Below are positions 1 through 64,000 of a DNA stretch of 64,000 bases, one piece after another (positions within the stretch are counted from its first letter, which is position 1; every line of letters starts with the position of its first letter). The notes beneath the pieces were generated by a model. That model worked only from the letters and a program-made list of their open reading frames with translations. It was not told the DNA's origin and ran no database searches. Origin of the DNA: a virus; the IMG/VR virus record IMGVR_UViG_3300049929_000026, positions 64,001 through 128,000 of that record. One strand, given 5' to 3'. Both the position numbers and the translations under genes were made by a program.

Positions 1-1134
1 CATGATGTCGGCAATGATGTCGGCCGGATCGCGGAGTTTGGTATTCGTCTTGTCGGTGAAAACGTCGAGGCCTGGTTTACCCTTCTTAGTGCGCCCATCC
101 TTGATCAGATCGTCAGTGAATCGCATCACCGAAGTCGCCGCTTCTGCGGCGTCGGTCGCGCCGCCCTTTTTGACGGCCAACTGAGTGAGCGCGCCCATCA
201 TCTTCAGCGAGCTGCCGCTGTCGCCGCCGAAGCGGCGGGAAGCAGCCGCGAGCTTCGGAAGCTCCGCCGCAAAGTCGCGCATTTCTACAGAACCGATGTT
301 GCCCTGCACCGCCAGGGTCTCCATCACATCCTTCAGAATTTTTAGCCGTTCGATCGGGTCTTTGGTTCCCTGCGCGATCGAGTTGTAGGCGCTTCCGGCA
401 GCATTGCCGACTTCTGTGATATCCGAGCTCGTAGCGAGGCTGACCTTGCCGATCATCTGCCAGGCGTCCACACCTGCTTTCAGGTCGCCACTCTTCTGAA
501 CGAACTGGTCTAATGCGCTCAGCGCTTCTTCGCCGGTGAAGCCGGCAAGCCCTTGCGCCTGCGTGGCAAGCTGGCCCTTCATGTCCGGCCGTTGCCCCTG
601 ATTGGCTACGCGGCTAGCATAGGCCTGTACCTGCATCTGGTCGTGCAGCGCCGAGCCGATCGCTAGACCGCCGGCGAGAGTCGCCGCGCCCATGCCGAAC
701 CGCGCCATCCCGCCGATTGAACCCGACACCGTTCGTCCGGCTCCATTACCCACCGACTGAATGAGCTTCGAGCGTTCCTTCGCTTCCTTCTCCGCCGCCC
801 TCAGCCGCTTGTTGGCCACGTCCTCATAGGCGCGGACTTCGATCTGCGCGAAGCGACGCACGTTGCGTTCTTTCTCCGCCCACACTCGCTTGTCCTCGCG
901 GATTTGCGCTAGCGATGATGCCTTCGCTGCGCGCTCCGCGTCCTTCGTCGCTGAACTGACAGCACCGCCTGCACCGAGTGCGCGCGGGCGTCCTCCTCCG
1001 GCGCCTCCAGATCCCGTGCCCCGGATGGCCGAAGTCATCCGTTTGTTCGAGGAAAGAATCTCCTGCTCGACGCCACGGATCACCGCACGGATCTGCTGCT
1101 GGCCTACTGCGGTGATATCGTATCGAAGTTCCAC
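1..1134 (-). CDS. tail tape measure protein (N-terminal part, runs off window)
   Basis: Not in the ORF track. GTG at 1134 reads MELRYDITAVGQQQIRAV and the same frame reads ...ADIIADIM at position 1. Ala/Gly-rich helical sequence, directly after the tail tube and chaperone genes. Confidence 0.75.
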   Translation of the reverse strand, partial: MELRYDITAVGQQQIRAVIRGVEQEILSSNKRMTSAIRGTGSGGAGGGRPRALGAGGAVSSATKDAERAAKASSLAQIREDKRVWAEKERNVRRFAQIEVRAYEDVANKRLRAAEKEAKERSKLIQSVGNGAGRTVSGSIGGMARFGMGAATLAGGLAIGSALHDQMQVQAYASRVANQGQRPDMKGQLATQAQGLAGFTGEEALSALDQFVQKSGDLKAGVDAWQMIGKVSLATSSDITEVGNAAGSAYNSIAQGTKDPIERLKILKDVMETLAVQGNIGSVEMRDFAAELPKLAAASRRFGGDSGSSLKMMGALTQLAVKKGGATDAAEAATSVMRFTDDLIKDGRTKKGKPGLDVFTDKTNTKLRDPADIIADIM

Positions 1135-1140
1135 TGGGCT

Positions 1141-1953
1141 CTATTTCTTCGGTTTCGTTACCCTACTGACGCGCTGTCGTGCTTCGTCTCGCGTTAGGAT
1201 TGCGCCAGCCTCAATCGGCATAGCGTCATCTACCGAAGATGCGGAGGGCCGCGGAGAGGAGACGCCAATGAGCGAGGTAGAGCTCGGTTGGGCGGATGCC
1301 GAGATATCGGCCGAGATCAACAGCGGACGTCCCAGCTCTAAGCGGAGAGCTGCGTTTTGCTTCGCTAGATGAAAGATCTGCCCTGGCCAGTGAAGCGAGT
1401 CCAATCGCGACAGCCAAAAAGGGCCTCTGAGCTCATCACTCAGCCTCGCAGTCCAGGTGTCGGAGTCATGTTCGTCGAGCGTCTCGAGCGCGCCGTATTC
1501 GCTCTTGACGATCTGGTAGCAGTTCAACAGCACCGACATCTCAACTTCGTTGAAGGAGGCGCGGAGCTGTCGCGAATCAGTGAACAGCGGCGGGTAGTAC
1601 TCGGTACCGTCCGGCCGCGTGTGTTTGTCGATATGACAGAGCGCTAGCGTCAGAACCTCGACAGCTTGTGCCTCGCGGTAGATGTCGCCGTAGCCTTCGA
1701 GCTCGCCGCCATGCTTCGCATATGCCTGGGAGGCGCGGATCGCGTTGTGATTCTCCTCGATGCGCAGCACGCGCAGTCGGATCTTCGTGATCGTCCGTTC
1801 GCCGCTCGGTTGCACCTTCACGAAGTCGAAGACCTTCGTCGGCGCACCATCCAGCAGCGATCGGAGCAGCTCCGACGCTGGAATTTCCCTCATATCACCC
1901 TCAAAACGGCGAAAGCCTCCGCTCCCCACACGGGAGATCGGAGGCTTGGTCAA
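1141..1953 (-). CDS. putative tail assembly chaperone
   Basis: Lies between tail tube and tape measure; assignment by synteny only. Confidence 0.5.
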   Translation of the reverse strand: MTKPPISRVGSGGFRRFEGDMREIPASELLRSLLDGAPTKVFDFVKVQPSGERTITKIRLRVLRIEENHNAIRASQAYAKHGGELEGYGDIYREAQAVEVLTLALCHIDKHTRPDGTEYYPPLFTDSRQLRASFNEVEMSVLLNCYQIVKSEYGALETLDEHDSDTWTARLSDELRGPFWLSRLDSLHWPGQIFHLAKQNAALRLELGRPLLISADISASAQPSSTSLIGVSSPRPSASSVDDAMPIEAGAILTRDEARQRVSRVTKPKK

Positions 1954-2025
1954 AATCAGTTCGCAACCCGGTCCGCCTCAAAACGCGGGCTGCTCACAGT
2001 CAGCGGAACTAGCCCGCCGCTTAGG

Positions 2026-2388
2026 TCATTTCGGTTTCGAGAATTCGCCGATCCAATCGAACTTGAACTCGGTGGACTGGTTCGTCGACTGACCGATGTC
2101 AGCGGTTTGAAACCAGCCGTTGCCGATGTACGACTTGACGCCGAATGGTACCTGCATCGAGTGGTAGGAGCCCTCTTGGCAGGCGGTGAAGAAGTCGAAC
2201 TCGGGGCCGCCAAGCGGGACGGCGCAGGTGCCAGTGATCTTGCACTGACCAGAACCTGGCGTCTTGCCCGCGAGGCCTTCGAGGGTGTCGACGACTTGGG
2301 CTTGCGAGTCTAACGCAACTTGGATCGATGACGGCTTCACTTGGAAGACGCCGTCGATCAAGAGCTTCAAACGGAGATGGTCGCTCAA
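2026..2388 (-). CDS. tail tube protein
   Basis: 120 aa, beta-rich, directly downstream of the sheath gene. Confidence 0.65.
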   Translation of the reverse strand: MSDHLRLKLLIDGVFQVKPSSIQVALDSQAQVVDTLEGLAGKTPGSGQCKITGTCAVPLGGPEFDFFTACQEGSYHSMQVPFGVKSYIGNGWFQTADIGQSTNQSTEFKFDWIGEFSKPK

Positions 2389-2470
2389 TTGCGGAATGGG
2401 CGTGCGCTTTCGTTATGCCGCCTTGGCGACAATGAATGGCTAGGACGCAGGTAGACGGCGAGCGGCGCGC

Positions 2471-4033
2471 TCAACCGGGTGTGGTTTCACTCAGCTGAAT
2501 TCCGGTCTGATGCCGGATGTCGATCGTCCTGCCGCTGGCAGTGACGACGAGTCGACTGATGTTGTTCGGATCGATCGAGCAGATGAGCGAGTTGAGCCAC
2601 GTTGGCGCGCCCTGGATCTCGCCGTTGTCCGCGGCCTCTTGGATCTGTGCAGCCGCAAATGGCTTGTAGAGCGACGGCGTCAGTGTGAATGGGGCCACCC
2701 GCTGATTGAAATTGATCGAGCCGTCCGGCATCAGCTGATCGGGCTGCAGCTTGAAACCGACGCCATACTGGACAGCGTCCCGAATCAGCCAGCGGTCGCC
2801 CACTGCGTCGAGGAAGCTGATCCGGTGCGTCTCGGTGGCGCGGAAGTCCGAGATCGTTCCGCCGGAGTCACGTGAGCGCGTAGTGACCGACATCACCATG
2901 AACGAGCCGTATTGGTCGGACGCGACCTCAATCACTCCGTCGGTGACAGCCTGATTGATTTGCGTCGATGTTGGCCAGTCCGCGTTGGAGAACGCCGCCG
3001 GGCACATCCAGTCCTTGCCGCGGTAATTGTCAGGAACGAAGTCGCCCGTCCCTGCTTCCTGGCTCTGATGGATCGCGATGGCGTTGCCGACTAGGTCGGC
3101 CATGTCCCATTCGCCGTTCGTCTGATGGACGATGTGTTGCCGCTCGAAGTTGACCGCGATGCTCAGCGCCGAGACAGCCGAGCCGGTCCCCGTATATGCC
3201 GTGAATGCGCGGCAGCGAAGCCCGGGGTTCGCCTGGCTCTTGGCGCTGACGTGTGTCGCGATGACAGCAAGTGCCGCCGCGGTCCACATCGTGAAACCGT
3301 TGTAGTAGTAGCGAGTATTCGTGAGCGTCGCGAGCGCGGCCGTCATGTTGACCAGCTCGGTCGTGGTGCCATCGACGCCAACCGTGCCGGTGCCCAACCC
3401 CAGTGCCGCACCAGACGAAGTGGAGATGACGTTCTTGCCAGCGTCCGCAATGGTGCGCACACGAATCACGCCTACTGTGCCGTCACCCTGAGATGCGCCC
3501 GCGATCTTAGCCGTGATGGTCACGACTCCAATAGAGCTCGTGGCGGTGACCGGAAGCCAGACCTTCGCGTTGATGCCCAGCACGATGTTTGCGGCGATCG
3601 TCGTCGCCGTGTCAGCGGTGTTGAAGCCCGTGGTGATGACTTCGCCCGCGACGTAGGTCGTAACCTGGCCGGTCGCTGTCGGGTTCGACCCGGAGGTGAA
3701 TGTGATCGTGATCGTGCCAGCCGCCGAGACTGGGCTGCCGCCAGAACTCGCCGCGTAGCAAATACCGATGAGCGTGCCAAGCGTGCTCGCCAGCAGGTGC
3801 CTGCGTAACGCGCGGTGCACCGGGGAACCAACGCCGAACAGCGTGATCGCGTCTGCTTCGCTCGTGATCGGGTACGCCTGATTGACGTTCGCGGTGCCCG
3901 CCGTCGTCTTGGGGCCCATGTACATCGCAGAGCGCGGCCCAGCTGGGGCATTGCTCGGCCCTTGGCCAAAGAGCAATTGCATGGCAGTGAAGGGCGCGCG
4001 GTAGCTGCTCGGATAGCCGACGAAATTGGTCAT
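2471..4033 (-). CDS. contractile tail sheath protein (Mu gpL-like)
   Basis: 520 aa with sheath-like segments ITSEADAITLFGVGS, ADTATTIAANIVLGIN, VVTITAK and CSIDPNNISRL. Confidence 0.85.
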   Translation of the reverse strand: MTNFVGYPSSYRAPFTAMQLLFGQGPSNAPAGPRSAMYMGPKTTAGTANVNQAYPITSEADAITLFGVGSPVHRALRRHLLASTLGTLIGICYAASSGGSPVSAAGTITITFTSGSNPTATGQVTTYVAGEVITTGFNTADTATTIAANIVLGINAKVWLPVTATSSIGVVTITAKIAGASQGDGTVGVIRVRTIADAGKNVISTSSGAALGLGTGTVGVDGTTTELVNMTAALATLTNTRYYYNGFTMWTAAALAVIATHVSAKSQANPGLRCRAFTAYTGTGSAVSALSIAVNFERQHIVHQTNGEWDMADLVGNAIAIHQSQEAGTGDFVPDNYRGKDWMCPAAFSNADWPTSTQINQAVTDGVIEVASDQYGSFMVMSVTTRSRDSGGTISDFRATETHRISFLDAVGDRWLIRDAVQYGVGFKLQPDQLMPDGSINFNQRVAPFTLTPSLYKPFAAAQIQEAADNGEIQGAPTWLNSLICSIDPNNISRLVVTASGRTIDIRHQTGIQLSETTPG

Positions 4034-4038
4034 TCAGA

Positions 4039-4413
4039 TCACTCCGACTTGGTGGGCGACGGCTTCGTCTGCGTCGCGATTGCCGCGATGCTCGGCACGA
4101 ATTCCAGAGCTTGATCGTCGTATTTGACTGCAACGAACGCGCAGCCACACGCGGTCGCGGTCTCCGCGTTGGCTGGCCAGAGCCCGCCGCAACGCGCCTC
4201 ATGCATCATGTCGCGGCCCTCGGCGGTCTCCGAGTCGATCTCGAAGCCATCCTTCAGAGCGATGTTTTTGCCCATGACGCGAGTGGACTGAGCGAGCTTG
4301 TCGTCAGGTTCGAGCACGAACTGGCGGCCCACATAGTTGTGGATTTGCCCGGCCATCTTCGGTCCCGGGAAGTGCACGACGTGCCCGTCTCGGGCGTAGA
4401 ATTTCAATTTCAT
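4039..4413 (-). CDS. hypothetical virion-module protein
   Basis: Clean ORF ending just before the sheath start. Confidence 0.55.
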   Translation of the reverse strand: MKLKFYARDGHVVHFPGPKMAGQIHNYVGRQFVLEPDDKLAQSTRVMGKNIALKDGFEIDSETAEGRDMMHEARCGGLWPANAETATACGCAFVAVKYDDQALEFVPSIAAIATQTKPSPTKSE

Positions 4414-4494
4414 GAATGGTCCCTCGCGTGCGCCGCGCGCCGCTCGAAAGTCCGCATGCGCAAGAAGCGCTCCGACCTGCGGCGGCCGAATGAA

Positions 4495-4947
4495 TCAGAA
4501 GCGCTTGGCGAGGTCCGCCATGCCATGAGCCAGGACTTGGCCGAGTACGCGGCGCGCGGAGTCCGCTGCGTTGTATAGAAACTTGTAGGGGCGAGTGCCC
4601 GGGTGCCAGACACGGCGGCGGAAGACCATCACGCCAGAGCGGCCCATGAAGGCGAGGACGCCGCCGTTCTTGGCTACGATCTCATGCGCCTTCGATCCGG
4701 TATCGATTGCCTTGGCGTAGGGCATCGGATTGACGATGCGCAGGATGCGGCCACCGGCAGTCTTGACGAGCCGGTAGCTCGTCTTGTCCTGCAGCTTGCC
4801 GGTGCGCCGCTTGAACTCGGAATGCTGCTGTACGTAGACCTCAGCGTGTCTGCCTGCGAGGTTCGCAGCGTCGACCAGTAGCCGCTCATTGCCGGCCAGA
4901 AAGTGCTCGTGCCCGCGTCGGATCTCATCGAAGTTCGTGATGATCAT
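4495..4947 (-). CDS. neck/tail completion protein (HK97 gp10-like)
   Basis: RTGKLQ...PYAKAIDTGSKAHEI...VWHPGTRPYKFL pattern typical of this family. Confidence 0.7.
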   Translation of the reverse strand: MIITNFDEIRRGHEHFLAGNERLLVDAANLAGRHAEVYVQQHSEFKRRTGKLQDKTSYRLVKTAGGRILRIVNPMPYAKAIDTGSKAHEIVAKNGGVLAFMGRSGVMVFRRRVWHPGTRPYKFLYNAADSARRVLGQVLAHGMADLAKRF

Positions 4948-4970
4948 CGGCGGCTTGGGGGGAGTAGGAT

Positions 4971-5705
4971 TTAGCCAGGCTGGAGCGGGACAGCGGTATC
5001 GATCGATAGGACTGGCCCGCCGTCGATGGTGGCTGCTTGTCCCGTGTACGGGACGCCTTCATCCGCAATCGAGTCGAGTTCCGTAGTCTGCAGCGTCATG
5101 GTCAGAGCGTGATACTTCGGGCCGCCTGCCGAGATCGCTGCGGCGCCTTGGATATAGCTCGTGATCCCAACGGTCGAGAAGCTGCAGAGACCGACGCCGG
5201 GGCCGAAAACTTGTTTGGCGGTGACGGTGTTCACCGGGCCCGCGGAAGTCGCAAAAGCCTTGTGCCCGCCAGCGCGAATGGTGCCGGCGATAACCTTGCC
5301 AGCGGCAGTGAGCGCATCGCAGAGCTTCAGTTGATCGCCAATCTCGAGCGGGCCGAGGACGTAGTCGATCGTCCACTTGCTCGTGATGCGGTTCTGCCAG
5401 AGTGTGAATTCGTCCTCGGTTTGTGGGTCCGTAGACCGAGAAACCGCGAGCATTGGGAACGTCGCGCCGCGTTGGCGCATCGTATCCAGGTCGTCGAGAG
5501 CGGGGAGCACGCTTGCCACCGGAACCGCCAGGTCGGTGCCTGCCGAGGCCACCGTCCAGGCCGGCGTCAGCTCGTAGGTTATTGCGGCGGAGAGCAGCGC
5601 CAATAGGATATCGCGTGCCGGGTCAAGCGCGGTGAGATCCCCGCTGACGCCGACGGGAATAGGGAACGAGAGCGCGCCCCATGTATTGTCGAGCGACGTA
5701 CTCAT
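4971..5705 (-). CDS. putative tail terminator/completion protein
   Basis: Synteny within the neck module. Confidence 0.45.
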   Translation of the reverse strand: MSTSLDNTWGALSFPIPVGVSGDLTALDPARDILLALLSAAITYELTPAWTVASAGTDLAVPVASVLPALDDLDTMRQRGATFPMLAVSRSTDPQTEDEFTLWQNRITSKWTIDYVLGPLEIGDQLKLCDALTAAGKVIAGTIRAGGHKAFATSAGPVNTVTAKQVFGPGVGLCSFSTVGITSYIQGAAAISAGGPKYHALTMTLQTTELDSIADEGVPYTGQAATIDGGPVLSIDTAVPLQPG

Positions 5706-6151
5706 GTGGCTTCAGCGACTGGAGAGATGACCAACGTCTCGTGCAGAGCGTGGTCAGCGTTCCAGGACTTGACCAGGAACAGCGCGCCCGGGTCGGGTAG
5801 GTCCGGACCGATGATCTTGATGTGCAGCGTCTGCCCGGTTGAGACTTCGGCTTTCGCCGCCGCCCATGGGTTTCCGCCGCCAGCGAATGGCGCCGTGATG
5901 GGTCCGATCTTCATCGAACCTTTACCGAGTCCGCTCAGGGCGAGCTCCTCGGTGTTCATCACGCGGATCTTCGGAGATTGCCCGTTGGCCTCGAGGATAG
6001 GGATCAGGTCCTGCGCGCGCGCGCCGCGTCCGGTGTTGTCACCGTTCCACGTGCCAATAACGATCCAAGCTTGATACGGGCGCAGACCCATCTGTCCTGG
6101 AATTGCTCTGGCTGCAAAACAGATGGCCTTGAAGCCGTCGGCGGCGCTCAT
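5702..6151 (-). CDS. putative head-closure protein
   Basis: Synteny; 4-nt overlap with the next gene. Confidence 0.45.
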   Translation of the reverse strand: MSAADGFKAICFAARAIPGQMGLRPYQAWIVIGTWNGDNTGRGARAQDLIPILEANGQSPKIRVMNTEELALSGLGKGSMKIGPITAPFAGGGNPWAAAKAEVSTGQTLHIKIIGPDLPDPGALFLVKSWNADHALHETLVISPVAEAT

Positions 6152-6157
6152 GGCGAC

Positions 6158-6568
6158 CTATCCCATCCTGAGGCTGAAGCTGTTCGAGCGCGTTCCGCTA
6201 CCGAAGTAGTCAGATTGGATCATGTCGCCTTCGCGATCTCCAAGCGCTACCGCTAGCCGTTTGATGAGCATCCTGCCACGCTGGACGGCGCCTGGCGCGA
6301 TGTAGCCAGCGGACTCGGTCGCATTGTAAAACTGCACCTCATCGACCTGTTTGAGCATTCCGGTCGCCGCGGCTGAGCTACCGGCTGATGCCAATACGGA
6401 GTCAATCGTCGCCAACTCAGTGAGGATGCCTTCGACCTTTGCCTGCTCGCTCGGTGACACGCCGACCTTGTCCATCATGGACTCGAGCGGCGTGTTGTAC
6501 TGGTAGTACCCGAGTGCGTATCCGAGATAGCCCCGGATATCGTTCTTCTGTGCGTCGGTGAAGGCCAT
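6158..6568 (-). CDS. putative head-tail adaptor
   Basis: MAFTDAQKNDIRGYLGY N-terminus, helical, downstream of the capsid genes. Confidence 0.55.
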   Translation of the reverse strand: MAFTDAQKNDIRGYLGYALGYYQYNTPLESMMDKVGVSPSEQAKVEGILTELATIDSVLASAGSSAAATGMLKQVDEVQFYNATESAGYIAPGAVQRGRMLIKRLAVALGDREGDMIQSDYFGSGTRSNSFSLRMG

Positions 6569-6578
6569 TCAGCCTCTC

Positions 6579-7175
6579 TCAGCTCGCGGGTTCTGCGCTC
6601 GCCTTGGGTTGGTCAGGCTTCGCTTTCGGCTGGTCTGGCTTCGCCTTGGGATCTTCCGCCTTGGGCTTCGGCTTCTCGTTTTTGGCGTTCTCGAGCAGCG
6701 CTTCTGCGAGCAAGGCATCCGAGCGGATGGCCCGCTCCTCGTGACCGGCCGCCTGCTTGCCGGCCTCTTCGAGCAACGCCTCGATAACTGCCTTTTCGGC
6801 AATCGCTCGAGTGAGTTGGTCTTTGAGGGCGGCTGCCGCCGCCATGCTCTCTCGAAGCTGAACGCGCACAGCGTCCAGCTCGAGGCGCACAGCGTCGAGC
6901 GTCAGCTTCGCGGCCTGCTCCGCTGCTTTGGCTTCGCTCGCCGCATTTCGCAACGCATGGAGCGGAGCGTCACGGTTGGCGTTCTGCTCGTCGGCAATCC
7001 GCACTTGCGCGCGGAGTTCCGGCAAGACAGCGACGCTATCGAGCGGCACGCCTCGGGACTTGATCGCCGCCACGAGCTCGTCCGGGACATCCACTGGACC
7101 CCACGGCTCGCACTCATAGCGGATCTCGCCCATCGACCAGGACAGGGCTTTCTTGCTCTGGTTGTAGAGGCGCAT
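6579..7175 (-). CDS. coiled-coil hypothetical protein
   Basis: Ala/Glu-rich helix with a KAKPDQP-repeat tail. Confidence 0.55.
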   Translation of the reverse strand: MRLYNQSKKALSWSMGEIRYECEPWGPVDVPDELVAAIKSRGVPLDSVAVLPELRAQVRIADEQNANRDAPLHALRNAASEAKAAEQAAKLTLDAVRLELDAVRVQLRESMAAAAALKDQLTRAIAEKAVIEALLEEAGKQAAGHEERAIRSDALLAEALLENAKNEKPKPKAEDPKAKPDQPKAKPDQPKASAEPAS

Positions 7176-7705
7176 CAGGCGTCCACGATTTGGATCATTG
7201 CCCCAGTGGGCGCACTGATGATGTGGGCGTTGACGGCCGTCTTCATGGCATTCGCGAGCGCGTTAGCCGTGGTCTGGTCCGTTGCATCGGCGGTCGCGAT
7301 TGTGTTCGTCCCGTCATTGGTCCAATGAACATTGGATGCCGTGTAATGGGTGTTCAGCTTCGCCTTCAGAGCGTTCAGAAGCGCTTCGCAGGTCGTGAGG
7401 TCGATGGCTTTCGCCGTCGCATCCTTAGCAGTTACCGCAGTCTTGTGGGCATAGCTGTCCTGCCAGTGGATGTTCAGGTAGGTTTGCAGCTGGTTCGCCA
7501 GAACCAACGACGTTGCCAGGTCGGTCGCGTTGGCCGCGGTAATTTGCAGGTTGGTCACGATCGGATTGCGGTAATCCGAGGAGTTCGTGGTCTGCGTGGT
7601 GTCGGAGTGAAAGAAAGAGGCGACAGCCGACTCTTGCTTGAGATTGTGCTGGGTAACGAACGCATTGAGGATCGCGTCCGTTTGCCGGCGTACTCGATAT
7701 GCCAT
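7175..7705 (-). CDS. putative capsid decoration/auxiliary head protein
   Basis: Directly after the capsid gene; three internal ATD(L/Q)xT...LxN repeats. Confidence 0.45.
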   Translation of the reverse strand: MAYRVRRQTDAILNAFVTQHNLKQESAVASFFHSDTTQTTNSSDYRNPIVTNLQITAANATDLATSLVLANQLQTYLNIHWQDSYAHKTAVTAKDATAKAIDLTTCEALLNALKAKLNTHYTASNVHWTNDGTNTIATADATDQTTANALANAMKTAVNAHIISAPTGAMIQIVDA

Positions 7706-7732
7706 CTGTTTTTCCTCGGCTTAGCCTGAAGA

Positions 7733-8737
7733 TCAGGTCTGGATGTTGAGGCGCGCACCGCAGGCGTTGGGCTTGTCGACAACGAGTTGCACGCTGCAGA
7801 GCGACTCGCCTTTGCTCGACGGTCCGGTCTTCGCCAGAGGCTCGAAGCACATATCGAGCGGAACGGAGCCGTAGCCGTCGTCCGGCGAGGTGGCGTCCAA
7901 GATTTCTTGGGGCACACGCGCGTCCGGCAGCGTCTCGATGTGGACGTGGTTCGAGTTCAGGTAGTACAGCGAGTTGGCCGTCGCGTCCTTGGACTTGACG
8001 AACATGCAGCCGTCGATTTCGAGGCCTTCGAAGCCGGCGTCCAGCGTGATCTTGCCGCGCGCCGTGTTGACCACCGTCCAACGACGGTTCGGGTCGAACA
8101 AGTTGGCTATCGCGTTGAACACGTCCGTCGAGCAGATACCGAGATCCGGCTGCTCACCGCACTGGTTGTAGATCTTGCCCAAGTCGCTGCGGATGAGCGC
8201 GAAGCTCGGCGAAGTCAGCGTGCCGGGGTCAACGACCGTCGGCTTCCAGAACGTCTTCGACGTGCGCAAGAGACCGGCGTAGGTGTTGGTGTCCTGAGCC
8301 ACGGCTACATCGAGACCCGCGATCAGGGTGCCAGTGCCAGCGCCACTGAACATGTCCTTTTCGACCAGCGCAGCGAGAGCGGCAGCCGAGTTGACGATGT
8401 TGCGCGCCCAAAGAGCTTGGTTGCCCATCGGGGTGGACGTCGATCGTGCTGCGTCCATCGAGAGCTTGGAAACGTGGATCGGGGCGCGGTAGAGACCCCA
8501 CGACAGCGTGGCCGGGTCCTGAGCGTCCGAACCGAAGTTCGCGGTGTCTGCGCCTTCTGAATAGTTCTCCGCGACCTGGCCGCCGGACTCAGCAACCCAT
8601 GCCACGTTCTTGCCAGAACCGCGGATGATCGGCAGCAGCTTGAGCAGCACAACGCGACGGTTGATCTGTCGAACGATGTCACCCCGGTATTCCTGGGCGA
8701 GCGTGATGAGGGAAAGAATTTGCGGGGTATCAGACAT
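7733..8737 (-). CDS. major capsid protein (HK97 fold)
   Basis: 334 aa; E-loop-like YSEGAD, A-domain PDLGICST and GFEGLEIDGCMFV; follows the scaffold gene. Confidence 0.85.
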   Translation of the reverse strand: MSDTPQILSLITLAQEYRGDIVRQINRRVVLLKLLPIIRGSGKNVAWVAESGGQVAENYSEGADTANFGSDAQDPATLSWGLYRAPIHVSKLSMDAARSTSTPMGNQALWARNIVNSAAALAALVEKDMFSGAGTGTLIAGLDVAVAQDTNTYAGLLRTSKTFWKPTVVDPGTLTSPSFALIRSDLGKIYNQCGEQPDLGICSTDVFNAIANLFDPNRRWTVVNTARGKITLDAGFEGLEIDGCMFVKSKDATANSLYYLNSNHVHIETLPDARVPQEILDATSPDDGYGSVPLDMCFEPLAKTGPSSKGESLCSVQLVVDKPNACGARLNIQT

Positions 8738-8822
8738 GGTTCAACCTTTCGTTCCCGCGGCGCGCGGGTACGTTCTGTGTTCGGAGTTGGCGCCGCGGTC
8801 ACTTGACAACGCGCGGCAGTGA

Positions 8823-9638
8823 TTAGAGGCCGGGGTACTTGCTAGCGAGTGCAGCTGCGCGCTCGTTTGCGCGCCGAACTTTTTCATCGTCGGTGGTCGC
8901 CGGACCTTCGTAGGTCGGCAGGCCATCGCGTCCCGTCGTGATGTGTCGGCCTGGAGCCCCACCGCCACGTTTCGGGTCACCCACGGGGGCAGGAACGAAG
9001 ATCTTGCCCTGCTCGGTACCCAGCCAATGCTTGAGGCCGTCGGCGAGAGGGAGCTGCAGATCTTCCTCGGGCGCGCCCGGATAGGGAGCCTTGCGCACGG
9101 TCACGAGCAGGTTCCCCTGGTCGTCGAACGTGACTCGCTTGTCTGCGTAGAACAGGATCTTTGCGGCGCTATCGGCCGCGCCCTTGATCACTTGGCCATC
9201 CAGCGCGGATGTCAGTGTTCGGAAGGCTGCGTCATCCCGGGATTTCTGCTCGGCCCTTTCGCGGCCAGAACGCTCTTGCGCATGCTTCTGCTCGAGCTCG
9301 GCGTATTTGGCTTCGAGAGCAGACAGGCGGGGATCCGGCTTTGGCGGCGCCAATGGATCGTGATCCGGTTTCGGCGGAGGAGGCGGGGGCGCGAGCTTCG
9401 CGATCACAGGGCTCAGCGTCTCTTCCCAATTCATCGCCTTCAGCGCGTCAGCAATGCTCGGCTGACGCTTCGAATGGCTCGTGATCGCGGCATTGACGGT
9501 CTTGCCGATCGCGTCCATCTGCTCCGCAGAGAACGCGGTAGCCGGAGGAGTGGGCAGCGCGGCCGGCGGATTGCCTGGCGCGGGAGGATCGTCGTGCTCA
9601 GCGAATAGCTGTGACCGATTGCCGAATAGTAGTGCCAT
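8823..9638 (-). CDS. capsid scaffolding protein
   Basis: Pro-rich plus coiled-coil, G-rich C-terminus, upstream of the capsid gene. Confidence 0.7.
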   Translation of the reverse strand: MALLFGNRSQLFAEHDDPPAPGNPPAALPTPPATAFSAEQMDAIGKTVNAAITSHSKRQPSIADALKAMNWEETLSPVIAKLAPPPPPPKPDHDPLAPPKPDPRLSALEAKYAELEQKHAQERSGRERAEQKSRDDAAFRTLTSALDGQVIKGAADSAAKILFYADKRVTFDDQGNLLVTVRKAPYPGAPEEDLQLPLADGLKHWLGTEQGKIFVPAPVGDPKRGGGAPGRHITTGRDGLPTYEGPATTDDEKVRRANERAAALASKYPGL

Positions 9639-9758
9639 GTGCGTACCTCAGCCCTGACGGGCTGTTCACCGATTAGCGAGTGGTGAACTCGTGCTGGCCG
9701 TTGTCGGGTGGCCGGTATCCCGTGCACGCCGGAATGGCGTGTGAGTTTTGGTTTGGCG

Positions 9759-9986
9759 TCAGTTCGCCGCGATATCGGCGATCAGCGTGGTGACGGCCGT
9801 CGCTGCAGTAGCGTTCGGCGTTCCGCCTGCGTCGACTGGCAAGATTGCCAGAACGAAATCGCGATTCGCAGTGCTCAGCGCACGGCGCGCTGCTTCAGCG
9901 AGGCGCTCGCAGGTCTTCGTGTCCGTAGCGGTCAGCAATGCCAGAACGGCGTTAAGCTGCGACTTCGATGTAGCGGTGAGCGCCAT
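9759..9986 (-). CDS. small hypothetical protein
   Basis: Clean ORF with AGGA-type RBS upstream. Confidence 0.5.
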   Translation of the reverse strand: MALTATSKSQLNAVLALLTATDTKTCERLAEAARRALSTANRDFVLAILPVDAGGTPNATAATAVTTLIADIAAN

Positions 9987-10299
9987 TGACTTGTTTTCCT
10001 ACGGAAGTTTTTGGTGACGAATGCGCCGAAGGCGAGCTAGCCTTTGCTGATGAGAAAACCGAAAGACATGAGTGCCATCGATTGTCTCAATGAACGCCCA
10101 CTGCTGGCTTATGCGATAAGCGGCGCAGGCATTGTAACTGCCAGCGAAGTGCTCAGTCGCGAGTCAGCGCTTGACTGGATCAAGTGTGAGAGAGCGATTG
10201 AGCGCGAGTCAGCGCGCTGTAACTTCCGCAAGCCAAACAAGATGACATTGCTGGCGGTGGAATATCGCGTCGCGAGAGTTCACGTGCTCAAGGCGTGAG

Positions 10300-10737
10300 T
10301 TACGCCGACTTCTCTCCGAAGCCAGTCACGTACAATTCGACTGCCGCACCGGCGCTTGTGCTTGAGCCGGCGACGTAAACCAATCGGAAGCCTTCGCCTG
10401 GATGCCCACCGAGGAACGTCGCGGCGGACAGTCCGACAGCGGGGGCGGCGTCCGTGCCTGCGTTCGCAGCGACGATCGTTGTCGAGTCCGCCATTGAGCA
10501 CTTGAGCGAATACCTCACTGCTGCGCCGCCTGCTGCGATCTGTACGAAGTGACACCAGTCGGCCCACACGTTCGCGGCGACCAAGCGTTGTAGGTAGATA
10601 TCGAGCACTCCACCCGTCGCGCCGACAAGCAGCGCGTCGATTCGCAAAGAGGTGAAGCGACCGAGCCCACGCAGTCCAGCACCGACAACGGTGCTGGCGG
10701 CGGCCGGGCTCGTATCTGTGACGTGGAAAACTTGCAT
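10300..10737 (-). CDS. hypothetical beta-rich (possibly virion) protein
   Basis: ATG at 10737 follows the kinase stop; sequence rich in small residues. Confidence 0.5.
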   Translation of the reverse strand: MQVFHVTDTSPAAASTVVGAGLRGLGRFTSLRIDALLVGATGGVLDIYLQRLVAANVWADWCHFVQIAAGGAAVRYSLKCSMADSTTIVAANAGTDAAPAVGLSAATFLGGHPGEGFRLVYVAGSSTSAGAAVELYVTGFGEKSA

Positions 10738-10741
10738 GGGT

Positions 10742-11140
10742 TCAGCTATTCGCTTCCAAAATCTTCGCACCCCGACGCCGAAGCTCCGGAGCGATCTCAC
10801 GCCAGACGGTCACGCAGCCCTTAGCCATGGTGGCTTGCCCGGCAGTGCGCTCGACAACAGGCGTATCGAGATGAATGATCAGATCGGCAGGGACGCCGTT
10901 CGGGTTACGAAGCAACCACTTCCGCAGCGCTCGCCCCATCGCAACGTTCTCGCAGATCCAAGGCCCCGGAGCGTCGAGCCAAGAGGATGCTCGGAGGGAA
11001 CCCTCCGACCACTCGGTACCGACCAGCTCTTCGCCGTCGTGCACCTTGTAACCCTGGAGTTCAAGCTTGCCGGCTAGGGTTGTTTTGCCCGACCGCGGCG
11101 CTCCGGCTATCACGATTCGCTCGTGTCGCTGGTGGCGCAA
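10742..11140 (-). CDS. P-loop nucleotide kinase-like protein
   Basis: RIVIAGAPRSGKTTLA Walker A and DLIIHLDTP strand. Start uncertain (TTG 11140); overlaps the portal 3' end. Confidence 0.65.
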   Translation of the reverse strand: MRHQRHERIVIAGAPRSGKTTLAGKLELQGYKVHDGEELVGTEWSEGSLRASSWLDAPGPWICENVAMGRALRKWLLRNPNGVPADLIIHLDTPVVERTAGQATMAKGCVTVWREIAPELRRRGAKILEANS

Positions 11141-12653
11141 CAGGCTGGCCAGGCCGTTCAGTGCCAGTCTGTGGTGCAAATAGAGCTGCTGCAGCTGCTC
11201 GCTCGGCTGCGGCATCGACTGCGGGATCGGTGGTTCCAGCTTCAATCTCCGTCTGGACCTTTGCCTTCGTGGCTTGGTCCATGTCGGGCAAGAGGCCCTC
11301 GGCGAGCTTGTTGAACATCTGCACGCGGAAGGTCCGGCTGGGGATGCTCCCAAACGTCTGGACCTTCACCATGGTATCAACGAGACCGATCAGGTCGGCG
11401 GAGGCGAAGTCGTCCAAGCCCTCGACTGACCACTTGAACCTGTCGCCACGAAGGGCTTCGAGCATGTCGTAAACGCGCTCGATCGTCTCTTTGACGACCC
11501 GCGCATATGCAAGCAGGATCACGCGGGTGGACTGTGCGTCCTCGCTCTTGCTCTCAGCGGTGCGCCCAATGGCTGCAGCGTTGTTCTCGACGCCAAGTGC
11601 CATCTGGTGGGCAAGACGAAAAATCTCGTCCTTCTGTGACGCGATGTTTACGTCGAGCGCCGAAAAATGCGCGGATGGTGGCGCTTGCCAGCCTGCTTTT
11701 TCTTCAGTCCCTAGAACAATTCCGCGGCCAGCTCCGACGGTCTCTTTCACGAACTCCTCGGGCGAAGTTACGTTGTAGACCATCATCGCGTAGCACGATG
11801 TGGCTAGGCTCCAGCTCTGCGCGTTTGAGGCGCGGAAGTGCGAGAGCTGTGGCGTCTTCAATCGGCTTGCGGCCCAAAGCCCACGCGGGAGGTCGATGCA
11901 GACTAGCGGGACCCGGCCGAAACCGTGATCGCGCGTGCCAACGAGTGGAACGACCGTTTCAGGCGGTGGCGGGCGGTCTCGCTCATAGGTCAGGGCGTAG
12001 CTGTCGACACGGTCTGGTAGGTAGTGTTCCCACGTAACAGTGACTTGGTTTCGCTTTGCCGATAGGCCGGCGCGTCGCGCGTCGCAGCTATGAACAATTG
12101 CCCACGCAAGGCGGCCCTGGTCGTCCGACTCCCAGTCAAGGACTTGATTGAACGATAGCGGGCGAAGCCAGCACTCACCTAGTTTTAGGTTATCGAACTC
12201 TGCGCGATTGGCCGGTGGCGTTTGGCCTTCGAGCGGAACTGGTTGTTCGACCGACAGCCACGAAGTGCGGTGGACCATCGCATCGGTCAGGCGGTCCTTG
12301 AAGAAGGCGTCGAGATCAGTTCCGGCCCGATCGCAGTCCTCGCGAAATGCCGAGTAGAAGTCCCCAGGGTCCGGGTTGACTTCTTGCGTCTTGTCGTCCC
12401 GCGCGACGACATTCGGCTTGCTCGTGAATAGCAACGCCGCAAAGTAGTCGATGATCGCGCCGAGGTAGTTGCGGTAGAAGGCCGTACGCTTCCGGAGCTC
12501 GTAGCGAGGCCCCGTTTCTTGCTCCCACTGCGGCAAAAAACGGGTTACCCGCTGCTCAAACAGCTCATCGCCCTCATACAGCGCCTCCAGATCGCGCATC
12601 CGCTCGATATTGCACGAGGGGTGGCGTTGGTTAAGGTCTTGGATGGTGGGCAT
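11061..12653 (-). CDS. portal protein
   Basis: 530 aa directly after TerL; FYRNYLGAIIDY, HGFGRVPLV and ESKSED motifs. Confidence 0.85.
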   Translation of the reverse strand: MPTIQDLNQRHPSCNIERMRDLEALYEGDELFEQRVTRFLPQWEQETGPRYELRKRTAFYRNYLGAIIDYFAALLFTSKPNVVARDDKTQEVNPDPGDFYSAFREDCDRAGTDLDAFFKDRLTDAMVHRTSWLSVEQPVPLEGQTPPANRAEFDNLKLGECWLRPLSFNQVLDWESDDQGRLAWAIVHSCDARRAGLSAKRNQVTVTWEHYLPDRVDSYALTYERDRPPPPETVVPLVGTRDHGFGRVPLVCIDLPRGLWAASRLKTPQLSHFRASNAQSWSLATSCYAMMVYNVTSPEEFVKETVGAGRGIVLGTEEKAGWQAPPSAHFSALDVNIASQKDEIFRLAHQMALGVENNAAAIGRTAESKSEDAQSTRVILLAYARVVKETIERVYDMLEALRGDRFKWSVEGLDDFASADLIGLVDTMVKVQTFGSIPSRTFRVQMFNKLAEGLLPDMDQATKAKVQTEIEAGTTDPAVDAAAERAAAAALFAPQTGTERPGQPVAPPATRANRDSRSAAVGQNNPSRQA

Positions 12654-12656
12654 CGA

Positions 12657-13985
12657 TCATTGCAGCATTGCGTAACTCGCCGTGCGGCCGAGCATGAGGG
12701 CACTCAGTGCCCACACGAGAGCGTCCATCCGGTCTGGGCTCTTTGAGGCGAGAGCTGGGTCCCAGCTCACCATCTGGTCTTCGAGTTTTGGGAAACATCC
12801 AATGTGGTGGACCTTCCCCTGCTCATAGAGTGCAGCGATCGGCTCTGCTCGAATGGCCTTACCGCGGCTAGCATGGACCTTGGAGACGGGAATGTTTGAC
12901 GCCGCGGTGCGTAGATTGGCTTCGACCAAATCACCACCGTTGTTGACCTCAGCCACCACACGGTCCGCCTTGTGTCTCTTGTAGATGGCGACTACCTGCT
13001 GCGCCCATTGGTTCGGGGTCGCCATGGAAAGCGACCCGTCTTCAATGACGTAGGCGTGCTTGTCGTGCCCAAGTCCAACGCAGATGATGCCGGTCTCGTC
13101 GCTATCTTCGTTTACGCTGACCGCTGGATCAACCGCGACTACGACGCGCCGGAACTCAGGAGCGTCCTTTGGCGCAACACGCAATTGCTCAATACGCCCG
13201 CGCTTCCAAAGCGCTCCCGGGGCGTCGTCTAAAACCTCTCCGTCAAGCTCCTGACGGCCTAGCCGGGTGCCCTCATACTTGCGCACGATCTGCGCAAGGA
13301 AGGTGGGAGCTAGGTTCGCCTGGTTGTCGCGCGTTCGACCGCGCGTCACCACAACGTCTGTGCCCTCACGCGAAAGCAACGAACGGATGATATCCGTCGG
13401 GCGAGGGGTAGTCGCGACGACTGCTCGGGGGCGGCGGCCCAGCCGTAGACCCAGCATTGCCTGGTCCCAAGCCTCTGGGTACCGCCAAGCCGCGAGTTCG
13501 TCCGCTACGAAAAAATCATGTTGTGGCCCACGGAACCGGTCGGGCTCATCCGCCGAGAACAGCGTCGCGCGGGCGCCAGTGCTGGGCCATGTCAGCCGGC
13601 GTTTGCTCGGCTCATAGACGGGCCGGTTCCAAGGCGGAGACTTGGCCAAGAAGCCACTCTCGCCTTCGATCAAGATGTCGCGGACGTCAGCCGACGTCGC
13701 ACCGGCGATCCCGATCCGGCCAGCCCGCTTGGCAGCGACCTCTTCCTGAACGCATTCGACGATCGATCGTGTCTTGCCGAATCCGCGACCAGCGAGGATC
13801 AGCCAGATGAACCAGTTGTCCCCGCCTGGGGTGAACTGTCCGGGCCGGCCCCAAAACCGCCACTCATGGACAAGGGCTTGGCTCTCAGCCTCCGTCAGGC
13901 TTTTGAGGATCCGATCCCGCTCCAGTTGCGGAAGCTGCGCCAGCGACGAGGCCAGCGAGACGTTCGAGAAGTTGGCTTCGGGCAT
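12657..13985 (-). CDS. terminase large subunit
   Basis: AGRGFGKT Walker A, FFVADELA Walker B, VAVDPA and SPDRMDALVWA nuclease motifs. Confidence 0.95.
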   Translation of the reverse strand: MPEANFSNVSLASSLAQLPQLERDRILKSLTEAESQALVHEWRFWGRPGQFTPGGDNWFIWLILAGRGFGKTRSIVECVQEEVAAKRAGRIGIAGATSADVRDILIEGESGFLAKSPPWNRPVYEPSKRRLTWPSTGARATLFSADEPDRFRGPQHDFFVADELAAWRYPEAWDQAMLGLRLGRRPRAVVATTPRPTDIIRSLLSREGTDVVVTRGRTRDNQANLAPTFLAQIVRKYEGTRLGRQELDGEVLDDAPGALWKRGRIEQLRVAPKDAPEFRRVVVAVDPAVSVNEDSDETGIICVGLGHDKHAYVIEDGSLSMATPNQWAQQVVAIYKRHKADRVVAEVNNGGDLVEANLRTAASNIPVSKVHASRGKAIRAEPIAALYEQGKVHHIGCFPKLEDQMVSWDPALASKSPDRMDALVWALSALMLGRTASYAMLQ

Positions 13986-14421
13986 CGATCGGGATCGGAT
14001 CTCCGTCGGGTCCGCTCAGTTCCTGCTTGGTGGGCGCGTCGAAGCCGAGCGTCTTGGCGCGGCGCTGCTCGATCCGCACCAGACGGTCAACCGCGTCGAA
14101 ATCCCCCGTCACCACGGAAGGCCAAATCCCCTTCATGGCGGTATCCAGGCGTTCCAGGCTGATGGCCTTTTGCTGCTCAACGAACCCGTCAGCGGTGCTT
14201 CTTGTTCTAGCTAGAACGGCGTCTAGGTCGCGCTGAACGGTGGCCAATCCAACCTTCAGGTGCCCGGCTATCTCCCGGACGGTCCACCCCGCAACCCGGA
14301 GCTTGGTCGTCTGCTCCCGACGTTGCTCGATGGCCATCTCCGCGGCCTTCTGCTTCGTCGTTCGCTTCTTGCGGGGCTTTTTGGCTGGCTTCTTCGGCCT
14401 TGGGTCTTGTTCCGTGTCCAT
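13885..14421 (-). CDS. terminase small subunit
   Basis: HTH (TVREIAGHLKVGLATVQRD) and C-terminal ELSGPDGDPI; upstream of TerL. Confidence 0.8.
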   Translation of the reverse strand: MDTEQDPRPKKPAKKPRKKRTTKQKAAEMAIEQRREQTTKLRVAGWTVREIAGHLKVGLATVQRDLDAVLARTRSTADGFVEQQKAISLERLDTAMKGIWPSVVTGDFDAVDRLVRIEQRRAKTLGFDAPTKQELSGPDGDPIPIDARSQLLERLAGLVAGAASATGAGSDPQKPDGG

Positions 14422-14550
14422 GGGTGTTCCACGTTTAGCGGCTAGCCCTGGACGATCGATACGGTTTATTGAGTCGCAGACGATGTCTGCGTCCAGTCAG
14501 CCGTGCTCATCCCGTGGCTTAAACGATGATGAAAGAATCAACGCCGCGCC

Positions 14551-15018
14551 TTAGTTTCTGAGCGCTTCGTTCACCGCTACCCGCACGCTGGCCCGCCTCG
14601 CGAGCTTCCGCAGCGCATCAAACTCAACCTGGCGAATCCGCTCCCGGCTGACGCCGCCGATTTCGCCGATCTGCTCGAGCGTCATCTCGACGCCTGGCTT
14701 CACTCGATAGGCCATGATGGCTTTCCAATCGATTCCGCCGGCTCGGGATGGTATGCAGCCCAATCCGAGGTGCGCGGTTGATCCGCAGCGGCGGCAGTAC
14801 ATCGGCGCTTTCTCGGGCGTTCGTGCCGGTATTGCCTGCAAGGACGGAGGCGATGCTGGGCGGCTTTTGCCCGCCTTCTGCTCGGCTGCTTGCCGAGAGC
14901 GCTCCCGCCTCAATTCCCTGCCTGACTTCTTCACCGAGTCGCCCGGTCCTCGGCATCGTTCCGGCGCATCTGCCGGGCAATCCCGAATTCCCCAATCTTC
15001 GCCTTGAGCGTGGGCCAT
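14551..15018 (-). CDS. sigma70 region-4 HTH protein
   Basis: MTLEQIGEIGGVSRERIRQVEFDALRKL is canonical region 4.2; CxxC upstream; no region 2. Confidence 0.75.
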   Translation of the reverse strand: MAHAQGEDWGIRDCPADAPERCRGPGDSVKKSGRELRRERSRQAAEQKAGKSRPASPPSLQAIPARTPEKAPMYCRRCGSTAHLGLGCIPSRAGGIDWKAIMAYRVKPGVEMTLEQIGEIGGVSRERIRQVEFDALRKLARRASVRVAVNEALRN

Positions 15019-15530
15019 CCCATCGCTGGGGTGGGTTCTGGGCGGTGCTGGCCGGGGGTGTGTTGGTCGGCGTAGAGGGTTCGTTGGCGGCGCTGTTGCG
15101 GCTTCTGTGGGCTCATGCTCGTGGCTTGAGGGGTGAGGCAGGGTGGGTAGGGGTGGTCAGGTGACCGCTTGGCCTGGCGCTTGCTTATGCCGTCCCTCAT
15201 GAGGGAAACAACGAAGGCTCGACCGTTGGCTGATTTCTACACGCAGCACCTGGGGACTCCGACGGCTGGAGCAGGGACTGCGGAGCATCTGACCTACGTC
15301 CGCATGCGGCGCGTCCAGATGGCGTCAGGAGCTTGGGGCTGGGCTCAGCGCTCGGTGCCTGGACAGAACCGGCGAAGCGCTGGGGCTGGGGTGCGGCAGC
15401 TCCGATAGCTGGGGGCGCCCAGGTGATTGGGGCTTCCTGTCGCCGTACCGAGTTCCCGATGCGCATCCCCAGGAAGAGCGGGGCTCCGTGCGACCCGCTT
15501 TCTATAGACGTGCAGCAAAACCGTGGGCGA

Positions 15531-15980
15531 TCACGTCCCAGTTGCGTCTCGATCAAGCTCCGCCATCTGGGCTATGAATGTGGCGGTAAGCTTCTGTTTC
15601 TGTTCGAGAATCCGAATGCGTGAACCATGGTCATTCACTCGGCGGCGGAGGTCCTTGCATTCCAGGCCGATTTCGATCGTGTTCTTCTCCAGGTCGTCGA
15701 TCGCTTTGAGCGTCTCTTGTGGCAACAGATCCTCCAGTGCGCGCTTGCTCACGTAGAGGGCGCGCCCCACGCGCTTAGCGTAAGTGGTGGCGTTCCTGCG
15801 CTCAAGCGACCGTAGGAGGCGGTAGACGTACTTGCGGCGCGTCGCGCGCGTCATGCTGGCGAGCTTCGGGTGGCTGGGCTCGAGGATTTTGGCGAGCTCC
15901 ACGAGCAGGAACCATCGGTCGCGGCGGGGCCTCACGGGTCGAGTCCTGGCAACGGGATATCGCCGCGCGCTTCGAGCCAT
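15531..15980 (-). CDS. putative DNA-binding protein (paralog of 16441-16863)
   Basis: Basic N-domain plus coiled coil; motifs shared with 16441-16863. Confidence 0.5.
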   Translation of the reverse strand: MARSARRYPVARTRPVRPRRDRWFLLVELAKILEPSHPKLASMTRATRRKYVYRLLRSLERRNATTYAKRVGRALYVSKRALEDLLPQETLKAIDDLEKNTIEIGLECKDLRRRVNDHGSRIRILEQKQKLTATFIAQMAELDRDATGT

Positions 15981-16444
15981 CGGCGGCGGATATCCACCTC
16001 ACTCAGATCGGGGCGCCGGGCCAGCCAACGCGGGAGCGTCAGGTCGGTCTTGTTGCTATTGCAGGGCTGGCAGGCCGGAGCGAGATTCCCCTCATCGTGT
16101 CGACCGCCGCGCACGAAGGCGACGATGTGGTCGAGCACGAGCAGATCGGCCCGTGTTCCACAATACAAGCAGGAGTAGCCGTGAAGGCGTTCAAGACGCC
16201 AGCGCAGTCCGACTGGGTGAGGCGAGCGACGGGCCGCGATTGCGCTAAGCGGCTGCCGCAGTGATTCCGTGATCGTCAGGTCCTCATCCGGCGCCTGGCC
16301 CCACCGGCCGAATGCACGTTCCTTGGCCAGCCGAAGCGCTCCCAAGCCACCACCATCCGCATCCAAGCTCGACTCGAAAATTAGACGCTTGAAAGCCTCC
16401 TCGAACCGCTCCCCGTCATAGGCGGTACCGCGTCGGCGCGTCAC
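15932..16444 (-). CDS. HNH endonuclease
   Basis: CLYCG...LDHIVAFVRGG...NLAPACQPCNSNK. Confidence 0.9.
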   Translation of the reverse strand: MTRRRGTAYDGERFEEAFKRLIFESSLDADGGGLGALRLAKERAFGRWGQAPDEDLTITESLRQPLSAIAARRSPHPVGLRWRLERLHGYSCLYCGTRADLLVLDHIVAFVRGGRHDEGNLAPACQPCNSNKTDLTLPRWLARRPDLSEVDIRRRWLEARGDIPLPGLDP

Positions 16445-16863
16445 GGCAGCAACTTCCGTTCGATTTCCGCGAGGCGTAGCGCCTGGCCACGGATGAGCGC
16501 TCCCTGCGCCTTTATCGTCGCTCTCAGCCTTTTTAGTTCCGCCTCCAGAAACTCCACCCCCGGATCGCGCTGCCCGTGTTCTTTGGCGCTAGCCAACAGC
16601 GGCAGGCAGACCCTTTTGACGAAGATGTCTCCACCGGCTCGCTTCGTGTATGCCGCCGAATCGCGACGCTCAGCGCTGCCAACGAGCCGGCGAACCGCTT
16701 CGCGTTGGCGTTTCCTGTCCTTGTCGGCGATCTTCGTCCAGAACGCCGGGTGGTGTTCAGGTAACGCACCGAGAACCTCCGGCATGGAGAGCCAGCGTTG
16801 GCGACGAGGTCTCATCCTGGCCAGCTCGGTAGCAACGAGTCGACGCCATCGGGGCATTTGCAT
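16441..16863 (-). CDS. putative DNA-binding protein (paralog of 15531-15980)
   Basis: VRRLVGSAERRDSAAYTKRAG matches VYRLLRSLERRNATTYAKRVG of the paralog. Confidence 0.5.
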   Translation of the reverse strand: MQMPRWRRLVATELARMRPRRQRWLSMPEVLGALPEHHPAFWTKIADKDRKRQREAVRRLVGSAERRDSAAYTKRAGGDIFVKRVCLPLLASAKEHGQRDPGVEFLEAELKRLRATIKAQGALIRGQALRLAEIERKLLP

Positions 16864-17168
16864 CTTCCCGGACGCTTATGGCACTCGGCGCAGAGATCTA
16901 ACTCCGCATGCTCGGCGAAAGCCTCGTCCCCCACCGCCATCCGTATCTGTTGCTCTATCAGAGCTCGACCGCGAGCCTTCACATCGATCGCGTCACGGAG
17001 CCTCTCGTTGATTACGGCTCGATTGGATTTCTGGCGTTTGGTCGGTTGAGTACTCGGGGCATCGGATGCAGCGAGTACTCGTTCGGCGGCGGCTGGGGTG
17101 AGCCACCGCCTTATTTGACCTCGTTCGGCGTCACTTAGGCGCGCCTTCCCGGTCTCCCCCCCCCTCAC
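16812..17168 (-). CDS. hypothetical protein with C-terminal Cys cluster
   Basis: 4-nt overlap with the upstream gene; G9 run right after the start codon. Confidence 0.4.
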   Translation of the reverse strand: MRGGETGKARLSDAERGQIRRWLTPAAAERVLAASDAPSTQPTKRQKSNRAVINERLRDAIDVKARGRALIEQQIRMAVGDEAFAEHAELDLCAECHKRPGRCKCPDGVDSLLPSWPG

Positions 17169-17623
17169 GACTCACTCACCGGAAAACAGATGTCGCGCTT
17201 CCAGAGCTCGAAAGCGTACAAGGCGTCCGACTTCTGCAGCCGCCCGGCCGAAGTCGCCTGCCAGTTCTGCCCGTCGTCGATCACGCAGGTCAGGCACAAG
17301 AGCTCGCCGCGCTTGGCCCGCTCGAGCAGGACTTCGAGGTGCTGGATGATGACCGCCGAGTACTCTGACCGGCTGGTGTCGATGGCGCGGAGGTTTGTGG
17401 GCGCTCGGCCGGACTCTCTGACCTCGACCGGCTGTCCCAGGACGTCCGTGGCGGCTAGGTCCGGCGGCTCGGTCTCGCGCGCTACCAGCTCGGTCGGCGT
17501 CTCACCGCAGATCACGCACGGAAACTCGAATCCCGGCACCTGCCCGATGCTTTTCTCCTCGCAGCCCGGCTTCCGGTGCTTCTCGCAGCGCCAGTTCCGG
17601 CGGACGAGCTTGATCTCGGTCAT
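17165..17623 (-). CDS. hypothetical protein (N-terminal Zn-binding-like motif)
   Basis: CEKH...C...CVICG; translationally coupled. Confidence 0.5.
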   Translation of the reverse strand: MTEIKLVRRNWRCEKHRKPGCEEKSIGQVPGFEFPCVICGETPTELVARETEPPDLAATDVLGQPVEVRESGRAPTNLRAIDTSRSEYSAVIIQHLEVLLERAKRGELLCLTCVIDDGQNWQATSAGRLQKSDALYAFELWKRDICFPVSES

Positions 17624-18555
17624 TCCGCCGCCTGGGCCGCCGCCAGACCGCGTTCCATCGCCTCAGCGAAGGCAGCCTCGCTCATCCGCATCAGCACCCC
17701 GCCACGCCGCCCCTGGCCGCCCTGGCGCGGCTCAGTGGTCAACTGACAACGTGCGCGTCCGGTGCGGTCCTGAAAGCTCCTGAGGCCCGGCACGGCGCGC
17801 TTGGTCGCGAACCAGATGTCGTGCGCCTCGGCGTCCGCGGCGTGCGCTCGGTTCAGCGCCTCCCGAACTAGCTTCGCCCGGCGCGCCTGCTCGGACCGGT
17901 TGATCTTCCCCTTCCGGACTGGGGCGGGCTCGACGCAGGCGACGAACAGCTGGGCCGCGTCGTCGCAGAGTTCAAAGGCCAGCGCCGCGTAAACTCCGAG
18001 CCCCTCGTTGGTGTTCGTATTGCTACCCGTCCGAGTTGGGTCGTGTTGGCCCACGCGGCCGTCTGAGCCCTCAACATACCGATCCTTGGCTCCGAAGCCT
18101 TGGTCAGCCCGATACTGTGCTCTAGGGGCGCTGTAGCGCTTGCAGAGGGTGTTCTGGGTGGCGGCCGGCACAAGTCGCCAGGCTGCCATCAGGTGCCGAT
18201 GCAGCTCGATCTCGCCGATTCCGAGTACGCCTACGCCTAGCTGCATATCGGTAAAATGGTGCTTGTAGCTCCCTGCGCCGTCGAGATTGCCGGTCCCCCC
18301 AACCGAGCCGCGCTCAATTTGAGAGACCACGCCGGCCAGGGTGCCGCTTGCGCCCATCGCGGCGTCACCGCAAAGCAGAAACCACGCGAGTTGGTCGTCG
18401 TAAGACCCGTCTCGGGCTGGCCGAGGTCGGCGGTCTTTTGGAAGCTCGCGCGGCGACTCGACGGCCACGCGCGGCACGAGGGTCAATGTAGGCGCTAGGA
18501 CAACCGACTCACTGGTTACCGGGATCAACTCGGTAACCGCTTGCAATTCGGACAT
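17620..18555 (-). CDS. hypothetical protein
   Basis: 311-aa ORF with AAGGAG RBS. Confidence 0.6.
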   Translation of the reverse strand: MSELQAVTELIPVTSESVVLAPTLTLVPRVAVESPRELPKDRRPRPARDGSYDDQLAWFLLCGDAAMGASGTLAGVVSQIERGSVGGTGNLDGAGSYKHHFTDMQLGVGVLGIGEIELHRHLMAAWRLVPAATQNTLCKRYSAPRAQYRADQGFGAKDRYVEGSDGRVGQHDPTRTGSNTNTNEGLGVYAALAFELCDDAAQLFVACVEPAPVRKGKINRSEQARRAKLVREALNRAHAADAEAHDIWFATKRAVPGLRSFQDRTGRARCQLTTEPRQGGQGRRGGVLMRMSEAAFAEAMERGLAAAQAAE

Positions 18556-18603
18556 ATTTGAGACACTCCTTGGGGGGTCAGGGCGGTTCCAGGAGTGCTG
18601 AGA

Positions 18604-18641
18604 CCCCGAGGCGAGCTGTGGCGGCTGGCTTCGGGGTTTTG
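18604..18641. terminator. GC-rich hairpin with T-tail on + strand
   Basis: ACCCCGAGGC...GCTTCGGGGT followed by TTT; intergenic. It could instead be a structured leader on the minus strand. Confidence 0.4.
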
Positions 18642-18646
18642 TTCGT

Positions 18647-18919
18647 TCAACTGCTAAGCAAACTCTCCTGCTCAGCGGCCCGCAGTTGTCTGAGCTGCGC
18701 TTCGATCCGCTGAGAATCCACGGTTGGGACGCCGTCGCGCGCCCAAATGCTCCAGATCCTCTCTGCTTGGCAGAGGCTCTCGCTGTCGCCGGTCGCAGCC
18801 ATTACGCAGCACCTATCGATGACCCAGAGCACGTCGTTCGGCTCTAACCCGCCTATGTCAGAATCAGTGCCAGCTTGCGACATTGTCTTCAGAAACATCC
18901 CGCGGATCCTTTCCGTCAT
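18647..18919 (-). CDS. small hypothetical protein
   Basis: 90-aa ORF starting 31 nt after the third (partial) CRISPR-like repeat. Confidence 0.45.
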   Translation of the reverse strand: MTERIRGMFLKTMSQAGTDSDIGGLEPNDVLWVIDRCCVMAATGDSESLCQAERIWSIWARDGVPTVDSQRIEAQLRQLRAAEQESLLSS

Positions 18920-18950
18920 CAGTACAGCGCCTAGTACAACGCCTTCCCGA

Positions 18951-18976
18951 CTCTCAACACCTGACTCTTTTTCTCT
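18951..18976 (-). repeat. degenerate third CRISPR repeat
   Basis: 18951-18966 CTCTCAACACCTGACT is identical to 16 nt of the array repeat, followed by CTTTTTCTCT (repeat has TTTCTCT). Confidence 0.7.
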
Positions 18977-19057
18977 TCGTCAGCGGTGGTCACGTGACAA
19001 CACGTTACACTGCCTTGCGGCGGTTTGCCACTGTGAGGCGCTGGCGAGCGCCACAAA

Positions 19058-19633
19058 TCAAGCGGCTTTTGCTTTTCCAACCTGCTTCTGCAGCCGGGCG
19101 TTCTCCCGCTTCAGCGCCGTCACCTCCTTCGTGAGCGCCGCCACCTCGGTCTTTAGCCGGGCATTTTCCAGCTCTAAGCTGCCCTGCCGCTGGACGGCCC
19201 GGGTTGACGGAGCCAATGGGGCTTTCTTCTCGATCACGCCGTTGACGATACGTCGCACCTCCTTGGGGCTCGGCGCGCAGTGGTTTGCGTTGATGAACTG
19301 ATCGAGCGACGCCTCGACGAGCTGAACATTCGCCGTGTCAGCGGTGGCGCCTGGCGCCAGAAGGGCATGGCAAGACTCCACTCCAAGCGCCCGCACGCGA
19401 TCCACGCCGTAGATCTCGATCGCCTGGATCACGTTCCCATAACGGTTGAGCCCCATCGCGTTTGGGAACTCCCGCTGCAGGAAGTCACTGAACATCGGCG
19501 TCTCTGGCGTCTTCCAGATGCCCTGCGTCTCTACTGCTCGAAGCTCGAGGAAGAGATCAACTCCGCTCTCCAGCCAGTTAGCTAGGAGCGTACGGATTTT
19601 GGATACGGCTTGTTCATATGCTTGATTGCTCAT
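19058..19633 (-). CDS. hypothetical protein with C-terminal coiled coil, located between CRISPR repeats
   Basis: GGAG RBS at 19642-19639 and ATG at 19633, immediately after the repeat; 191 aa. Confidence 0.7.
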   Translation of the reverse strand: MSNQAYEQAVSKIRTLLANWLESGVDLFLELRAVETQGIWKTPETPMFSDFLQREFPNAMGLNRYGNVIQAIEIYGVDRVRALGVESCHALLAPGATADTANVQLVEASLDQFINANHCAPSPKEVRRIVNGVIEKKAPLAPSTRAVQRQGSLELENARLKTEVAALTKEVTALKRENARLQKQVGKAKAA

Positions 19634-19643
19634 TTTAACTCCA

Positions 19644-19750
19644 CTCTCAACACCTGACTTTTCTCTGATCCGTTCCGAGAGCTGGATTCGCACAGCTGAG
19701 GACGGGTGCCCAACCTCTCAACACCTGACTTCTCTCTGATCCGTTCCGAG
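19644..19750 (-). CRISPR. mini CRISPR array: two 36-nt repeats and one 35-nt spacer
   Basis: 19644-19679 and 19715-19750 differ at one position. Minus-strand repeat CTCGGAACGGATCAGAGA(A/G)AAGTCAGGTGTTGAGAG; spacer GTTGGGCACCCGTCCTCAGCTGTGCGAATCCAGCT. Starts 54 nt after the Cas12f-like gene. Confidence 0.8.
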
Positions 19751-19804
19751 CGGTCATCAAGACCGCCAGCAAATTCGCGCTCTTGCCGTCCGCTTTGCGA
19801 GCGG

Positions 19805-21430
19805 TCACTCCGCGGCCCCTGCTTCTGGGGCCAGAGAATCCGAACCGCTCGCAGTCTTGACGCCCTTCTTCCCGAGTCCGCGCTTCTTCGCGCCGGCCTC
19901 CTGCATCTTCGCTAGCGCGTGTTTCTTGCCCACATCGAGTAGATGATTCGCGCATGCGATACCATCCACCGATGCCTTCAATTGGCATTGCTCGCAACGA
20001 AACCAGGCCGGCACTCGCACAACCCGTTTCCAGACCTCGCCGTCGATGCGTTTGAACTCAACGACGTTGTCGCGGTGCTCAACGTTCGCTTCCGATGTGT
20101 GCGAGCAAGCCGGACATCGCTGCGAGACGAAGCGCGCGTTCTTGTAGTGCGTCCGGATCCCCACCTTGGTGAGCGCCCGATCGATCGTCTGCTGGCTTTC
20201 GTAGTAAGGCCACTGATGGATCAGTCGCTTCAGCTCGCTGTGGGCCTGTCCCTCGGTCTGCTTCTCGAAGTTCTCCCGGATCCCGGTCATGTTCTCCATA
20301 AACACGTCGCTAACTCCATGAAGCGTGCACCAGCGAGCGAAGTCCGCCGCGCGCTGCCGGATCCGGTCCTTGACTCGCCGCGCTTCTCGATCGCCGATGG
20401 CAGTCAGCGGGAGTTCGCGACGCTTCACGCCGCGTCCGCGGGACCCGCTGCCATGGGCACGCATTCCCTTTGCGATGCGGCGTCTCTGCGCGGCATATTG
20501 CTCACGCATCGCGATGATGTCAGTCCCCGGATCTTCCCACGTTGTGCCGTCCTCGGACATCGCCAGCATGAACACGTTGATCCCGAAGTTGCAGGCTACC
20601 GCATTGCCTGCCTTGTAGCCTTCGGCTCGGTGCTGAGACCACGAGATGAGCGCGAACCATTTACGCTTTCGCTCGTCGAACTTGATCCCGACCTTTCCAA
20701 GCTTGATCGACGCCTTCTCTTCGAGTTCGAACAGAGCTCGGTCCCTAGCCGCGCGCGCTGCCTTCATTACCTTGTCAGTGGCGTCTTTCGGGAGCGGTTT
20801 CTTGGCGGATCGCTCGAGCTCCACCACGCCTGCTCGGTTGCCCGCTCCACCCACCAGTTGCCTCCAAAGAACCACGGCGTTGCCGCCGCAAGGTGCAACA
20901 ACGAGAGACGTTGCACCTTTGCCGGTGCCAAAGAAAGGGAAGGTGAGCCGGGCATCGTCAGGTGTCCCTGAGACTTCGCAGTTGCGTCCCTCCGAGAAGA
21001 AGGACTTGCCGGACCCTTCGAACGTCGGCACGCCCGCGCGACCAGCCAGCAGATCCTTGAGATGCTGCCCAGCGAAGCGCGAAAGTATGTGGTCCGAGGT
21101 TTCGCTACACAGAACGTCCCCGGGCGGGACGTGAGCCGCTGCGTAGTCTTTGCCTGACTTCTTCAGCATGTACGCGCATCGTCGCTCCATGCCGCGAGCC
21201 CAATGGAATCGCAGCCGCTTACGGACATCGTTCTGCCAGGTCGTGCTTGGTTTCTGCTTCTCCGATATCGCCTCGAGTTGGGAAATGGCGCCAGGGTATA
21301 CGTCACGTAGCGAGAGATTCAGCGCCATCGGCAGTGTCTCGCGAAGGGCTCGCATTCGCGCTCCGAGTTCGCTCCAGCTACCATTTGCTGGCTTGACGAT
21401 CTCAACCTTGAGCGTCCCTGCCAGCTTCAT
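19805..21430 (-). CDS. cas12f: Cas12f1-like (type V) effector, predicted nuclease-dead
   Basis: N-terminus KVEIVKP...WSELG..MRAL...ALN, bridge region GSRGRGVKRRELPL, RuvC-II FMENMTGIRE, WPYYESQQ, VSQRCPAC, FRCEQC and RuvC-III VDGIACAN parallel AsCas12f1 as I recall it. RuvC-I reads ACNFG instead of GIDLG. Confidence 0.8.
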   Translation of the reverse strand: MKLAGTLKVEIVKPANGSWSELGARMRALRETLPMALNLSLRDVYPGAISQLEAISEKQKPSTTWQNDVRKRLRFHWARGMERRCAYMLKKSGKDYAAAHVPPGDVLCSETSDHILSRFAGQHLKDLLAGRAGVPTFEGSGKSFFSEGRNCEVSGTPDDARLTFPFFGTGKGATSLVVAPCGGNAVVLWRQLVGGAGNRAGVVELERSAKKPLPKDATDKVMKAARAARDRALFELEEKASIKLGKVGIKFDERKRKWFALISWSQHRAEGYKAGNAVACNFGINVFMLAMSEDGTTWEDPGTDIIAMREQYAAQRRRIAKGMRAHGSGSRGRGVKRRELPLTAIGDREARRVKDRIRQRAADFARWCTLHGVSDVFMENMTGIRENFEKQTEGQAHSELKRLIHQWPYYESQQTIDRALTKVGIRTHYKNARFVSQRCPACSHTSEANVEHRDNVVEFKRIDGEVWKRVVRVPAWFRCEQCQLKASVDGIACANHLLDVGKKHALAKMQEAGAKKRGLGKKGVKTASGSDSLAPEAGAAE

Positions 21431-21439
21431 TGAAAATCC

Positions 21440-21700
21440 TCCAAGTGATTCAAGGCAACCATCGACCGGCTAGTCAGGTGTTGACCATGCGACAAGCGCG
21501 TGGTCCTGCGGCCGAAGCCACTCAGCGAGTACGAAGACTCGCTATCTCGACGGTAGATCGCCGGTATTACCGGTCGTTGGCTGCCTTCAATCACTGTTCC
21601 AAAATAGAACCGACTCATGTAGACCTGCTCCTGTCCGTTTACGCGGACCATGCCCGCGGTCGTGTGATAGCGACGCGCGGGCAACTTCAATCGCACCCCC
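21440..21700 (-). ncRNA. putative tracrRNA (boundaries approximate)
   Basis: Minus strand of 21472-21484 reads TCAACACCTGACT, perfectly complementary to AGTCAGGTGTTGA near the repeat 3' end; upstream of the effector gene. Confidence 0.6.
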
Positions 21701-21934
21701 CGGGCTGGCTGTCAAGTGACCACCAAAGCCCGGCGCCTCTCGTTCCTGCTTGTCGCTACTGACGTGATTCCAGTGATTACGCGTCTTTGCGGCGTCCCGG
21801 TCGCTCTCCGGGCGCCCCGGAGTTGCCTGGGCGCAATGTTCGCTTTAGCCTAAACAACAGGTCCAAGCACGTCGGCGCAAGCCGAAGGACGCCTCCGCCA
21901 CGGGGTAACGCTGCCTAGCCCGGTAGGGCACGCA

Positions 21935-22513
21935 ATGTTCAACTTAGACAAATTCGCCAATGCGGTGCTGCTCGTGTTGAACGAGAGTCCGTCGCCGCCT
22001 GGGTTGACGGTGCTTCTGAAGGTGCTGTTTCGGTCGGACTTCGCACACTATCAGGAGCATTTGCGTTCGATCACCGGAGTGGAGTACGTGGCACTCGAGC
22101 GCGGACCTGTTCCCCACGACTACCGCTCGCTTCTTCAGAAGCTAGCAAGCCGGGGCGACGTTGTGGCCGAACGTGTCGACGTTGCCTCGGGCTACAAGCC
22201 CATGGAGTGCTACCGCGCGCTCCGCCGTCCGGATCTCGCGGCCTTCGATCCGAGCGAACTTGCGGTGCTACGCGCGGTCATTGCGGCGGACGCGGGCAAA
22301 ACGGGAAAGCAGCTGAGCGACGAGACACATGCCGAACTCCCTTGGCGGGCTGTCTGGCGCGACGGGGAAGGCGAATCCGCCCAGATCCCCTATGCCCTCT
22401 CTCGCTGGGAAGAGAACCGTTGCAATGCGGCGGACCTCACTCAAGCCGCAAACGAGCTGCAGCGAACCGATGTGCAGGCGGTGATTGCGCAACTTGTTCG
22501 ACCAACTGGCTAG
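21935..22513 (+). CDS. Panacea (DUF4065/SocA-like) antitoxin-domain protein
   Basis: LLKVLFRSDFAHY...SITG..YVALERGPVP...LSDETH..PW motifs. Confidence 0.8.
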   Translation: MFNLDKFANAVLLVLNESPSPPGLTVLLKVLFRSDFAHYQEHLRSITGVEYVALERGPVPHDYRSLLQKLASRGDVVAERVDVASGYKPMECYRALRRPDLAAFDPSELAVLRAVIAADAGKTGKQLSDETHAELPWRAVWRDGEGESAQIPYALSRWEENRCNAADLTQAANELQRTDVQAVIAQLVRPTG

Positions 22514-22599
22514 CCAGCAGCCGTGCCGAGACACATGCCACTGGTGCGGCGCTCCGTGCCGTTCGAATCGGATGTTGCCGCGCTGCGAATGCGATATGC

Positions 22600-22883
22600 G
22601 GCGACCCGGCGATTGCCGAGGCGCACCTGCCGCTGATTCACTTGGTGTTCTCGAATTTCAAGGCGTGGCTGCAAGGGACTCACCATTCTGTTTCTCCGAA
22701 GCATTTGCAGGCCTATGCCAACGAATACGTGTTCCGGTTCAATCGGCGGTTCTACCCGCTCAACGGGTTCCGATCGCTGTTGGGGCTCGGCGCGCTGCGC
22801 GAGGCGCCGACGTACGATGAGCTGTACTCGGATGCGTGCGTACATCCCGTCGCAGTTGGTCCGTGGGAGCTAACCGGATGAGC
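22600..22883 (+). pseudogene. IS1595-family transposase C-terminal remnant with probable terminal repeat
   Basis: HLVFSNFKAWLQGTHHSVSPKHLQAYANEYVFRFNRR; N-terminal and catalytic parts absent; ends in TAACCGGATGAGC. Confidence 0.8.
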
Positions 22884-23004
22884 ATGGAAATAACATCGGT
22901 CTGCGGCTTGCCGTTGTCACCGGCAGAGTCAGCGCGGACTTCGAGCTCCACGGGGAGCAGCATGAGACGCTACAGGATACGCTGCCGAGAAAAGTGAGAA
23001 GGAA

Positions 23005-23238
23005 ATGCTAGCTTCAGGATTCCTATTAATCGTGTTCGGATTCTTCTGCCTGATCTTCATGACGATCGAAAAGGTCGGCAGGAACGCTAGACGTCGCCTG
23101 ATGCTTGCCGAGCACGAGCGGCGGAAGGCAATGCTCTATCTGGAACATGGCCGACAAGTCCGTGCCTTGTACGAGAGCCACCGAAAGCGCGCGCCGGAAA
23201 AGTTCCACGCTCCGCCATATGACGTGGAAGAATCATGA
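23005..23238 (+). CDS. small membrane protein
   Basis: N-terminal hydrophobic helix and AAGGA RBS. Confidence 0.5.
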   Translation: MLASGFLLIVFGFFCLIFMTIEKVGRNARRRLMLAEHERRKAMLYLEHGRQVRALYESHRKRAPEKFHAPPYDVEES

Positions 23239-23394
23239 GCCGCGCGCGACGTCAGCAGAAGCGCCGTGCCCGCGCTTGGCAGCTCGAGGTGAGGGACACC
23301 GTGTACGGGTGGCGCGCCGCGTGGTTGATGGGTGATCGAGAGCGCTTCAAGGTGCATTGCTACTCGCGGGTTGAAAGGCGGTTCGATCGAGTGG

Positions 23395-23964
23395 TCACGT
23401 GACCACCTTGATCCCGTTCGTCGCCGCTTGCGATCTGTCTATCGGCAGCCGCCCATGGCACGAGTTTTCTCCGGGCCTTGGGAAGTTCAACGCCGCAAAC
23501 TCGCCGAAATACTCGCGAGCCGCCGCGTCGTATGCCCGGGCAGCGTCCTCCTCATCCGTGAAGTACCCAAGGTGTTTTGGGACGTGTGTTTTCTGGTAGT
23601 ACTGGCCGCCAGAGATCATGGCTCGCCATTTCTTGCCGCGCTTGTACCAAGCAACACCTTTGAATCTAGACGTGCCAGTTGTACGAGCGCGCATATTGAA
23701 GTGATTTTTGGCAGTCGTCGTCGCTCGCAGATTTGTGCGGCGATTATTCAGCCCATCGCCGTCTCGGTGATCTACCTCCTCTGCGTCGGACAGGATCACT
23801 CGATGCATTAGCAACAGCTTCTGTTCACCGTTTTCGCAATGAAGCCTGCGGGCGTACCAAGTGTTCCGATGCTGCCAAGCGTGCCAAGTCTTTCCCGCAA
23901 AGAGGTGCGCGTCAGCCTCGTCTACGATCGCCTTCATTCCGTTGCTAAGAATGATCTCCGTCAT
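23395..23964 (-). CDS. HNH-AP2 homing endonuclease
   Basis: MHRVI...VDHRDGDGLNNRRTNLR plus AP2 domain SRFKGV...HLGYFTDEEDAARAYD. Confidence 0.9.
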   Translation of the reverse strand: MTEIILSNGMKAIVDEADAHLFAGKTWHAWQHRNTWYARRLHCENGEQKLLLMHRVILSDAEEVDHRDGDGLNNRRTNLRATTTAKNHFNMRARTTGTSRFKGVAWYKRGKKWRAMISGGQYYQKTHVPKHLGYFTDEEDAARAYDAAAREYFGEFAALNFPRPGENSCHGRLPIDRSQAATNGIKVVT

Positions 23965-24001
23965 GAATTGTTAGTATACGACAGCGGTGGTCAACTGACC
24001 A

Positions 24002-26812
24002 CTAAGCGGACCGACGAATCGACTTCTTGTCGAGGTATGCCTGCGCGATTTTCTTCATTCGGTCCAGGTCGACTTCTTGAGGCAGATCGTTGCCGACTTT
24101 CAGATCTCGTACGCCTTCAAGCTGCGCGCGCTTGATTCCCAAAATGTCGCTGATCACCGGATCGGATCCCTCGTCGGCGAGTAGGAAATAGGAGAACACG
24201 GGAAGCAGCTGGCCATCGCGGTGAATCCTGGTGTCGTTCTGCTCATGGATCCCAGGGCTATAGTCGAGCTCAGCGGACACGACGTTATTGCAGACGTGCT
24301 GAAGCCCGTCGAGCCCCTCACCGGAACGCAGGCTCATGATCAGGATCTTGGTTTCGCCTGCGATAAAGCGCCGCTTGGACTCCTCCTTCTCTTTGACCGA
24401 TTCGAGTCCCGTGTAGAAAGCGGGAGCGAAGTCCTTCAGCTTATCGCGCAGCACGTCATACACGGCGTGATGCCACGCGAAGCACACAACTGACTCGCCG
24501 CCCTCCACCAGCATCCTCAGGAACTCCGCCACATACGGCGCCTTCGCCAGCCCCGTAGATTGGCGCAACAGATTGTCGAGCTTGCCTGCGGCCTGCATGC
24601 GCGCACCCTTCGACATCTCACCCTTCGCGAGAATCGTGCGCGCCAAAGCCGTGGCTTGACCATCGACAGCATCGAGCACCTTTTGATCGAAATCGATGTA
24701 GTGCGGGATCCGCGTAAGCGCGGGCAACTGACGTCCGACGTCTTCCTTCGTGCGCCGAATCATCAATCCGGAATCGCGCAGGTACGAGCCCATCGCCTCA
24801 GGTGATTTGAGTTTCAGTTTGCCGGGCTTGTCGGCGTCTCCGGTGCAGTGCTCCTGCTTGAATTCGCTGAGCAGTCCGAGCGCGCCAGGGCGAATGAATT
24901 CCATCACGTTCCAGAGCTCGCCGCCGAGATTTAGAAATGGAGTTCCGGAGAGGCCGATTCGGAACTGAACCCGGCGGGATATTTTCATCGCGGCCTTGCC
25001 CTTATTGGTGTCCTCGCCATTTCTAAATTCGTGAACCTCGTCATAGACGACGCTCCCTAACTTCACGAGTTGTGCCTGTCCGGCGAGCTTTTCGTTTCCA
25101 GAGAGATAGTCGCCCCATCCTGGGATCTTCGAATAGCTCGTGATGATCACATCAGGCAGAACGCCGCCGCATTGTTTCGCGATGTCATATGGACGCGTTC
25201 CTCTCAAAATGTGCGTCGACATGCGCGGCAAGAACTTGCGAAGCTCCGCTTGCCACTGCGATGGCAGGGCAGTCTTCGTCACCACGAGCGCGGGGCGTGT
25301 TCGCGGGTCGGTCAAAGCACAGGCGGCAGAGATCGTGTTGTGCGTCGCGAGATACCCGTCTGTCAGATATAGATGACGTTTTGAGCTGACCCGGATACAT
25401 TGGACTGGTTTAATCCCCGCAGGTTCGACTGTTTTGATAGCGCGGGCCATCAACGGCATACGCCATCGCTCAGCCTTGCGTTTGAGAGCGAATGGGCAAA
25501 TCGGTATACGGATATGTACCGTATATGAGAGACGCCCCTGACGGCGCTCCCCAAGATGTTCGTAATTAGTGTGTCGGCTGTACAACGACGCGAACCCACC
25601 TAATGTACCAACAAGATCTTGTACGCCCTCCGCCAATGGCAAAGAGGTCGATGTGAACGTGACGGTACCGCTCGTTCCACATGTGCCATCCGTGTCCATC
25701 AGCCCCTTGAGTAGAGCCAAACGATCGCTCACTGCGGCGCACAGGTACTCATGCGGGATAGTCTTTTCCCACGAGCGCTTCCCAGCCAGCCCTAACGCGC
25801 GCAACGCTTCTATCAGCGCGTTTTTTTGTCCACCGCGATTCCCGCTGGTAATGTTGTAGTCGAAATTGGACCCGCAAACGGGATGTAGCCATAGCCCGGG
25901 CGGAAGCGCAGATATCACATGATCAAGAATTTCTTGATCAGCAGATGATATTGCAACTCCTGCCTGCTTTAGATGCCCATCTCCCAAGAGAACCCCGAGC
26001 AGATACGCTGGTATCGGCAATGGGGGCGCCGGGGCAAACGTGACCGGCTTGGATATTGGCAGGAAGTACTTCGAGTTGACCCTCCCTTTGCCCATGTCGG
26101 TATTCAAGGACTTGCGGATCTCTGAGAGCGGCAATGTCCTGCTCTTACCGGTATATCGGTCTTGCGCAGTGTGGACGGTCCATAGATGCTCATCGCAGCA
26201 TTCTGCGGATGCTCCGTCGGCTGTTGTAACACGAAACACGGGGCGATCTCCTTGTGGAAATATCGCTTCGACGAATGCCGTGCCGCCGTCCGGATCGCTG
26301 ATTTCATCGCCCACGGCGAGCTCGCCCATTTTCCTCCAACCATATGGAGTGAGAACCACTGCGTCTAATGGCTGAGCCTTGCCCAGGCCCATCTGGTCGC
26401 CGATGAGCACCCCACCTGTCCGCAGCGCGAGCTCCGCTGCCACCTTCTGGTAGTCGCGTGGCGGCAACGCGAGTTTGAATTCTTGCGGTTTACGCGCTGG
26501 GTCCCCGATAATTTGGTGGACCGCAAATTCCGCTTCGCGGTGTTCATTCGCGCGTCGCGCAAGCCGGATCTCGCTCTCCTTATCGACGTAGTCGAACGGG
26601 AACCGTGATTGAAACCACTCGATGTCCCGTGACACCTCAGGCGTGTCCATGATGCAGATGATCTCGCGCGTCTTTCCCGCTTGGTATCGCGGCTTCGACA
26701 TTCGCGGGAACACGCGACGCATGCGCAATAACACGTGTGGATCGCACTCAATGATCCAAGAACCATGGTGGTACTTTAGCGTCCCGTAGGTTTTGATCTC
26801 TTCTTTGCTCAC
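24002..26812 (-). CDS. SNF2-family helicase with LAGLIDADG intein
   Basis: DQMGLGK|intein|T, DEVH, LSGTP, MIRRTK, GEGLDGLQ and RIHRDGQ. Confidence 0.9.
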   Translation of the reverse strand: MSKEEIKTYGTLKYHHGSWIIECDPHVLLRMRRVFPRMSKPRYQAGKTREIICIMDTPEVSRDIEWFQSRFPFDYVDKESEIRLARRANEHREAEFAVHQIIGDPARKPQEFKLALPPRDYQKVAAELALRTGGVLIGDQMGLGKAQPLDAVVLTPYGWRKMGELAVGDEISDPDGGTAFVEAIFPQGDRPVFRVTTADGASAECCDEHLWTVHTAQDRYTGKSRTLPLSEIRKSLNTDMGKGRVNSKYFLPISKPVTFAPAPPLPIPAYLLGVLLGDGHLKQAGVAISSADQEILDHVISALPPGLWLHPVCGSNFDYNITSGNRGGQKNALIEALRALGLAGKRSWEKTIPHEYLCAAVSDRLALLKGLMDTDGTCGTSGTVTFTSTSLPLAEGVQDLVGTLGGFASLYSRHTNYEHLGERRQGRLSYTVHIRIPICPFALKRKAERWRMPLMARAIKTVEPAGIKPVQCIRVSSKRHLYLTDGYLATHNTISAACALTDPRTRPALVVTKTALPSQWQAELRKFLPRMSTHILRGTRPYDIAKQCGGVLPDVIITSYSKIPGWGDYLSGNEKLAGQAQLVKLGSVVYDEVHEFRNGEDTNKGKAAMKISRRVQFRIGLSGTPFLNLGGELWNVMEFIRPGALGLLSEFKQEHCTGDADKPGKLKLKSPEAMGSYLRDSGLMIRRTKEDVGRQLPALTRIPHYIDFDQKVLDAVDGQATALARTILAKGEMSKGARMQAAGKLDNLLRQSTGLAKAPYVAEFLRMLVEGGESVVCFAWHHAVYDVLRDKLKDFAPAFYTGLESVKEKEESKRRFIAGETKILIMSLRSGEGLDGLQHVCNNVVSAELDYSPGIHEQNDTRIHRDGQLLPVFSYFLLADEGSDPVISDILGIKRAQLEGVRDLKVGNDLPQEVDLDRMKKIAQAYLDKKSIRRSA
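25337..26377 (-). mobile_element. intein (347 aa, class 3 signature) with LAGLIDADG endonuclease
   Basis: Starts AQPLDA; block B HLW; block F VQCIRV; ends ATHN/T; LLGVLLGDG and LLKGLMDTDG motifs. Confidence 0.85.
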
Positions 26813-27174
26813 ACGATACCCGGAAGGATGACGGCCGCCCGCAACGGCTTTCCGTTCAGCTCGAGCGGCACTCTGGCCAGCGTACTTTTGGTAGTAACGA
26901 GTACGAGCGCTGAGATCCGCTCGTGCTTGGCATAACGCTCAAGCTGCCGAATCACGGCGCCGACCCCGCCCGCTACCTTTACTTCAATGCCAACGGCGCC
27001 GACAAGGAAGTCGATGCGGTCCTTTGGCGAAAGCGTGACCTCCCGCAGGTGCTCGACCCCCTCGCGCTTCAGCAGAGCCTCGATCGCCGCCTGCACGCGA
27101 TACTCCTCACCGAGTCCGCGCAGCGACCGCTCGAACAGTAGGCAGAGTTCGTGAGCTGCCGGTGCCGCACTCAC
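26809..27174 (-). CDS. PD-(D/E)xK nuclease-like protein
   Basis: REV...RIDFLV..VGIEVK...QLERY. Confidence 0.7.
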   Translation of the reverse strand: MSAAPAAHELCLLFERSLRGLGEEYRVQAAIEALLKREGVEHLREVTLSPKDRIDFLVGAVGIEVKVAGGVGAVIRQLERYAKHERISALVLVTTKSTLARVPLELNGKPLRAAVILPGIV

Positions 27175-28368
27175 TTCGCGTTCCCATTTCCATCACACGC
27201 CGGGCACTTGGCACAATGGGCGTGGTTCACCGCCAATATTTCCGCGTCGAGTGCCGCATAGGCCTCGCTCAGTTCTTTCACCGCCGCGAAGACGCGATGA
27301 CGCGCCTGCATCAGCCGCCAATCGCGGCCGTGAATCTGCTCCTGGAGCTCGTCGCTAAACTTAATCGGTGGGCCGAAACGCTCCATCTAGATCCCTTTCT
27401 CAAAAGTTCGCTTCACCATCCGCCAGCGCCGCATCCTCAGAATCTCCACTCCGCCCAGCGTGGCCCGCGCGGCCGTATGCAGGCCCAACAGCTCGGCCAG
27501 GTGGTGCTGGACGTCGTCCTCCGGGGTCTCGGGTTTCAGGCGGCCATGACGTGCCCAGGGTGGGTTGCCGCCTCCGAGTGGCCTGGGGCCCGGCACTTCA
27601 ACGATCCACATTGATGTTCCTCCGCTTCGCTTCCTCGATCACCTCAAGCGCAGCGGCCTCGTATTCGTCGCGTCGACGCTGAGGGAGAGAGCGCCACAGG
27701 TCGTAGCTCGGCTCGCGTTCAATCTCACCGGCGCGGAGCTGTCGGAACAAGTGCTCACCGAGAGTCATCAATCTGTGAACTCCCAGGCAATTTCGTCCTC
27801 GCGCCGCGCCGTGCGCCGCCGTTCTTCCCGCGCTTTGTCGGCCGCGTCTTCAGCCACCCTGAAGGCCAGCCAACTCGCGTGTTCCTCCGTCTTCTCGGCT
27901 TCGTACGGGGCGCGGATCTCAGCTTCAAGATCGGCGAATGCTTGCGCCAGTCTAACACCTGATTCGGCGGAGAGCACGTTGGTCCATTCGCCAGTCGCGA
28001 CCCAGAGCCTGACGTGCTGCGGCGTGTGAATATCATCCCAATCCAACCCGAACGAGAGGTGCTTCCAGGCGCGAGCCCGGTGCCGTTGTTCAACTGAAGT
28101 GGTCAATTGACCGCCTATTTCTCCACCCGACACTGTGGGCAGTCGCACACAGTGTCAATCTCGACCGCTGCGGATGCCGCGCGAAGGCCGATTTGATAAC
28201 CGCTCTGGAAGGCAACGCGCTCGGGCTCTCGGCCAGCGGCGTCTCGCTCGCGCAATGCACGGCGAAGTTCCGAGCACATCTCACGCGCGGCAAGCAGCCT
28301 TCGGCGATAACCTGCAGCGCCGAGAGCGCACGCCGTGCCGTAGAGGACGAAGAACCAATCAGCCGCGG

Positions 28369-28650
28369 TCAAAACGCCACCGGTACCACTAGTGTCCGCT
28401 TTAGCGGCAAATACTGGATGTGCTCGTCGTTGCTCAGTCCCGTAAAAGTCGCAGCCAAAAGGACAGGACCGTCGATATATATCTTACTGACGCAGTCGGC
28501 CCACTGAGTTGGCGGAGCGAGGTTCACGATCCTGATGTTCAGAAAACTGAGTGACGCGCCTGGGCCAAGGAACGAGTACGCCACGCTGGTCACTGCCATC
28601 GCAGGGACGAACAGCGCTCCAAGCCTGAGAAAGTCGCGGCGGGTAGTCAT
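28369..28650 (-). CDS. small protein with twin-arginine signal-like N-terminus
   Basis: MTTRRDFLRLG followed by a hydrophobic stretch. Confidence 0.5.
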   Translation of the reverse strand: MTTRRDFLRLGALFVPAMAVTSVAYSFLGPGASLSFLNIRIVNLAPPTQWADCVSKIYIDGPVLLAATFTGLSNDEHIQYLPLKRTLVVPVAF

Positions 28651-29048
28651 TCGTTTTTCCAGTCCAGTTTGGTCCATCGCCAAGTGCCATCCGGCAGCAG
28701 CACGCCCTCTGCCCTTGCGCCTGACGCCGTGACGAACTTCCCGGTCGTGACCGGTACGCCTGGTAGCACGTGGAGCTTCGGTCCGAGTGGCGATCCGTGC
28801 TTCACCCAGTCGGCATGCGCGGCTTCATAGTCGGCTCGCAATGCTCGCATCTCTTCGGCGGAGCGGTCGATGTAGTCGCCATTCTCGTCGCAGTACCAAT
28901 CCTCCGGAGGCATCGGCTCTCGTTCGTAGAACTCGCAGAGGGTGTTGCCGCTGTCGGTGTCGATCTCAAACTTCGGCAGGAATGCTTCGCCCGTTTCGGG
29001 GTGAGGCTGCTTCGGTAGGTGCCGATCAATCATGGACTGGATGCTCAT
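28647..29048 (-). CDS. hypothetical protein
   Basis: Coupled ORF in the minus-strand gene string. Confidence 0.5.
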   Translation of the reverse strand: MSIQSMIDRHLPKQPHPETGEAFLPKFEIDTDSGNTLCEFYEREPMPPEDWYCDENGDYIDRSAEEMRALRADYEAAHADWVKHGSPLGPKLHVLPGVPVTTGKFVTASGARAEGVLLPDGTWRWTKLDWKNE

Positions 29049-29824
29049 TTTGTCGCCTCGACAGGTATCGATTTCGCCATCCGCATCGCCCTAACAGCCG
29101 CATCGGCGTGGCCGGCTGCCCACTGCCGAAGCGGCTCCTCATCCCATACGAACGTTGCCTGCGTCAGCAATAGGTAGGCGTTGGCGAACGCTGCCGCCCA
29201 AACAGCTCGCTCGGTCTCACCATCTCGTAGGTCCGGTGTCCCGCGGCGCTCCGCATCTCGAATGGCATCAGCGAGCGCAGCCGTCATCTCGTTTTTGTTG
29301 AACCCGTCCCATGCCCGCATGAGACATGTCGCGCGCTCGTACCATGTTGGCGAGTTGGGATTGCTCATTCGTTGATCTTCCCGATCCGCACGCCATATTT
29401 GCTCCAGTCGAGCTTCACGAGTCTCCGCACGCCATCGTGGTTTTCCACGACCGTATAGCCAGGAGGCGGAGTGAGCTCGAACTTGCCGGCTACTAGTTTC
29501 GCCGTCCAGCCAGCTACACCTGACGCCTGGTCGTATTGTGCCGCGACCTGCGCCTCCGTGATTACGCCAAACTCCGGGCGCATCGTCATTCGGTCCCCGC
29601 ATCTGGTTCGCGATCGTACTTGCTCGGCCCGGGATCGGCGATTGGAACGGCTACTCCCGCGCGATCAAAACCGACCGCGTGACGAACTTCGGCGAGCCGC
29701 TCTTCAACGCTCACCTGCCACTCTTCGAATGCCTGAAGTGCGTCATCCACCTCGACCCTATAGAAGTCCATTTGGTTGGCTTTCGCTCGTTCGCTAGCCA
29801 GCCGGTGGGCTCGTTCGCTGATTT

Positions 29825-30745
29825 TCACGGCTCATCCTCTCCACTGCACTCCCAGGGGTGCGCCCTCGCCAGCTCTCGACTCGAAGCTGTGCTTCTCGGC
29901 CTCTCCCTCGCGTCAGCGCGGAGCATGCGGGCGCGGGCTTCGGCTTGTCCGCGCTGATTGTCGGTAAGGCGTCGAACATCGTCCTCGCTCAGCCCGTATT
30001 CACGGTGCGCACAGTAGGCGCAGCAGTCGAGCGGGCCAGGAGCCGTTGGGCTTGAGCAATCTCGGCAGGTCGGCGAATCAAGCCGCGCTTCCTTCAAAAG
30101 GCCACCGACAACACCGGCTAGCGTCGACCCTTCGCCCCACGCCTTGTCCGCGTCAGCCTGCGTGTGGATTGGTGTGATGTCAGCCCCTTCCTGGATCGGC
30201 ACGGTGCTCCAGTCGATATCGGAAGCGAACGTGACCTGCACATAACCGGCACGGTCGCTCCACCACTCACCCAGATACACTGGGCGCCCATCAATCGTTC
30301 TTGACAGCACGGCCTGGTGATTCAATGCACAATAGCCAGCTGCCATGACTCCCGCCGGCAGCGTCTCCGGCAACACCGCAGGCTGGGATCCATAGAACTT
30401 AGGGCTACGCGCAACGGTCGGAGCGGCGTTCGACTTGATCACCGCTGCGACGTTGCATGCAATCGCTCCCGGAGAATCGCCCGCGCAGATTGCGACTCGA
30501 ATTTTTGATCCCGATGGTGTAAGCGGCGTGTCAATCCAGCCGAATCGGTTTCCTCGGTGTTGTGCCTCATGATGACCATCGTGCCCTGTGCTACGGCAAC
30601 AGCGCTCGCCATCTAGCGTGCTCCGGCAGCCAGCAATGGCCTCGCCATCGCCGATGCGCAGCTCTTTGTTGACGTCGGACGTATCCATTGCCTCGATACG
30701 GCGCCCGCCAACGTAGAGCTCGAAGTTTCTTGGGTTGATGCTCAT
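29825..30745 (-). CDS. modular Cys/His-rich protein (paralog of 32106-33266)
   Basis: Shared CC..GH.G.HE, C-terminal CxxC..CAYC and HPWE motifs. Confidence 0.6.
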   Translation of the reverse strand: MSINPRNFELYVGGRRIEAMDTSDVNKELRIGDGEAIAGCRSTLDGERCCRSTGHDGHHEAQHRGNRFGWIDTPLTPSGSKIRVAICAGDSPGAIACNVAAVIKSNAAPTVARSPKFYGSQPAVLPETLPAGVMAAGYCALNHQAVLSRTIDGRPVYLGEWWSDRAGYVQVTFASDIDWSTVPIQEGADITPIHTQADADKAWGEGSTLAGVVGGLLKEARLDSPTCRDCSSPTAPGPLDCCAYCAHREYGLSEDDVRRLTDNQRGQAEARARMLRADARERPRSTASSRELARAHPWECSGEDEP

Positions 30746-31116
30746 CGAAGACTCCTAGGTATGCGCACGCCGTACGCCGAGTAAATGATCTTCATCGTGT
30801 CAGTTATGCTACGACATGCAGGCCTGTCCGCGAGGCCCGCACACCGCACAAGATGCCGCCGTAATTCTTTACGCCAGCGAGCTCCGCCCTTCTTCTGCCG
30901 GCGTGTATGGCGCGACAGCTGGTCTAACAGCTTTTGCATTGCCCCCATGTCTTCTGCGGTGAATTGAACGGGGACCGTGAAGGTGATTGGCTTCGCCGAA
31001 AGAATCCCGTACTTCCCGAGCGGCTTTAGGCCTTCAGTTCCGATTTGGAAATTCGCGGCCGGAATGCGCTCGCCGTTGAAGTAGAGCGCCATGTCGCCCG
31101 GTTGATAGATGCTCAT
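30742..31116 (-). CDS. hypothetical protein
   Basis: Coupled ORF starting MSIYQPGDMALYFNG. Confidence 0.5.
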   Translation of the reverse strand: MSIYQPGDMALYFNGERIPAANFQIGTEGLKPLGKYGILSAKPITFTVPVQFTAEDMGAMQKLLDQLSRHTRRQKKGGARWRKELRRHLVRCAGLADRPACRSITDTMKIIYSAYGVRIPRSLR

Positions 31117-32105
31117 CGTCGGGTCTCGTTGACTTGGATGCCTATCTGATGTCGCAGCTTTAGCCATCCGGCTGGCGGCCTAAGTACCCAATCAGCGCCG
31201 TCGATCTCCACGTCCCAACCGGGCGGCGGCATGATGCGCATCTGGTTTTGGACCAACTGCACCGCCCATCCTGCGACACCGGTCCGGCGAACAAGGAAAG
31301 CCTCAACCAGTGACGGGTAAGCGAAGCCCGCTGGGGGCGCTGCGGCGCCAGGCTTGGGATTTTCGCAGACGCGCGGGTGATTGCGTTCAAAGTCCCCGAA
31401 GATGCTCGCCATGCTTGTGCGGATCAATTCTTCGCGCTCGGCGCGCTCTGCGATTTCTCCGTCGGCTAAGCCGCCGCTTTTCCCGCATGCCGCATCGAGC
31501 AAGTCACCTATGGTCTTCATGCGCACGTCTCCAGCACGATTCGGATCGTTCCAGGCGGGACGTCCGTCGCACGTCGGGTTACGATCTCATGCGCGACGCA
31601 GATTGGAAGGCCGTCATGCACAGCGGTTTCGATCATGTAGGCGACGTGTGCAGCGGAACCGCCGGTGTCGTAGTAGGGACTGCGCTGAATTGGACGAGCC
31701 GTCCGCCAGAGTGTGAAGCGGTGCCATTGCTTTCGCAGCCAGCGAATCACGTGGCCTCCGAGGCGGTGAGTTGCGCAGCCGCCAAGCGCTGGCGCCGGCT
31801 GCTGTCTCCGCCGTTGTCAGGCCGCGCCGCAGCGACCTGCCTGAGCATACTGCCTCGCTCCTCGTCACTGGCGGCCTTCACAAGCCGGCAGTGCGTGGCT
31901 TTCGCTGTCGTCTCTGGCCATCCTGCGGGCAGGACGTCGTTCCCCCGCTGGTCGCAAGCCAGCATCTCTCCCGATGGTGCATGTAGGATGTGATCACCTG
32001 CGCGGAAGGTCTGAAACAGGGCTGCGGCTTCGCAGTTTCGGAGGTCCTCTAAGGCGCTCTCTAGCCGGTGCTCAAGTAGTTCACGGTCAGTGAGTGGCTC
32101 GATGC

Positions 32106-33266
32106 TCATGAATCGGCTCCAGGTACAGACCACGCTTCCCACGGATGGGGGAGCGCCGCTTCGCGAGACGACTTCGTTGCTCTTGGCTTCTCGGCTGCCA
32201 GCGCTGCCTCATTGCGGGCGCGGGCTGCAACCTGTCCCGGCTTCTCGTCTGTTCGCTGGCGCGCCATCTCGTCGATATTCTCATCCTCTCCGTCTCGATT
32301 GAAGCAGTAGGCGCACCATGCCGATTTTGTCGCTGGGCTACTACAGCCACGGCAGGGCACTCCCTTCGTCGGCTTGTCCTCAACCTTGGTGACCGTGAAG
32401 CCGATCTCTCCACTGCCGGCTGGTCGAAGTACCCGCACGAACGCAGCGCCGCGAAAGAATGCTTCCCTGTATGGATTAGAGAACGTTTTGCCGAATTGAG
32501 CGACGAGTTCGTCATAGCTGTAGAACGTCAGGATGTCCGCTGCCTGCGTGGTGCGCACACCTTGCGCCGAATAGTCTGGCAGGCTTGGCAGCGCGGGTAG
32601 AGCCAGCGCCATCGGTGGATATCGGGGCGACACGGGAACAGGGATGCCTCCCAGGGTAATTCGATCGGCGAGATATTCCCTCGAGGGGACGTCGCTCGGT
32701 TTGACAGCAACGCCCATCAGTCTCGCGCCCTCAGCAGGTGCCGCGCCGATTTGCTTGGACAACGGCGGAACGGCATCCAGGTCTGGGCGAACGGCGCGAA
32801 TGCACGCAGCGAAGCTGTCCGCGATCGTTTTCGGCGTGTCGCCCGCGCGGATCGCAACCATGATCTGACTCCCACTCGGGGTGCGAGTGTCGCTCCAGCC
32901 GAGCCGATTGCCTGTCGATTGGGACTCGTGCTGGCCAGCGTGGCCGGCGTCGTGACAGCACAGCGACCCGTCGTCATGCCGACTCGGACAGGCGCGCTGC
33001 TTCGCACTCGGGACCAGCACAGTACCCCAGTCCACGCTTTCGGCATCAGCTCCCCATGTGTGCGCTGGAGTGTGCGCTCCTGGAGCCCCTGACTCCGTTG
33101 TACAGTTCAGGATGTCGAACGTCGCAACGTGATCATAGCGGCCCTGCCCCGTTGCGTGGGCGCGCGCCGGCTCAAGCAGCCTATAGCGGCCCCTGTACAT
33201 GCTCCCAGCCGGCAGCACGCCAGGGAGAACCTTGGGGCGCGTTCCGTAAAATCTTTCTTGGGCCAT
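32106..33266 (-). CDS. modular Cys/His-rich protein (paralog of 29825-30745)
   Basis: Same motifs as the paralog; AAGGA RBS. Confidence 0.6.
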   Translation of the reverse strand: MAQERFYGTRPKVLPGVLPAGSMYRGRYRLLEPARAHATGQGRYDHVATFDILNCTTESGAPGAHTPAHTWGADAESVDWGTVLVPSAKQRACPSRHDDGSLCCHDAGHAGQHESQSTGNRLGWSDTRTPSGSQIMVAIRAGDTPKTIADSFAACIRAVRPDLDAVPPLSKQIGAAPAEGARLMGVAVKPSDVPSREYLADRITLGGIPVPVSPRYPPMALALPALPSLPDYSAQGVRTTQAADILTFYSYDELVAQFGKTFSNPYREAFFRGAAFVRVLRPAGSGEIGFTVTKVEDKPTKGVPCRGCSSPATKSAWCAYCFNRDGEDENIDEMARQRTDEKPGQVAARARNEAALAAEKPRATKSSREAALPHPWEAWSVPGADS

Positions 33267-33440
33267 GTTCTATTCCTTCTTGCTCCACAGCGCGTCACTG
33301 GTCTTGGATGCTTCGACGCGAATATGGCAGCCGTTGGAGCAGACGGCGGACATATTCGGCATTCCAGCCGTGAACCCGACGGCTCCGCTGGTTAGCCATT
33401 TTATGTTGATGTCGTCCATTTGGTTCAACTTTCTTTTGTT

Positions 33441-33674
33441 TCAGGGGAGAGGTTCGCCTGCAATCGTCTCGTCTGTGTAGGTGAAGCGCTGCCCACAAGA
33501 GACGCAGCGGTCATCACGAGTGAGCCACATCGTCTTCTGGTCTCGGCGCACCAGCAGCAGCCCATCGGGACAGGCCGGGCACCGCGCCTTATAGGCGCTT
33601 TCCGATGACCACTTGCTGAGCGAGGCGTGAGAGACCCGGATCGGTTCTCGGTCGATGTTGGTTGGGAGCGGCAT
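33441..33674 (-). CDS. zinc-ribbon protein
   Basis: CPAC...CVSC. Confidence 0.55.
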   Translation of the reverse strand: MPLPTNIDREPIRVSHASLSKWSSESAYKARCPACPDGLLLVRRDQKTMWLTRDDRCVSCGQRFTYTDETIAGEPLP

Positions 33675-35116
33675 CAGAATAGACTCCTCTGCGCCGGCTC
33701 GTCGCCGGTCAAGCGCGCTGGGTCGGCGTCCGTCGATGTCGGCCGATAGCCACCGCCAATCACCCAAGCAATGCGTTTGCGCGCAACGCGAACGAATGGC
33801 TCGCCCTTTGAGTTATTCAACTCGATCCCAAAATATCGGAAGCCCTCCAGAACAGCCGCCACGCCACCGCTCCCTGAGCCGCAGAATGGATCAAGCACGA
33901 TGCCATGCCGTACTGGCGTGACCAGTCTCGTCAGATAGCGCAACAGGGCCACAGGCTTCGGTGTTGGATGCGGGTTCTTGCCGTCAAGCCCCGCGTTCTT
34001 CTCCGCCTTGCTGGCCTTCGTCTCGAACCGAAAACGAGCTACGTCATCCAATTCAGTCCATTCGGACTGGTGAAAAAACCGCGAAGCCGTGCCGGAGTCT
34101 CCGTAGGTTGCGCTTGTGATGGTCCGCGGAAAGGCGCCCCCGTAGCCGCCATCGGTCGAACGCTCCGTCCCCGCGGGCATCAGGACTGATGCCCGGTCGC
34201 CGCTCTGCATGTCCAGCTCACGCACAGGGCACCCGTCCTGACAGTCGTATTCCGCGACGACTTCCTCTGCGTGTCGGACCTGCGACACCGCTGCGCCTGT
34301 AAACGCACTGGGCTCCGTGTCTCGATTCGGCGTGTCCCAAGTTGGATTGGCTTTTACAGTCTTTGTGCCTACGGGTCGACAGCCCGGGGCGTGAGTCAGT
34401 AGCGTGTTCGCTGGCCATCGGCCACCGGCGTGAACGTCATTCGCTCCGCTCAAATCTGAGCTGTTCTTCCAACTCGCGTCCATGGATCCGCCACGCGCTT
34501 TGACAGCTTTCACCTGCGCCTCATGCGCGGCCAGATCGGCTGGCGATGCATGAGCGATGCGGCTGTCGTCGATGTTCAGGCCACCTGTGCCCCACTTGGC
34601 ATGGTTCGCCGTCGTGGTGCCTTCGGGCTTCTTGCGCGCCACGATGATCGGCTCGAAGGAAGGCTTGAGTCCAGTCCCGATCCCGCCGCCAAAATTGCGG
34701 CTCTTGGGCATTCCAGAGGCGTAGTGCCAAGCGAGTCCGTCGCGGATCTCGAATCCGGCGTCTTCGATCGCGCAGCCGATACGGTGTGCTGTTCTCGACC
34801 CACCGAACGCAAGCAGGTACGCGCCTGGCTTCAATACACGCAACACGGCCGCCCATGTCTCCGGTCGAAATGCGATGTCTCCGCCGTCCCAGACACGCCC
34901 CATGAAACCCTTGGAACCGATGGCGTGCCGGCCAAACGGCGACTCTGGATTGTTCGTGCGCGCGGATCCGCCGCGACTCGCGCTCGTCAGATGATAAGGC
35001 GGATCACACACACACGAATCGCATGAACTATCTGGAAGAAGCGGGAGCACGTCGAGCATCGATCCATGCTCGATCGCCCAACGTTCCGCACCACTGAGAA
35101 CCTTTTTCCAGCCCAT
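33674..35116 (-). CDS. DNA N4-cytosine/N6-adenine methyltransferase (beta class)
   Basis: DPPY near the N-terminus; HPTPKP and LDPFCGSGS near the C-terminus. Confidence 0.92.
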   Translation of the reverse strand: MGWKKVLSGAERWAIEHGSMLDVLPLLPDSSCDSCVCDPPYHLTSASRGGSARTNNPESPFGRHAIGSKGFMGRVWDGGDIAFRPETWAAVLRVLKPGAYLLAFGGSRTAHRIGCAIEDAGFEIRDGLAWHYASGMPKSRNFGGGIGTGLKPSFEPIIVARKKPEGTTTANHAKWGTGGLNIDDSRIAHASPADLAAHEAQVKAVKARGGSMDASWKNSSDLSGANDVHAGGRWPANTLLTHAPGCRPVGTKTVKANPTWDTPNRDTEPSAFTGAAVSQVRHAEEVVAEYDCQDGCPVRELDMQSGDRASVLMPAGTERSTDGGYGGAFPRTITSATYGDSGTASRFFHQSEWTELDDVARFRFETKASKAEKNAGLDGKNPHPTPKPVALLRYLTRLVTPVRHGIVLDPFCGSGSGGVAAVLEGFRYFGIELNNSKGEPFVRVARKRIAWVIGGGYRPTSTDADPARLTGDEPAQRSLF

Positions 35117-36051
35117 CAGCCTACCGCCTTCTCAGCGGTCACTTGACCACTATGCAGCCCTAGTTCCTCATCAAGCCAGCGTAAGAAGTCTCGCGGTGTC
35201 CGCTCCAGCGCGACCTTCCGCACCTCGCCAAGAATCTGCAGCCGGTACTCCGCGCGCTCGGACTGCAGCCGAGTGGCGCGCGTCACCTGGGCGTCGGGGG
35301 CGGGTACGTTCTGGCCGGCTTTGAGCGCCTTGTTGGTTGCAGCTCGGGCACGGTCCCCGGCAAGGCAGGTGTTGCAGCGGCGCCCAGGCTTCCTGTCCTG
35401 CTTCCTGCCGCACCATGGGCAGCAGCCCTCGCTGGTCATCTTGGCCCGGTGGCGAGCCTGCGCCAGCCGGCAGTAAGCGTTCCACGCTAGCCGCCCGGCT
35501 TCCTTTTGGTCGTAGGCCTCGACGTACAGAAACTGGCGCTCGCCAGCCTCGCCTCGGTGCTCCACCGCCGTGCAGCTGAGCACGCTGCCCTTGGCGTCGA
35601 GTTCGAGCCGCCACCAGCGGAGAACCCGGCTCACGTAGACCTGGACAGGCTCAGGGACGACGCGCAGCACCGGCGCTGGCTCCGCGTGCTCTGGCGCGAT
35701 GGGGTAGGCCTTCAGGTTCGGGTTCGGCTTTCCGATCCGCTCCAACTTTCGCTTCGCTTTGCAGTCGTCGCATGACGCTGTGTATCCGCGCTTTTCTTTC
35801 TCGCGGAGGACAACACCGAAATCCACGAAGCGTTCGCCGCATGCACAGATGCACCGCCAGCGGGCGTTACCGTCACCGTTCGGCTCTCTGGCTTCAACCA
35901 TGCAGCCAGCAACGGTGGTGCCCGACATGTCGACCAGATTGGCGCGCCTGGTGGTAGGGATGGTCTCCGGGTCTTTCTTCACCGTTGGCTTGCCGTGGCA
36001 GCCCCCTGGGCACAGGACGGAGGCAGGTTCGAAGCCGTGTTCGCATCTCAT
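35116..36051 (-). CDS. Cys-rich protein with HNH-associated N-terminal module
   Basis: DMSGTTVAG...RWRCICACG and several CxxC pairs. Confidence 0.55.
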   Translation of the reverse strand: MRCEHGFEPASVLCPGGCHGKPTVKKDPETIPTTRRANLVDMSGTTVAGCMVEAREPNGDGNARWRCICACGERFVDFGVVLREKEKRGYTASCDDCKAKRKLERIGKPNPNLKAYPIAPEHAEPAPVLRVVPEPVQVYVSRVLRWWRLELDAKGSVLSCTAVEHRGEAGERQFLYVEAYDQKEAGRLAWNAYCRLAQARHRAKMTSEGCCPWCGRKQDRKPGRRCNTCLAGDRARAATNKALKAGQNVPAPDAQVTRATRLQSERAEYRLQILGEVRKVALERTPRDFLRWLDEELGLHSGQVTAEKAVG

Positions 36052-36488
36052 CGCGCGTTGCCCTTCTCGAGCTTCGCTAGCCGCTTTGCCTCGCGCAGGG
36101 CTTTCCCGTTCGCCTTAGAGCATGGCTTACAACAGAGTACCTGACCTGCGCGCGCCGCTGACATCAGCATCGTGCCGTCGACAATCTGCGGGTGCCCACA
36201 CGACATCACGCAATGAAAACGCGAGTTCGCTGTCGCATCCGCCGCCATCCTGTCAACAGCGCAGCCTGCGACCGTTTTCCCCGCGAGGTCGAGTGTCCGT
36301 GACGGTTTCTGAATGCCGAGCGAAGCATTCGACGTATGGGCGCGTGCGGTCGCTGCGGACTGCTCTGGATTCGCTGATTCGCCCTGGAGAGCTCGGATCG
36401 CTTCTGGGTTGCAGAACGGGCAGGGGGTCGATGCTCCTTCGAGCCTCCAGCCGTGGCGGCAGTTCAGTATTTTCGGCGATGCGCTCAC
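36048..36488 (-). CDS. Cys-rich protein (paralog of 35116-36051 N-half)
   Basis: CRHG...CP; DLAGKTVAGC...RFHCVMSCG. Confidence 0.5.
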   Translation of the reverse strand: MSASPKILNCRHGWRLEGASTPCPFCNPEAIRALQGESANPEQSAATARAHTSNASLGIQKPSRTLDLAGKTVAGCAVDRMAADATANSRFHCVMSCGHPQIVDGTMLMSAARAGQVLCCKPCSKANGKALREAKRLAKLEKGNAR

Positions 36489-36532
36489 GGTCGGGAGTCT
36501 TTCATGGTGGCTAGGGCGGTCAACTGACAACT

Positions 36533-37405
36533 TTACAAGGTACGAAATCGATCTTTGACCTCGGCAACGAAGTTGTTGAACTCGCGCGTCGCGGTCAGGT
36601 CGGGCTGCCAAGCAAGCCCTTGCTCAATGAGGTTGTAGGTGGCCTTGATCGTCGCCCCTGGGATGGGCGCCCCACTCGCGTCTCGGTCGCGCCCGAACAG
36701 CCACAGCGTGTCCGAGATTGCTACCAGGCTAGCGATGTCGTGGGCAACCACGAAGATGGTGTTTCGCTCGTCAAGGTTCGCCACCTGTACGATGAGCTCG
36801 CAGACTTTGTCCTTCATCAGCGGGTCGAGCCCTGTGAACGGCTCGTCCATCACCACGAAGTGCTCGGAGCAGAGCAGCTCCTGGATGATGCTCACGCGCT
36901 GTCGCTGCCCGCCGGAAAGCTGCGCCGGGTAGAGGGCGGCCTTGTCCGTCAGTCCGAAGCGTTCGAGATACTCGCTCACCTTGGCTGGGCGCCCCGCCTT
37001 GGGTTGGTGCTCAAGAGCGACCAGCAGATTGCCGCGCACCGTGCGGTGCTCGAAGAGCGGATAGTTCTGAGCCACCATTCCCACGACGCCGGCGCGCACC
37101 GGCTTTTGAACGCGCTTGCCGCTCTCCTCTACCTCGACGGAAACCGTCCCCGTCGTCGGCTGCTGCAGCCCGCACAGGATCCGGCTGAACAAAGTCTTGC
37201 CCACCCCGCTCGGTCCCAAGATCCCAACGATCTGACCCTGGCAAACGCCGGGGCGCACGATGTCGCGCACTTCGGCCGTAATCGGTTTGAGGATGGTCGT
37301 GTCGCCGAGCTTCAGCGAGACGTTGCTGACGCTGACCAGTACCTCTTTTCGCTCATAGGGTAGAGGGATCACGATCGCTCCAGCGTCAGTCGCGAATATG
37401 GGCAC
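36533..37405 (-). CDS. ABC transporter ATP-binding subunit (TauB/SsuB-like)
   Basis: GPSGVGKT, LSGGQRQR, MDEPFTGLD and H-loop VAHD. Confidence 0.92.
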   Translation of the reverse strand: MPIFATDAGAIVIPLPYERKEVLVSVSNVSLKLGDTTILKPITAEVRDIVRPGVCQGQIVGILGPSGVGKTLFSRILCGLQQPTTGTVSVEVEESGKRVQKPVRAGVVGMVAQNYPLFEHRTVRGNLLVALEHQPKAGRPAKVSEYLERFGLTDKAALYPAQLSGGQRQRVSIIQELLCSEHFVVMDEPFTGLDPLMKDKVCELIVQVANLDERNTIFVVAHDIASLVAISDTLWLFGRDRDASGAPIPGATIKATYNLIEQGLAWQPDLTATREFNNFVAEVKDRFRTL

Positions 37406-38154
37406 ACGAATCCCTGCAGCATAGAGATCGCAGCGTCCTGAAGCGTCCCGACGACGGAGACGACAAGCAGGGCAGCGAACACCGCGTCGAGCTGGAAGTG
37501 TTTCCCATAGTCGATCATCAGCACGCCGACGCCGCCGCCGGATCGCACGAGCCCCTCGACCATCGTCAACATTGCCCAGCCCATTGCAGCGTTCTGCCGC
37601 GTCACCTCGAAAGCATCCGACGCCCTGCCCAAGATGACGACCTCCCAGACAGCCCGCCAGTCGCCCATGCGCAGCGAGCGTGCCTGATCAAACGCCGACC
37701 TCGGGATCGAGGCCACGATAGAAGCCATCGACGTAACCTGAAACACGGTCATCCCGAAGGTGAGCAGCGCGATCTTCAGTGGGTCACCGCCACCGAACGC
37801 GATGGTGAAGACCACGATGAGCCCAGGCAGGCTCAGAAAACGGGCTTTCCCCACGACGACAGCCAGCGGGCGCAGCGCGGCGACGACCGTCAGGTAGGAC
37901 AACGCGAGCGAGATCAGTGTCGACAGCAGTAGAGCTTCGAGGTTCACCCGCATGCTATGGAACACGAGCTCATAGAGCAGCCCATCGTCCCGACACAGCC
38001 GGGCGAGCGCGGACAAGATCTGAAGCGGCGAAGGGAGCAGGATCGCTGAGCCGAGGGTCCAGGCGGCGAGAGCGAATAGCGCCCAGGCTGCCCAGATCAT
38101 CGTCAGCGCGGTCCCCGTCACCGATCGATTCGGTCTCAGGGCATCGAGCATCAC
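37369..38154 (-). CDS. ABC transporter permease (TauC/SsuC-like)
   Basis: Several TM helices, LPSP, EAA-like DQARSLRM, and VEGLVRSGGGVG. Confidence 0.85.
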   Translation of the reverse strand: MMLDALRPNRSVTGTALTMIWAAWALFALAAWTLGSAILLPSPLQILSALARLCRDDGLLYELVFHSMRVNLEALLLSTLISLALSYLTVVAALRPLAVVVGKARFLSLPGLIVVFTIAFGGGDPLKIALLTFGMTVFQVTSMASIVASIPRSAFDQARSLRMGDWRAVWEVVILGRASDAFEVTRQNAAMGWAMLTMVEGLVRSGGGVGVLMIDYGKHFQLDAVFAALLVVSVVGTLQDAAISMLQGFVCPYSRLTLERS

Positions 38155-39980
38155 GTACCGAGCACAATCTCGACCCGGCGATTCAGCGCTCGGCTTGCCT
38201 CATCATTCGCGCTGCCAGGAAGGGGCTTGGTGTCCCCGAAGCCGTCGACCGCAACGAAGCGGCGCGCCGGGAAGTGCGAGGTCGACTGGTTCATCAGCCA
38301 TGCCTTCACCGCTTCGGCCCGAGCCTTTGACAGCACGAGATTGTTCGCCGGATCGCCGGTGTTGTCCGTGTGTCCGTCGATCTCCACGGAGAGTTCATCC
38401 GCAATGAGCAGGCCGTCACGGAGCTCACGAAGCTGCTTCATGGAATCCGGCGTGAACGAGGCCTTGCCGGTTTCGAAGTTGATGCTCCACGAACGCTTCG
38501 ACACCACGTTTTTGATGTCGGTTTCGACCTGATAGACCGGCATGTCGGCCGTGGTCTTCGACTCGGAAGTCCTCGCCACGTCCTGCACGAACGACGTGTT
38601 CAGAACCTCGGAAACAGCCGGGTAGCTCGGGACGAGCTTCGGATATTGCTGGTGAACGATGTCGCCGAATACCGTGTAGGTCGCGGCGAACACATTGGCC
38701 GAGCCCGGCGCGAGCCCGAAGAGTTGCAGCGTGTCCTGCAGGTTGTTGATCGCCGAGCCGCCGAGCTCCACCATGACCCCGGTCTTGTCCGCCTCGGTCG
38801 CGCCCTTGTAGTACTTCAGCCAATACTCGGGCGACTCCTCCTTGTTGTAGACGAGCCACGATGCCTTGGCAGCGCGCTGCTGAGCTTCCGGAAAGCTCTT
38901 GATCTGATCGGCCGCCTCGTAGACCGCGGAGAGGAAGCCGTCGATCTCCTTGCGGTTGTCCTCGTCCCACTTCTTGATCCCGATCATGACAGCGGGCATC
39001 TGGCTTCGATATTCCTTAGTGGAGACGATCTTGACGAGCCCGCCCTTCTTCATGGCTACGTTCACGTCTACCGGCGTCCAGGATGATACGGCGTTGACGC
39101 ACACATGCTTGGTCTCGCCGTTCCGCTTTCCGTCGATGACCACCGGGCGGTCCTCGCACACGCCATTGATGTACGCCTCGCCTGCCTTCACGAAATCATC
39201 TGCCGCGTAGAAGTTGATCGCCGACGGGTCCCAGGTCTTCTCGTTCGGGTTGACCTTGATCTGGTTGTCACTTGCCCACTTCATCGGGATGTTCCAGTCG
39301 CCGCTGCGGAGCGCGACGGATAGCAAGCAACCTCGCGCGGCCTTCGGATTCGTAAGCCATTCGGCAGGTCCCTGGAGCTTGTCCTCGCCGCGGGAGTACC
39401 CGAACGCCGCGATGATCTCGCCATGGTATTGGGGCCCGAGTTTCAGCTTGTCGATCAGGCTGTTGATGTTGGCGAGGATCACTGCCGTGCCGTCACCCAT
39501 GTCGGTCATGAAATGGTAGCCCTCGGTCGGCTGCGCCTCGCCCTTGGCGAGCGCCGTAGCGAAGTCCACGAGCGACGTCTGCATCTTCCCGTCGTCGTCC
39601 TCACGAATGAGCTTCAGGTTCACCCCGTGCTTCTCCATGAGGCTGCCTCGGGTCGTCAGCGGTCCGCCGTTGGCGTACGGCAGAGCGAACTGCGCGTTCC
39701 ACGCCATATGGGCGGAGCGGATCTGAGGCGCCGCTACGACCGTCACGGCTTCGCTCGGTTGTGGTAGCGGCTTCACGTTTGCCGCATGCACAGCTTCGGG
39801 TGCTGACGGCAGATCGGGCAGGGCAGCTACTTGCGGAACGGCAGCGACTACCGATTCATTCGGCCCGAGCGCGTAGCCGTGGTCGTGCGCCCATTTGAGA
39901 CCAAATACACCGGCGACGATTGCACCGATAAGACCGATCATAACGAGTCGGTCTTTCTTCATTCTGAATTGAGTTGCCAT
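38151..39980 (-). CDS. periplasmic substrate-binding domain fused to OmpA-like peptidoglycan-binding domain
   Basis: N-terminal TM anchor; C-terminal INFETGKA...IDGHTDNTG...NLVLSKARAEAV...NRRVEI. Confidence 0.85.
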   Translation of the reverse strand: MATQFRMKKDRLVMIGLIGAIVAGVFGLKWAHDHGYALGPNESVVAAVPQVAALPDLPSAPEAVHAANVKPLPQPSEAVTVVAAPQIRSAHMAWNAQFALPYANGGPLTTRGSLMEKHGVNLKLIREDDDGKMQTSLVDFATALAKGEAQPTEGYHFMTDMGDGTAVILANINSLIDKLKLGPQYHGEIIAAFGYSRGEDKLQGPAEWLTNPKAARGCLLSVALRSGDWNIPMKWASDNQIKVNPNEKTWDPSAINFYAADDFVKAGEAYINGVCEDRPVVIDGKRNGETKHVCVNAVSSWTPVDVNVAMKKGGLVKIVSTKEYRSQMPAVMIGIKKWDEDNRKEIDGFLSAVYEAADQIKSFPEAQQRAAKASWLVYNKEESPEYWLKYYKGATEADKTGVMVELGGSAINNLQDTLQLFGLAPGSANVFAATYTVFGDIVHQQYPKLVPSYPAVSEVLNTSFVQDVARTSESKTTADMPVYQVETDIKNVVSKRSWSINFETGKASFTPDSMKQLRELRDGLLIADELSVEIDGHTDNTGDPANNLVLSKARAEAVKAWLMNQSTSHFPARRFVAVDGFGDTKPLPGSANDEASRALNRRVEIVLGT

Positions 39981-40012
39981 TCTATTTTCCTTACCTTGTG
40001 TTGGTTGGGCGC

Positions 40013-41035
40013 TCAGAGCTTGTCGAACAAATTGCCGAACGACTGGGTTTTCTTTTCGGCGGCCGGAACAGCGTCGTCTTCGTCTGGCTGCAACGATGAA
40101 TCCGAGCCGATACGGAACTTGGTTTTACCGGTACCGCCTTCGAGCAGATTGCTCGCGCGCTTGTCCCAGGCTTCGAGCTTGGCCATTGCATCCAAGTCCG
40201 CAACCCCGTTCTCGAGATCCATCGTGTTGATGAAGTCCCGAGAGTCCTCCATGAATTGGTCGATCTCGCCGAGCTTGTTGAAGTAGTCGTTCTGCGTGCT
40301 GCTGAGCGCGAGATCGAATGCCTCGCGGTCCTTGTCAGCCTGAAGGATTGCCTTCGAAGCAGCCATCGCTCGGTAGCTCGCGCGAATCGTGGCTCGCTTC
40401 TCGGTCTCGTCTTCGACGGTGTCCTCGATGTCGGCGATCATGTACTTGGACGCTTCCTGCACCTTCTCCATGAGAGCGATGTGGGCCTTCACCTTGTTGC
40501 GCACCCCTTGATAGGTGAGCGTCGTTTTCTCCAGTCGACCGGCCTTCCGTGCCTGTAGCGAAAACTGCGTCTTCATGCCCTGCTCAGCACCGTGATCTCG
40601 CGCCTGCTTGGCGAGGTTCATACTGCGCTCATAGTCGGCCGTTTTGGTCGCGATGAGCTGGTCCAGCTTCCGAAGCTGAGCGCGAAGCTCGCCCAGCGCA
40701 TCGGCGATGCCCGCGTACTTCTTCTTGAGCTCCTCGACGTAGCCCTTGAGAATCGAAATCGGGTCGATATCGATCACGACCTGCGTCAGAGCCCGCGTCG
40801 CCATCTTGTAGCCCATCCAGAACAACCGATGCAGGTCCTTGCTGACGACAACCCACCCGACGATCGCAACGGCAGCGGCGAGAGCCGACGTGTAGAGCAG
40901 GTTTTCAAGCACCCGCTCGAGCAATGGCAAAATCAGGTCGACGCTCTTCAGCGCGAAGAATCCGCCCACTCCGATCCCGAGCCACGCGACCCAGTTCTCA
41001 GGGCGCTGCCAGGGTTTCTTTTGAGCTTCTTCCAT
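40013..41035 (-). CDS. membrane-anchored coiled-coil protein (PspA/TelA-like)
   Basis: Two N-terminal TMs, then DPISILKGYVEEL and long helices. Confidence 0.55.
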   Translation of the reverse strand: MEEAQKKPWQRPENWVAWLGIGVGGFFALKSVDLILPLLERVLENLLYTSALAAAVAIVGWVVVSKDLHRLFWMGYKMATRALTQVVIDIDPISILKGYVEELKKKYAGIADALGELRAQLRKLDQLIATKTADYERSMNLAKQARDHGAEQGMKTQFSLQARKAGRLEKTTLTYQGVRNKVKAHIALMEKVQEASKYMIADIEDTVEDETEKRATIRASYRAMAASKAILQADKDREAFDLALSSTQNDYFNKLGEIDQFMEDSRDFINTMDLENGVADLDAMAKLEAWDKRASNLLEGGTGKTKFRIGSDSSLQPDEDDAVPAAEKKTQSFGNLFDKL

Positions 41036-41701
41036 TTAGAGGGCCTTCCCGTGTTCGGCTACTTGGGCCTTTTGCTGGTCGATGTGAGTCCGCGCCGCGT
41101 CGTATTGGAGCTTGAAACGCTGCTGAACGAGATCGAGTTTGTGCTGCGCCTCGGCGAGCGCTGACAGGTCTCCGGCACGCTTGTCGTTCAGGCCAATGAC
41201 CTGCTGCTCCAGGCTCGCGATCTGCGCCTTCGCAGCCGCGATCTGCGTGTCGTAGTCCTGCACGGCGTTGCGCTTGCTGCCGACGCGCGCGTTGAACTGG
41301 TCCTGTAGTTCCTTGGAGAAGACGCGGCTCTTCTCCTCCAGCGCCCCGATGTAGACGTCGTACTCGGACAGAACAGCCGAGATTGGCGTGCCTTTGGCGG
41401 CGAATATCTTGAGCGCAGTCTGAAAGCGCAGGGCTTCGACGGGGATCGCCGCTTCCAGCGTCGAGAGTAGCGATTGGAGCTCGGGGATCAGCTGCACGTT
41501 TGCGACCTTCAGCGCTTCTTGCAGAGCCGCCTTGGCCGACTCGTCATACTTGGCGATCCGCTCGGCATCGTCATTGGGCGCGGCTGCCGGCGCTGGCGCT
41601 ACAGCCGTCACAACGGGCACGGACGCCGCTCCAGTCTCCGCGACCTCTACGCTCTCGGCTAGACCGAGCGACGCCATGCCTTTTTTTAGGTTTTCGAACA
41701 T
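41036..41701 (-). CDS. coiled-coil protein, first gene of the membrane cassette
   Basis: Amphipathic N-terminus MFENLKKGMASLGL and long coiled coil. Confidence 0.55.
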   Translation of the reverse strand: MFENLKKGMASLGLAESVEVAETGAASVPVVTAVAPAPAAAPNDDAERIAKYDESAKAALQEALKVANVQLIPELQSLLSTLEAAIPVEALRFQTALKIFAAKGTPISAVLSEYDVYIGALEEKSRVFSKELQDQFNARVGSKRNAVQDYDTQIAAAKAQIASLEQQVIGLNDKRAGDLSALAEAQHKLDLVQQRFKLQYDAARTHIDQQKAQVAEHGKAL

Positions 41702-42489
41702 GCTTTTTCCTTCGCTAAATCAAGGACCATCTCGACACACGGCGCTCCGTATTCGGCAAACCCAGTGCGCACTGTCAGGTTCGGCGATGGCTGGAACGTC
41801 GCGCGGCCATGCGTGTGCCCGCAAAGCACCTCGATCTCACGGTCTTGGTTCTTGCGCGCCCATTCGAGAAGAGCATCGCCGAGCGCCTTGTTTGTGAACC
41901 ACGGCAGCCAGTTCGCGTCGCTCTGTTTGCCGTTATAGACGCTCGACTCCGCGAACGGCGGGACGTGCGTCGCGAAGATGATGCGCTTCGCTGTGGTGCG
42001 CGAGAGAGTCTCCAGCGTCTTTTGGTGGAAGTGGTCGCCGATCATGCGCAGCGCTGGGATCAACGTTCCTGACTGCACGCACTCACGAAGGTCTTGAATC
42101 TCCGACCAATCGTTCAGCTGAACGCTGCTAGTTTCGGGTGACCCAAACCGAGCGTCGTACCAGCCATCTACCCCGCAGAGATCTGCATCGGGAGTAAGGT
42201 GGAATACCGCACCGGAATCCAGATACGAGCAGCCGAATGCCTTTCGGACCGAGCGCGCAACGCTGGCAAACTCGCCGCCGTAGAAGTCGTGGTTGCCGAG
42301 TACGAAACAAACTGGCTTTCGGTAGTTGCGCTGAAAGACTTCGAGCAATCGAATGACCGTGCGCGCCGTACCTATGTCTCCAGTGATGACGCAGGCATCC
42401 GACACGCCGGCCGTCTTCGACGCAAGGTCGATTGTTTTACCGTGCCCTGCATGATCGAAATGTGGATCGGTTATCCAGGCGAGCCTCAT
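41686..42489 (-). CDS. calcineurin-like metallophosphoesterase
   Basis: DPH, GD, GNHD, THVPP and GHTH. Confidence 0.9.
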   Translation of the reverse strand: MRLAWITDPHFDHAGHGKTIDLASKTAGVSDACVITGDIGTARTVIRLLEVFQRNYRKPVCFVLGNHDFYGGEFASVARSVRKAFGCSYLDSGAVFHLTPDADLCGVDGWYDARFGSPETSSVQLNDWSEIQDLRECVQSGTLIPALRMIGDHFHQKTLETLSRTTAKRIIFATHVPPFAESSVYNGKQSDANWLPWFTNKALGDALLEWARKNQDREIEVLCGHTHGRATFQPSPNLTVRTGFAEYGAPCVEMVLDLAKEKACSKT

Positions 42490-42624
42490 GGTGTGGTGGT
42501 CTCACCAGGTTGAGGAGCCAGGTAGCCTCTAGCGAGAGCCCAATCCAAAGGCACCGGGCCTAGTGCCGTAGGCAGGCAGCTCGCGCAGAGACCGAGCCCA
42601 ACGCGCGGCGCCAATCTGGAAGCA

Positions 42625-43861
42625 GTGACACGTGTCATGGCGCTGCGCCGTGACTTCTCGGATCGCCGGCGAGCTCTTGAGCAGCTGCACCTCCCCGACG
42701 GCTCTGCCCGAGCCGTTTGATATTATTTGCGGCGTTGACGTCGCGGTCCTCGACCAATCCGCAGTGCGGACAATCGTGAACGCGCGTGCCGAGGTCCTTT
42801 CGAACCACCGTATCGCAGCCGCTACACCTTTGCGATGTCCCACGTGGATCCACTTCGAAGAAATCTCGCCCGGCGCTTTCAGCCTTGGCTTTGAGGATCG
42901 TAGTGAACTGAGACCACGAGGCATCAAGAACTTGTTTTGCGAGGCGACCACGAGCGAGGCCGGCCACGTTGAGTTTTTCTACGGCGATCGAATCGAAGCG
43001 CTGCGCGAGTCCGAGCGCGACCTTGTGCTGGAAATCGAGGCGCGTCCGGCGGATCTTGTCGTACCGCTTCGCGAGAAGCTCGACGGCTTTACGGCGACGA
43101 CGCGATCCGCGTTTCCGACGCGCAACACGTCGCTGAGCGATAACGATCTCTCGCTGGGCGGTCTCGAAGAAGCGCGGATTAGCGACCATCTCCCCGTTAC
43201 TGAGCGCAGCGAACGTCGCGATCCCGACATCGATCCCAACGCTCTGCCCCGTCGAAGCCGCTGGCTTCGACGGCACATTGTCGCACGCAAATGCGATATA
43301 CCAGTGCCCATCACCAGAGAGAGTGACCGACGCGGTCTTGATGCGGCCCTCGATCGGTCGGTGGATCCTGATCTTGACATTACCGATGCCGTGGATGCGC
43401 ACACGTTTCCCGCCCGCACAAAGCACCGCCCCACCCTTGCCGGCTTGAGGAAAGGTGAATGTACGGTAGCGGCCGGGTCCCTTGAATCGCGGGAACCCCG
43501 CCTTTTTCTTAGCCTTTACCCTTCGAAAAAACGCGCGATAGGACTTCTCCAGTCTTTTGAGGACGTCCTGAAGCACTTGCGCGTAAATATTCGCGAACTC
43601 CGGACGCATCGCCTTGACCTCCGGTAGGTCGCCCATCTGCGAATAACAAGTGACCTTTACTCCTGCTCGGTACGCCGCGATGCGTTCTTGCAGGCTCGCG
43701 TTGTAAAGCTCACGCAGCAACTCGAGCGTGCCCCGCATCGTCGCCTCTTGAGCGCGAGTTGGATAAAGGCGATAGCGGAAAACACGAATCACGTGGTACC
43801 TATTCTGAGCCCGTTGAAAGCGGGCCACGCATCCAGGTCGTGTAGCAGCGACGCTGGATGC
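42625..43861 (-). mobile_element. TnpB-only (IS1341-like) element
   Basis: Left hairpin GCATCCAG...CTGGATGC at about 43829-43861; right hairpin GTCACGGCGCAGCGCCATGAC followed by TCAC at 42628-42625; no tnpA. Confidence 0.55.
42635..43828 (-). CDS. tnpB: TnpB RNA-guided endonuclease (IS200/IS605 family), catalytic residues intact
   Basis: FRYRLYPT, GIDVG, AVEKL, TSQRCSGC, CPHCG and DRDVNAA. Start may be GTG 43792. Confidence 0.92.
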   Translation of the reverse strand: MARFQRAQNRYHVIRVFRYRLYPTRAQEATMRGTLELLRELYNASLQERIAAYRAGVKVTCYSQMGDLPEVKAMRPEFANIYAQVLQDVLKRLEKSYRAFFRRVKAKKKAGFPRFKGPGRYRTFTFPQAGKGGAVLCAGGKRVRIHGIGNVKIRIHRPIEGRIKTASVTLSGDGHWYIAFACDNVPSKPAASTGQSVGIDVGIATFAALSNGEMVANPRFFETAQREIVIAQRRVARRKRGSRRRRKAVELLAKRYDKIRRTRLDFQHKVALGLAQRFDSIAVEKLNVAGLARGRLAKQVLDASWSQFTTILKAKAESAGRDFFEVDPRGTSQRCSGCDTVVRKDLGTRVHDCPHCGLVEDRDVNAANNIKRLGQSRRGGAAAQELAGDPRSHGAAP

Positions 43862-43916
43862 TCTTCATTTGTAGCATGGACGGTGGTCAGTTGACCACGG
43901 TGAATAAAAACGGTCT

Positions 43917-44937
43917 TCATGCTGCGCTTATTTTCCCTGCTTCAATGAGGATCCGGATGACGTGCCCGGCGACTTCCGCTTGTTGCGGGCTGCACGAATT
44001 GCCGAGCGCGGCGATCCGATCACGGGCTCGGTCCATTCGACTGGAAACCCCATGAACCATTCGCAGAACGCTGGGGACAGGTGACCGCCAGCCTCCCGTG
44101 GCAAATTGCGTCCGCCTTTCGTTTGCTTCGGCGCAGGCTCGCGCTCGTCTCTCGAGCAGAGAGTCGGAAGCATCTCCTGCGACAACAATTCCTGAAGCGA
44201 TGGCCCGCCCTGCGCGTTCTTCCCGCGTGAGGCCTTCCCGCGTGTCGCCGAACTCGCGGTTAGCGTCGGAAGCAGCCTGCGCGCTTCCTCCTGAACCATG
44301 CCCTGAAGCGTTGGGGACTTCACGCCCCGCCTCCGACCGTAGGTTGCGCGACTCGTTGTAAGCGTCGGAAGAAAGACTTTGTTTCGCGAGCGATTGAAGC
44401 GAGTGGCGAGTTGGTCCGGGTTTTGCCCCCCCCCGATTCGATCCGTAGGTTTGCGCGGTCAAGGTGGGCAACAAGGAGGATTCGTCCGCGTCGGTGCGGA
44501 GCTCCGCAATCGCTTGCTGCAATCGGGACCGGTAACGACGCATAACCGCGCCGTTCCATTTCGCTGCGCACAGCGTCGACCCATCGAGAAGCACCCGAAG
44601 CAACGTTCTCGATGACGAGCCATTCGGGTTGAAGCTCGCTAACGACTCGGGCGCACTCGTAGAAAAGGCGGCTCTTAGGACCGTCGAGGCCAGCTCGCTT
44701 GCCAACGGAACTGAGGTCCTGACAGGGACTTCCAAAGCAGATGATATCGACGGGGGCGAGGTTGCTGCTTCCGACTTCGAGGACGTCATTGAACCTTTCA
44801 GCGTTCGGCCAGTGAGCGGCGAGCACCGCGCGGCAATGAGGCTCGAGTTCGACCTGCCAGATAGTTTCGCATCCGAGTGCTCGCTCCAGGCCCAGCTCGA
44901 GTCCGCCTATCCCGCTGCATAGCGAACCGAGCTTCAC
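43917..44937 (-). pseudogene. C5 cytosine methyltransferase (alpha-type chain), frameshifted by 1 nt
   Basis: Motifs I (CSGIGG), IV (GSPCQD), VI (ENV) and VIII (HRRGR) are in ORF 44320-44937. Motif X (RIAALGNS) is in the frame ending at 43917. Confidence 0.75.
43928..44789 (-). pseudogene. overlapping alternative-frame methyltransferase beta-like chain, same frameshift
   Basis: LPTL repeats on both sides of the shift and motif IX-like HLSPAFCEWFMGFPVEWT. Confidence 0.55.
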
Positions 44938-45410
44938 GCTGCCTCTCCGCCCTGCTCATGCCGTACAGCCTCAAGGGCCTGCTCCAAAGTCCGGCAACGC
45001 TCCGCACCTGGCAGCTCGCTGGAAGCGTTCCATGGCTGGTGAATCAGCACCCCGCGCCCACCGCGATTCACGAACTCTTCGATATTGTGCGGACCGTCGT
45101 CGATCATCACGTCGCCACGGACCAAGTACTTTCGCTTGGCGAAGATGACGTCGTACTTCGAAAACCCGAAGTGCCTCTCCAGCCACCGAAGGCGCTCGAA
45201 AGTCCACAGGCGTGCGGCTGAGTAGGGGCTCGTCACGACGCTGGCGTACTCGTCAAACGGCGCCTGCCTATCCTCGAGCCCGAGCGCCTTTGTCAGGTCC
45301 CATTCCGTGAGCTGTTCGCGCTTATACTGCGGCCCAGCCCAACGCAGAAGCGCGCCGGCAAAGTCAGCGAGGATGCCGTCGACGTCGAGTAAAACAGTGG
45401 GCTTGTTCAT
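44934..45410 (-). CDS. HAD-family 5'(3')-deoxyribonucleotidase-like protein
   Basis: LLDVDGILADF, VVTSP, WLERHF, MIDD and PWN. Confidence 0.8.
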   Translation of the reverse strand: MNKPTVLLDVDGILADFAGALLRWAGPQYKREQLTEWDLTKALGLEDRQAPFDEYASVVTSPYSAARLWTFERLRWLERHFGFSKYDVIFAKRKYLVRGDVMIDDGPHNIEEFVNRGGRGVLIHQPWNASSELPGAERCRTLEQALEAVRHEQGGEAA

Positions 45411-45416
45411 CTATTG

Positions 45417-45752
45417 TCAACCAGTCTTAGCGGTTGCACTGCGCAACGTCGCAAGTACGCCAGCCAAGGCCCCAGGCCCGTTGTCGCGGTCATAAAGCCA
45501 TTCACCGACGAGTTTACCTGGCTGGTTGCGATCGTTCTCCTGTCGCTCAGGATCAAAGAATCCGATCTTCATGACGCGACCCTTCAAGTAGTCAAACCGA
45601 CGTTGCTCACGGAGCAAGGATGCCGCTTCGGCTTCATCCATCAAATCAGGCGTGAAGTGCAGTAACCCCAGCCCTTGCGGCCGGGCGCGGTTGTATAGCG
45701 CGGCCAATACGGTTGCTTCGTTCAGATCCGCGATGTCGATCAAGTCGCTCAT
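45417..45752 (-). CDS. hypothetical phage protein
   Basis: LAALYNRARPQGLG...FDYLKGRVMK...YDRDNGPG. Confidence 0.6.
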   Translation of the reverse strand: MSDLIDIADLNEATVLAALYNRARPQGLGLLHFTPDLMDEAEAASLLREQRRFDYLKGRVMKIGFFDPERQENDRNQPGKLVGEWLYDRDNGPGALAGVLATLRSATAKTG

Positions 45753-46288
45753 TTTGATGGCTCCTCTCCGGTGTAAATTTCGAGAATGCAAAAACCTTTG
45801 GACTTCAGCGGCGACTTTTCCCAGGACATATGAATGTCCGCGTGCGTCTCGTCGTCATCGACCAGGTAGCCAAGCCGCTTTTCACCGACGAGCAGCCTGT
45901 CGATCGCCATTTTTGCCCAGTCGCTGTGCCTGTCGGGAGCGCGACTTGAGAACCGGATGCACCGGATCATCGGTCGCCCGCGCAATGGCGTCGGCCGAAT
46001 TGTACCGCGCACCTGCTTCAGCAGCACGACGAACAGATTCGTCTTCATCTTCGCGAGCGCCCAGCCGGGCTGATGGCGCGTGCTGTTCGTCGTCGGGCAG
46101 AGATCGATGGGAAGCGCGAAGCGGCGAACCAGCGCTCCTACTGGTGCCACGCGCCGGCTCTTGATTGGATTTTCTGGCGGAAGCTTCAGGACGGCATCCG
46201 CCGCCGCCAGCGCCTCTGCCGCATTGAACGGCGGCGAAGGCACCTTCGGCTTGCGAGCCTTCTTCGCTGGCTTTGCGGCTGCGGTCAA
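45749..46288 (-). CDS. RusA-like Holliday junction resolvase
   Basis: PTTN...PDRHSDWAKMAIDRL...GYLVDDD. Start uncertain. Confidence 0.6.
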   Translation of the reverse strand: MTAAAKPAKKARKPKVPSPPFNAAEALAAADAVLKLPPENPIKSRRVAPVGALVRRFALPIDLCPTTNSTRHQPGWALAKMKTNLFVVLLKQVRGTIRPTPLRGRPMIRCIRFSSRAPDRHSDWAKMAIDRLLVGEKRLGYLVDDDETHADIHMSWEKSPLKSKGFCILEIYTGEEPSK

Positions 46289-47052
46289 GTGACCACCGAC
46301 TGCGGTGCCCAATCCACCGACCCGCCGTAACGGCGGCGACTCCTCAGCACCGATTCGACAACAGCAGCCACGGCACCTTCTACGGTAGAGGCTTGATTGC
46401 TCTGGCCATAGACCGCGTCCTGACCACAGTCCCAAGAGTTCTCGCCCTTGCCAGGAAAAGGAATACCGGCCGGAATTTTCACGTCCGCGCCCACGATTCG
46501 CCTGACGAACCATCGCGGGCGTTTCCATGAGCGTTCCTCAATCTTCACCGTCGCGTCGTAGCTACCCTCTGGCATCGCGATCTTGACGGCCTGCTCACTC
46601 AAGACACGCGACGAGTACTTGGCCTTGCCGAGCACGAAGTCGTCGATGTGAAAGGATCCACTCCGCCAATAAGGCACCGTCGAGCTCCAGCTCGAGCTGT
46701 CCCGCCAAACGCTCCACCAAATCGCCCAATCGTGGACGCTCCAGCTGATTTCACGGTCCTCGCAGCCGGCATTTCGGAGCAACCAGCGAGCGAGCGCCGC
46801 GACCGGGCGGAAGCTATCGATCGAGAAGTAGAGTGTGAGTAGCGGCACCGAGAAGCGAAAGCCGAAGCCCAGGCCCTCGTCTTGGCGTGCGGCAAAGCGG
46901 AAGCCCAAGTCGATGCGCCCGAGCAACCACTCCCAGTTGATCGAGCCGCCCAGAATGCGAAGCCAAGCGCGACCATGGCGCAACGGCGAACCAGTGCGCC
47001 CGGCTGGCTTGTCGTTTAGGTTCTGCCAGTGGAAGTGTACGCTATCGGACAT
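46285..47052 (-). CDS. Trp-rich hypothetical protein
   Basis: Clean 255-aa ORF. Confidence 0.55.
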   Translation of the reverse strand: MSDSVHFHWQNLNDKPAGRTGSPLRHGRAWLRILGGSINWEWLLGRIDLGFRFAARQDEGLGFGFRFSVPLLTLYFSIDSFRPVAALARWLLRNAGCEDREISWSVHDWAIWWSVWRDSSSWSSTVPYWRSGSFHIDDFVLGKAKYSSRVLSEQAVKIAMPEGSYDATVKIEERSWKRPRWFVRRIVGADVKIPAGIPFPGKGENSWDCGQDAVYGQSNQASTVEGAVAAVVESVLRSRRRYGGSVDWAPQSVVT

Positions 47053-47054
47053 GG

Positions 47055-47561
47055 TTAGTGCGCCCGCGTCTCTTCACTCTCGCCCGCGCCAGACTGCGCC
47101 AGGTATTCGTCGAGCGCAGCCTCGCTGTCGGCGTCACCGGCGGGCTCATCATCTTCGCCCGATTCAGCGTCGAGCTTTGGAACTCCGCCATCGAACAGAT
47201 TGCCTTGACGCTCGTCTTCGACGGCTCCGCGCTCGTCAGCAGTCAGCGCGCGCTCGTCCACAATCTCGCCGTTGTCGCAGCGCATCGTCAGCATGATGCC
47301 GCGACGCTCGTCCCGCTCGTGATAGCATTGGATTTCGATCGTGGCCTTCTTGGTCTTCTCGGCCTCCTTCAATGGTTTCTGCTCACGCTTCAGAATATCT
47401 AGCTCCTCCTTGAACACAGCGTTGCTCGCTGACTGCCTTTCCTTGATTGCATCGATCTCCAGGTCGATCTGCATGTTGCGCTTTCGGCCAGCTGCTAGCT
47501 CCTCATCGCTCAGGTCGATTTGGATCTCGTGCCCAAACGTCTCTCGTGTTTCATCGGTCAT
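47055..47561 (-). CDS. acidic coiled-coil hypothetical protein
   Basis: GAGG RBS; ERALTADER...QGNLF. Confidence 0.6.
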   Translation of the reverse strand: MTDETRETFGHEIQIDLSDEELAAGRKRNMQIDLEIDAIKERQSASNAVFKEELDILKREQKPLKEAEKTKKATIEIQCYHERDERRGIMLTMRCDNGEIVDERALTADERGAVEDERQGNLFDGGVPKLDAESGEDDEPAGDADSEAALDEYLAQSGAGESEETRAH

Positions 47562-47839
47562 GGTGGTGTTCTTCCTCTGTATCTCGGGTGGTCACGTGAC
47601 AACGGTGGAGGCTATACGTAAGTGCCTCCGTCCTGCTAGCTCGCATTTGCGTTTTTCAAGTCGTGCAATCGCGGCATCGAGAGCGCGCTGAGCAACCCGG
47701 TAGCGGTCCCGCGCCGCCCAACGTTTCCAACCGTTGCGTGGTTCGTACGTCGAGATCAGCGCTTGCTCGGCGCGATCGAATTCTTGCTCGGCGAGACGCA
47801 GGGCGCGCATCTCTGGGGTGAGTTGGGCGAGCATTCCGA

Positions 47840-49282
47840 TCACGCAGGATCTCTCCAATCGTCCCCGTAGACGTTTGCCTCTACCCGCGGGAATAGCTCG
47901 CGACCCAGCGGGTAGAAGGCTGTGAACCGCCCATCAAACTGAAGTTCATGGTGCGAGGCGCCGGAGTTGCGCCCCTTAACGACGTTCAGGTCGGCAAGGT
48001 GGTCGGGTTGCTCGTGCTTCTCTTTGAAGGCGTCATCGCGATGGATCATCAGGATGACGTCCGCGTCGAACTCGAGCGCGCCAGACTCGCGCAGCGCCGA
48101 CATACCCGGCGGTTTCGGCCGAGTCTTCTGCTCTGGCCTGTTCAGTGACGAGAGCCCGATCATGGCGCAGTTGAACTCCCCCGCGATCTTCTTCAGCTCC
48201 TTGCTGATCAGGCCGATCTCCGTCGCCCGGTTTTTGTTAGGCACGTCCGCGCCCATGAGCTGGATATAGTCAACGCAGACCAGACCGAGCTCGGTGTCTT
48301 CGCCATGATCCTCGCGAAGTTTTGCGAGGTGGCGACGCAGCGCGCGACGCATACGGAACGGCGTGAGGTCTCGTCCCTCATCCATTATCATCGCGACATC
48401 GCTTGCAGCTTTCGCCTGCGCGACCAGCGACTCCCACTGGTTCGGTTGCATGCGTCCAATGCGGACGTTTGCGAATGGCACTTCCGCTTTGCGCGACAGC
48501 CCTCGCATCGTCAGCTGCTTATACTTCATCTCCAGCGTGAAGAAGACGACACCGACGCGGGCCCCATTCTTGGTACGCAAAACAGCGACGTTCTCGGCAG
48601 TCTGTTTTACCAGACTGGTTTTGCCGATGCCGGGATAGCCGCCGACGATCCAAAAGTCGCCGCCAGCAAGTCCGCCGACGTGGTTATCAAGTTCCTCGAA
48701 GCCAGTTGGATAGCCAGACATCGTCGCGCCTGTGCGCGCCGACTCAGCGATGTCCTTGTAGGTCTGGCGCGCGGCCTCGCCGTAGGTAGCCCAAGTGATC
48801 TCCTTGTCGCGCGCGTCACGCGCAGCGAGGGCGACGTCCTTCTCAACGCTCTCAAGCCACTCCGAAATATTGCCTACGTCACCGTAACCGTAAGCGGCCG
48901 ACCGTTGACACACAGCAATCATGACGCGCTGTTTCGCTTTCTCTTTCACGCGGATCGCGTGTTGTTCAACATGGGCTACCGCTGGGGTCGCGACTACAAT
49001 CTGTGCAAGGTACGGAGTCCCACCAACTTGGTCTAGCCGGTTGTTGTCCCGTAGCCACCCAGATACCTGGACGGAGTCGATCGTTCTCTGCGAATCCTGT
49101 AGCCCATAGATCGCTTCCAGAATTCGCCTGTTGGCGTCCGCATACATGTCCTCGGGCGCGAGGATGTCTCGCACCGTATCTATCTGTGCCGGATCAAGCA
49201 TGCATGCCGAAAGCACAGCGGCCTCAGCGTCCAAATCTGCCGGTGGAACGCGCCCTGGTTGCGGCTCTAGTTGGTCGCTCAT
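47840..49282 (-). CDS. dnaB: replicative DNA helicase DnaB
   Basis: PPADLDAEAAVL, GYPGIGKT, FTLEM, VDYIQLM, LRESGALEFDAD and KGRN. Confidence 0.95.
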   Translation of the reverse strand: MSDQLEPQPGRVPPADLDAEAAVLSACMLDPAQIDTVRDILAPEDMYADANRRILEAIYGLQDSQRTIDSVQVSGWLRDNNRLDQVGGTPYLAQIVVATPAVAHVEQHAIRVKEKAKQRVMIAVCQRSAAYGYGDVGNISEWLESVEKDVALAARDARDKEITWATYGEAARQTYKDIAESARTGATMSGYPTGFEELDNHVGGLAGGDFWIVGGYPGIGKTSLVKQTAENVAVLRTKNGARVGVVFFTLEMKYKQLTMRGLSRKAEVPFANVRIGRMQPNQWESLVAQAKAASDVAMIMDEGRDLTPFRMRRALRRHLAKLREDHGEDTELGLVCVDYIQLMGADVPNKNRATEIGLISKELKKIAGEFNCAMIGLSSLNRPEQKTRPKPPGMSALRESGALEFDADVILMIHRDDAFKEKHEQPDHLADLNVVKGRNSGASHHELQFDGRFTAFYPLGRELFPRVEANVYGDDWRDPA

Positions 49283-50076
49283 CGAGCCTCCGAGTCAGTC
49301 CAGAGGTCGATCACTTTGCCTTTGTTGTTGCCGGCCTCGACCAGGCGGCGAACGACGGCGCTACCGTAGCGGTCGATGAACTTTGGCAGCCGCATGCCGG
49401 TCGTCGCGTAAGTGACCCGTCCAGTGTCGTACCGGGCAGCGATCACCTCAGCCACGGCATCGTCCGCACCGGCGCGCTTCGATTCCCACCCGAGGTCGTC
49501 GAGCACCAGGAACTGCGCGGAGCGTGCCTCGGTGACGAGTTCGGCTTCGCCCGATCCGAACGCCGTCTCGAGAGAGGCCTTGGCGAGCTCAAACGCCCGC
49601 ACCCAGGTGCAGCTCCACTTGATCTCTCCAGTGTCCCAGAGCGCGTTCATGTCGGCCGGTCTCAGCGGGTGCATGCGACGTAGGGCAGCGATGCCGGCCA
49701 CGGACTTCCCGACGCCGGTCGGACCACACACCAGGCGTCCGCCTTCCCGGAACGGGTCGTACGTCGTTGCCTCTGGGCGCAGGGAAGGGGCCACCATGGC
49801 GGCGAGCTCGGGCACCGGACGTAGCGCCAGGGCGCTAGGACCGCCCAGGAGCGCGTCCCGCATGTACCGGTCGACCCGGCGCCCCAGATCCGCCGCGACG
49901 CCAGCAGCAGTCGCCTCGTCGAAGCGTTGCTTGAATCCGGTGACCTTGAGTTCGTCCGCCAGCCGGAGAAGGTCCCAGCCAGCAAAGCGCGCGCGGCGTG
50001 CGAACAGCCTGACGTCGTCCACGAGGCCGGCTTCGCGGCAAGCAAACTCGGTGACGGTCATCTCTCTTTGGCTCAT
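49279..50076 (-). CDS. DnaC/IstB-like AAA+ helicase loader
   Basis: GPTGVGKS, LVLDDLG and RYGSAVVRRL. Confidence 0.85.
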   Translation of the reverse strand: MSQREMTVTEFACREAGLVDDVRLFARRARFAGWDLLRLADELKVTGFKQRFDEATAAGVAADLGRRVDRYMRDALLGGPSALALRPVPELAAMVAPSLRPEATTYDPFREGGRLVCGPTGVGKSVAGIAALRRMHPLRPADMNALWDTGEIKWSCTWVRAFELAKASLETAFGSGEAELVTEARSAQFLVLDDLGWESKRAGADDAVAEVIAARYDTGRVTYATTGMRLPKFIDRYGSAVVRRLVEAGNNKGKVIDLWTDSEAR

Positions 50077-51161
50077 GAGCGCTTCTCCACGGTGGGCTTC
50101 CAGTCGCCCCCTTCGGCCTGCGGTTCACGGGACAGCCCAGCTTTGCGAGGCAGGGCAGTCAGCGCGCAGAACTTGTCGACCTGCGCTTCGTCCCGAAGGA
50201 TTGTGGTCAGCGTCTGGTAGCTCTGGTTCTCCACCATGTAGGTCGCGAACCTCGAACGGCTCACGGCGAGCACCAGCCGTTCAATCGCAACGCCAGCCGC
50301 AATCAGCTTGAGGATGACGAGAGACCTCGGGTCGCCGCTCGTCTTCGGCTTGCCGTCACGTCCCCACGTCTGTTCGAACGCCGTGAAGATGGGCTGTAGC
50401 TCGGGCCAATCCCGTGTTTCGCCGAACTTGTTGGCGAACAGCCCCGGATTGCTCAGCGTCTTCTCGGCCATCGTTCGAACGTCACGTTCGGGACGTTCCG
50501 CGCTCGCGCGTCCGAGATCCTGACAAGTCTCCGGATTATTTTGATCATTTGATCGGGATCTGGATCCGGGATCCGGGAGATCTTGAGAAGATCCTGAAAG
50601 CTCAGATCGGGCGACGTTCGGGGAACGTTCGAACGAATCGTTCGGCGACGTTCGGGGAACGTTCGGGGATTCCGTTCGAACGTCGTTCGAGGCGTTCGAG
50701 GCGTTCGGGGTCTCCGTTCGAACGGTCCGTTCGGGCTGAGCTGAACCGTTCTTCGAACGTCGCGCTTCAGCCGAAGCCTTCCCGGCGACGCGCGCAGCCT
50801 CCGTGCGTGAGCTGGTTAGGTCGGCACCGGTATTCGATTGCGCTACGGGTGCCAAGAACGGCGGGCCGTAGTCGGCGAAGTCGTGGATCATCCAGCCGCC
50901 TTCCACTTCCACCCAGATCCCCGAGTCATGCATGGGCTTGCCTGCGTCGAGGAGTTCGCGAACCAACGCGGCGGCTCCGCGGGGGGAGCGCCGAGCCATG
51001 CCCGCGAGCATGCAGGATGGGACGAATCCGGGGCGCTTCCGAAGGTTTCGATCCTCTCGCGCCCAGCACAGAGCAACGATACCCAGCCGGAAAGCGTCAC
51101 CCGAGAGGGAGCCCCATTTGGCGCTCTGCGGGAGCGCATCATCGAGCTTTGCCCAACTCAC
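50073..51161 (-). CDS. phage replication initiator protein
   Basis: MSWAKLDD...IW..VEGGWMIHDF N-terminus; low-complexity linker; upstream of loader and helicase. Confidence 0.75.
   Translation of the reverse strand: MSWAKLDDALPQSAKWGSLSGDAFRLGIVALCWAREDRNLRKRPGFVPSCMLAGMARRSPRGAAALVRELLDAGKPMHDSGIWVEVEGGWMIHDFADYGPPFLAPVAQSNTGADLTSSRTEAARVAGKASAEARRSKNGSAQPERTVRTETPNASNASNDVRTESPNVPRTSPNDSFERSPNVARSELSGSSQDLPDPGSRSRSNDQNNPETCQDLGRASAERPERDVRTMAEKTLSNPGLFANKFGETRDWPELQPIFTAFEQTWGRDGKPKTSGDPRSLVILKLIAAGVAIERLVLAVSRSRFATYMVENQSYQTLTTILRDEAQVDKFCALTALPRKAGLSREPQAEGGDWKPTVEKRS
50470..50762. repeat. CGTTCG iteron-like cluster (putative origin)
   Basis: More than ten CGTTCG units, including CGTTCGAACG palindromes, inside the initiator linker. 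Confidence 0.6.
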
Positions 51162-52701
51162 TTAGTGACTCCAGTGGTCACGTGACAACCATTGTCACAG
51201 CGTCGAAAAGTGTAGCGAAATCGACTCGTCACTGGTATTTACCTTCTGTGCCGCTGAAGACGGCGCTTGGCCGCGCGCTCGAGTCGAACCGAGCAGCGCG
51301 GCCGTTTTCATTTATCAGATCGCGTTGTCAGCTGACAACCGTTCCGATCCAAAATCGCCACGGGCGTCAATGCCGCCCCGAAATCTGCTGAAGCAGGTCA
51401 GCAACCCGGTGCCGGGCGTCGCCGTCCGGCAGCTCCATGTCGTAAATCTCGGCACCGTTCTTGCCGATTCGGATCCAGATGCTCAGCCCGGCGACCGAGA
51501 CAAAGCAAGACCGACGGTCCATCATTTCGGCGTGGAGCCAATCGTCGACCACCACCTCGTCGAAACGGCCGGCGGCGGCTGTCTCCCCGCGGTCCTCGAT
51601 GGCGAGCGTCCCTTCGGTCTGGAATCGCCACTTGGCACCCGGGTGGCGGGCGAGATCACGGGAGCGGGCTGCGCGGTCTAAGGCAGGTTTCGGGTTTGGA
51701 GAAGGCAACCGACCGGCTAGTTCGAGGCAGCGCGGGCAGGTCGGGTGGGTTCCTAGTGGTGCAACCGACAGTGGCGCAGCGCGAGGCTTTGGTCGACGGG
51801 GCGCCTGTCCGACATAAAGGTGTGTTCGGTGCTTCCCGCAGACCGTGTAGTGACCGGATGAGGTGAGGTGGGTGGTGGTTCCGGCGCGGTTCAAGTAGTC
51901 ACCTCATCGGTCCGAACGCCTTGGTAGGTTTCAATCTCCGCCGATTCGAAATATCGGCGCAGGGCATTGCACTGCACGCGCGGGCGCTCCGGGTCTTTTA
52001 CCTTTCACGCGCGGCTCGCCGGGAAGCAATGGCGGGTGCACCTCCATGTGCGCTTCGTACGTCTCTCCACAGTACAGACAGTGCCCCTCTTTCCATGTTC
52101 GCTCGTGCGTTTCGATTAGCGATGCCGCGCGCTTGGCTTCGATCACGATCCGCTTGAGGCGAGCCTTGTATTCGCCGAGCTTGGCGGGCTTGGGCTCGTC
52201 TTCAATCTGCTCGGCCTCCTCGCGAATCTGCGTGACCTTGTCGTAGAGCAAGGTCATCACCTCGGCACGTGAGAGCTGGGTGACCGAGCTCACGGCCGCT
52301 CCGACTTCGAGCGCGAAGGCACCAGCCCCGCCATCCAATTTGCCGTCGCCTCGACCGTTCCGCTCGCAAGGAGCTGCTCCCGGTACTCGCCCGGTACCAA
52401 TGCCTCGCTCTCATTGGTGAGTTCGGTAAACGCGCCTTCTGGAAAGGTATCCGGGGGCAGACGCCCCATTCGCGACAACGAATCTTCCAGATCCGATAAA
52501 GCCTCCGGGGCGTCAGCCTGGAACTGGGCTATCACCTCAGAAAGCGGTGCAAATTTGGGGAGCACGTCCTCCACCATCGCCAGTACGCCATCAATGCGAA
52601 GAGCGAGGCCTTTCACGTGGGAGTGAACGAGTTGCAGCTTGGCTTCGGCGGCCTCGGCTCGCTTCTTCCAGGCTTTTGACTCGTCGCACCCGCAAACTGG
52701 T

Positions 52702-53205
52702 TCAGTCACGGGAGCACCACTCTGGCAGTAGGTCATTGCGGATCAACTTAGCGACGCTCGTGCGCTCAGCGTTTGATACGTAGGCGTACGACGCAGAGTC
52801 GCCCAGCAGTGCGATGAACCCGAGCCCGGGCAGTGCATCCTTCACATCCTCGGCAAGCTGCCGAATCATGTATGAGTCGACGCCATCTGGAGAGAAGCGC
52901 GGCGCGCGACCTAGCCAGCCTTCAAGCAGTGCCGAGAAGGCATCCGCGAGCGCTGGCATCGTGAGCGATGTTTTGAACGCCACGTTGTCGTACGTCTGGT
53001 TGCCGAAGTCGAAAGCGACCAGTGTAAACGGGTATCGGGTTATCTTGCCCTTGTAGAGCTTACGGAAGGTGTCGGCGCATCGCTGCTCGAGCACGAGACG
53101 AACCTGCGTTTGTGTGTTTGATTCAGGTTCAGTGGTCATTTGACAACCTTCGAGCATTCGTAGCAGGTCCTGGTGTTCAGGAAGTGGCTCACGCCGCACG
53201 GACAC
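52702..53205 (-). CDS. hypothetical protein with internal duplication
   Basis: Two F.L.AF..G/YxSN-like halves. Confidence 0.45.
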   Translation of the reverse strand: MSVRREPLPEHQDLLRMLEGCQMTTEPESNTQTQVRLVLEQRCADTFRKLYKGKITRYPFTLVAFDFGNQTYDNVAFKTSLTMPALADAFSALLEGWLGRAPRFSPDGVDSYMIRQLAEDVKDALPGLGFIALLGDSASYAYVSNAERTSVAKLIRNDLLPEWCSRD

Positions 53206-53703
53206 TTCCTTTCCTGGGTAACGCTGCCCACGAAGCCGTGGGCGGTCTGGAGATAGAGCGGACGCAGGGTATCGGTGATGATTTCCGTGATCCTCGGCAA
53301 TGGGCGTCTCGCCTTGCGCACGCCTCGCTTGGCCTTGCTCGGTGGCTTGTCTTGCACCTCGAAGGCCATGTCCTTGTTCGAGTAGCGGATACCCATCACG
53401 TGACCACCTTAGGCCACAGTGCCATCAGCTCGGTAGCAAGCTTGGCCCATTCGCTTGCGGCATCAAGGTCGTTCGACGCTGCCCAGCCTTGGGGGTTCGC
53501 CCCGCTGATCATGTCGTGAAGGTCTTCGATGTGCTGCGCCGCAAAGAAGCACCCAGCGCACGAACCGATGTGCTTGTTCTGACCATATGCTTTGGTGTGG
53601 AGCTCAAGCAGCCGCTCCACCACGCGATCGAAAGCCTCCCGGGCGCCGGTGTCGTCCGCCAGTAGGGCGCGCCTCACGACTTCGATTGCCTGTCCGGTAG
53701 CGC

Positions 53704-53982
53704 TCATCGGTTGCCTTTCAGAAATGATTCTTCGCGTTCGCAGTCCGCCCTGACCACGTCGACGTTATCCAGCGCGAACGAAAGCGCATCGAGCACCTTG
53801 GCCGGCCCGAGCTGCGGATAGCGTTTGGCGAGTTTCTCGAACGAGGCGCCCGCTTGGTAGAGCGCGTAGATGCGGCGCACCGGAACGCGGGAGCCGACCA
53901 CGTACGGGCTTCCTCCAAGCACGTTGGCGTCGACCCTGACGTGCGGGTGGGGAACGAGGGCAATGGGAAGTGGTTGGTTCAT
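53704..53982 (-). CDS. DUF433 family protein
   Basis: VDANVLGGSPYVVGSRVPVRRI...YPQL...VLDALSFA. Confidence 0.85.
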   Translation of the reverse strand: MNQPLPIALVPHPHVRVDANVLGGSPYVVGSRVPVRRIYALYQAGASFEKLAKRYPQLGPAKVLDALSFALDNVDVVRADCEREESFLKGNR

Positions 53983-55047
53983 TGAAAGGCCTCCGACTGC
54001 TGACGTTGGAACGTGGCCTTTGCCACTTCGGTCATGCTCGAAAGCTTCGAGCCTAGCTTCTTCTTGAAGTCGTCCCACGGTGGCAGGTGCTTCCCGAACA
54101 AACACCACGCGAGATAGAGCAGATTTGGCAGGAGCATCGCCTCATCACGAACGACCGTGTTTAGTATCTGAAGTGCGAGGAATATCTGGAAGTTCCTCGT
54201 CCAGAGCGGGAGGCGAAAACCGAACAGGAAAACGAGGAACTCGTTAGCGACGAACATGCCGGCAACCGTTGCGACGTGGAATAGCAGGTTGCCGATGGTC
54301 GGTATACGAAGGATGTGATCGATCACTGTGTCACCATCCAGCGTGTTGCCATCGAACAGGAGCGACGGCGCGGGCGCACGTCGCGCAGCACGAACGACTC
54401 GCGCAATCGGCGAGCGAAGAACTCCGCTCGGCGCACAGCTCGAGACATGCAGGCCCAACGGGAGAAGGTATCGAGGTAGCGCTGCAACTCTTCGCCAAAC
54501 TCGCGAACCAGGCGCTGGGTCTCGGTTTCCTGCGCAATAGAGTGCGAATGGCTGAAGTTGGCGCTGGTCCAGCTGCTATCGTGGGACAGCACTCCACTTG
54601 TGCCGTAGACCGTTACACCATGGCTAGTCGTGATGGTTATCGTCCATATGGGCGATGTGGAGACGGTGGTTGTGTAGTCGGGAGTCAAGTGACCACTCCG
54701 TTGGAGACCCCCTGGAGGATCATGGTTTGGCACCCGTCATTAGCAAATAACCAGCACACACGAGCTTCGGTTCACCGTCCGCATCGAGTGCCTTGTGGCA
54801 GTAGAATTCGTCCCGCTCGGCCATGCATTTGACAGCGTTCATGAGCGTTGATGGACACTGGTTCGGTACCGTCCCTAGCCGGAACGCGCAGTCGTCGCAG
54901 CGTTTCCGCGCACCGGCGTCCGCCAGTGACTCGGCCCCGTCGCAGAGACGTGCAAGCTCGCGCCCGAGCTCCGCGCCTTCGGGGCTTGGAATGTTCCGAA
55001 TAGCCGGCGCGCCCGGTGCGGGCGGCTCGCTGTATGGCCAGGGAGCG

Positions 55048-55803
55048 CTAAGCACGACGGCGCCCCGATGATGCGTTCCGCGCGACTTCTAGTTCTCGAT
55101 CGAATTGAGAAGGGAGTAGCTCGCACTCCATTCCGTTCCAGTTGAAGTTGGTTTCTCCGCGGAGGTGCGCTTGCACAAGCTCCGGATCCGATGCGGGTCG
55201 TTTCGACCGCCAGTGGGACCGTACCCAGTTGCGTAGCGCAGTTCGCCGACTCCTGCCCTCCGGCAAGTCTCGGAGCTTGAATGCTTCCCGCGCCCCAACG
55301 GGGTCGGTGGGAATGGTCGCTGATAATTGTCCCGGCGCCGCTCTGAATCGAACCCTCCACTCATATCGATCCGCCAGCATATTTGCGATCAAATCGATCA
55401 TCAGAGGCTCCTCGCTGCGCCCCCTGGCGCGAGTGAGCTCATGCCCATCAAGCATGCTGAAGACGCTTCGTCCTCTGGCGACAGCCGGCGAGTGAATGGC
55501 TTCCACAATCTTGCCGCGCACGACATCTGCGACTGCAACCTCGAGAGTCCTGCCGGGGTAGAATCGCTTCGCCCCCAGCGCGCGGGCTTGCGCTTTGCTT
55601 ATCTCACGGATCAACGTCAGCTCATTCGAGCTAGAGTTAAATTGGCGATAGCAGATTCGGTGCGCCCAGTCCTGTTCGGACGCATCGTAGTGCAGCGGCA
55701 TCGTGCTGCCCGGCATCTGGACGATCGCGCCGTCCCAAAGCGTCGAGCGGGGAAGGCTCAGAATAGAATCTATTCGCTCGACCTGATCATCAATGTCGCT
55801 CAT
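55048..55803 (-). CDS. hypothetical phage protein
   Basis: FKLRDLPEGRSRRTALRNWVRSHWR...HLRG. Confidence 0.55.
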   Translation of the reverse strand: MSDIDDQVERIDSILSLPRSTLWDGAIVQMPGSTMPLHYDASEQDWAHRICYRQFNSSSNELTLIREISKAQARALGAKRFYPGRTLEVAVADVVRGKIVEAIHSPAVARGRSVFSMLDGHELTRARGRSEEPLMIDLIANMLADRYEWRVRFRAAPGQLSATIPTDPVGAREAFKLRDLPEGRSRRTALRNWVRSHWRSKRPASDPELVQAHLRGETNFNWNGMECELLPSQFDRELEVARNASSGRRRA

Positions 55804-56471
55804 TGTTGTTCCTCACAATTGCTCACCATGAGCTCGTAACAAGCGCCGCCCCATGCGTGCCCGCAAGGGAGTGTTTCGGCGAAGACCGCAAGCTGCTCAC
55901 GGCTGAACTTGGCCTTACAGAATTCACAGAAGCTCCCGCCGATGATCTTCTGTGGAGGCAAGGCGCGCGGCGCCGGCGGGGCCGGGTCGTGCTTGTGGGC
56001 CTCGTGCCACTCGTAGGCAGCGCGATTGCCCCGGAGCGTTATTTGCGTCTTCACGCCCGAAGCGCGACCAACCTCGGAAGCTAGCCACCCGGCGCAATAT
56101 CGGAGCAAGCCATCGTCTTCGTTGCGAATCAGTTCATGGACCGAGATCGTGCGAACCAGGCGCTGCATAGCGCCCATGGCTGACCACTCGAACCAGCAAA
56201 CGACCTCGTCGCGGTCGAAACCCTTCCAGTCGAGTCCGAGCCAAAGTTCCGGCGGGCCGCCATCAATCACGAGTTTGGCGCGCAGGAACGCGAGCGGCTC
56301 GTGACTGCGGAAGCGCTGCCAGTCCGCCATCCCGTGATGGGCCGCGAGCATCTCCATGGCGAGGTATTCGAGTGACCGCCGCCGCTTGCGCTCGAATTCG
56401 GCGTCTTCTGTTTGCCGCTTTTCGAGAGGGGTCATCGGAAACGCTCCGCTGCAGAAGCTGCACTTCGCCAC
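55800..56471 (-). CDS. hypothetical protein with terminal Cys motifs
   Basis: CSFC at the N-terminus; CEFC/PCGH at the C-terminus. Confidence 0.45.
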   Translation of the reverse strand: MAKCSFCSGAFPMTPLEKRQTEDAEFERKRRRSLEYLAMEMLAAHHGMADWQRFRSHEPLAFLRAKLVIDGGPPELWLGLDWKGFDRDEVVCWFEWSAMGAMQRLVRTISVHELIRNEDDGLLRYCAGWLASEVGRASGVKTQITLRGNRAAYEWHEAHKHDPAPPAPRALPPQKIIGGSFCEFCKAKFSREQLAVFAETLPCGHAWGGACYELMVSNCEEQQ

Positions 56472-56782
56472 GCAGCCAGCCCGCGATCGGTCAGGCGGTA
56501 CAGTCGCCGTTGGACGCCGATGTAGCTCGGTGTGACTGGCTCCGAGCGGCTCGCTACCAACCCCTCTTCCTCCATCCGACCAAGCGTGACGTACACCGCT
56601 CCGCGCTTCAGCCGACCGCCGGATCTGCGGACTAAATCAAGCCCATACGACTCATGGCTGCTTGCCAGCAGCTCCAGCACCACGGAAGTTTGCAGCCGAT
56701 ACGCCACTCGCTCGCAATACACGAATACGCCGACCACGAAGCCGACGAGCACAAGACCGGCTACTGCGCCGATGAAACTCAT
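56432..56782 (-). CDS. PadR-family winged-helix regulator
   Basis: ESYGLDL...GAVYVTLGRMEEEGLV...RRLYRLTDRG. Confidence 0.85.
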   Translation of the reverse strand: MSFIGAVAGLVLVGFVVGVFVYCERVAYRLQTSVVLELLASSHESYGLDLVRRSGGRLKRGAVYVTLGRMEEEGLVASRSEPVTPSYIGVQRRLYRLTDRGLAAWRSAASAAERFR

Positions 56783-57156
56783 TTGCGCACCATCTTCGAG
56801 ATGATTTTAACCGGTATGCCCTGCTTTACGGCTTGGATGATCATGTCGAGAGTCCCTCTACTGACGCCATCCCAAAATGCGAGGCATAGATCGGCGCCAG
56901 CTTTGGCCATCTCTGCATTGCGAATAGGGCCGGCCGCTTTGCCGTTTTTTAGCCAGTCAGCTGGGTGTGCCTCGACGGTCACGTCATCAAGAAGGTTGAG
57001 AGCCCAGACGCGGGCAATCTCATCGGCGCCGGTCGGGCACGCGCCGTGAACCAGCGTGAATTTATCCTCGCGGTCGAACACTTCATCGAGCTCTCGGTCG
57101 ACGGCAAATTCGTCTGTCCAATCCCTGCAACCGGTGACGATAACTCGGGAGGTCAC
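56779..57156 (-). CDS. SLOG/YspA-like (DUF2493) protein
   Basis: VIVTGCRDW, VHGACPTGAD, AGPIRNAEM, AFWDG.SRGT. Confidence 0.85.
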   Translation of the reverse strand: MTSRVIVTGCRDWTDEFAVDRELDEVFDREDKFTLVHGACPTGADEIARVWALNLLDDVTVEAHPADWLKNGKAAGPIRNAEMAKAGADLCLAFWDGVSRGTLDMIIQAVKQGIPVKIISKMVRK

Positions 57157-57619
57157 TTGACCCGTCCAATCAGCCCATTCGCCCTGGCTCGAGAGAGGCG
57201 GTTACGGGTGCGGCGGTCACCGGTGGCCTCGTCGGAGGCAAGCGTATCGCGCCACCGTAGCCATCGGGCCAGTCGCTTACGCAGCACGGCGAAGCCGACC
57301 CCACCATGGTAGCGGCAAAGGCCCTCGTCTTCCGGTCCGCACAACGGTATCGCATCGCACAACGAGCAGCCGGACGGGAATCCTTTAGCGTCCAAGCCCG
57401 TTGCGAGATCGTTGCGCTTCACGAAGATCAAGCGCATTGCCGCCATGCGGTACGCCACGGGAGCGCTGTTCACATGGCGGACGACGGCCTTGCGAACTGG
57501 CTCGCTTTCAAATGGCTCATCCTCGGATCCATATCCTGAGCTGATGCCGTCGTACTCCCACTCAAGCCGATATTGAACGCGCACAACGCGCCGAATAGCT
57601 CCCAATTTGCCGAGAACGG

Positions 57620-58132
57620 TCATTGGTATCCTCCCCACGTCTTGAGCGTGGCCGTCTTCGGTAGGTACAACGGATGTCCAGGGTGCCCGCCCTGTGTTTG
57701 CTTCAGGCAAAACAACCGGTCATTCTGAAAGAGCGTCTGCACATCGCGAGCGCGATCCCGTGCCATCGGATGCGAGCCCCATGCGCAGACGATCGGGCAA
57801 GCTGGGAGTGTAATCAGCGCCGAATCGTTGTCGGCCCCCACCGGGTTTGAGAACTTGCAGAGCAACTTGGAGTCCGTCTCGCGGACGGCGAACAAGTTGA
57901 CGACAATCAGATCGGTGTGGCCCCAGTCCTGGGCGAATCCGATACAGCGGCGTACGGTCGGGTCATTCACGAATGCACTGGCGGTGCTTGGGTTGAGCAT
58001 GCAAAACACGATTGGGTTCACGGGTGGGCTCTCGACGCTCCCGGCGAAACAGCGGCGCAGCTTGTACCGGTACCGCCGGTCATCGCTGAAGTCGGCGCGG
58101 CTGGTGCGCGTCAGGTCGTACTCGGTGATCAT
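57620..58132 (-). CDS. DUF1643 family protein
   Basis: YRYKL, MLNPSTA, DPTVRRC, NLFA, AWG and HPLY. Confidence 0.85.
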   Translation of the reverse strand: MITEYDLTRTSRADFSDDRRYRYKLRRCFAGSVESPPVNPIVFCMLNPSTASAFVNDPTVRRCIGFAQDWGHTDLIVVNLFAVRETDSKLLCKFSNPVGADNDSALITLPACPIVCAWGSHPMARDRARDVQTLFQNDRLFCLKQTQGGHPGHPLYLPKTATLKTWGGYQ

Positions 58133-58555
58133 TTGCCACCTCCCGGAAACGCATGGTCCGCCGGCTCGCGGCTGGCCTTCCGCTCGCCACAGCCGGCACA
58201 GCCGGCACAGCGTGGGCAGCAGGCGGCGCCGATGCCCTCGACGGCCATGGCGCCTTTGCCCTTGCAGGCTGGGCAGGTGTGGTTTCGTTCCGAGCTACCG
58301 AGCGCGCCTGAGCTCAGAGCGCGCGCGTTGACCGGGAGTTCGACCCGCAGGCAGTCGCAGAAAGCGGAATCGGTGGTGTGCCTGCTCCACGCGCGCAGAC
58401 ACATACGGAGCCGGTGATCGTTCACGACGCCCGCCCGTCTGCTCGACCGAGCAGGTAAGCGTTCGCCGCCAACACCAGGCCGCAAATCACGTCGGCCATG
58501 TGCGAGCCGGGGACGAGCAAACCGATGGCGGAGATAACGAGCCATGGCCATTGGT

Positions 58556-58867
58556 TCATCGGGTCTGCTCCTGGATAGCGATGGCGAGATCAAACAGCTC
58601 AAGGACATCAAAGCGCGTTCGGCCAGGAGCATCGTTCCAGTCACCGATACCGGTGCTGATGCCGGCCACCTTTCGGAGCAAGCAAACAGCCTCGTTAGCG
58701 GCGTCGAATTCGATGACAGCGAGACATGCTCCAGCTGCGCACCAGCAAACGGCGCACCGACTGTCGGATGGCACAGACTCGCCGTCTTGGTCGATAGCAG
58801 CGGCGCCCTGGCACCACCCGGACTCCACCTTGGCTCGTGCCGCTTTGAGGATTTCGAGAGCAGTCAC
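58556..58867 (-). CDS. hypothetical protein (paralog of 62380-62709)
   Basis: GWCQG...CWC..GA...WND.PGRT..DVLELFD. Confidence 0.6.
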   Translation of the reverse strand: MTALEILKAARAKVESGWCQGAAAIDQDGESVPSDSRCAVCWCAAGACLAVIEFDAANEAVCLLRKVAGISTGIGDWNDAPGRTRFDVLELFDLAIAIQEQTR

Positions 58868-59616
58868 TTGCCACCTCCCGCTTCCGGCCACTCTTTGGCT
58901 GCGCCTATTCCCGCGATGAACAGCGCCGGAAGCTCACTGACAGACAGCTCACGCATCGGCATGATCACAATCCGCCACTCGCGCGAGTCGTCCTCCAGAA
59001 CCACCGGCTCGAGCTGACTCGAATAGCCGATCGCGATTTGCTCTGGCCGGAGTTGGCCTAGCGCCCGCTTGAGCAGATTGCGGTCGACAGCAACGCCGGG
59101 CGCGACCTGCCCAGGTTTCGGCTCCGGCCGATTCGTTTTGTCGCCCTCGCAGCCAATGCAGCCGCCCAGGGAACCGTTACCCGAACAATCCGGGCAGTCC
59201 TTCTTGTGCCCACATTCGCCGCACTCGACCTGCCCATGTCCGGCACATCGCTCGCACTTGGTCGGCTCCGGGGCGGCCCCGTTGCACCTTCGGCAAACGA
59301 CCGACAGTTCGGCGGTTGCGTCCGCAAGGAAGGCGTCGACGCTGGCCCTGGGCGCAATCAGCCGATGGGGCGGCCCCATGGTCAAGTAGGCCGCCACCTG
59401 GGGCGACACGTCGGCTGGCGTCACGAGTCCCGGCTCCGCGCCCTTGAGCGCCAGGATGGCCGTCCCGTCAGTGGCACAGGACCAAGTGTCGCCGTCGATC
59501 TCCAACAGGAACGGGCGCATCATCCATTCGGACCGATATGCGTCCGGCTGAGGAGCGCAGGAGCGAAGCCACTCCAGGCGAGTGGTGACGTGGGGAAGCG
59601 ACGGCTGGGCGCTCAT
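58864..59616 (-). CDS. DnaJ-type zinc-finger protein with beta-clamp-like termini
   Basis: Repeated CxxCxGxG; ATDG near the N-terminus and VIMPMR near the C-terminus. Confidence 0.55.
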   Translation of the reverse strand: MSAQPSLPHVTTRLEWLRSCAPQPDAYRSEWMMRPFLLEIDGDTWSCATDGTAILALKGAEPGLVTPADVSPQVAAYLTMGPPHRLIAPRASVDAFLADATAELSVVCRRCNGAAPEPTKCERCAGHGQVECGECGHKKDCPDCSGNGSLGGCIGCEGDKTNRPEPKPGQVAPGVAVDRNLLKRALGQLRPEQIAIGYSSQLEPVVLEDDSREWRIVIMPMRELSVSELPALFIAGIGAAKEWPEAGGGK

Positions 59617-59739
59617 GACGCCCCTCCGGTGGAGAGCGTGAGGGCGGTGGCTAGGTCGGAGGAATCGACGCCTTGTCCCTCAGACGCCTCGCCCGCCATC
59701 TGCATGGCGGGCCCGCCTGGCTCCGTTCCAACGAATTGC

Positions 59740-59925
59740 CGTTCCCACAAACGTTCCCACAAATGGGGGCCACCTGACGCATTTCCTCGCGCTTCGTCGC
59801 GTTGTTCATCGATAAAAACGCCAATGATCCCCGACACGCCGCTGGGTTGAGGTGCTGCTGGAGAGACCACTAAACCTCGGTAAAACACATCGTTCCCACA
59901 AACGATTTGGGCTCGTTCCCACAAA
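59740..59925. repeat. four CGTTCCCACAAA direct repeats (putative integrase arm sites of attP)
   Basis: Copies at 59740, 59752, 59891 and 59914, downstream of the integrase. Confidence 0.65.
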
Positions 59926-59944
59926 TGGCTTTTCGTAGACTCTC

Positions 59945-60028
59945 GCTCAGGTGGCGGAACTGGCAGACGCACCGCCTTGAGGTGGCGGCGCCGTAACTGG
60001 CGTGGAGGTTCAAATCCTCTCCTGAGCA
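59945..60028 (+). tRNA. tRNA-Leu (anticodon GAG)
   Basis: Acceptor GCTCAGG/CCTGAGC, D-loop TGGCAGACGC, anticodon arm CCGCC-TTGAGGT-GGCGG, long variable arm, T-loop GTTCAAATC; CCA not encoded. Confidence 0.9.
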
Positions 60029-60067
60029 CTGCCCCGGCGGTCCACTGACGACCGCTGGGGCGACGAA

Positions 60068-61237
60068 CTACTCCGTCGGCCCATCGGCAGGCCTGCCTTG
60101 CAGCTGTGGCGGACCCGGCGCAGGCGGCAGCTTGGCCACCCGATCGGACTCGAGCAGGTCCACCGCCGCCCGCTTCGACGGCTTCACGTACCGTGCCGTG
60201 GTCGACATCAGCTTGTGCCCCGCCATGTGCTGGGCCCCCGCAATGTTCTTCGTGTTCTCCAGCCAGTGGGTGATCCGCGCCGACCGCAGGTGGGCTCCCG
60301 CAAACAGGTCGGCCCGGTGCTTGGGCAGGGCATCCAGGACCGCTTTCTTCAGCTGCCCCCGGTAGTCGTGATGGCCGAAAATCACCCCCTGCTTGGGACA
60401 CACGCTGTCCAGTGCCGCCCGCGCCGCCCCCGTCAGCGGAACCTCGCGCTGATAGCGGCTCTTGTCGATGACGACCTCGATCACAATCTCCTGCCGCCCC
60501 TTGCCGTAGTGCTCCGGTACGCTCAGCAAGTCGAGCGTCTCGGGTCGCAAGCTGGTCTCGTAGGCCACGATGAACCGTGCCTGCACCGGGAACGGAGCCA
60601 CCTTCTTGGACTCGCTCCACTCGGGCAGCTTCGCCAAGATCGCCCGCACCTCGTCCGGGCTGATCTCGATGGCCGCCGATCGGCGACGCTTCTCGAAGCG
60701 AGTCCCGGGCACCCGCTTGGGGATCCCTTCGATCGCCATCTTGGTCGGCAGGTACCCCTGGCCCGGCCGAGCCGCCCCGTCGGGGCCGAAGTCGTACAGC
60801 CACGCCGCGAACGAGCGTAGCGCCGAGAGCTCCTTCCTGACCGTGACCGCCAGCACGGCTCTGAGCCGGAGGTTCCGGTACTCGACCGCCGTCTGGTCGT
60901 TGAGGTCGTGAAGCCCCTTGAAAAAGTTCAGCCAGTGGCTCTCGGCGTAGCCCTTCCAGGTCTTGATCGTCGAGAAGTCGTGGGTCGCGGTGAGGAAATA
61001 AAGCCATTGTTCGATCAGGCCTTCAAGAGCTTCGACGTGCTTGGTTGGCTTGGGCTGGGGCTTTGCGACTCGCGAGACGACCTCGGCGTAGAGTCGCGCC
61101 GCTTCACGCGGAGCCAGCTCGGGATCGCTGGTTTCGGTGTTGATGTCGTACTTCTTGCCGGCCCACGTGAAGCGGACCCAGAAGGAGTGGCCTTCTTTGC
61201 GTTGCTTGCACTTCCAACCGCTTGCTGGTCTACCCAT
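60068..61237 (-). CDS. int: tyrosine integrase
   Basis: TSLRPETL (R), HLRS (H..R region) and AGHKLMSTTARY (H, Y). Confidence 0.9.
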   Translation of the reverse strand: MGRPASGWKCKQRKEGHSFWVRFTWAGKKYDINTETSDPELAPREAARLYAEVVSRVAKPQPKPTKHVEALEGLIEQWLYFLTATHDFSTIKTWKGYAESHWLNFFKGLHDLNDQTAVEYRNLRLRAVLAVTVRKELSALRSFAAWLYDFGPDGAARPGQGYLPTKMAIEGIPKRVPGTRFEKRRRSAAIEISPDEVRAILAKLPEWSESKKVAPFPVQARFIVAYETSLRPETLDLLSVPEHYGKGRQEIVIEVVIDKSRYQREVPLTGAARAALDSVCPKQGVIFGHHDYRGQLKKAVLDALPKHRADLFAGAHLRSARITHWLENTKNIAGAQHMAGHKLMSTTARYVKPSKRAAVDLLESDRVAKLPPAPGPPQLQGRPADGPTE

Positions 61238-61383
61238 TGCTCGATTTCCTCGATTCGGAAAAGGAGCCGCCGACCAATGCGAACCGGCGTCAAGCTTGGA
61301 CGCACATGAGCGTCAAACGTGCGGGCGCCAATACGGAGGCGGGTCGCTGCTTCTTCGCGCGTGACGAGAGCGACACTGCTCAC
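61015..61383 (-). CDS. xis: excisionase-like HTH protein
   Basis: VTREEAATRLRIG...VRIGRRLLFRIEEIEQW; its tail overlaps the integrase start. Confidence 0.75.
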   Translation of the reverse strand: MSSVALVTREEAATRLRIGARTFDAHVRPSLTPVRIGRRLLFRIEEIEQWVDQQAVGSASNAKKATPSGSASRGPARSTTSTPKPAIPSWLRVKRRDSTPRSSRESQSPSPSQPSTSKLLKA

Positions 61384-61670
61384 TTGCCCACCTTGCAATC
61401 TTCTGGATACGGATTTTCCGTCGCAGGCTCGTTCTCGGCGTGGCCGCCCCGGGCATCTAACTTGCCGGCCCGGTAGCCACTCTCCCAAGCCCGGTGCGCC
61501 GCCTTTGCTTCGATATCCGCCAGCGCCTGAGCCACTCGCTTCATGCGCTCGTCACCCGCGCCGACTCCACCGCCTTCGTCAATCCAGCGCTGCTCGTGGG
61601 GGCGGGGCCTATCACTCCACACGCATGCGAAGGCAAGGGACCGATGATGCTTTAGGACGGGGGCGCTCAT

Positions 61671-62084
61671 CTACAGTCCCCCATCTTTCGCTCGGAAGTC
61701 AGGTAGCGGGTCTCGGTCGAGCGGGGAGTAGAAATGCAGGCAGTGTTTCGCGAAGTTGTAGTGCTCGTGACGAGCTGGGAGCACCATGACAGCCTTCCGA
61801 TCAACACCAACGAAGGTGTCTTTCACGCGCTGCATGTCAAAGTAGTTCGGGTCCCGATCGCGACGGCTGAACGACACATGAAGCCAGAGAGCATCGTCGA
61901 TGAACTCGACTTCGACGGCTACCTTCAACCCGTCAGTGCTGAGCATCCAGCGGCAATTGTAATAGTCGTTCTCTGCTCCCCATGGGAGCCATCCGGCGGG
62001 GACGATGCGAGGGAACACCTCCGCAAACATATCAACGATCCGTTTCTGCTCGGCCTCGGAACACGAGTTAGCGAAGCGCTTCAA
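61671..62084 (-). CDS. hypothetical phage protein
   Basis: WLHVSFSRRDRDP...MQRVKD.F...LP...HYN...CLH. Confidence 0.6.
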   Translation of the reverse strand: MKRFANSCSEAEQKRIVDMFAEVFPRIVPAGWLPWGAENDYYNCRWMLSTDGLKVAVEVEFIDDALWLHVSFSRRDRDPNYFDMQRVKDTFVGVDRKAVMVLPARHEHYNFAKHCLHFYSPLDRDPLPDFRAKDGGL

Positions 62085-62379
62085 GCGACCCTCCTGATCC
62101 GAGCAAGGTTGTAGAGCCCGATCACCTGCCGCCCCAGCTCCGTCTCAGGCGTTAGTCCTTCGAGCGCCTCACCCAACCGTTCCCACCACATCGCTTCGAG
62201 CTCGGGCGGTGCAAACCCGAGACTATCCTTCACCGAGCGCACAGCGAGCCAGTGCTCGTCGGACTCTGGGATGACCACTGAGAGGTTCTCGCAAAGGTCG
62301 AGGAGGACGGTGCACGCTCCGCGCTCCCGATCGATCAAGCGGCCCGCGGCTCGCGCCGCTGGCTCCCCAGATGCTCGGA

Positions 62380-62709
62380 TCACGGAGCCCTCTCTTCCTG
62401 AGCGATTGCGCGATCGAACAGCTCCAGCACCTCTGTTTGGGTGCGGGCTGGCTCGTCGTTCCAAAACGAAAGCAAGCTAGGTGGGTTCAGCGCCCTAACC
62501 AGAGCGGCGAGGGCACGGTCACCTGTCGCATCGTCTCCGACTGCTGAGGCGTAGATACCTCCGATGGAGCACCAACAGCAGGCTTCCGGCTTGTCTATCC
62601 TCACGACCCGGCCCTCAGAATCGCGGGCAGACGCGCCTTGGCACCAGCCGATCGCGATCTTCGCGCGCGCCCCGCGCAGAACTTCGATCGTCGAGAAATG
62701 GCTCATCAC
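62380..62709 (-). CDS. hypothetical protein (paralog of 58556-58867)
   Basis: GWCQG...CWCSIG...WNDEPARTQTEVLELFD. Confidence 0.6.
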   Translation of the reverse strand: MMSHFSTIEVLRGARAKIAIGWCQGASARDSEGRVVRIDKPEACCWCSIGGIYASAVGDDATGDRALAALVRALNPPSLLSFWNDEPARTQTEVLELFDRAIAQEERAP

Positions 62710-63526
62710 GCCTCCGCCTTAGGCAAGCTCTCAAACCATTCGCGAGAGCAGAAGATCGCGCGGGCCCCGTGATCCACCACTGCGTGAACGATGCCCTCCT
62801 CCGGATTGCGAGAGGGATACGGGAAATGGCTCTTGTGCACCGCGACGCGGTATCCGGCGGCCAATGCCTTCGCCAGTTCTCCGACGACCGGGGTCACTTG
62901 CCGCCTCCGCAATCAATCGAGCAGCCGACGTAGTCGCAGTGATACGCGACCGGCGCGCCTTCGTCTGTGAAGGTCGAGCAGGACATGGCATTGCCCGTTG
63001 ACGCTCGGCAATCACTGAAGCGGGGGTGAATAGCGTGCGCGCGCTCGAAGTCGGTCTCATTTGAGAGAGCGAGCTTGAACTGGAGCGAGTCGACGCTGGC
63101 ATCACTCGCAGCCAGGGTCAGCGGCGCCGGCGCGACATTGGGCGGAGCGTCGGCGCGCTGAGAATGGTTGCGTGAACAGAAGACGCCGAGGGCAAACGCC
63201 GCCCCGGCAAGTAGGGCGGCTACTACGCCCAGATTCGTCGGGCTTATCGGTGCACCACAAACGGTTTTCATTTCTGAACCTCGACGCCCTTCTCGCAGCT
63301 CAGGTCGATGCCGTAGTGGTGACCGTTGACGGTAACCCCGAAGCAGACCGCCCAGAGCAGCACGATACAAACGAGCAAGCCGAGGCATCCGCCGTCGCTT
63401 GATGAGTCGGTCATTTTCCGAACGCTCCAAGCGCAACGGCTGCCGCCAGCACAGAGACCGTGAAGAGGTTGAACAGCGCTAGTTGCACCGCGATGCGCTG
63501 CCAGTAGCGGGCCTGCTCATCTGGTG

Positions 63527-64000
63527 TCACAGGCGTCTCCGAACCTGCGCGAGCAGAGCCACTCGCTTCTGCGCACCATCCCAGAGTCCAGTACACCCGC
63601 GACCGGCGAGCATGTGCCAAAGGCCTAGCTCCGATTTGCATTCGGCAAGCGCACCGAGCTGCAACGCGCGGGCCGCTCGGGCTTGGACGAGCAAGTCGTC
63701 GGATCCCCAAACGTCGGCGTTGTGGGCATTGCGGTGAATTTGATAGGTACCCCAGGCGCGGTGGCGGATAGTGCCGTCCTTGTCTTTGTAGGCGTCGCCC
63801 TGGTGCTCGCTATATTCCGAGCGCGCAACGGCAGCGGATAGCCCCGACTCCATCACGGCTTGGGTGACTAGCCTCGCCGCACACTCCCGATCGTGCTTGC
63901 ACGCCGTGTCGACCGCCACGCCGAATTCTTGCGCGTCGACGAGCTCAACCTTCTTGGAGCCGAAGCGCGGGACTAGAGCCGCGACGCGATCGGCGAGCGT
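63527..64000 (-). CDS. lysozyme/lytic transglycosylase-like protein (5' end outside window)
   Basis: Frame open to 64000; AVMESG and AWGTYQI motifs. Confidence 0.55.
   Translation of the reverse strand, partial: TLADRVAALVPRFGSKKVELVDAQEFGVAVDTACKHDRECAARLVTQAVMESGLSAAVARSEYSEHQGDAYKDKDGTIRHRAWGTYQIHRNAHNADVWGSDDLLVQARAARALQLGALAECKSELGLWHMLAGRGCTGLWDGAQKRVALLAQVRRRL

Follow-up and report, generated by a model that had tools for sequence, protein, structure and literature searches.

A phage locus with CRISPR repeats on both sides of a small gene that follows a Cas12f-like effector gene

Why does a gene for a 191-aa protein lie between CRISPR repeats in a phage genome, and what might the repeat copies do that stand just ahead of its start codon and of the next open reading frame? 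The locus belongs to a 64,000-nt window, which is the whole stretch of DNA analysed and part of a virus record of 137,618 bp (86% complete); all coordinates are those of the window, with the locus read on the minus strand. The initial annotation had placed the start of the 191-aa gene in the spacer position after the last full repeat, followed by a palindrome copy, a third repeat, a 31-nt segment and a 90-aa open reading frame (ORF90), and its layout was borne out, with every element found in place on the minus strand. Our main reading, to which we give a probability of about 0.6, is that the stretch makes up the distal half of a type V module, derived from Cas12f and carried by a phage, in which the arrays are mobile around a conserved gene pair and which has here a minimal array–partner–array layout.

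Arrangement of the locus and its effector

Read along the minus strand, the order of the elements is anti-repeat, gene of the 541-aa effector, repeat–spacer–repeat, 191-aa gene, palindrome, degenerate repeat, 31-nt segment and ORF90 (Table 1). The anti-repeat lies upstream of the effector ATG, at a distance of 42 nt. Rfam searches returned nothing relevant, and the promoter and terminator scans stayed at background level. Pieces of the phage were found in two soil DNA runs, in identical form only, and in one of these runs (X2) the array is not spanned by any contig.

Table 1. Features of the locus, with positions in the window
Feature	Position	Strand	Remarks
Anti-repeat, tracrRNA-like	21472..21487	(-)	TGGTCAACACCTGACT; 13 nt complementary to the repeat tail
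Gene of the 541-aa Cas12f/TnpB-like effector	19805..21430	(-)	Pfam, NCBIfam and PDB sequence matches
CRISPR repeat 1, 36 nt	19715..19750	(-)	
Sole true spacer, 35 nt	19680..19714	(-)	
CRISPR repeat 2, 36 nt, final full repeat	19644..19679	(-)	ends 10 nt ahead of the partner ATG
Pseudo-spacer TGGAGTTAAA	19643-19634	(-)	GGAG Shine-Dalgarno at 19642-19639, 5 nt before the ATG
191-aa partner gene	19058..19633	(-)	ATG at 19633, ORF end at 19058
Palindrome TGTCACGTGACCACC, core KGTCANNTGACM	18985..18999		64 nt past the partner stop
Degenerate third repeat	18951..18986	(-)	exact only in the 16-nt 3' tail, 18966-18951
31-nt segment after the tail	18920..18950	(-)	candidate solo guide and 5' leader of ORF90
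ORF90, 90 aa	18647..18919	(-)	ATG at 18919; coding-like GC, orphan

The effector is a small TnpB-like protein with a RuvC domain and a zinc-finger/TNB domain, and the Asp-Glu-Asp triad of its RuvC domain is not intact. Pfam matched it to PF07282 (Cas12f1-like_TNB, E 3.7e-5) and PF01385 (OrfB_IS605, E 1e-4), both below the gathering score, and NCBIfam to guided_TnpB (E 1.5e-21, 77 bits, below the cut-off of 100); among solved structures the best matches were AsCas12f chains of the PDB (E 1e-9). In the alignment with an AsCas12f chain, Asn281 of the effector falls on the Asp of the RuvC-I motif GIDLG, and Glu379, Asp489 and the zinc-finger cysteines remain in place. Counting of this column in 26 family members showed that the RuvC-I residue is Asn in 21, His in 3, Arg in 1 and Val in 1, and Asp in 0; in the same 26 members the RuvC Glu is present in 23/26 and the third RuvC Asp in at least 90%. 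The label dCas12f given in the initial annotation is fair as regards the altered RuvC-I residue (Asn281), while the loss of cleavage that it implies is presumed. Because of this active-site change, we infer that RNA-guided DNA binding, with no normal cleavage, is the most likely activity of the module. The retained Glu379 and Asp489 speak against a binding-only effector, and the account in PMC10691335 allows that altered RuvC sites may keep activity.

Related loci (L numbers) were obtained with the alignment A1, from which protein P0027 (28% identity, 52% coverage) was excluded, whereas searches for such loci with single proteins gave nothing. The closest-relative proteins are 85% (P0029), 80% (P0030), 76% (P0002) and 71% (P0003) identical. 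For cas1/cas2, no match to PF01867 or PF09827 was found in the 137,618-bp record (86% complete), in which the positive controls were detected.

The partner gene and the arrays around it

By tblastn, a homologue of the 191-aa protein was found directly after the effector gene in 10/12 family loci (E 1.8e-56 to 9.9e-21). The two family loci without a partner match, L013 and L014, stop at the contig edge, so that the count is 10/10 for the loci with downstream DNA; because L010 and L011 are duplicates, this corresponds to 9/9 independent relatives. The distant locus L006 also has a partner homologue, with 26% identity in alignment A2, and four further distant loci (L007, L018, L019 and L020, partial matches of 22-30%) had no partner match and stand outside the family counts. 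In six loci (L004, L005, L009, L010, L011 and L017) the partner ATG overlaps the effector stop codon (ATGA), and in L003 a gap of 17 nt separates the two genes. The pairwise identities of effectors and partners were correlated (Pearson 0.79, Spearman 0.66, for 45 non-independent pairs from 10 loci). Gene-neighbourhood linkage, which had been named beforehand as a possible refuter, thus came out positive in 10/10 testable related loci, and the earlier suggestion of a possible partnership between the embedded protein and the effector is upheld by this linkage, by the overlap in six loci and by the co-divergence (r = 0.79). Judged from these sequence comparisons, the 191-aa protein is a conserved partner, encoded by the second gene of the module.

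The carriers of the module are phages and MAGs of Myxococcota or Gemmatimonadota. A profile of the 191-aa protein found 1/401 genomes of the phylum of G001, namely the locus-bearing genome itself, and a search of viral contigs with the narrower partner alignment A4 gave no loci.

The position of the arrays relative to the two genes varies among the relatives. An array lies between effector and partner in the window and in L008, L016, L012 and L006, after the partner in L003, L005, L017 and L012, and upstream of the effector in L012/L013 and L017; the arrays of the relatives normally begin directly after the partner gene. An effector tree of 11 loci requires at least 3 changes of layout between an array in the junction and coupled genes, and the coupled layout was found in the basal in-group lineages (L003, L005 and L004/L010). 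These results indicate that arrays moved around a pre-existing effector–partner pair, and they go against the option, raised in the initial annotation, that the gene inserted into an older array. If a mobile event had put the 191-aa gene into a once continuous array, repeats would be expected to flank it on both sides, as they do, and the near-identical spacers that flank the partner gene of L012 (23/24) would fit as well. Such an event is nevertheless highly improbable, since the partner follows the effector in every testable relative, overlapping its stop codon in six with no repeat between, since the two proteins co-diverge, and since the coupled layout is that of the basal in-group lineages.

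With arrays moving around an existing pair, the arrays of this family would have spread by local duplication, without adaptation genes, for which the near-identical spacers of L012 and the lack of Cas1 and Cas2 matches in the record speak. In the window, two repeats would have colonised the effector–partner junction, and one tail-only unit would have been left at the usual post-partner array site. The family would then show how arrays evolve without adaptation genes.

The partner protein itself was analysed by alignment, domain searches and structure prediction. The N-termini of 15 homologues align at the ATG at 19633 rather than at a GTG that lies further upstream (19693). The AlphaFold model has a pLDDT of 89.6 overall and of 90.3 for residues 1-137, and the protein is predicted to consist of a helical ParB/KorB-like N-terminal domain (1-137) and a C-terminal leucine zipper. 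VIA-align of the model gave 11 chains with Z of at least 5, six of which are ParB-family DNA-binding domains and four Raf1. The best ParB match was 6s6h_B (Z 7.1, 112 residues, rmsd 3.7), and other matches were KorB (Z 6.4/5.9), Spo0J (6.1), SopB (5.3/5.2) and the Rubisco factor Raf1 (6.9); all these fold scores are below 8 and thus weak. Below this value, helical models often match by chance. Foldseek found no match of the model at E 0.001 or better, and a partner profile found nothing relevant among PDB sequences. In Pfam, the partner and 14 homologues had coiled-coil matches only, with no HTH, no sigma-70 region and no PF02195, and by this last search the N-terminal ParB/Srx (CTP-binding) domain is absent from all of them; NCBIfam and PHROGs, like Pfam, gave only coiled-coil matches for the partner. 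In the homologue P0074, the part that resembles the 191-aa protein is fused behind ParB_N and HTH_ParB, and the ESM Atlas gave leads only, namely DUF3102, ParB and a phage MT-A70 cluster. The prediction of an effector–partner complex gave no verdict (score 0.01) and is evidence neither way. Going by its model, the 191-aa protein would probably act as a dimeric DNA-binding helper through the ParB/KorB-like helical domain and the leucine zipper.

Comparison with known RNA-guided systems

Cas12m, Cas12c, Cas12k and TldR carry out RNA-guided DNA binding without normal cleavage, for silencing or recruitment, and none of them is known to have a ParB-like or zipper partner whose gene lies among the arrays. 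Cas12f-derived proteins with a disabled site have, together with a sigma factor, reportedly been shown of late to be programmable transcription factors. With a similar effector, a different, uncharacterised partner and true arrays, the phage family would be an independent example, from nature, of an RNA-guided binding protein that has an output or helper subunit. Loci of type V-F1 typically contain cas1/cas2. The module resembles type V-F (AsCas12f, PDB 8j12/7wju; Un1Cas12f) in the small size of the effector, in the 36-nt repeats and in a tracrRNA whose anti-repeat is complementary to the repeat in its 3' part; it differs in the replaced RuvC-I Asp, in the lack of cas1/cas2 and in the extra conserved partner gene.

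Compared by description only, the family fits subtype V-U24, to which a single sentence is given by Altae-Tran et al., PNAS 2023 (PMC10691335), naming a noncanonical RuvC-I and an associated HTH-domain protein. The RuvC-I residue of the 26/26 members counted here (Asn, His, Arg or Val) agrees with that sentence (PMC10691335), whereas the partner is ParB/KorB-like in fold only at Z 5.2-7.1 and has no Pfam HTH match. That short account (PMC10691335) is silent on arrays on both sides of the partner, on tail-only repeats, on phage carriage and on a leucine zipper. In the literature consulted, no system of this kind is described in which arrays stand on both sides of a partner gene.

The dCas12f-sigmaE systems of Bacteroidota are RNA-guided transcription systems (PMC13472631), and half-repeat stages have been proposed in their lineage (PMC10691335). 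As described in PMC13472631, they share with the present module the Cas12f-derived origin, the inactivating RuvC change, a small linked partner and guides that come from CRISPR repeats. The differences, by the same description, are fourfold. An operonic ECF sigma factor (rpoE) is the partner there, whereas the partner here is without a sigma-70 Pfam domain; the effectors there are truncated at the C-terminus, with the loss of part of RuvC, whereas the phage effector is full length with the zinc finger and the RuvC-III Asp; single guide RNAs are used there, and arrays with a separate anti-repeat here; and the carriers are Bacteroidota there, and phages and Myxococcota/Gemmatimonadota MAGs here. 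If the partner of the phage module were a silencing or bridging subunit, the effector–partner pair would offer a new tool of compact size and represent a strategy, new for phages, against hosts or competing phages.

Repeat tails, the third unit and the junctions

Repeats 1 and 2 differ at 1/36 positions, and the third repeat is identical to repeat 2 at 24/36 positions, 16/16 in the 3' tail and 8/20 in the 5' part. With up to 3 mismatches allowed, the 16-nt tail has 4 copies in the window compared to 0.51 expected, a number reached by 0/100 shuffles. The fourth of these copies is the inverted one at 21487-21472, that is, the anti-repeat, and an exact 12-mer of the tail occurs only at these 4 sites in the whole 137,618-bp record. 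Of the 13 nt involved in pairing with the anti-repeat, none is missing from the 16 nt kept in the third repeat. L008 and L016 have matching anti-repeats of 12 nt, in which changes at two positions of the tail are compensated. In these two loci, as in the window, the anti-repeat pairs without mismatch with the tail of its own locus over 12-13 nt, and the two vary in step. Tail copies outnumber full copies in L012 (30 vs 14), L017 (24 vs 10) and L008 (15 vs 11), and in L008 three tail-only units with a spacing of 33-34 nt stand ahead of the effector gene. These results suggest that the tail is the part of the repeat under selection. The tail-only units and the interleaving would define a minimal guide unit of a 16-nt handle and about 17-20 nt. 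A search of viral contigs with an exact 15-nt tail returned 31 loci, which we regard as chance matches because 0/31 encode the effector or the partner.

No target was found for the three guides. The best non-self match of spacer 1 in the phage (17/20 at window position 54725, mismatched at guide position 4) is no more than a weak candidate, because it was equalled by 8/300 shuffled guides, and the exact 20-nt spacer search of viral contigs gave 0 matches. The 31-nt candidate guide had no other match with up to 3 mismatches per 20 nt in the whole phage, the best having 4/20, and 3/300 of its shuffled versions reached that threshold; its first 14 nt, with up to 3 mismatches, matched only themselves in positions 17000-23000 of the window. 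For the guides of the relatives, searched against all DNA in the analysis, the only matches were within-array duplicates, identities between L012 and L013, and one match of 16/16.

A solo guide made from the third repeat, one of the options of the initial annotation, is plausible because tail-only repeats recur and because it is precisely the tail with which the anti-repeat pairs. We see about even odds that the third unit still yields a short crRNA, for which it would have kept every tail nucleotide needed for anti-repeat pairing. It might instead be the dead remnant of a former downstream array, close to ORF90 merely through the tight packing of phage genes. A relic would be expected at this place, as arrays normally begin right after the partner in relatives, and the closeness to an open reading frame is ordinary, since co-directional ORFs begin about 47-60 nt past the last tail in L012 and L017 (with the ATG at about 100 nt in L017); the upstream palindrome, in addition, may end the operon transcript. 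The distribution of the differences argues against decay: 12/12 differences from repeat 2 lie in the 5' 20 nt, for which the random chance is about 1e-4, calculated as C(20,12)/C(36,12). The same phage sequence from a second soil study is, moreover, identical over 18772-19305, and tail-only units recur in relatives. We consider a dead remnant rather unlikely.

ORF90, the reading frame after this unit, has a GC content of 0.56/0.48/0.70 at codon positions 1/2/3, which is typical of coding sequence. Among 5.8 billion proteins it had no homologue but itself, none was found in the related loci, and Pfam, NCBIfam and PHROGs gave no match. Its first ATG is without a Shine-Dalgarno sequence, and its true start may lie 21 nt further on, because AAAGGA precedes Met8.

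Stand-alone degenerate repeats beside cas genes are known to give regulatory RNAs, as reported in 10.1101/2023.03.03.530964, 10.1101/2023.03.10.532045 and PMC9458426, and the third repeat with its 31 nt could be a cr-like RNA of this CreA/CreR kind, which would direct the effector to a promoter with a partial match, be it that of its own operon or that of a toxin-like neighbour such as ORF90. The third unit has the conserved handle, the degenerate 5' part and a small orphan ORF nearby, and like CreA of the CreTA/CreR/crlRNA systems it is an isolated degenerate repeat by cas genes with a handle and its own short guide (10.1101/2023.03.03.530964, PMC9458426). The guide searches weigh against this possibility: where CreA and CreR, as these reports describe them, have a partly matching promoter target, none was found for the third unit, neither in window positions 17000-23000 nor in the whole phage, with 4 mismatches per 20 nt at best. 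The known cases in those reports are also mostly of type I and V-A, with active effectors. We regard a regulatory RNA of this kind as very unlikely.

Only 10 nt separate the end of the junction array from the partner ATG, and the ribosome-binding site of the partner therefore takes the place of the spacer of the terminal repeat. From this placement, we infer that the partner is translated from the transcript that yields the crRNA. The adjacency could be a mechanism in itself, if the effector with its tracrRNA bound the tail before the partner start, and the tail whose 31 nt precede ORF90, with the ribosome-binding site serving as pseudo-guide or with processing of the transcript; translation of the partner would then fall with rising amounts of effector, giving a feedback on stoichiometry. 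In 4/5 loci with a junction array, a repeat or a fragment of one ends at most 12 nt from the partner ATG, with gaps of 10 nt in the window, 4 nt in L006, 12 nt in L008 (score equalled by 0/500 shuffles) and 9 nt in L012 (by 12/500 shuffles). The tail-only units of L008 reach the effector start, and the anti-repeat pairs with the tail, the piece that stands beside the ribosome-binding site in the window. The fragments on the ATG side, however, are of different kinds: the window has the 3' tail there, whereas L006, L008 and L012 have a purine-rich piece from the 5' part or the middle of the repeat; these purine-rich pieces would not pair with the anti-repeat and resemble recycled Shine-Dalgarno sequences. 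L016 has a gap of 43 nt and no fragment, ORF90 is an orphan, and the RNA folds of the junctions were no better than those of shuffles, giving no signal of structure. Six loci couple the translation of the partner without any repeat, and repeat-based control is therefore not needed by the family. Taken together, we hold such a mechanism to be unlikely.

A wider form of the idea, which we regard as speculative and improbable, is that the tails in the mRNA leaders of the partner, of ORF90 and of the L008 effector are RNA-level operators, captured by the effector–tracrRNA complex and setting translation or processing. If this were true, the effector would have a second role in post-transcriptional regulation, and an RNA-guided silencing complex would have, in the ParB-like zipper partner, an output subunit whose dose is controlled.

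The palindrome ahead of repeat 3 could serve as a stop for transcription. Across the phage, it has 25 copies with up to 3 mismatches, compared to 1.7 expected, and its core has 17 copies, mostly at gene ends or between genes. The site between the partner gene and repeat 3 is typical of the copies that follow gene ends.

Layout of the locus and altered RuvC-I site of the effector

The features of the locus were re-mapped on the minus strand, and every item of the layout described in the initial annotation was found to be correct. At up to 3 mismatches, the repeat tail (the 16-nt 3' end of the 36-nt repeat) occurs four times in the window against 0.51 copies expected, and 0 of 100 shuffles reached four; the exact tail 12-mer is restricted to these four sites in the whole source virus record (137,618 bp, 86% complete), of which the window covers bases 64001-128000. 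The repeat tail is not a chance motif.

Features of the Cas12f/TnpB-like locus, in window positions
Feature	Position	Strand	Remark
Anti-repeat (inverted copy of repeat tail)	21487-21472	minus	
541-aa effector gene	21430-19805	minus	
Repeat 1	19750-19715	minus	followed by 35-nt spacer
Repeat 2	19679-19644	minus	
TGGAGTTAAA	between repeat 2 and ATG of 191-aa gene	minus	
191-aa partner gene	19633-19058	minus	
Palindrome, 15 nt	18999-18985		
Third repeat, degenerate	18986-18951	minus	last 16 nt identical to repeats 1 and 2; 8 of first 20 nt match
31-nt segment	between third repeat and ATG of 90-aa ORF	minus	
90-aa ORF (ORF90)	18919-18647	minus	

The effector was assigned to the TnpB/Cas12f family by Pfam (Cas12f1-like TNB, OrfB_IS605), NCBIfam and PHROGs, the NCBIfam guided_TnpB score of 77 bits being under the cut-off. 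Its closest solved structures are AsCas12f chains (E 1e-9), and in the alignment with them Asn281 of the effector stands at the Asp of GIDLG, the RuvC-I catalytic residue; one deposited chain carries Ala at this position. A search of 5.8 billion proteins returned 26 relatives besides the query, and 25 were aligned with it, the weakest match (P0027) being left out. Of the 26 aligned proteins, 21 carry Asn at the RuvC-I position, 3 carry His, and Arg and Val occur once each, while Glu379 is conserved in 23 and Asp489 in at least 90%. Because Asp never occurs at the RuvC-I position, the alignment indicates that the altered site is shared by the family as a whole and does not stem from a sequencing error. 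Cutting by the effector may be partly or fully lost.

Judged by description rather than by sequences, the module fits subtype V-U24 of PMC10691335 well. According to PMC13472631, the dCas12f-sigmaE systems are a functional analogue in that they combine a dead Cas12f with a dedicated partner, whereas the phage module differs in partner, effector truncation, guide form and host range; that paper also mentions bacterial array-linked dCas12f, which form a cluster of their own and are uncharacterised. Near the locus, a divergent SocA/Panacea-domain protein (PF13274, E 3.5e-13; 21935-22513, plus strand) adjoins the tracr region, and a 936-aa helicase-like ORF (24002-26812, minus strand) seems by eye to be interrupted in its N-terminal half by an intein-like insertion.

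Linkage and predicted fold of the 191-aa protein

Profile-based searches of viral, metagenome and genome collections yielded 12 family loci. A homologue of the 191-aa protein was found directly 3' of the effector gene in 10 of them (tblastn, E 1.8e-56 to 9.9e-21), and the remaining two run out at the contig end. When the duplicates L010 and L011 are counted once, and L013 together with L012 as one element, the partner is present in 9 of 9 independent relatives; it likewise follows the far more distant effector of L006 (28% identity). The partner ATG overlaps the effector stop codon in L004, L005, L009, L010, L011 and L017, and the gap in L003 is 17 nt. Pairwise identities of effector and partner were correlated (Pearson 0.79, Spearman 0.66; 45 non-independent pairs from 10 loci). 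The gene-neighbourhood check for linkage with the effector was thus positive, in support of the earlier suggestion that the embedded protein may be an effector partner. These results indicate that the 191-aa gene is a conserved partner gene of the effector module. At the C-terminus, 11 of 26 aligned effectors end in AAE and 7 of 15 aligned partners in AA; these conserved tails may serve both proteins as a common tag for degradation or docking.

Sequence libraries detected a C-terminal coiled coil in the partner and nothing else. AlphaFold confidently modelled an all-helical domain followed by a single long helix (pLDDT 89.6 over the full length, 90.3 over residues 1-137). Foldseek gave no significant match to this model. 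With an exhaustive structural aligner, ParB-family DNA-binding domains made up 6 of the 11 chains at Z of at least 5, namely ParB 6s6h_B (Z 7.1, rmsd 3.7, 112 of 137 residues), KorB (Z 6.4 and 5.9), Spo0J (Z 6.1) and two SopB chains (Z 5.3 and 5.2). Four chains of the Rubisco factor Raf1 fell within the same Z range, and a helical match at such values may be coincidence. When 1.84 billion representatives were searched with a profile, 473 clusters related to the partner emerged; in one of them, P0074 (420 aa), the partner-like part is fused C-terminal to ParB_N and HTH_ParB domains. The ESM Atlas leads, DUF3102 and ParB clusters, point in the same direction as the fold matches. With moderate confidence, we predict that the partner is a dimeric DNA-binding helper. 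Another protein, P0113 (2559 aa), contains 10 stretches matching the partner profile.

Varying placement of the arrays and guide matches

Repeat maps placed an array between effector and partner in the window, L008, L016, L012 and L006, 3' of the partner in L003, L005, L017 and L012, and upstream of the effector in L012/L013 and L017. On the effector tree, the window clusters with L008 and L016 (support 100/98), all with the array between the genes, whereas the genes are coupled in L003, L005, L004/L010, L009 and L017, giving at least 3 state changes across 11 loci. One spacer of the junction array and one of the downstream array in L012 differ at 1 of 24 positions, other spacers are duplicated inside the arrays of L003 and L017, and no Cas1 or Cas2 was found in the 137,618-bp phage record (86% complete). 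Because of these spacer copies, the moving arrays and the missing Cas1 and Cas2, local duplication seems to be the way in which arrays of this family lengthen and change place. In the window, a small array has probably come to occupy the effector-partner junction, and one repeat unit stands at the usual array site behind the partner gene. Such shifting of arrays around the gene pair argues against the gene having been dropped into an older array, an option of the initial annotation that we reject.

By eye, repeats of ~47 nt with a GC hairpin and a period of ~110-140 nt lie behind the partner in L010 (3263-3480; the same in L011) and L004 (after 7072), and resemble omega-RNA or single-guide arrays more closely than CRISPR repeats. 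In L006, the effector ORF stops (5918) within the first CRISPR repeat (5905-5940).

Apart from itself, spacer 1 matches the phage at one site (17/20; window position 54725), where a 111-aa ORF ends; guide position 4 is mismatched there, and 8 of 300 shuffled guides equalled the match. Exact spacer 1 was absent from the viral contigs searched, and the 31-nt candidate guide had no match in the phage or within the locus. The guide behind a lone tail copy in L012/L013 (L012 1290-1313) matches L006, another family-bearing phage contig, at 16/16 nt (10360-10375; E 0.001 in a small local database), which may reflect inter-phage targeting. Three L012 guides share the core CGCTCACG-ATCT.

The third repeat and repeats near start codons

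Tail copies outnumbered full-length copies in L012 (30 vs 14), L017 (24 vs 10) and L008 (15 vs 11). In L008 (3536-3767), the interval from the anti-repeat (3536-3547) to the effector ATG (3768) contains tail-only copies, of which three (3633, 3667, 3700) follow one another every 33-34 nt; this stretch is read here as a mini-array of half-repeats reaching up to the effector start. The perfect pairing of anti-repeat and tail spans 13 nt in the window and 12 nt in both L008 and L016; two tail positions vary among these loci, and the anti-repeats vary in step. In the window, precisely the pairing part survives in the third repeat, all 12 differences from repeat 2 falling in the other 20 nt (~1e-4 chance by our arithmetic if evenly spread), and 18772-19305 is identical, with zero differences, in a second soil study. 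These results suggest that the repeat functions through its tail.

The proposal that the third repeat is a solo guide is plausible: its exact tail and the tail-only units of L008 speak for it. It is supported rather than proven, because a dispersed gene-end palindrome just upstream could stop the operon transcript. The palindrome, with the core KGTCANNTGACM, is spread over 8794-57162 of the window (e.g. 23390-23407, 47587-47604, 51173-51190); with up to 3 mismatches allowed, it has 25 copies where 1.7 are expected. About 10 of 17 core copies lie within ~35 nt of a stop codon, 3' of it or overlapping it, and two copies bracket the Cas12f locus; the palindrome may form a hairpin where transcripts end, or be bound by a protein. 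Stand-alone repeats producing regulatory cr-like RNAs are described for other CRISPR types in bioRxiv 10.1101/2023.03.03.530964 and PMC9458426.

A repeat or repeat fragment ends at most 12 nt before the partner ATG in four of the five junction-array loci, as would suit translational control by the effector through repeats ahead of the partner start: a full repeat in the window (10 nt), a nested 20-nt 5' fragment in L006 (4 nt), repeat positions 2-20 in L008 (16/19 identical, 12 nt; 0/500 shuffles as good) and positions 14-25 in L012 (9 nt; 12/500 shuffles as good), with a 43-nt gap and no repeat fragment in L016. However, the fragments of L006, L008 and L012 are purine-rich inner repeat parts and look more like recycled Shine-Dalgarno sequence than tracrRNA-pairing sites, and the partner does without any repeat at the junction in six loci. 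For both reasons, such control of the mRNAs is possible but rather unlikely, and not our leading reading. ORF90 had no homologues in the 12 related loci or the 5.8 billion-protein collection; its codon-position GC looks coding, and its own Shine-Dalgarno sequence favours Met8 as the start. Its closeness to the repeat is unremarkable, because co-directional ORFs likewise begin ~47-60 nt past the last repeat tail in L012 and L017, with an ATG ~100 nt past it in L017.

What the first reader, a model, noticed from the sequence alone, without database searches (positions are those of the whole stretch)
18951..21723. Phage-encoded, predicted nuclease-dead Cas12f module with its own mini-array and tracrRNA
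Seen: a 541-aa TnpB/Cas12-family gene, two 36-nt repeats around a 35-nt spacer 54 nt downstream, a 13-nt anti-repeat upstream, and no cas1/cas2/cas4 or transposase in the module. RuvC-I reads AVACNFG (AAC codon at 20590-20588) where active enzymes have GIDLG. RuvC-III is also eroded (VDGIACANH vs ADxNAAxNI), while the RuvC-II Glu and Zn-finger Cys pairs remain. Known: the N-terminus and bridge helix resemble AsCas12f1, and nuclease-dead relatives (Cas12k, Cas12m, TldR, sigmaE-linked dCas12f) act by RNA-guided DNA binding. Inference: this temperate phage uses a dCas12f as a programmable regulator (host gene silencing, superinfection exclusion or lysis/lysogeny control). This context does not match those described systems as I know them.
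Basis: partly seen in the sequence, partly recalled or inferred. Interest (0 to 1): 0.92.

Follow-up and report, generated by a model that had tools for sequence, protein, structure and literature searches.

The report
Phage Cas12f-like module with altered nuclease site
A soil phage carries a small CRISPR-type RNA-guided protein whose DNA-cutting site is changed in the same way in all its relatives, together with its guide RNAs and a conserved partner protein, so it probably binds rather than cuts DNA.

Summary
Window 19805-21430(-) encodes a 541-aa protein. Its nearest solved relatives are Cas12f1/V-U3 effectors such as AsCas12f. Two 36-nt repeats flank a 35-nt spacer 54 nt downstream. A 13-nt anti-repeat lies upstream, and the RuvC-I Asp is Asn281 (AAC, 20590-20588). 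The error is that RuvC-III is not eroded: its Asp (D489) is kept.

New findings:
- **Altered triad is family-wide.** RuvC-I is N or H, never D, in 0 of 51 core relatives and D in 1 of 118 outer ones. RuvC-II Glu and RuvC-III Asp are mostly kept.
- **tracrRNA-like RNA.** The anti-repeat sits in a conserved, structured upstream RNA and co-varies with the repeat in three loci.
- **Third repeat.** A 5'-truncated repeat (18951-18986) keeps only the 16-nt tracr-pairing handle.
- **Conserved partner.** The next gene (19058-19633, 191 aa; weak ParB-HTH-like fold plus coiled coil) accompanies the effector in 17 of 21 loci.
- **Context.** Arrays are present in 19 of 21 loci. No cas1, cas2, cas4 or tnpA was found. 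The neighbours are phage genes.

Best reading: a phage-borne V-F-like system that acts by RNA-guided DNA binding, as Cas12m does, probably against competing elements. Targets, PAM and loss of cleavage remain untested.

The parts
21448..21592 (-). candidate tracrRNA, structured core
   Evidence: Aligns with the region upstream of the 55%-identical homolog in L008 at 80% column identity, with gaps not in multiples of 3. The consensus fold has 47 pairs, 9 of them compensatory, from 2 sequences. Covariance model R1 finds related RNAs in L015/L016 (E 2.8e-9) and L014 (5.9e-4), and partial matches in L011/L012 and L019. A 5-locus alignment gives 23 pairs, 9 compensatory.
21472..21484 (-). anti-repeat (minus strand TCAACACCTGACT)
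   Evidence: Perfect complement of repeat positions 21-33. It co-varies with the repeat: L008 has repeat CGTCAGGTGTTC and anti-repeat GAACACCTGACG; L015 has repeat GGAATGGTGTTG and CAACACCATTCC inside its model hit.
19805..21430 (-). Cas12f1/V-U3-like effector gene, 541 aa, with an N281-E379-D489 triad
   Evidence: PDB profile search gives AsCas12f at E 3e-33. Foldseek of the AF2 model (pLDDT 85.1) gives AsCas12f at 1.7e-20 over about 510 columns. The best PADLOC model is Cas12u3 at 1.2e-21.
20588..20590 (-). AAC codon of Asn281 at the RuvC-I Asp position
   Evidence: Read directly from the sequence. Aligned to the Asp of GIDLG in AsCas12f. Unchanged in a contig of a second study.
19715..19750 (-). 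CRISPR repeat R1 (36 nt)
19680..19714 (-). spacer S1 (35 nt)
   Evidence: No convincing protospacer was found.
19644..19679 (-). CRISPR repeat R2 (36 nt), ending 10 nt before the ATG of the partner gene
19058..19633 (-). conserved partner gene, 191 aa: N-terminal helical domain with a weak ParB/Spo0J-HTH-like fold, and a C-terminal coiled coil
   Evidence: Homologs lie beside the effector gene in 17 of 21 distinct loci. The AF2 model has pLDDT 88.8. VIA-align gives Spo0J 1vz0 at Z 6.2, rmsd 3.0 over 106 aa. Foldseek gives weak ParB and Noc rows. The ESM Atlas gives ParB at TM 0.48. No Pfam, PHROG or PADLOC family matched.
18951..18986 (-). third, 5'-truncated repeat R3; only the 16-nt handle 18951-18966 is conserved, and it is followed by a possible guide (18950 downward)
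   Evidence: The 3' part matches R2 at 16 of 16 positions and the 5' part at 8 of 20. Handle-only repeats recur in L004, L008, L012, L015, L020 and L025.
18988..18999 (.). GGTCA-NN-TGACC palindrome at the downstream edge of the module
   Evidence: The motif is enriched across the phage genome. Whether it belongs to the module is uncertain.
21710..21721 (.). GGTCA-NN-TGACC palindrome at the upstream edge of the module
   Evidence: Whether it belongs to the module is uncertain.

Best explanation
This is a complete, phage-borne type V CRISPR module of the Cas12f1/V-U3 lineage.

Components, in order on the minus strand:
- a tracrRNA-like RNA;
- an effector with an Asn-Glu-Asp RuvC triad;
- a one-spacer array;
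- a conserved 191-aa partner protein with a weak ParB-HTH-like fold and a coiled coil;
- one further handle-only repeat.

What is shown: the parts exist, they are conserved together in phage-like contexts, and the Asn/His substitution is family-wide.

What is inferred: the tracrRNA pairs with the 3' 13-16 nt of each repeat. The effector loads repeat-handle plus guide RNAs and binds PAM-flanked matching DNA. Because the first metal ligand is Asn, it does not cut double-stranded DNA. Instead the retained Glu and Asp help to hold the displaced strand, as in Cas12m2. The bound complex then blocks transcription or replication of the target.

The long arrays of unique spacers in relatives suggest that the targets are competing phages or plasmids, or host loci, rather than the phage's own genes.

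The partner protein is proposed to be a dimeric DNA-binding accessory factor, either strengthening the block or regulating the locus. This last step is the weakest.
For: **Identity**
- PDB profile search gives AsCas12f at 3e-33, with no Cas12m hit at E<=10.
- Foldseek gives AsCas12f at 1.7e-20, full length.
- PADLOC gives Cas12u3 at 1.2e-21.

**Triad**
- Core group (51 proteins): RuvC-I is N in 41, H in 5, V in 2, R in 1, I in 1, gap in 1, and D in 0. RuvC-II is E in 44 of 51. RuvC-III is D in 50 of 51.
- Outer group (118 proteins): RuvC-I is N in 65, H in 36, other non-Asp residues in 16, and D in 1.
- The AAC codon is identical in a second study's contig.

**tracrRNA**
- A conserved structured RNA with an anti-repeat that co-varies with the repeat in three loci.

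**Arrays**
- Found beside relatives in 19 of 21 distinct loci.

**Gene context**
- No Cas1, Cas2, Cas4 or Y1 transposase among 89 flanking ORFs from 11 loci. Phage genes were found instead: terminase, Mu-type portal, Mom, DnaB, primase, PolA, integrase.
- The window lies in a 137.6-kb IMG/VR virus record. It carries tail sheath, major head protein, portal, large terminase and integrase genes.

**Partner gene**
- Present in 17 of 21 loci, including distant ones at 25-30% effector identity.

**Precedent for binding without cutting**
- Cas12m2 with an HDD triad (PMC10442227, passages read).
- Cas12m orthologs with D-E-D, H-D-D and N-D-D triads (PMC11013384, passages read).
Against: - No biochemical data exist for any member of this family.
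- Conserved alterations of the TnpB/Cas12 catalytic site may retain nuclease activity with a changed substrate (PMC10691335, passage read). The strong retention of Glu and Asp fits that reading as well as it fits strand holding.
- No protospacer or PAM was found for any of 142 handle-adjacent spacers or for the window's three guides. The kind of target is therefore a guess.
- The ParB-like fold of the partner rests on weak scores: Z 6.2, TM 0.48, Foldseek E above 1.
- Two loci with 2.9 kb or more of downstream sequence lack the partner (L014, L022).
- This phage's array has a single spacer, which would also fit a module in decay.
- An RNA duplex energy test of tracrRNA against repeat was not better than shuffled repeats (-27.6 versus -24.7 +/- 3.2 kcal/mol).
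Confidence: 0.55

Rival explanations
1. The Asn-Glu-Asp site is still catalytic, for example as a nickase, a single-strand DNase, an RNase or a pre-crRNA processing site. On this view the module is a conventional cutting CRISPR weapon that the phage uses against competitors.
For: Glu is kept in 44 of 51 and Asp in 50 of 51 core relatives, and the Asn/His change is uniform rather than random. The TnpB/Cas12 survey argues that conserved site alterations can keep activity (PMC10691335, passage read). Long arrays of unique spacers in relatives look like interference systems.
Against: The first RuvC Asp ligates both metal ions in the two-metal mechanism described for Cas12 enzymes (PMC10442227, passage read). 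Tested Cas12m orthologs with N-D-D and H-D-D triads did not cut dsDNA (PMC11013384, passage read). Only 1 of 169 aligned proteins has Asp at this position.
Confidence: 0.25
2. One reading: a dedicated RNA-guided regulator with fixed guides, like TldR or dCas12f-sigmaE. It would control a host gene, or the phage's own lysis/lysogeny or superinfection genes.
For: This phage has only one spacer plus two handle-adjacent sequences. The truncated repeat R3 keeps exactly the tracr-pairing handle, matching R2 at 16 of 16 positions against 8 of 20 in the 5' part. This resembles the 'half repeat' stage proposed on the path to single guide RNAs (PMC10691335, passage read). An integrase is present, so the phage is probably temperate. 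One 17-of-20 match of S1 lies at 54725-54744 near an intergenic region.
Against: No guide has a perfect or near-perfect match in the phage's 137.6 kb. The 17-of-20 match includes a mismatch at position 4, and about 0.01 such matches are expected per guide per window. Relatives carry up to 19 unique spacers. The host is unknown. The single exact 20-mer hit in 596 Gb of genomes is what chance predicts (my estimate about 1) and does not extend beyond 20 nt.
Confidence: 0.12
3. In this particular phage the module is a decaying remnant: a minimal array with a degenerate third repeat and no current function.
For: There is one spacer only. R3 is 67% identical to the reference repeat overall. No target was found.
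Against: The 541-aa frame is intact, and 76%- and 71%-identical homologs have the same length. The tracrRNA core, anti-repeat, Zn-finger Cys residues and partner gene are all intact. The sequence is identical in two soil studies.
Confidence: 0.06
4. The repeats are not CRISPR repeats. They would be protein-binding iterons or centromere-like sites for the ParB-like partner protein.
For: The partner has a weak ParB-HTH-like fold.
Against: Repeat and spacer lengths (36 and 35 nt) with unique spacers are CRISPR-like in 19 of 21 loci. The upstream RNA carries an anti-repeat that co-varies with the repeat. The repeats are not palindromic.
Confidence: 0.02

Closest known systems
Cas12f1 / type V-F1 (V-U3), e.g. 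AsCas12f (PDB 8j12, 7wju, 8dzj)
   Same: Best sequence and fold match over the full length. Small size. Zn-finger TNB domain with four invariant Cys. Adjacent CRISPR array. An upstream tracrRNA-like RNA with an anti-repeat.
   Different: The RuvC-I Asp is replaced by Asn (or His) throughout the clade. All loci seen are phage-like. There is a conserved ~190-aa partner gene. Many arrays contain handle-only repeats. AsCas12f cuts DNA (from its PDB entry titles and my own knowledge); cutting is untested here.
Cas12m / type V-M (Cas12m2, GoCas12m)
   Same: A small type V effector with a non-canonical but conserved RuvC triad. HDD, NDD and NED variants are described for Cas12m. It interferes by RNA-guided binding without cleavage (PMC10442227 and PMC11013384, passages read). 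This is the closest functional model.
   Different: Not related beyond the common Cas12 fold. There was no Cas12m hit in the PDB profile search at E<=10, and Foldseek ranks Cas12m2 at 25 with E 4.8e-9. Cas12m uses a single crRNA without tracrRNA, whereas this module has a tracrRNA-like RNA. Cas12m has no such partner gene that I know of.
dCas12f-sigmaE (PDB 9n9c; PMC13472631)
   Same: Derived from the Cas12f lineage with a disabled RuvC site. Acts by RNA-guided DNA binding. Half-repeat-derived guides are discussed for that system.
   Different: Those proteins are C-terminally truncated (365 aa) and lose RuvC-III. They pair with rpoE and have mostly lost CRISPR arrays. Here the protein is full length with D489 kept. 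No sigma factor appeared among the window ORFs scanned, and arrays are kept. The profile match to 9n9c is only 8e-12, against 3e-33 for AsCas12f.
TldR (TnpB-like nuclease-dead repressors)
   Same: Naturally nuclease-deficient TnpB/Cas12 relatives that repress genes by guided binding (PMC13472631, introduction passage read).
   Different: TldRs use a single omega-RNA-like guide, not arrays with a tracrRNA, and are host-encoded regulators of flagellin genes (recalled from memory beyond the passage read).
Virus-encoded type V systems without adaptation genes (Cas-phi, Cas-lambda, Cas12r, myxophage MvCas12m)
   Same: Phage-borne, compact, with arrays but no cas1, cas2 or cas4 (10.64898/2026.09.14.751636 and 10.64898/2026.04.20.719267, passages read).
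   Different: Those carry intact D-E-D triads. Cas12r interference depends on D238, and MvCas12m has D305/E463/D555. They lack a tracrRNA.

Membership tests
Type V-F / Cas12f1 (V-U3) | Sequence and fold similarity to Cas12f1 effectors over WED/REC, RuvC and Zn-finger TNB domains | tested here: met
   PDB profile search gives 8j12 at 3e-33. Foldseek gives 1.7e-20 over 515 columns. PADLOC gives Cas12u3 at 1.2e-21. Pfam PF07282 scores 24.2 bits, just under its 26.3 cutoff.
Type V-F / Cas12f1 (V-U3) | Adjacent CRISPR array | tested here: met
   R1-S1-R2 starts 54 nt downstream. Arrays are present in 19 of 21 related loci.
Type V-F / Cas12f1 (V-U3) | tracrRNA with an anti-repeat | tested here: met
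   Tested in silico only. There is a conserved structured RNA with a co-varying anti-repeat. No RNA data were available.
Type V-F / Cas12f1 (V-U3) | Canonical Asp-Glu-Asp RuvC triad | tested here: not met
   The triad is N281-E379-D489. RuvC-I is Asp in 0 of 51 core relatives.
Type V-F / Cas12f1 (V-U3) | RNA-guided dsDNA cleavage; homodimer on one guide RNA | not testable with these tools
   Needs biochemistry. The complex predictor was not available.
Type V-M / Cas12m | Sequence relationship to Cas12m | tested here: not met
   No Cas12m chain appeared at E<=10 in the PDB profile search. Foldseek gives 8hhl at rank 25, E 4.8e-9, TM 0.39.
Type V-M / Cas12m | Conserved non-canonical RuvC triad with His or Asn at position 1 | tested here: met
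   NED/HED here, against HDD, NDD and NED in Cas12m (PMC10442227, PMC11013384). This is a resemblance, not shared descent.
Type V-M / Cas12m | Single crRNA, no tracrRNA | tested here: not met
   A tracrRNA-like RNA with an anti-repeat is present.
dCas12f-sigmaE | C-terminal truncation removing RuvC-III | tested here: not met
   The protein is full length, and D489 and the Zn finger are kept.
dCas12f-sigmaE | Operon with rpoE (sigmaE) | tested here: not met
   No sigma factor appeared among the window neighbours. Only the distant locus L007 has a sigma-70 region 2 protein after its array.
IS200/IS605 TnpB (mobile) | tnpA (Y1 transposase) neighbour, many copies, omega-RNA at the 3' end | tested here: not met
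   There is no Y1 transposase in 89 flanking ORFs. Clusters hold 1-4 members. The loci carry arrays plus a tracrRNA instead.
ParB/Spo0J/Noc (for the 191-aa partner) | HTH DNA-binding domain fold | tested here: inconclusive
   VIA-align gives 1vz0 at Z 6.2, rmsd 3.0 over 106 aa. Foldseek rows for ParB and Noc have E above 1. The ESM Atlas gives TM 0.48.
ParB/Spo0J/Noc (for the 191-aa partner) | N-terminal ParB/Srx CTPase domain | tested here: not met
   No ParB_N or other Pfam domain was found in 11 of 11 members; only coiled-coil noise matched.

The most novel reading that the evidence does not exclude
The Asn/His-Glu-Asp Cas12f-like proteins and their ~190-aa ParB-HTH-like coiled-coil partner would form a phage-specific, two-protein RNA-guided system, effectively a new type V subtype. 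In it the guide-loaded effector does not cut. It recruits or cooperates with the dimeric partner at guide-specified DNA sites to build a silencing or DNA-bridging complex on competitor or host DNA. Handle-only 'mini-crRNA' units would serve as hard-wired guides.
Probability: 0.2. Interest if true: 0.85.

Novelty: new variant of a known kind. Interest (0 to 1): 0.62.

Why it matters
If the reading is right, loss of cutting in favour of RNA-guided binding arose in the Cas12f1 lineage independently of Cas12m, Cas12k, TldR and dCas12f-sigmaE.

It would have done so in a large group found mainly in metagenomes. The representative search gave 219 proteins at E<=1e-30, and 168 of the 169 proteins I aligned lack the RuvC-I Asp. 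That group seems to live on phages and always travels with one uncharacterised partner protein.

This would give:
- a compact natural DNA binder (about 500-560 aa) with its tracrRNA already identifiable;
- a testable case of what a retained Glu/Asp pair does in a non-cutting site;
- a new accessory factor for class 2 systems;
- natural examples of arrays shrinking to handle-plus-guide units, the step proposed between CRISPR arrays and single guide RNAs.

If the site still cuts, it would instead be a rare example of a working Asn-Glu-Asp RuvC centre.

Tried and rejected
**Protospacer searches (all negative or at chance level)**
- Own genome, three guides, up to 5 mismatches over 20 nt. The best hits were 17 of 20 for S1 at window 54725-54744 and 16 of 20 for G3.
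- S1 20-mer in viral contigs: 0 hits.
- S1 20-mer in genome contigs: 1 exact hit, in a Tepidiformaceae MAG, not extended beyond 20 nt. My estimate is about 1 such hit by chance in 596 Gb.
- S1 35-mer against INPHARED phages: no match.
- G3 20-mer in viral contigs: 0 hits.
- 142 handle-adjacent 24-mers from 13 loci, against all loci and this genome: only self matches and duplicates.
- Arrays of L020 and L008 against phages: no match.
- Arrays of L006 and L007 against their own virus records: only further repeat-spacer copies.

**Other searches that gave nothing**
- The 16-nt repeat handle in viral contigs gave 17 single hits with no arrays. I judge this to be chance.
- Rfam: no family in 18000-23000.
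- Sigma-70 promoter scan: 0 sites. Terminator-like sites were at the shuffle level.
- RNA duplex energy of tracrRNA against repeat was no better than shuffled repeats.

**Ideas tested and dropped**
- 'Repeats sit just before gene starts.' This was suggested by R2 and by a solo repeat in G001 followed by an SD+ATG. I dropped it because that ATG opens no ORF of 40 aa or more.
- 'The GGTCA-NN-TGACC palindrome is the partner protein's site.' Twelve of the 16 related loci examined carry no copy of it, so the link is not supported.

**Tools or data not available**
- Complex prediction (effector plus partner) was never accepted because the queue was full and the tool then became unavailable. Nothing can be said about binding.
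- No RNA holder was listed among the sequencing runs.
- The search for related loci on genome contigs with alignment A1 failed with an error, no conserved stretch.

**Literature searches**
- Searches found no description of a phage Cas12f-like clade with an Asn-Glu-Asp triad or with a ParB-like partner.
- The supplements of PMC10691335, which hold the V-U numbering, were not examined. This clade may be listed there.

Full report
**1. The observation**

The window is bases 64001-128000 of a 137,618-bp IMG/VR virus record (linear, CheckV 86% complete). On the minus strand the ORF 21430-19805 encodes 541 aa.

- Fifty-four nucleotides after its stop lie two 36-nt repeats, R1 19750-19715 and R2 19679-19644. 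They differ at one position and flank a 35-nt spacer at 19714-19680.
- The 16-nt repeat end AGTCAGGTGTTGAGAG occurs three times exactly in the window and in the whole genome. A fourth site with 3 mismatches on the other strand is the anti-repeat. Shuffles gave 0.35 matches on average, and 0 of 100 reached 4.
- The third copy, 18986-18951, is a truncated repeat. It matches R2 at 16 of 16 positions at its 3' end but only 8 of 20 at its 5' end.
- The anti-repeat, minus strand TCAACACCTGACT at 21484-21472, is a perfect 13-nt complement of repeat positions 21-33.
- Residue 281 is Asn (AAC, 20590-20588) in AVACNFG. It aligns with the Asp of GIDLG in AsCas12f.
- A low-depth contig from a second soil study covers 20498-20783 without a difference. 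The full-length identical contig in the other run may be the source sample.
The Asp of VDGIACANH (D489) is the RuvC-III Asp, and it is nearly invariant among relatives.

**2. What the protein is**

- A single-sequence search of PDB sequences finds AsCas12f first (1.1e-9). A profile of 27 homologs raises this to 3e-33. It is followed by SpCas12f1, OsCas12f, Un1Cas12f, CnCas12f1 and a TnpB. The sigmaE-linked dCas12f scores only 8e-12, and no Cas12m chain appears even at E<=10.
- The AF2 model (pLDDT 85.1, pTM 0.60) matches AsCas12f over about 510 columns at E 1.7e-20. Cas12m2 is at rank 25.
- The best PADLOC model is Cas12u3 at 1.2e-21. Pfam's Cas12f1-like TNB domain scores 24.2 bits, just under its cutoff.
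- The protein therefore belongs to the Cas12f1/V-U3 lineage by sequence and fold.

**3. The altered active site is a family trait**

The word-index search found 26 relatives at 28-76% identity, all from metagenomes and mostly single-member clusters. The exhaustive profile search found 3,954 representatives at E<=1e-3 and 219 at E<=1e-30. I aligned the 169 proteins in hand to the family profile.

| Group | RuvC-I | RuvC-II | RuvC-III |
|---|---|---|---|
| Core, P0001-P0051 (51 proteins) | N 41, H 5, V 2, R 1, I 1, gap 1, D 0 | E 44 | D 50 |
| Outer, P0052-P0169 (118 proteins) | N 65, H 36, R 7, T 6, Q 2, C 1, D 1 | E 93, D 10 | D 98, E 4, unaligned 16 |

- The four Zn-finger Cys are invariant in the 27-sequence alignment.
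- The site is therefore uniformly altered, not randomly decayed.
- A parallel exists in another lineage. Cas12m clades carry HEK/HQK, HDD, DED/NED and DED/DND/NED triads. In Cas12m2 the HDD site holds one Mg ion and the displaced strand, and does not cut (PMC10442227, passages read). Cas12m orthologs with D-E-D, H-D-D and N-D-D triads bind but do not cut dsDNA (PMC11013384, passages read).
- Against this, the TnpB/Cas12 survey notes that conserved site alterations may retain activity. It also mentions large branches of Cas12f with altered sites (PMC10691335, passages read; supplements not examined).

**4. Guide RNAs**

- The 145-nt stretch 21592-21448(-) aligns with the region upstream of the 55%-identical homolog in L008 at 80% column identity. 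The gaps are of 1, 2 and 5 nt, so it is not coding, even though an 89-aa ORF overlaps it.
- RNAalifold predicts a long closing stem around three hairpins and leaves the anti-repeat mostly unpaired. It gives 47 pairs, 9 of them with compensatory changes, from two sequences.
- A covariance model built from the pair finds related RNAs beside other homologs: L015/L016 at E 2.8e-9, L014 at 5.9e-4, and partial matches in L011/L012 and L019. It also gives weaker antisense matches to its own two sources.
- A five-locus alignment keeps two hairpins, with 9 of 23 pairs compensatory.
- The anti-repeat changes together with the repeat in three loci:

| Locus | Repeat | Anti-repeat |
|---|---|---|
| window | AGTCAGGTGTTGA | TCAACACCTGACT |
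| L008 | CGTCAGGTGTTC | GAACACCTGACG |
| L015 | GGAATGGTGTTG | CAACACCATTCC |

- A simple duplex-energy test was not informative.
- No RNA data were available.

**5. Relatives and their context**

I fetched 24 related loci, about 21 distinct. I treated L011/L012, L015/L016, L022/L023 and L025/L026 as duplicates because their scores were identical.

- CRISPR-like arrays lie beside the gene in all of them except L018, a 1.3-kb fragment, and L019, which is cut 24 nt after the gene.
- The arrays have 2 to 19 or more repeats of about 36 nt, with unique spacers of about 35 nt.
- Several arrays also contain units in which only the 3' handle of about 16 nt is conserved, with short and irregular spacing. 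L015 has 30 handle copies. L004, L012, L020 and L025 show the same pattern. L008 has four such units between its tracrRNA and the gene. R3 of the window is of this kind.
- Among 89 flanking ORFs from 11 loci, none matched Cas1, Cas2, Cas4 or a Y1 transposase. Terminase, Mu-type portal, Mom, DnaB, primase, PolA, dCMP deaminase and integrase did match. Four loci come from IMG/VR virus contigs.
- The window itself carries tail sheath, major head protein, portal, large terminase, HNH nucleases, primase-helicase, DnaB, DnaC-like loader, methyltransferases and an integrase at 60068-61237. 'Temperate phage' is therefore reasonable.

**6. A conserved partner gene**

- The ORF between R2 and R3 (19633-19058, 191 aa) has homologs immediately after the effector gene, or after its array, in L004, L005, L006, L008, L009, L011/L012, L013, L015, L017 and L018 (tblastn E 1e-20 to 1e-57).
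- By profile it also has homologs in the distant loci L007, L020, L021, L024, L025 and L027 (E 2e-56 to 5e-13).
- That makes 17 of 21 distinct loci. Of the four without it, L010 and L019 are cut contigs. L014 and L022 have 2.9 kb or more downstream and lack it.
- The family has no Pfam, PHROG or PADLOC match beyond coiled-coil noise. It has no PDB sequence relative.
- Its AF2 model (pLDDT 88.8) is all-helical with a 49-residue C-terminal helix.
- Three structure comparisons point weakly to the ParB/Spo0J/Noc HTH domain. VIA-align gives Spo0J at Z 6.2, rmsd 3.0 over 106 residues, ranked first of 48,161 chains but below the tool's own caution level. Foldseek gives ParB and Noc rows with E above 1. 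The ESM Atlas gives TM 0.48.
- There is no ParB N-terminal domain.
- I could not test binding to the effector, because the complex predictor was unavailable.

**7. Targets**

None was found. The full list of searches is under Tried and rejected. PAM, target class and host therefore remain unknown. One homolog is annotated from a Polyangiaceae MAG, and both runs that hold the window are soil metagenomes.

**8. Mechanism and verdict**

Shown:
- a complete, conserved, phage-borne module of tracrRNA-like RNA, NED effector, array and partner gene;
- a family-wide N/H substitution at RuvC-I;
- no adaptation genes.

Inferred:
- The tracrRNA pairs with the repeat handle.
- The effector binds PAM-flanked matching DNA but cannot carry out two-metal cleavage.
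- The retained Glu and Asp hold the displaced strand.
- Binding blocks transcription or replication of competing elements or host loci.
- The partner is a dimeric DNA-binding accessory.

I put 0.55 on binding without cutting, 0.25 on a still-catalytic site, and the rest on a fixed-guide regulator, a remnant, or repeats acting as protein-binding sites.

By the features tested it is not Cas12m, dCas12f-sigmaE or TldR. It is a Cas12f1-lineage variant that fails the canonical-triad criterion. My paper searches found no description of it or of the partner association. A 2023 survey does mention altered-site Cas12f branches, so I rate it a new variant of a known kind.

Noticed in passing
window, 18 sites, e.g. 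23393-23404, 18988-18999, 21710-21721, 47590-47601, 51176-51187, 57151-57162: The palindrome GGTCA-NN-TGACC is strongly enriched. There are 18 sites within 2 mismatches of GGTCACGTGACC, against 3.44 +/- 1.72 in shuffles. The whole 137.6-kb genome has 35, against 7.7 (maximum 13) in resamples. Most sites lie at junctions between consecutive minus-strand genes, and two flank the Cas12f-like module. This is probably the site of a dimeric phage regulator. Its central TCACGTGA equals the core of bacterial parS as I recall it.
   Followed up: partly
window 42635-43828 (-): A second, canonical TnpB of 397 aa sits between methyltransferase genes. It matches PHROG_506 'transposase' at 1.8e-96 and PADLOC Cas12f/Cas14c-type models at 9e-56. 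It has a DRDVNAANNI-type RuvC-III motif and shows no BLASTP similarity of note to the 541-aa protein.
   Followed up: partly
window 21935-22513 (+): A SocA/Panacea-domain protein (PF13274, 3.5e-13; PHROG_1281) is encoded divergently, just upstream of the tracrRNA region. It may be an antitoxin-like gene. No partner toxin was looked for.
   Followed up: no
C-termini of the 541-aa protein and of the 191-aa partner, and of their homologs (alignments A1, A3): Many effector homologs end in ...AAE after a disordered Lys-rich tail (pLDDT below 50 for residues 528-541). Several partner proteins end in ...KAA...PAA or ...RAA. These look like short terminal motifs such as docking or degradation tags.
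   Followed up: no
L015 1274-6523; L008 3600-3760; G001 (phage of L006) 20335-20351 and 27976-28064: Arrays of handle-only repeats have spacers as short as about 17 nt. Solo or mini-arrays are dispersed several kb from the main array, and one is on the opposite strand. Some repeat-spacer units are duplicated.
   Followed up: partly
L007 8417-9085: In one distant relative's locus, a protein with sigma-70 region 2 (PF04542, 1.4e-8) follows the array directly. This is reminiscent of the dCas12f-sigmaE association.
   Followed up: no
window 54725-54744 (+): This is the best partial match of spacer S1 in the phage: 17 of 20 positions, with mismatches at guide positions 4, 15 and 17. It lies at the 3' end of ORF 54720-55055 next to a 260-nt intergenic region. 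It is probably chance.
   Followed up: partly
window 24002-26812 (-): A 936-aa primase/helicase-like protein also matches homing-endonuclease models (PADLOC HEase, residues 269-401). This may indicate an inserted endonuclease or intein-like segment.
   Followed up: no
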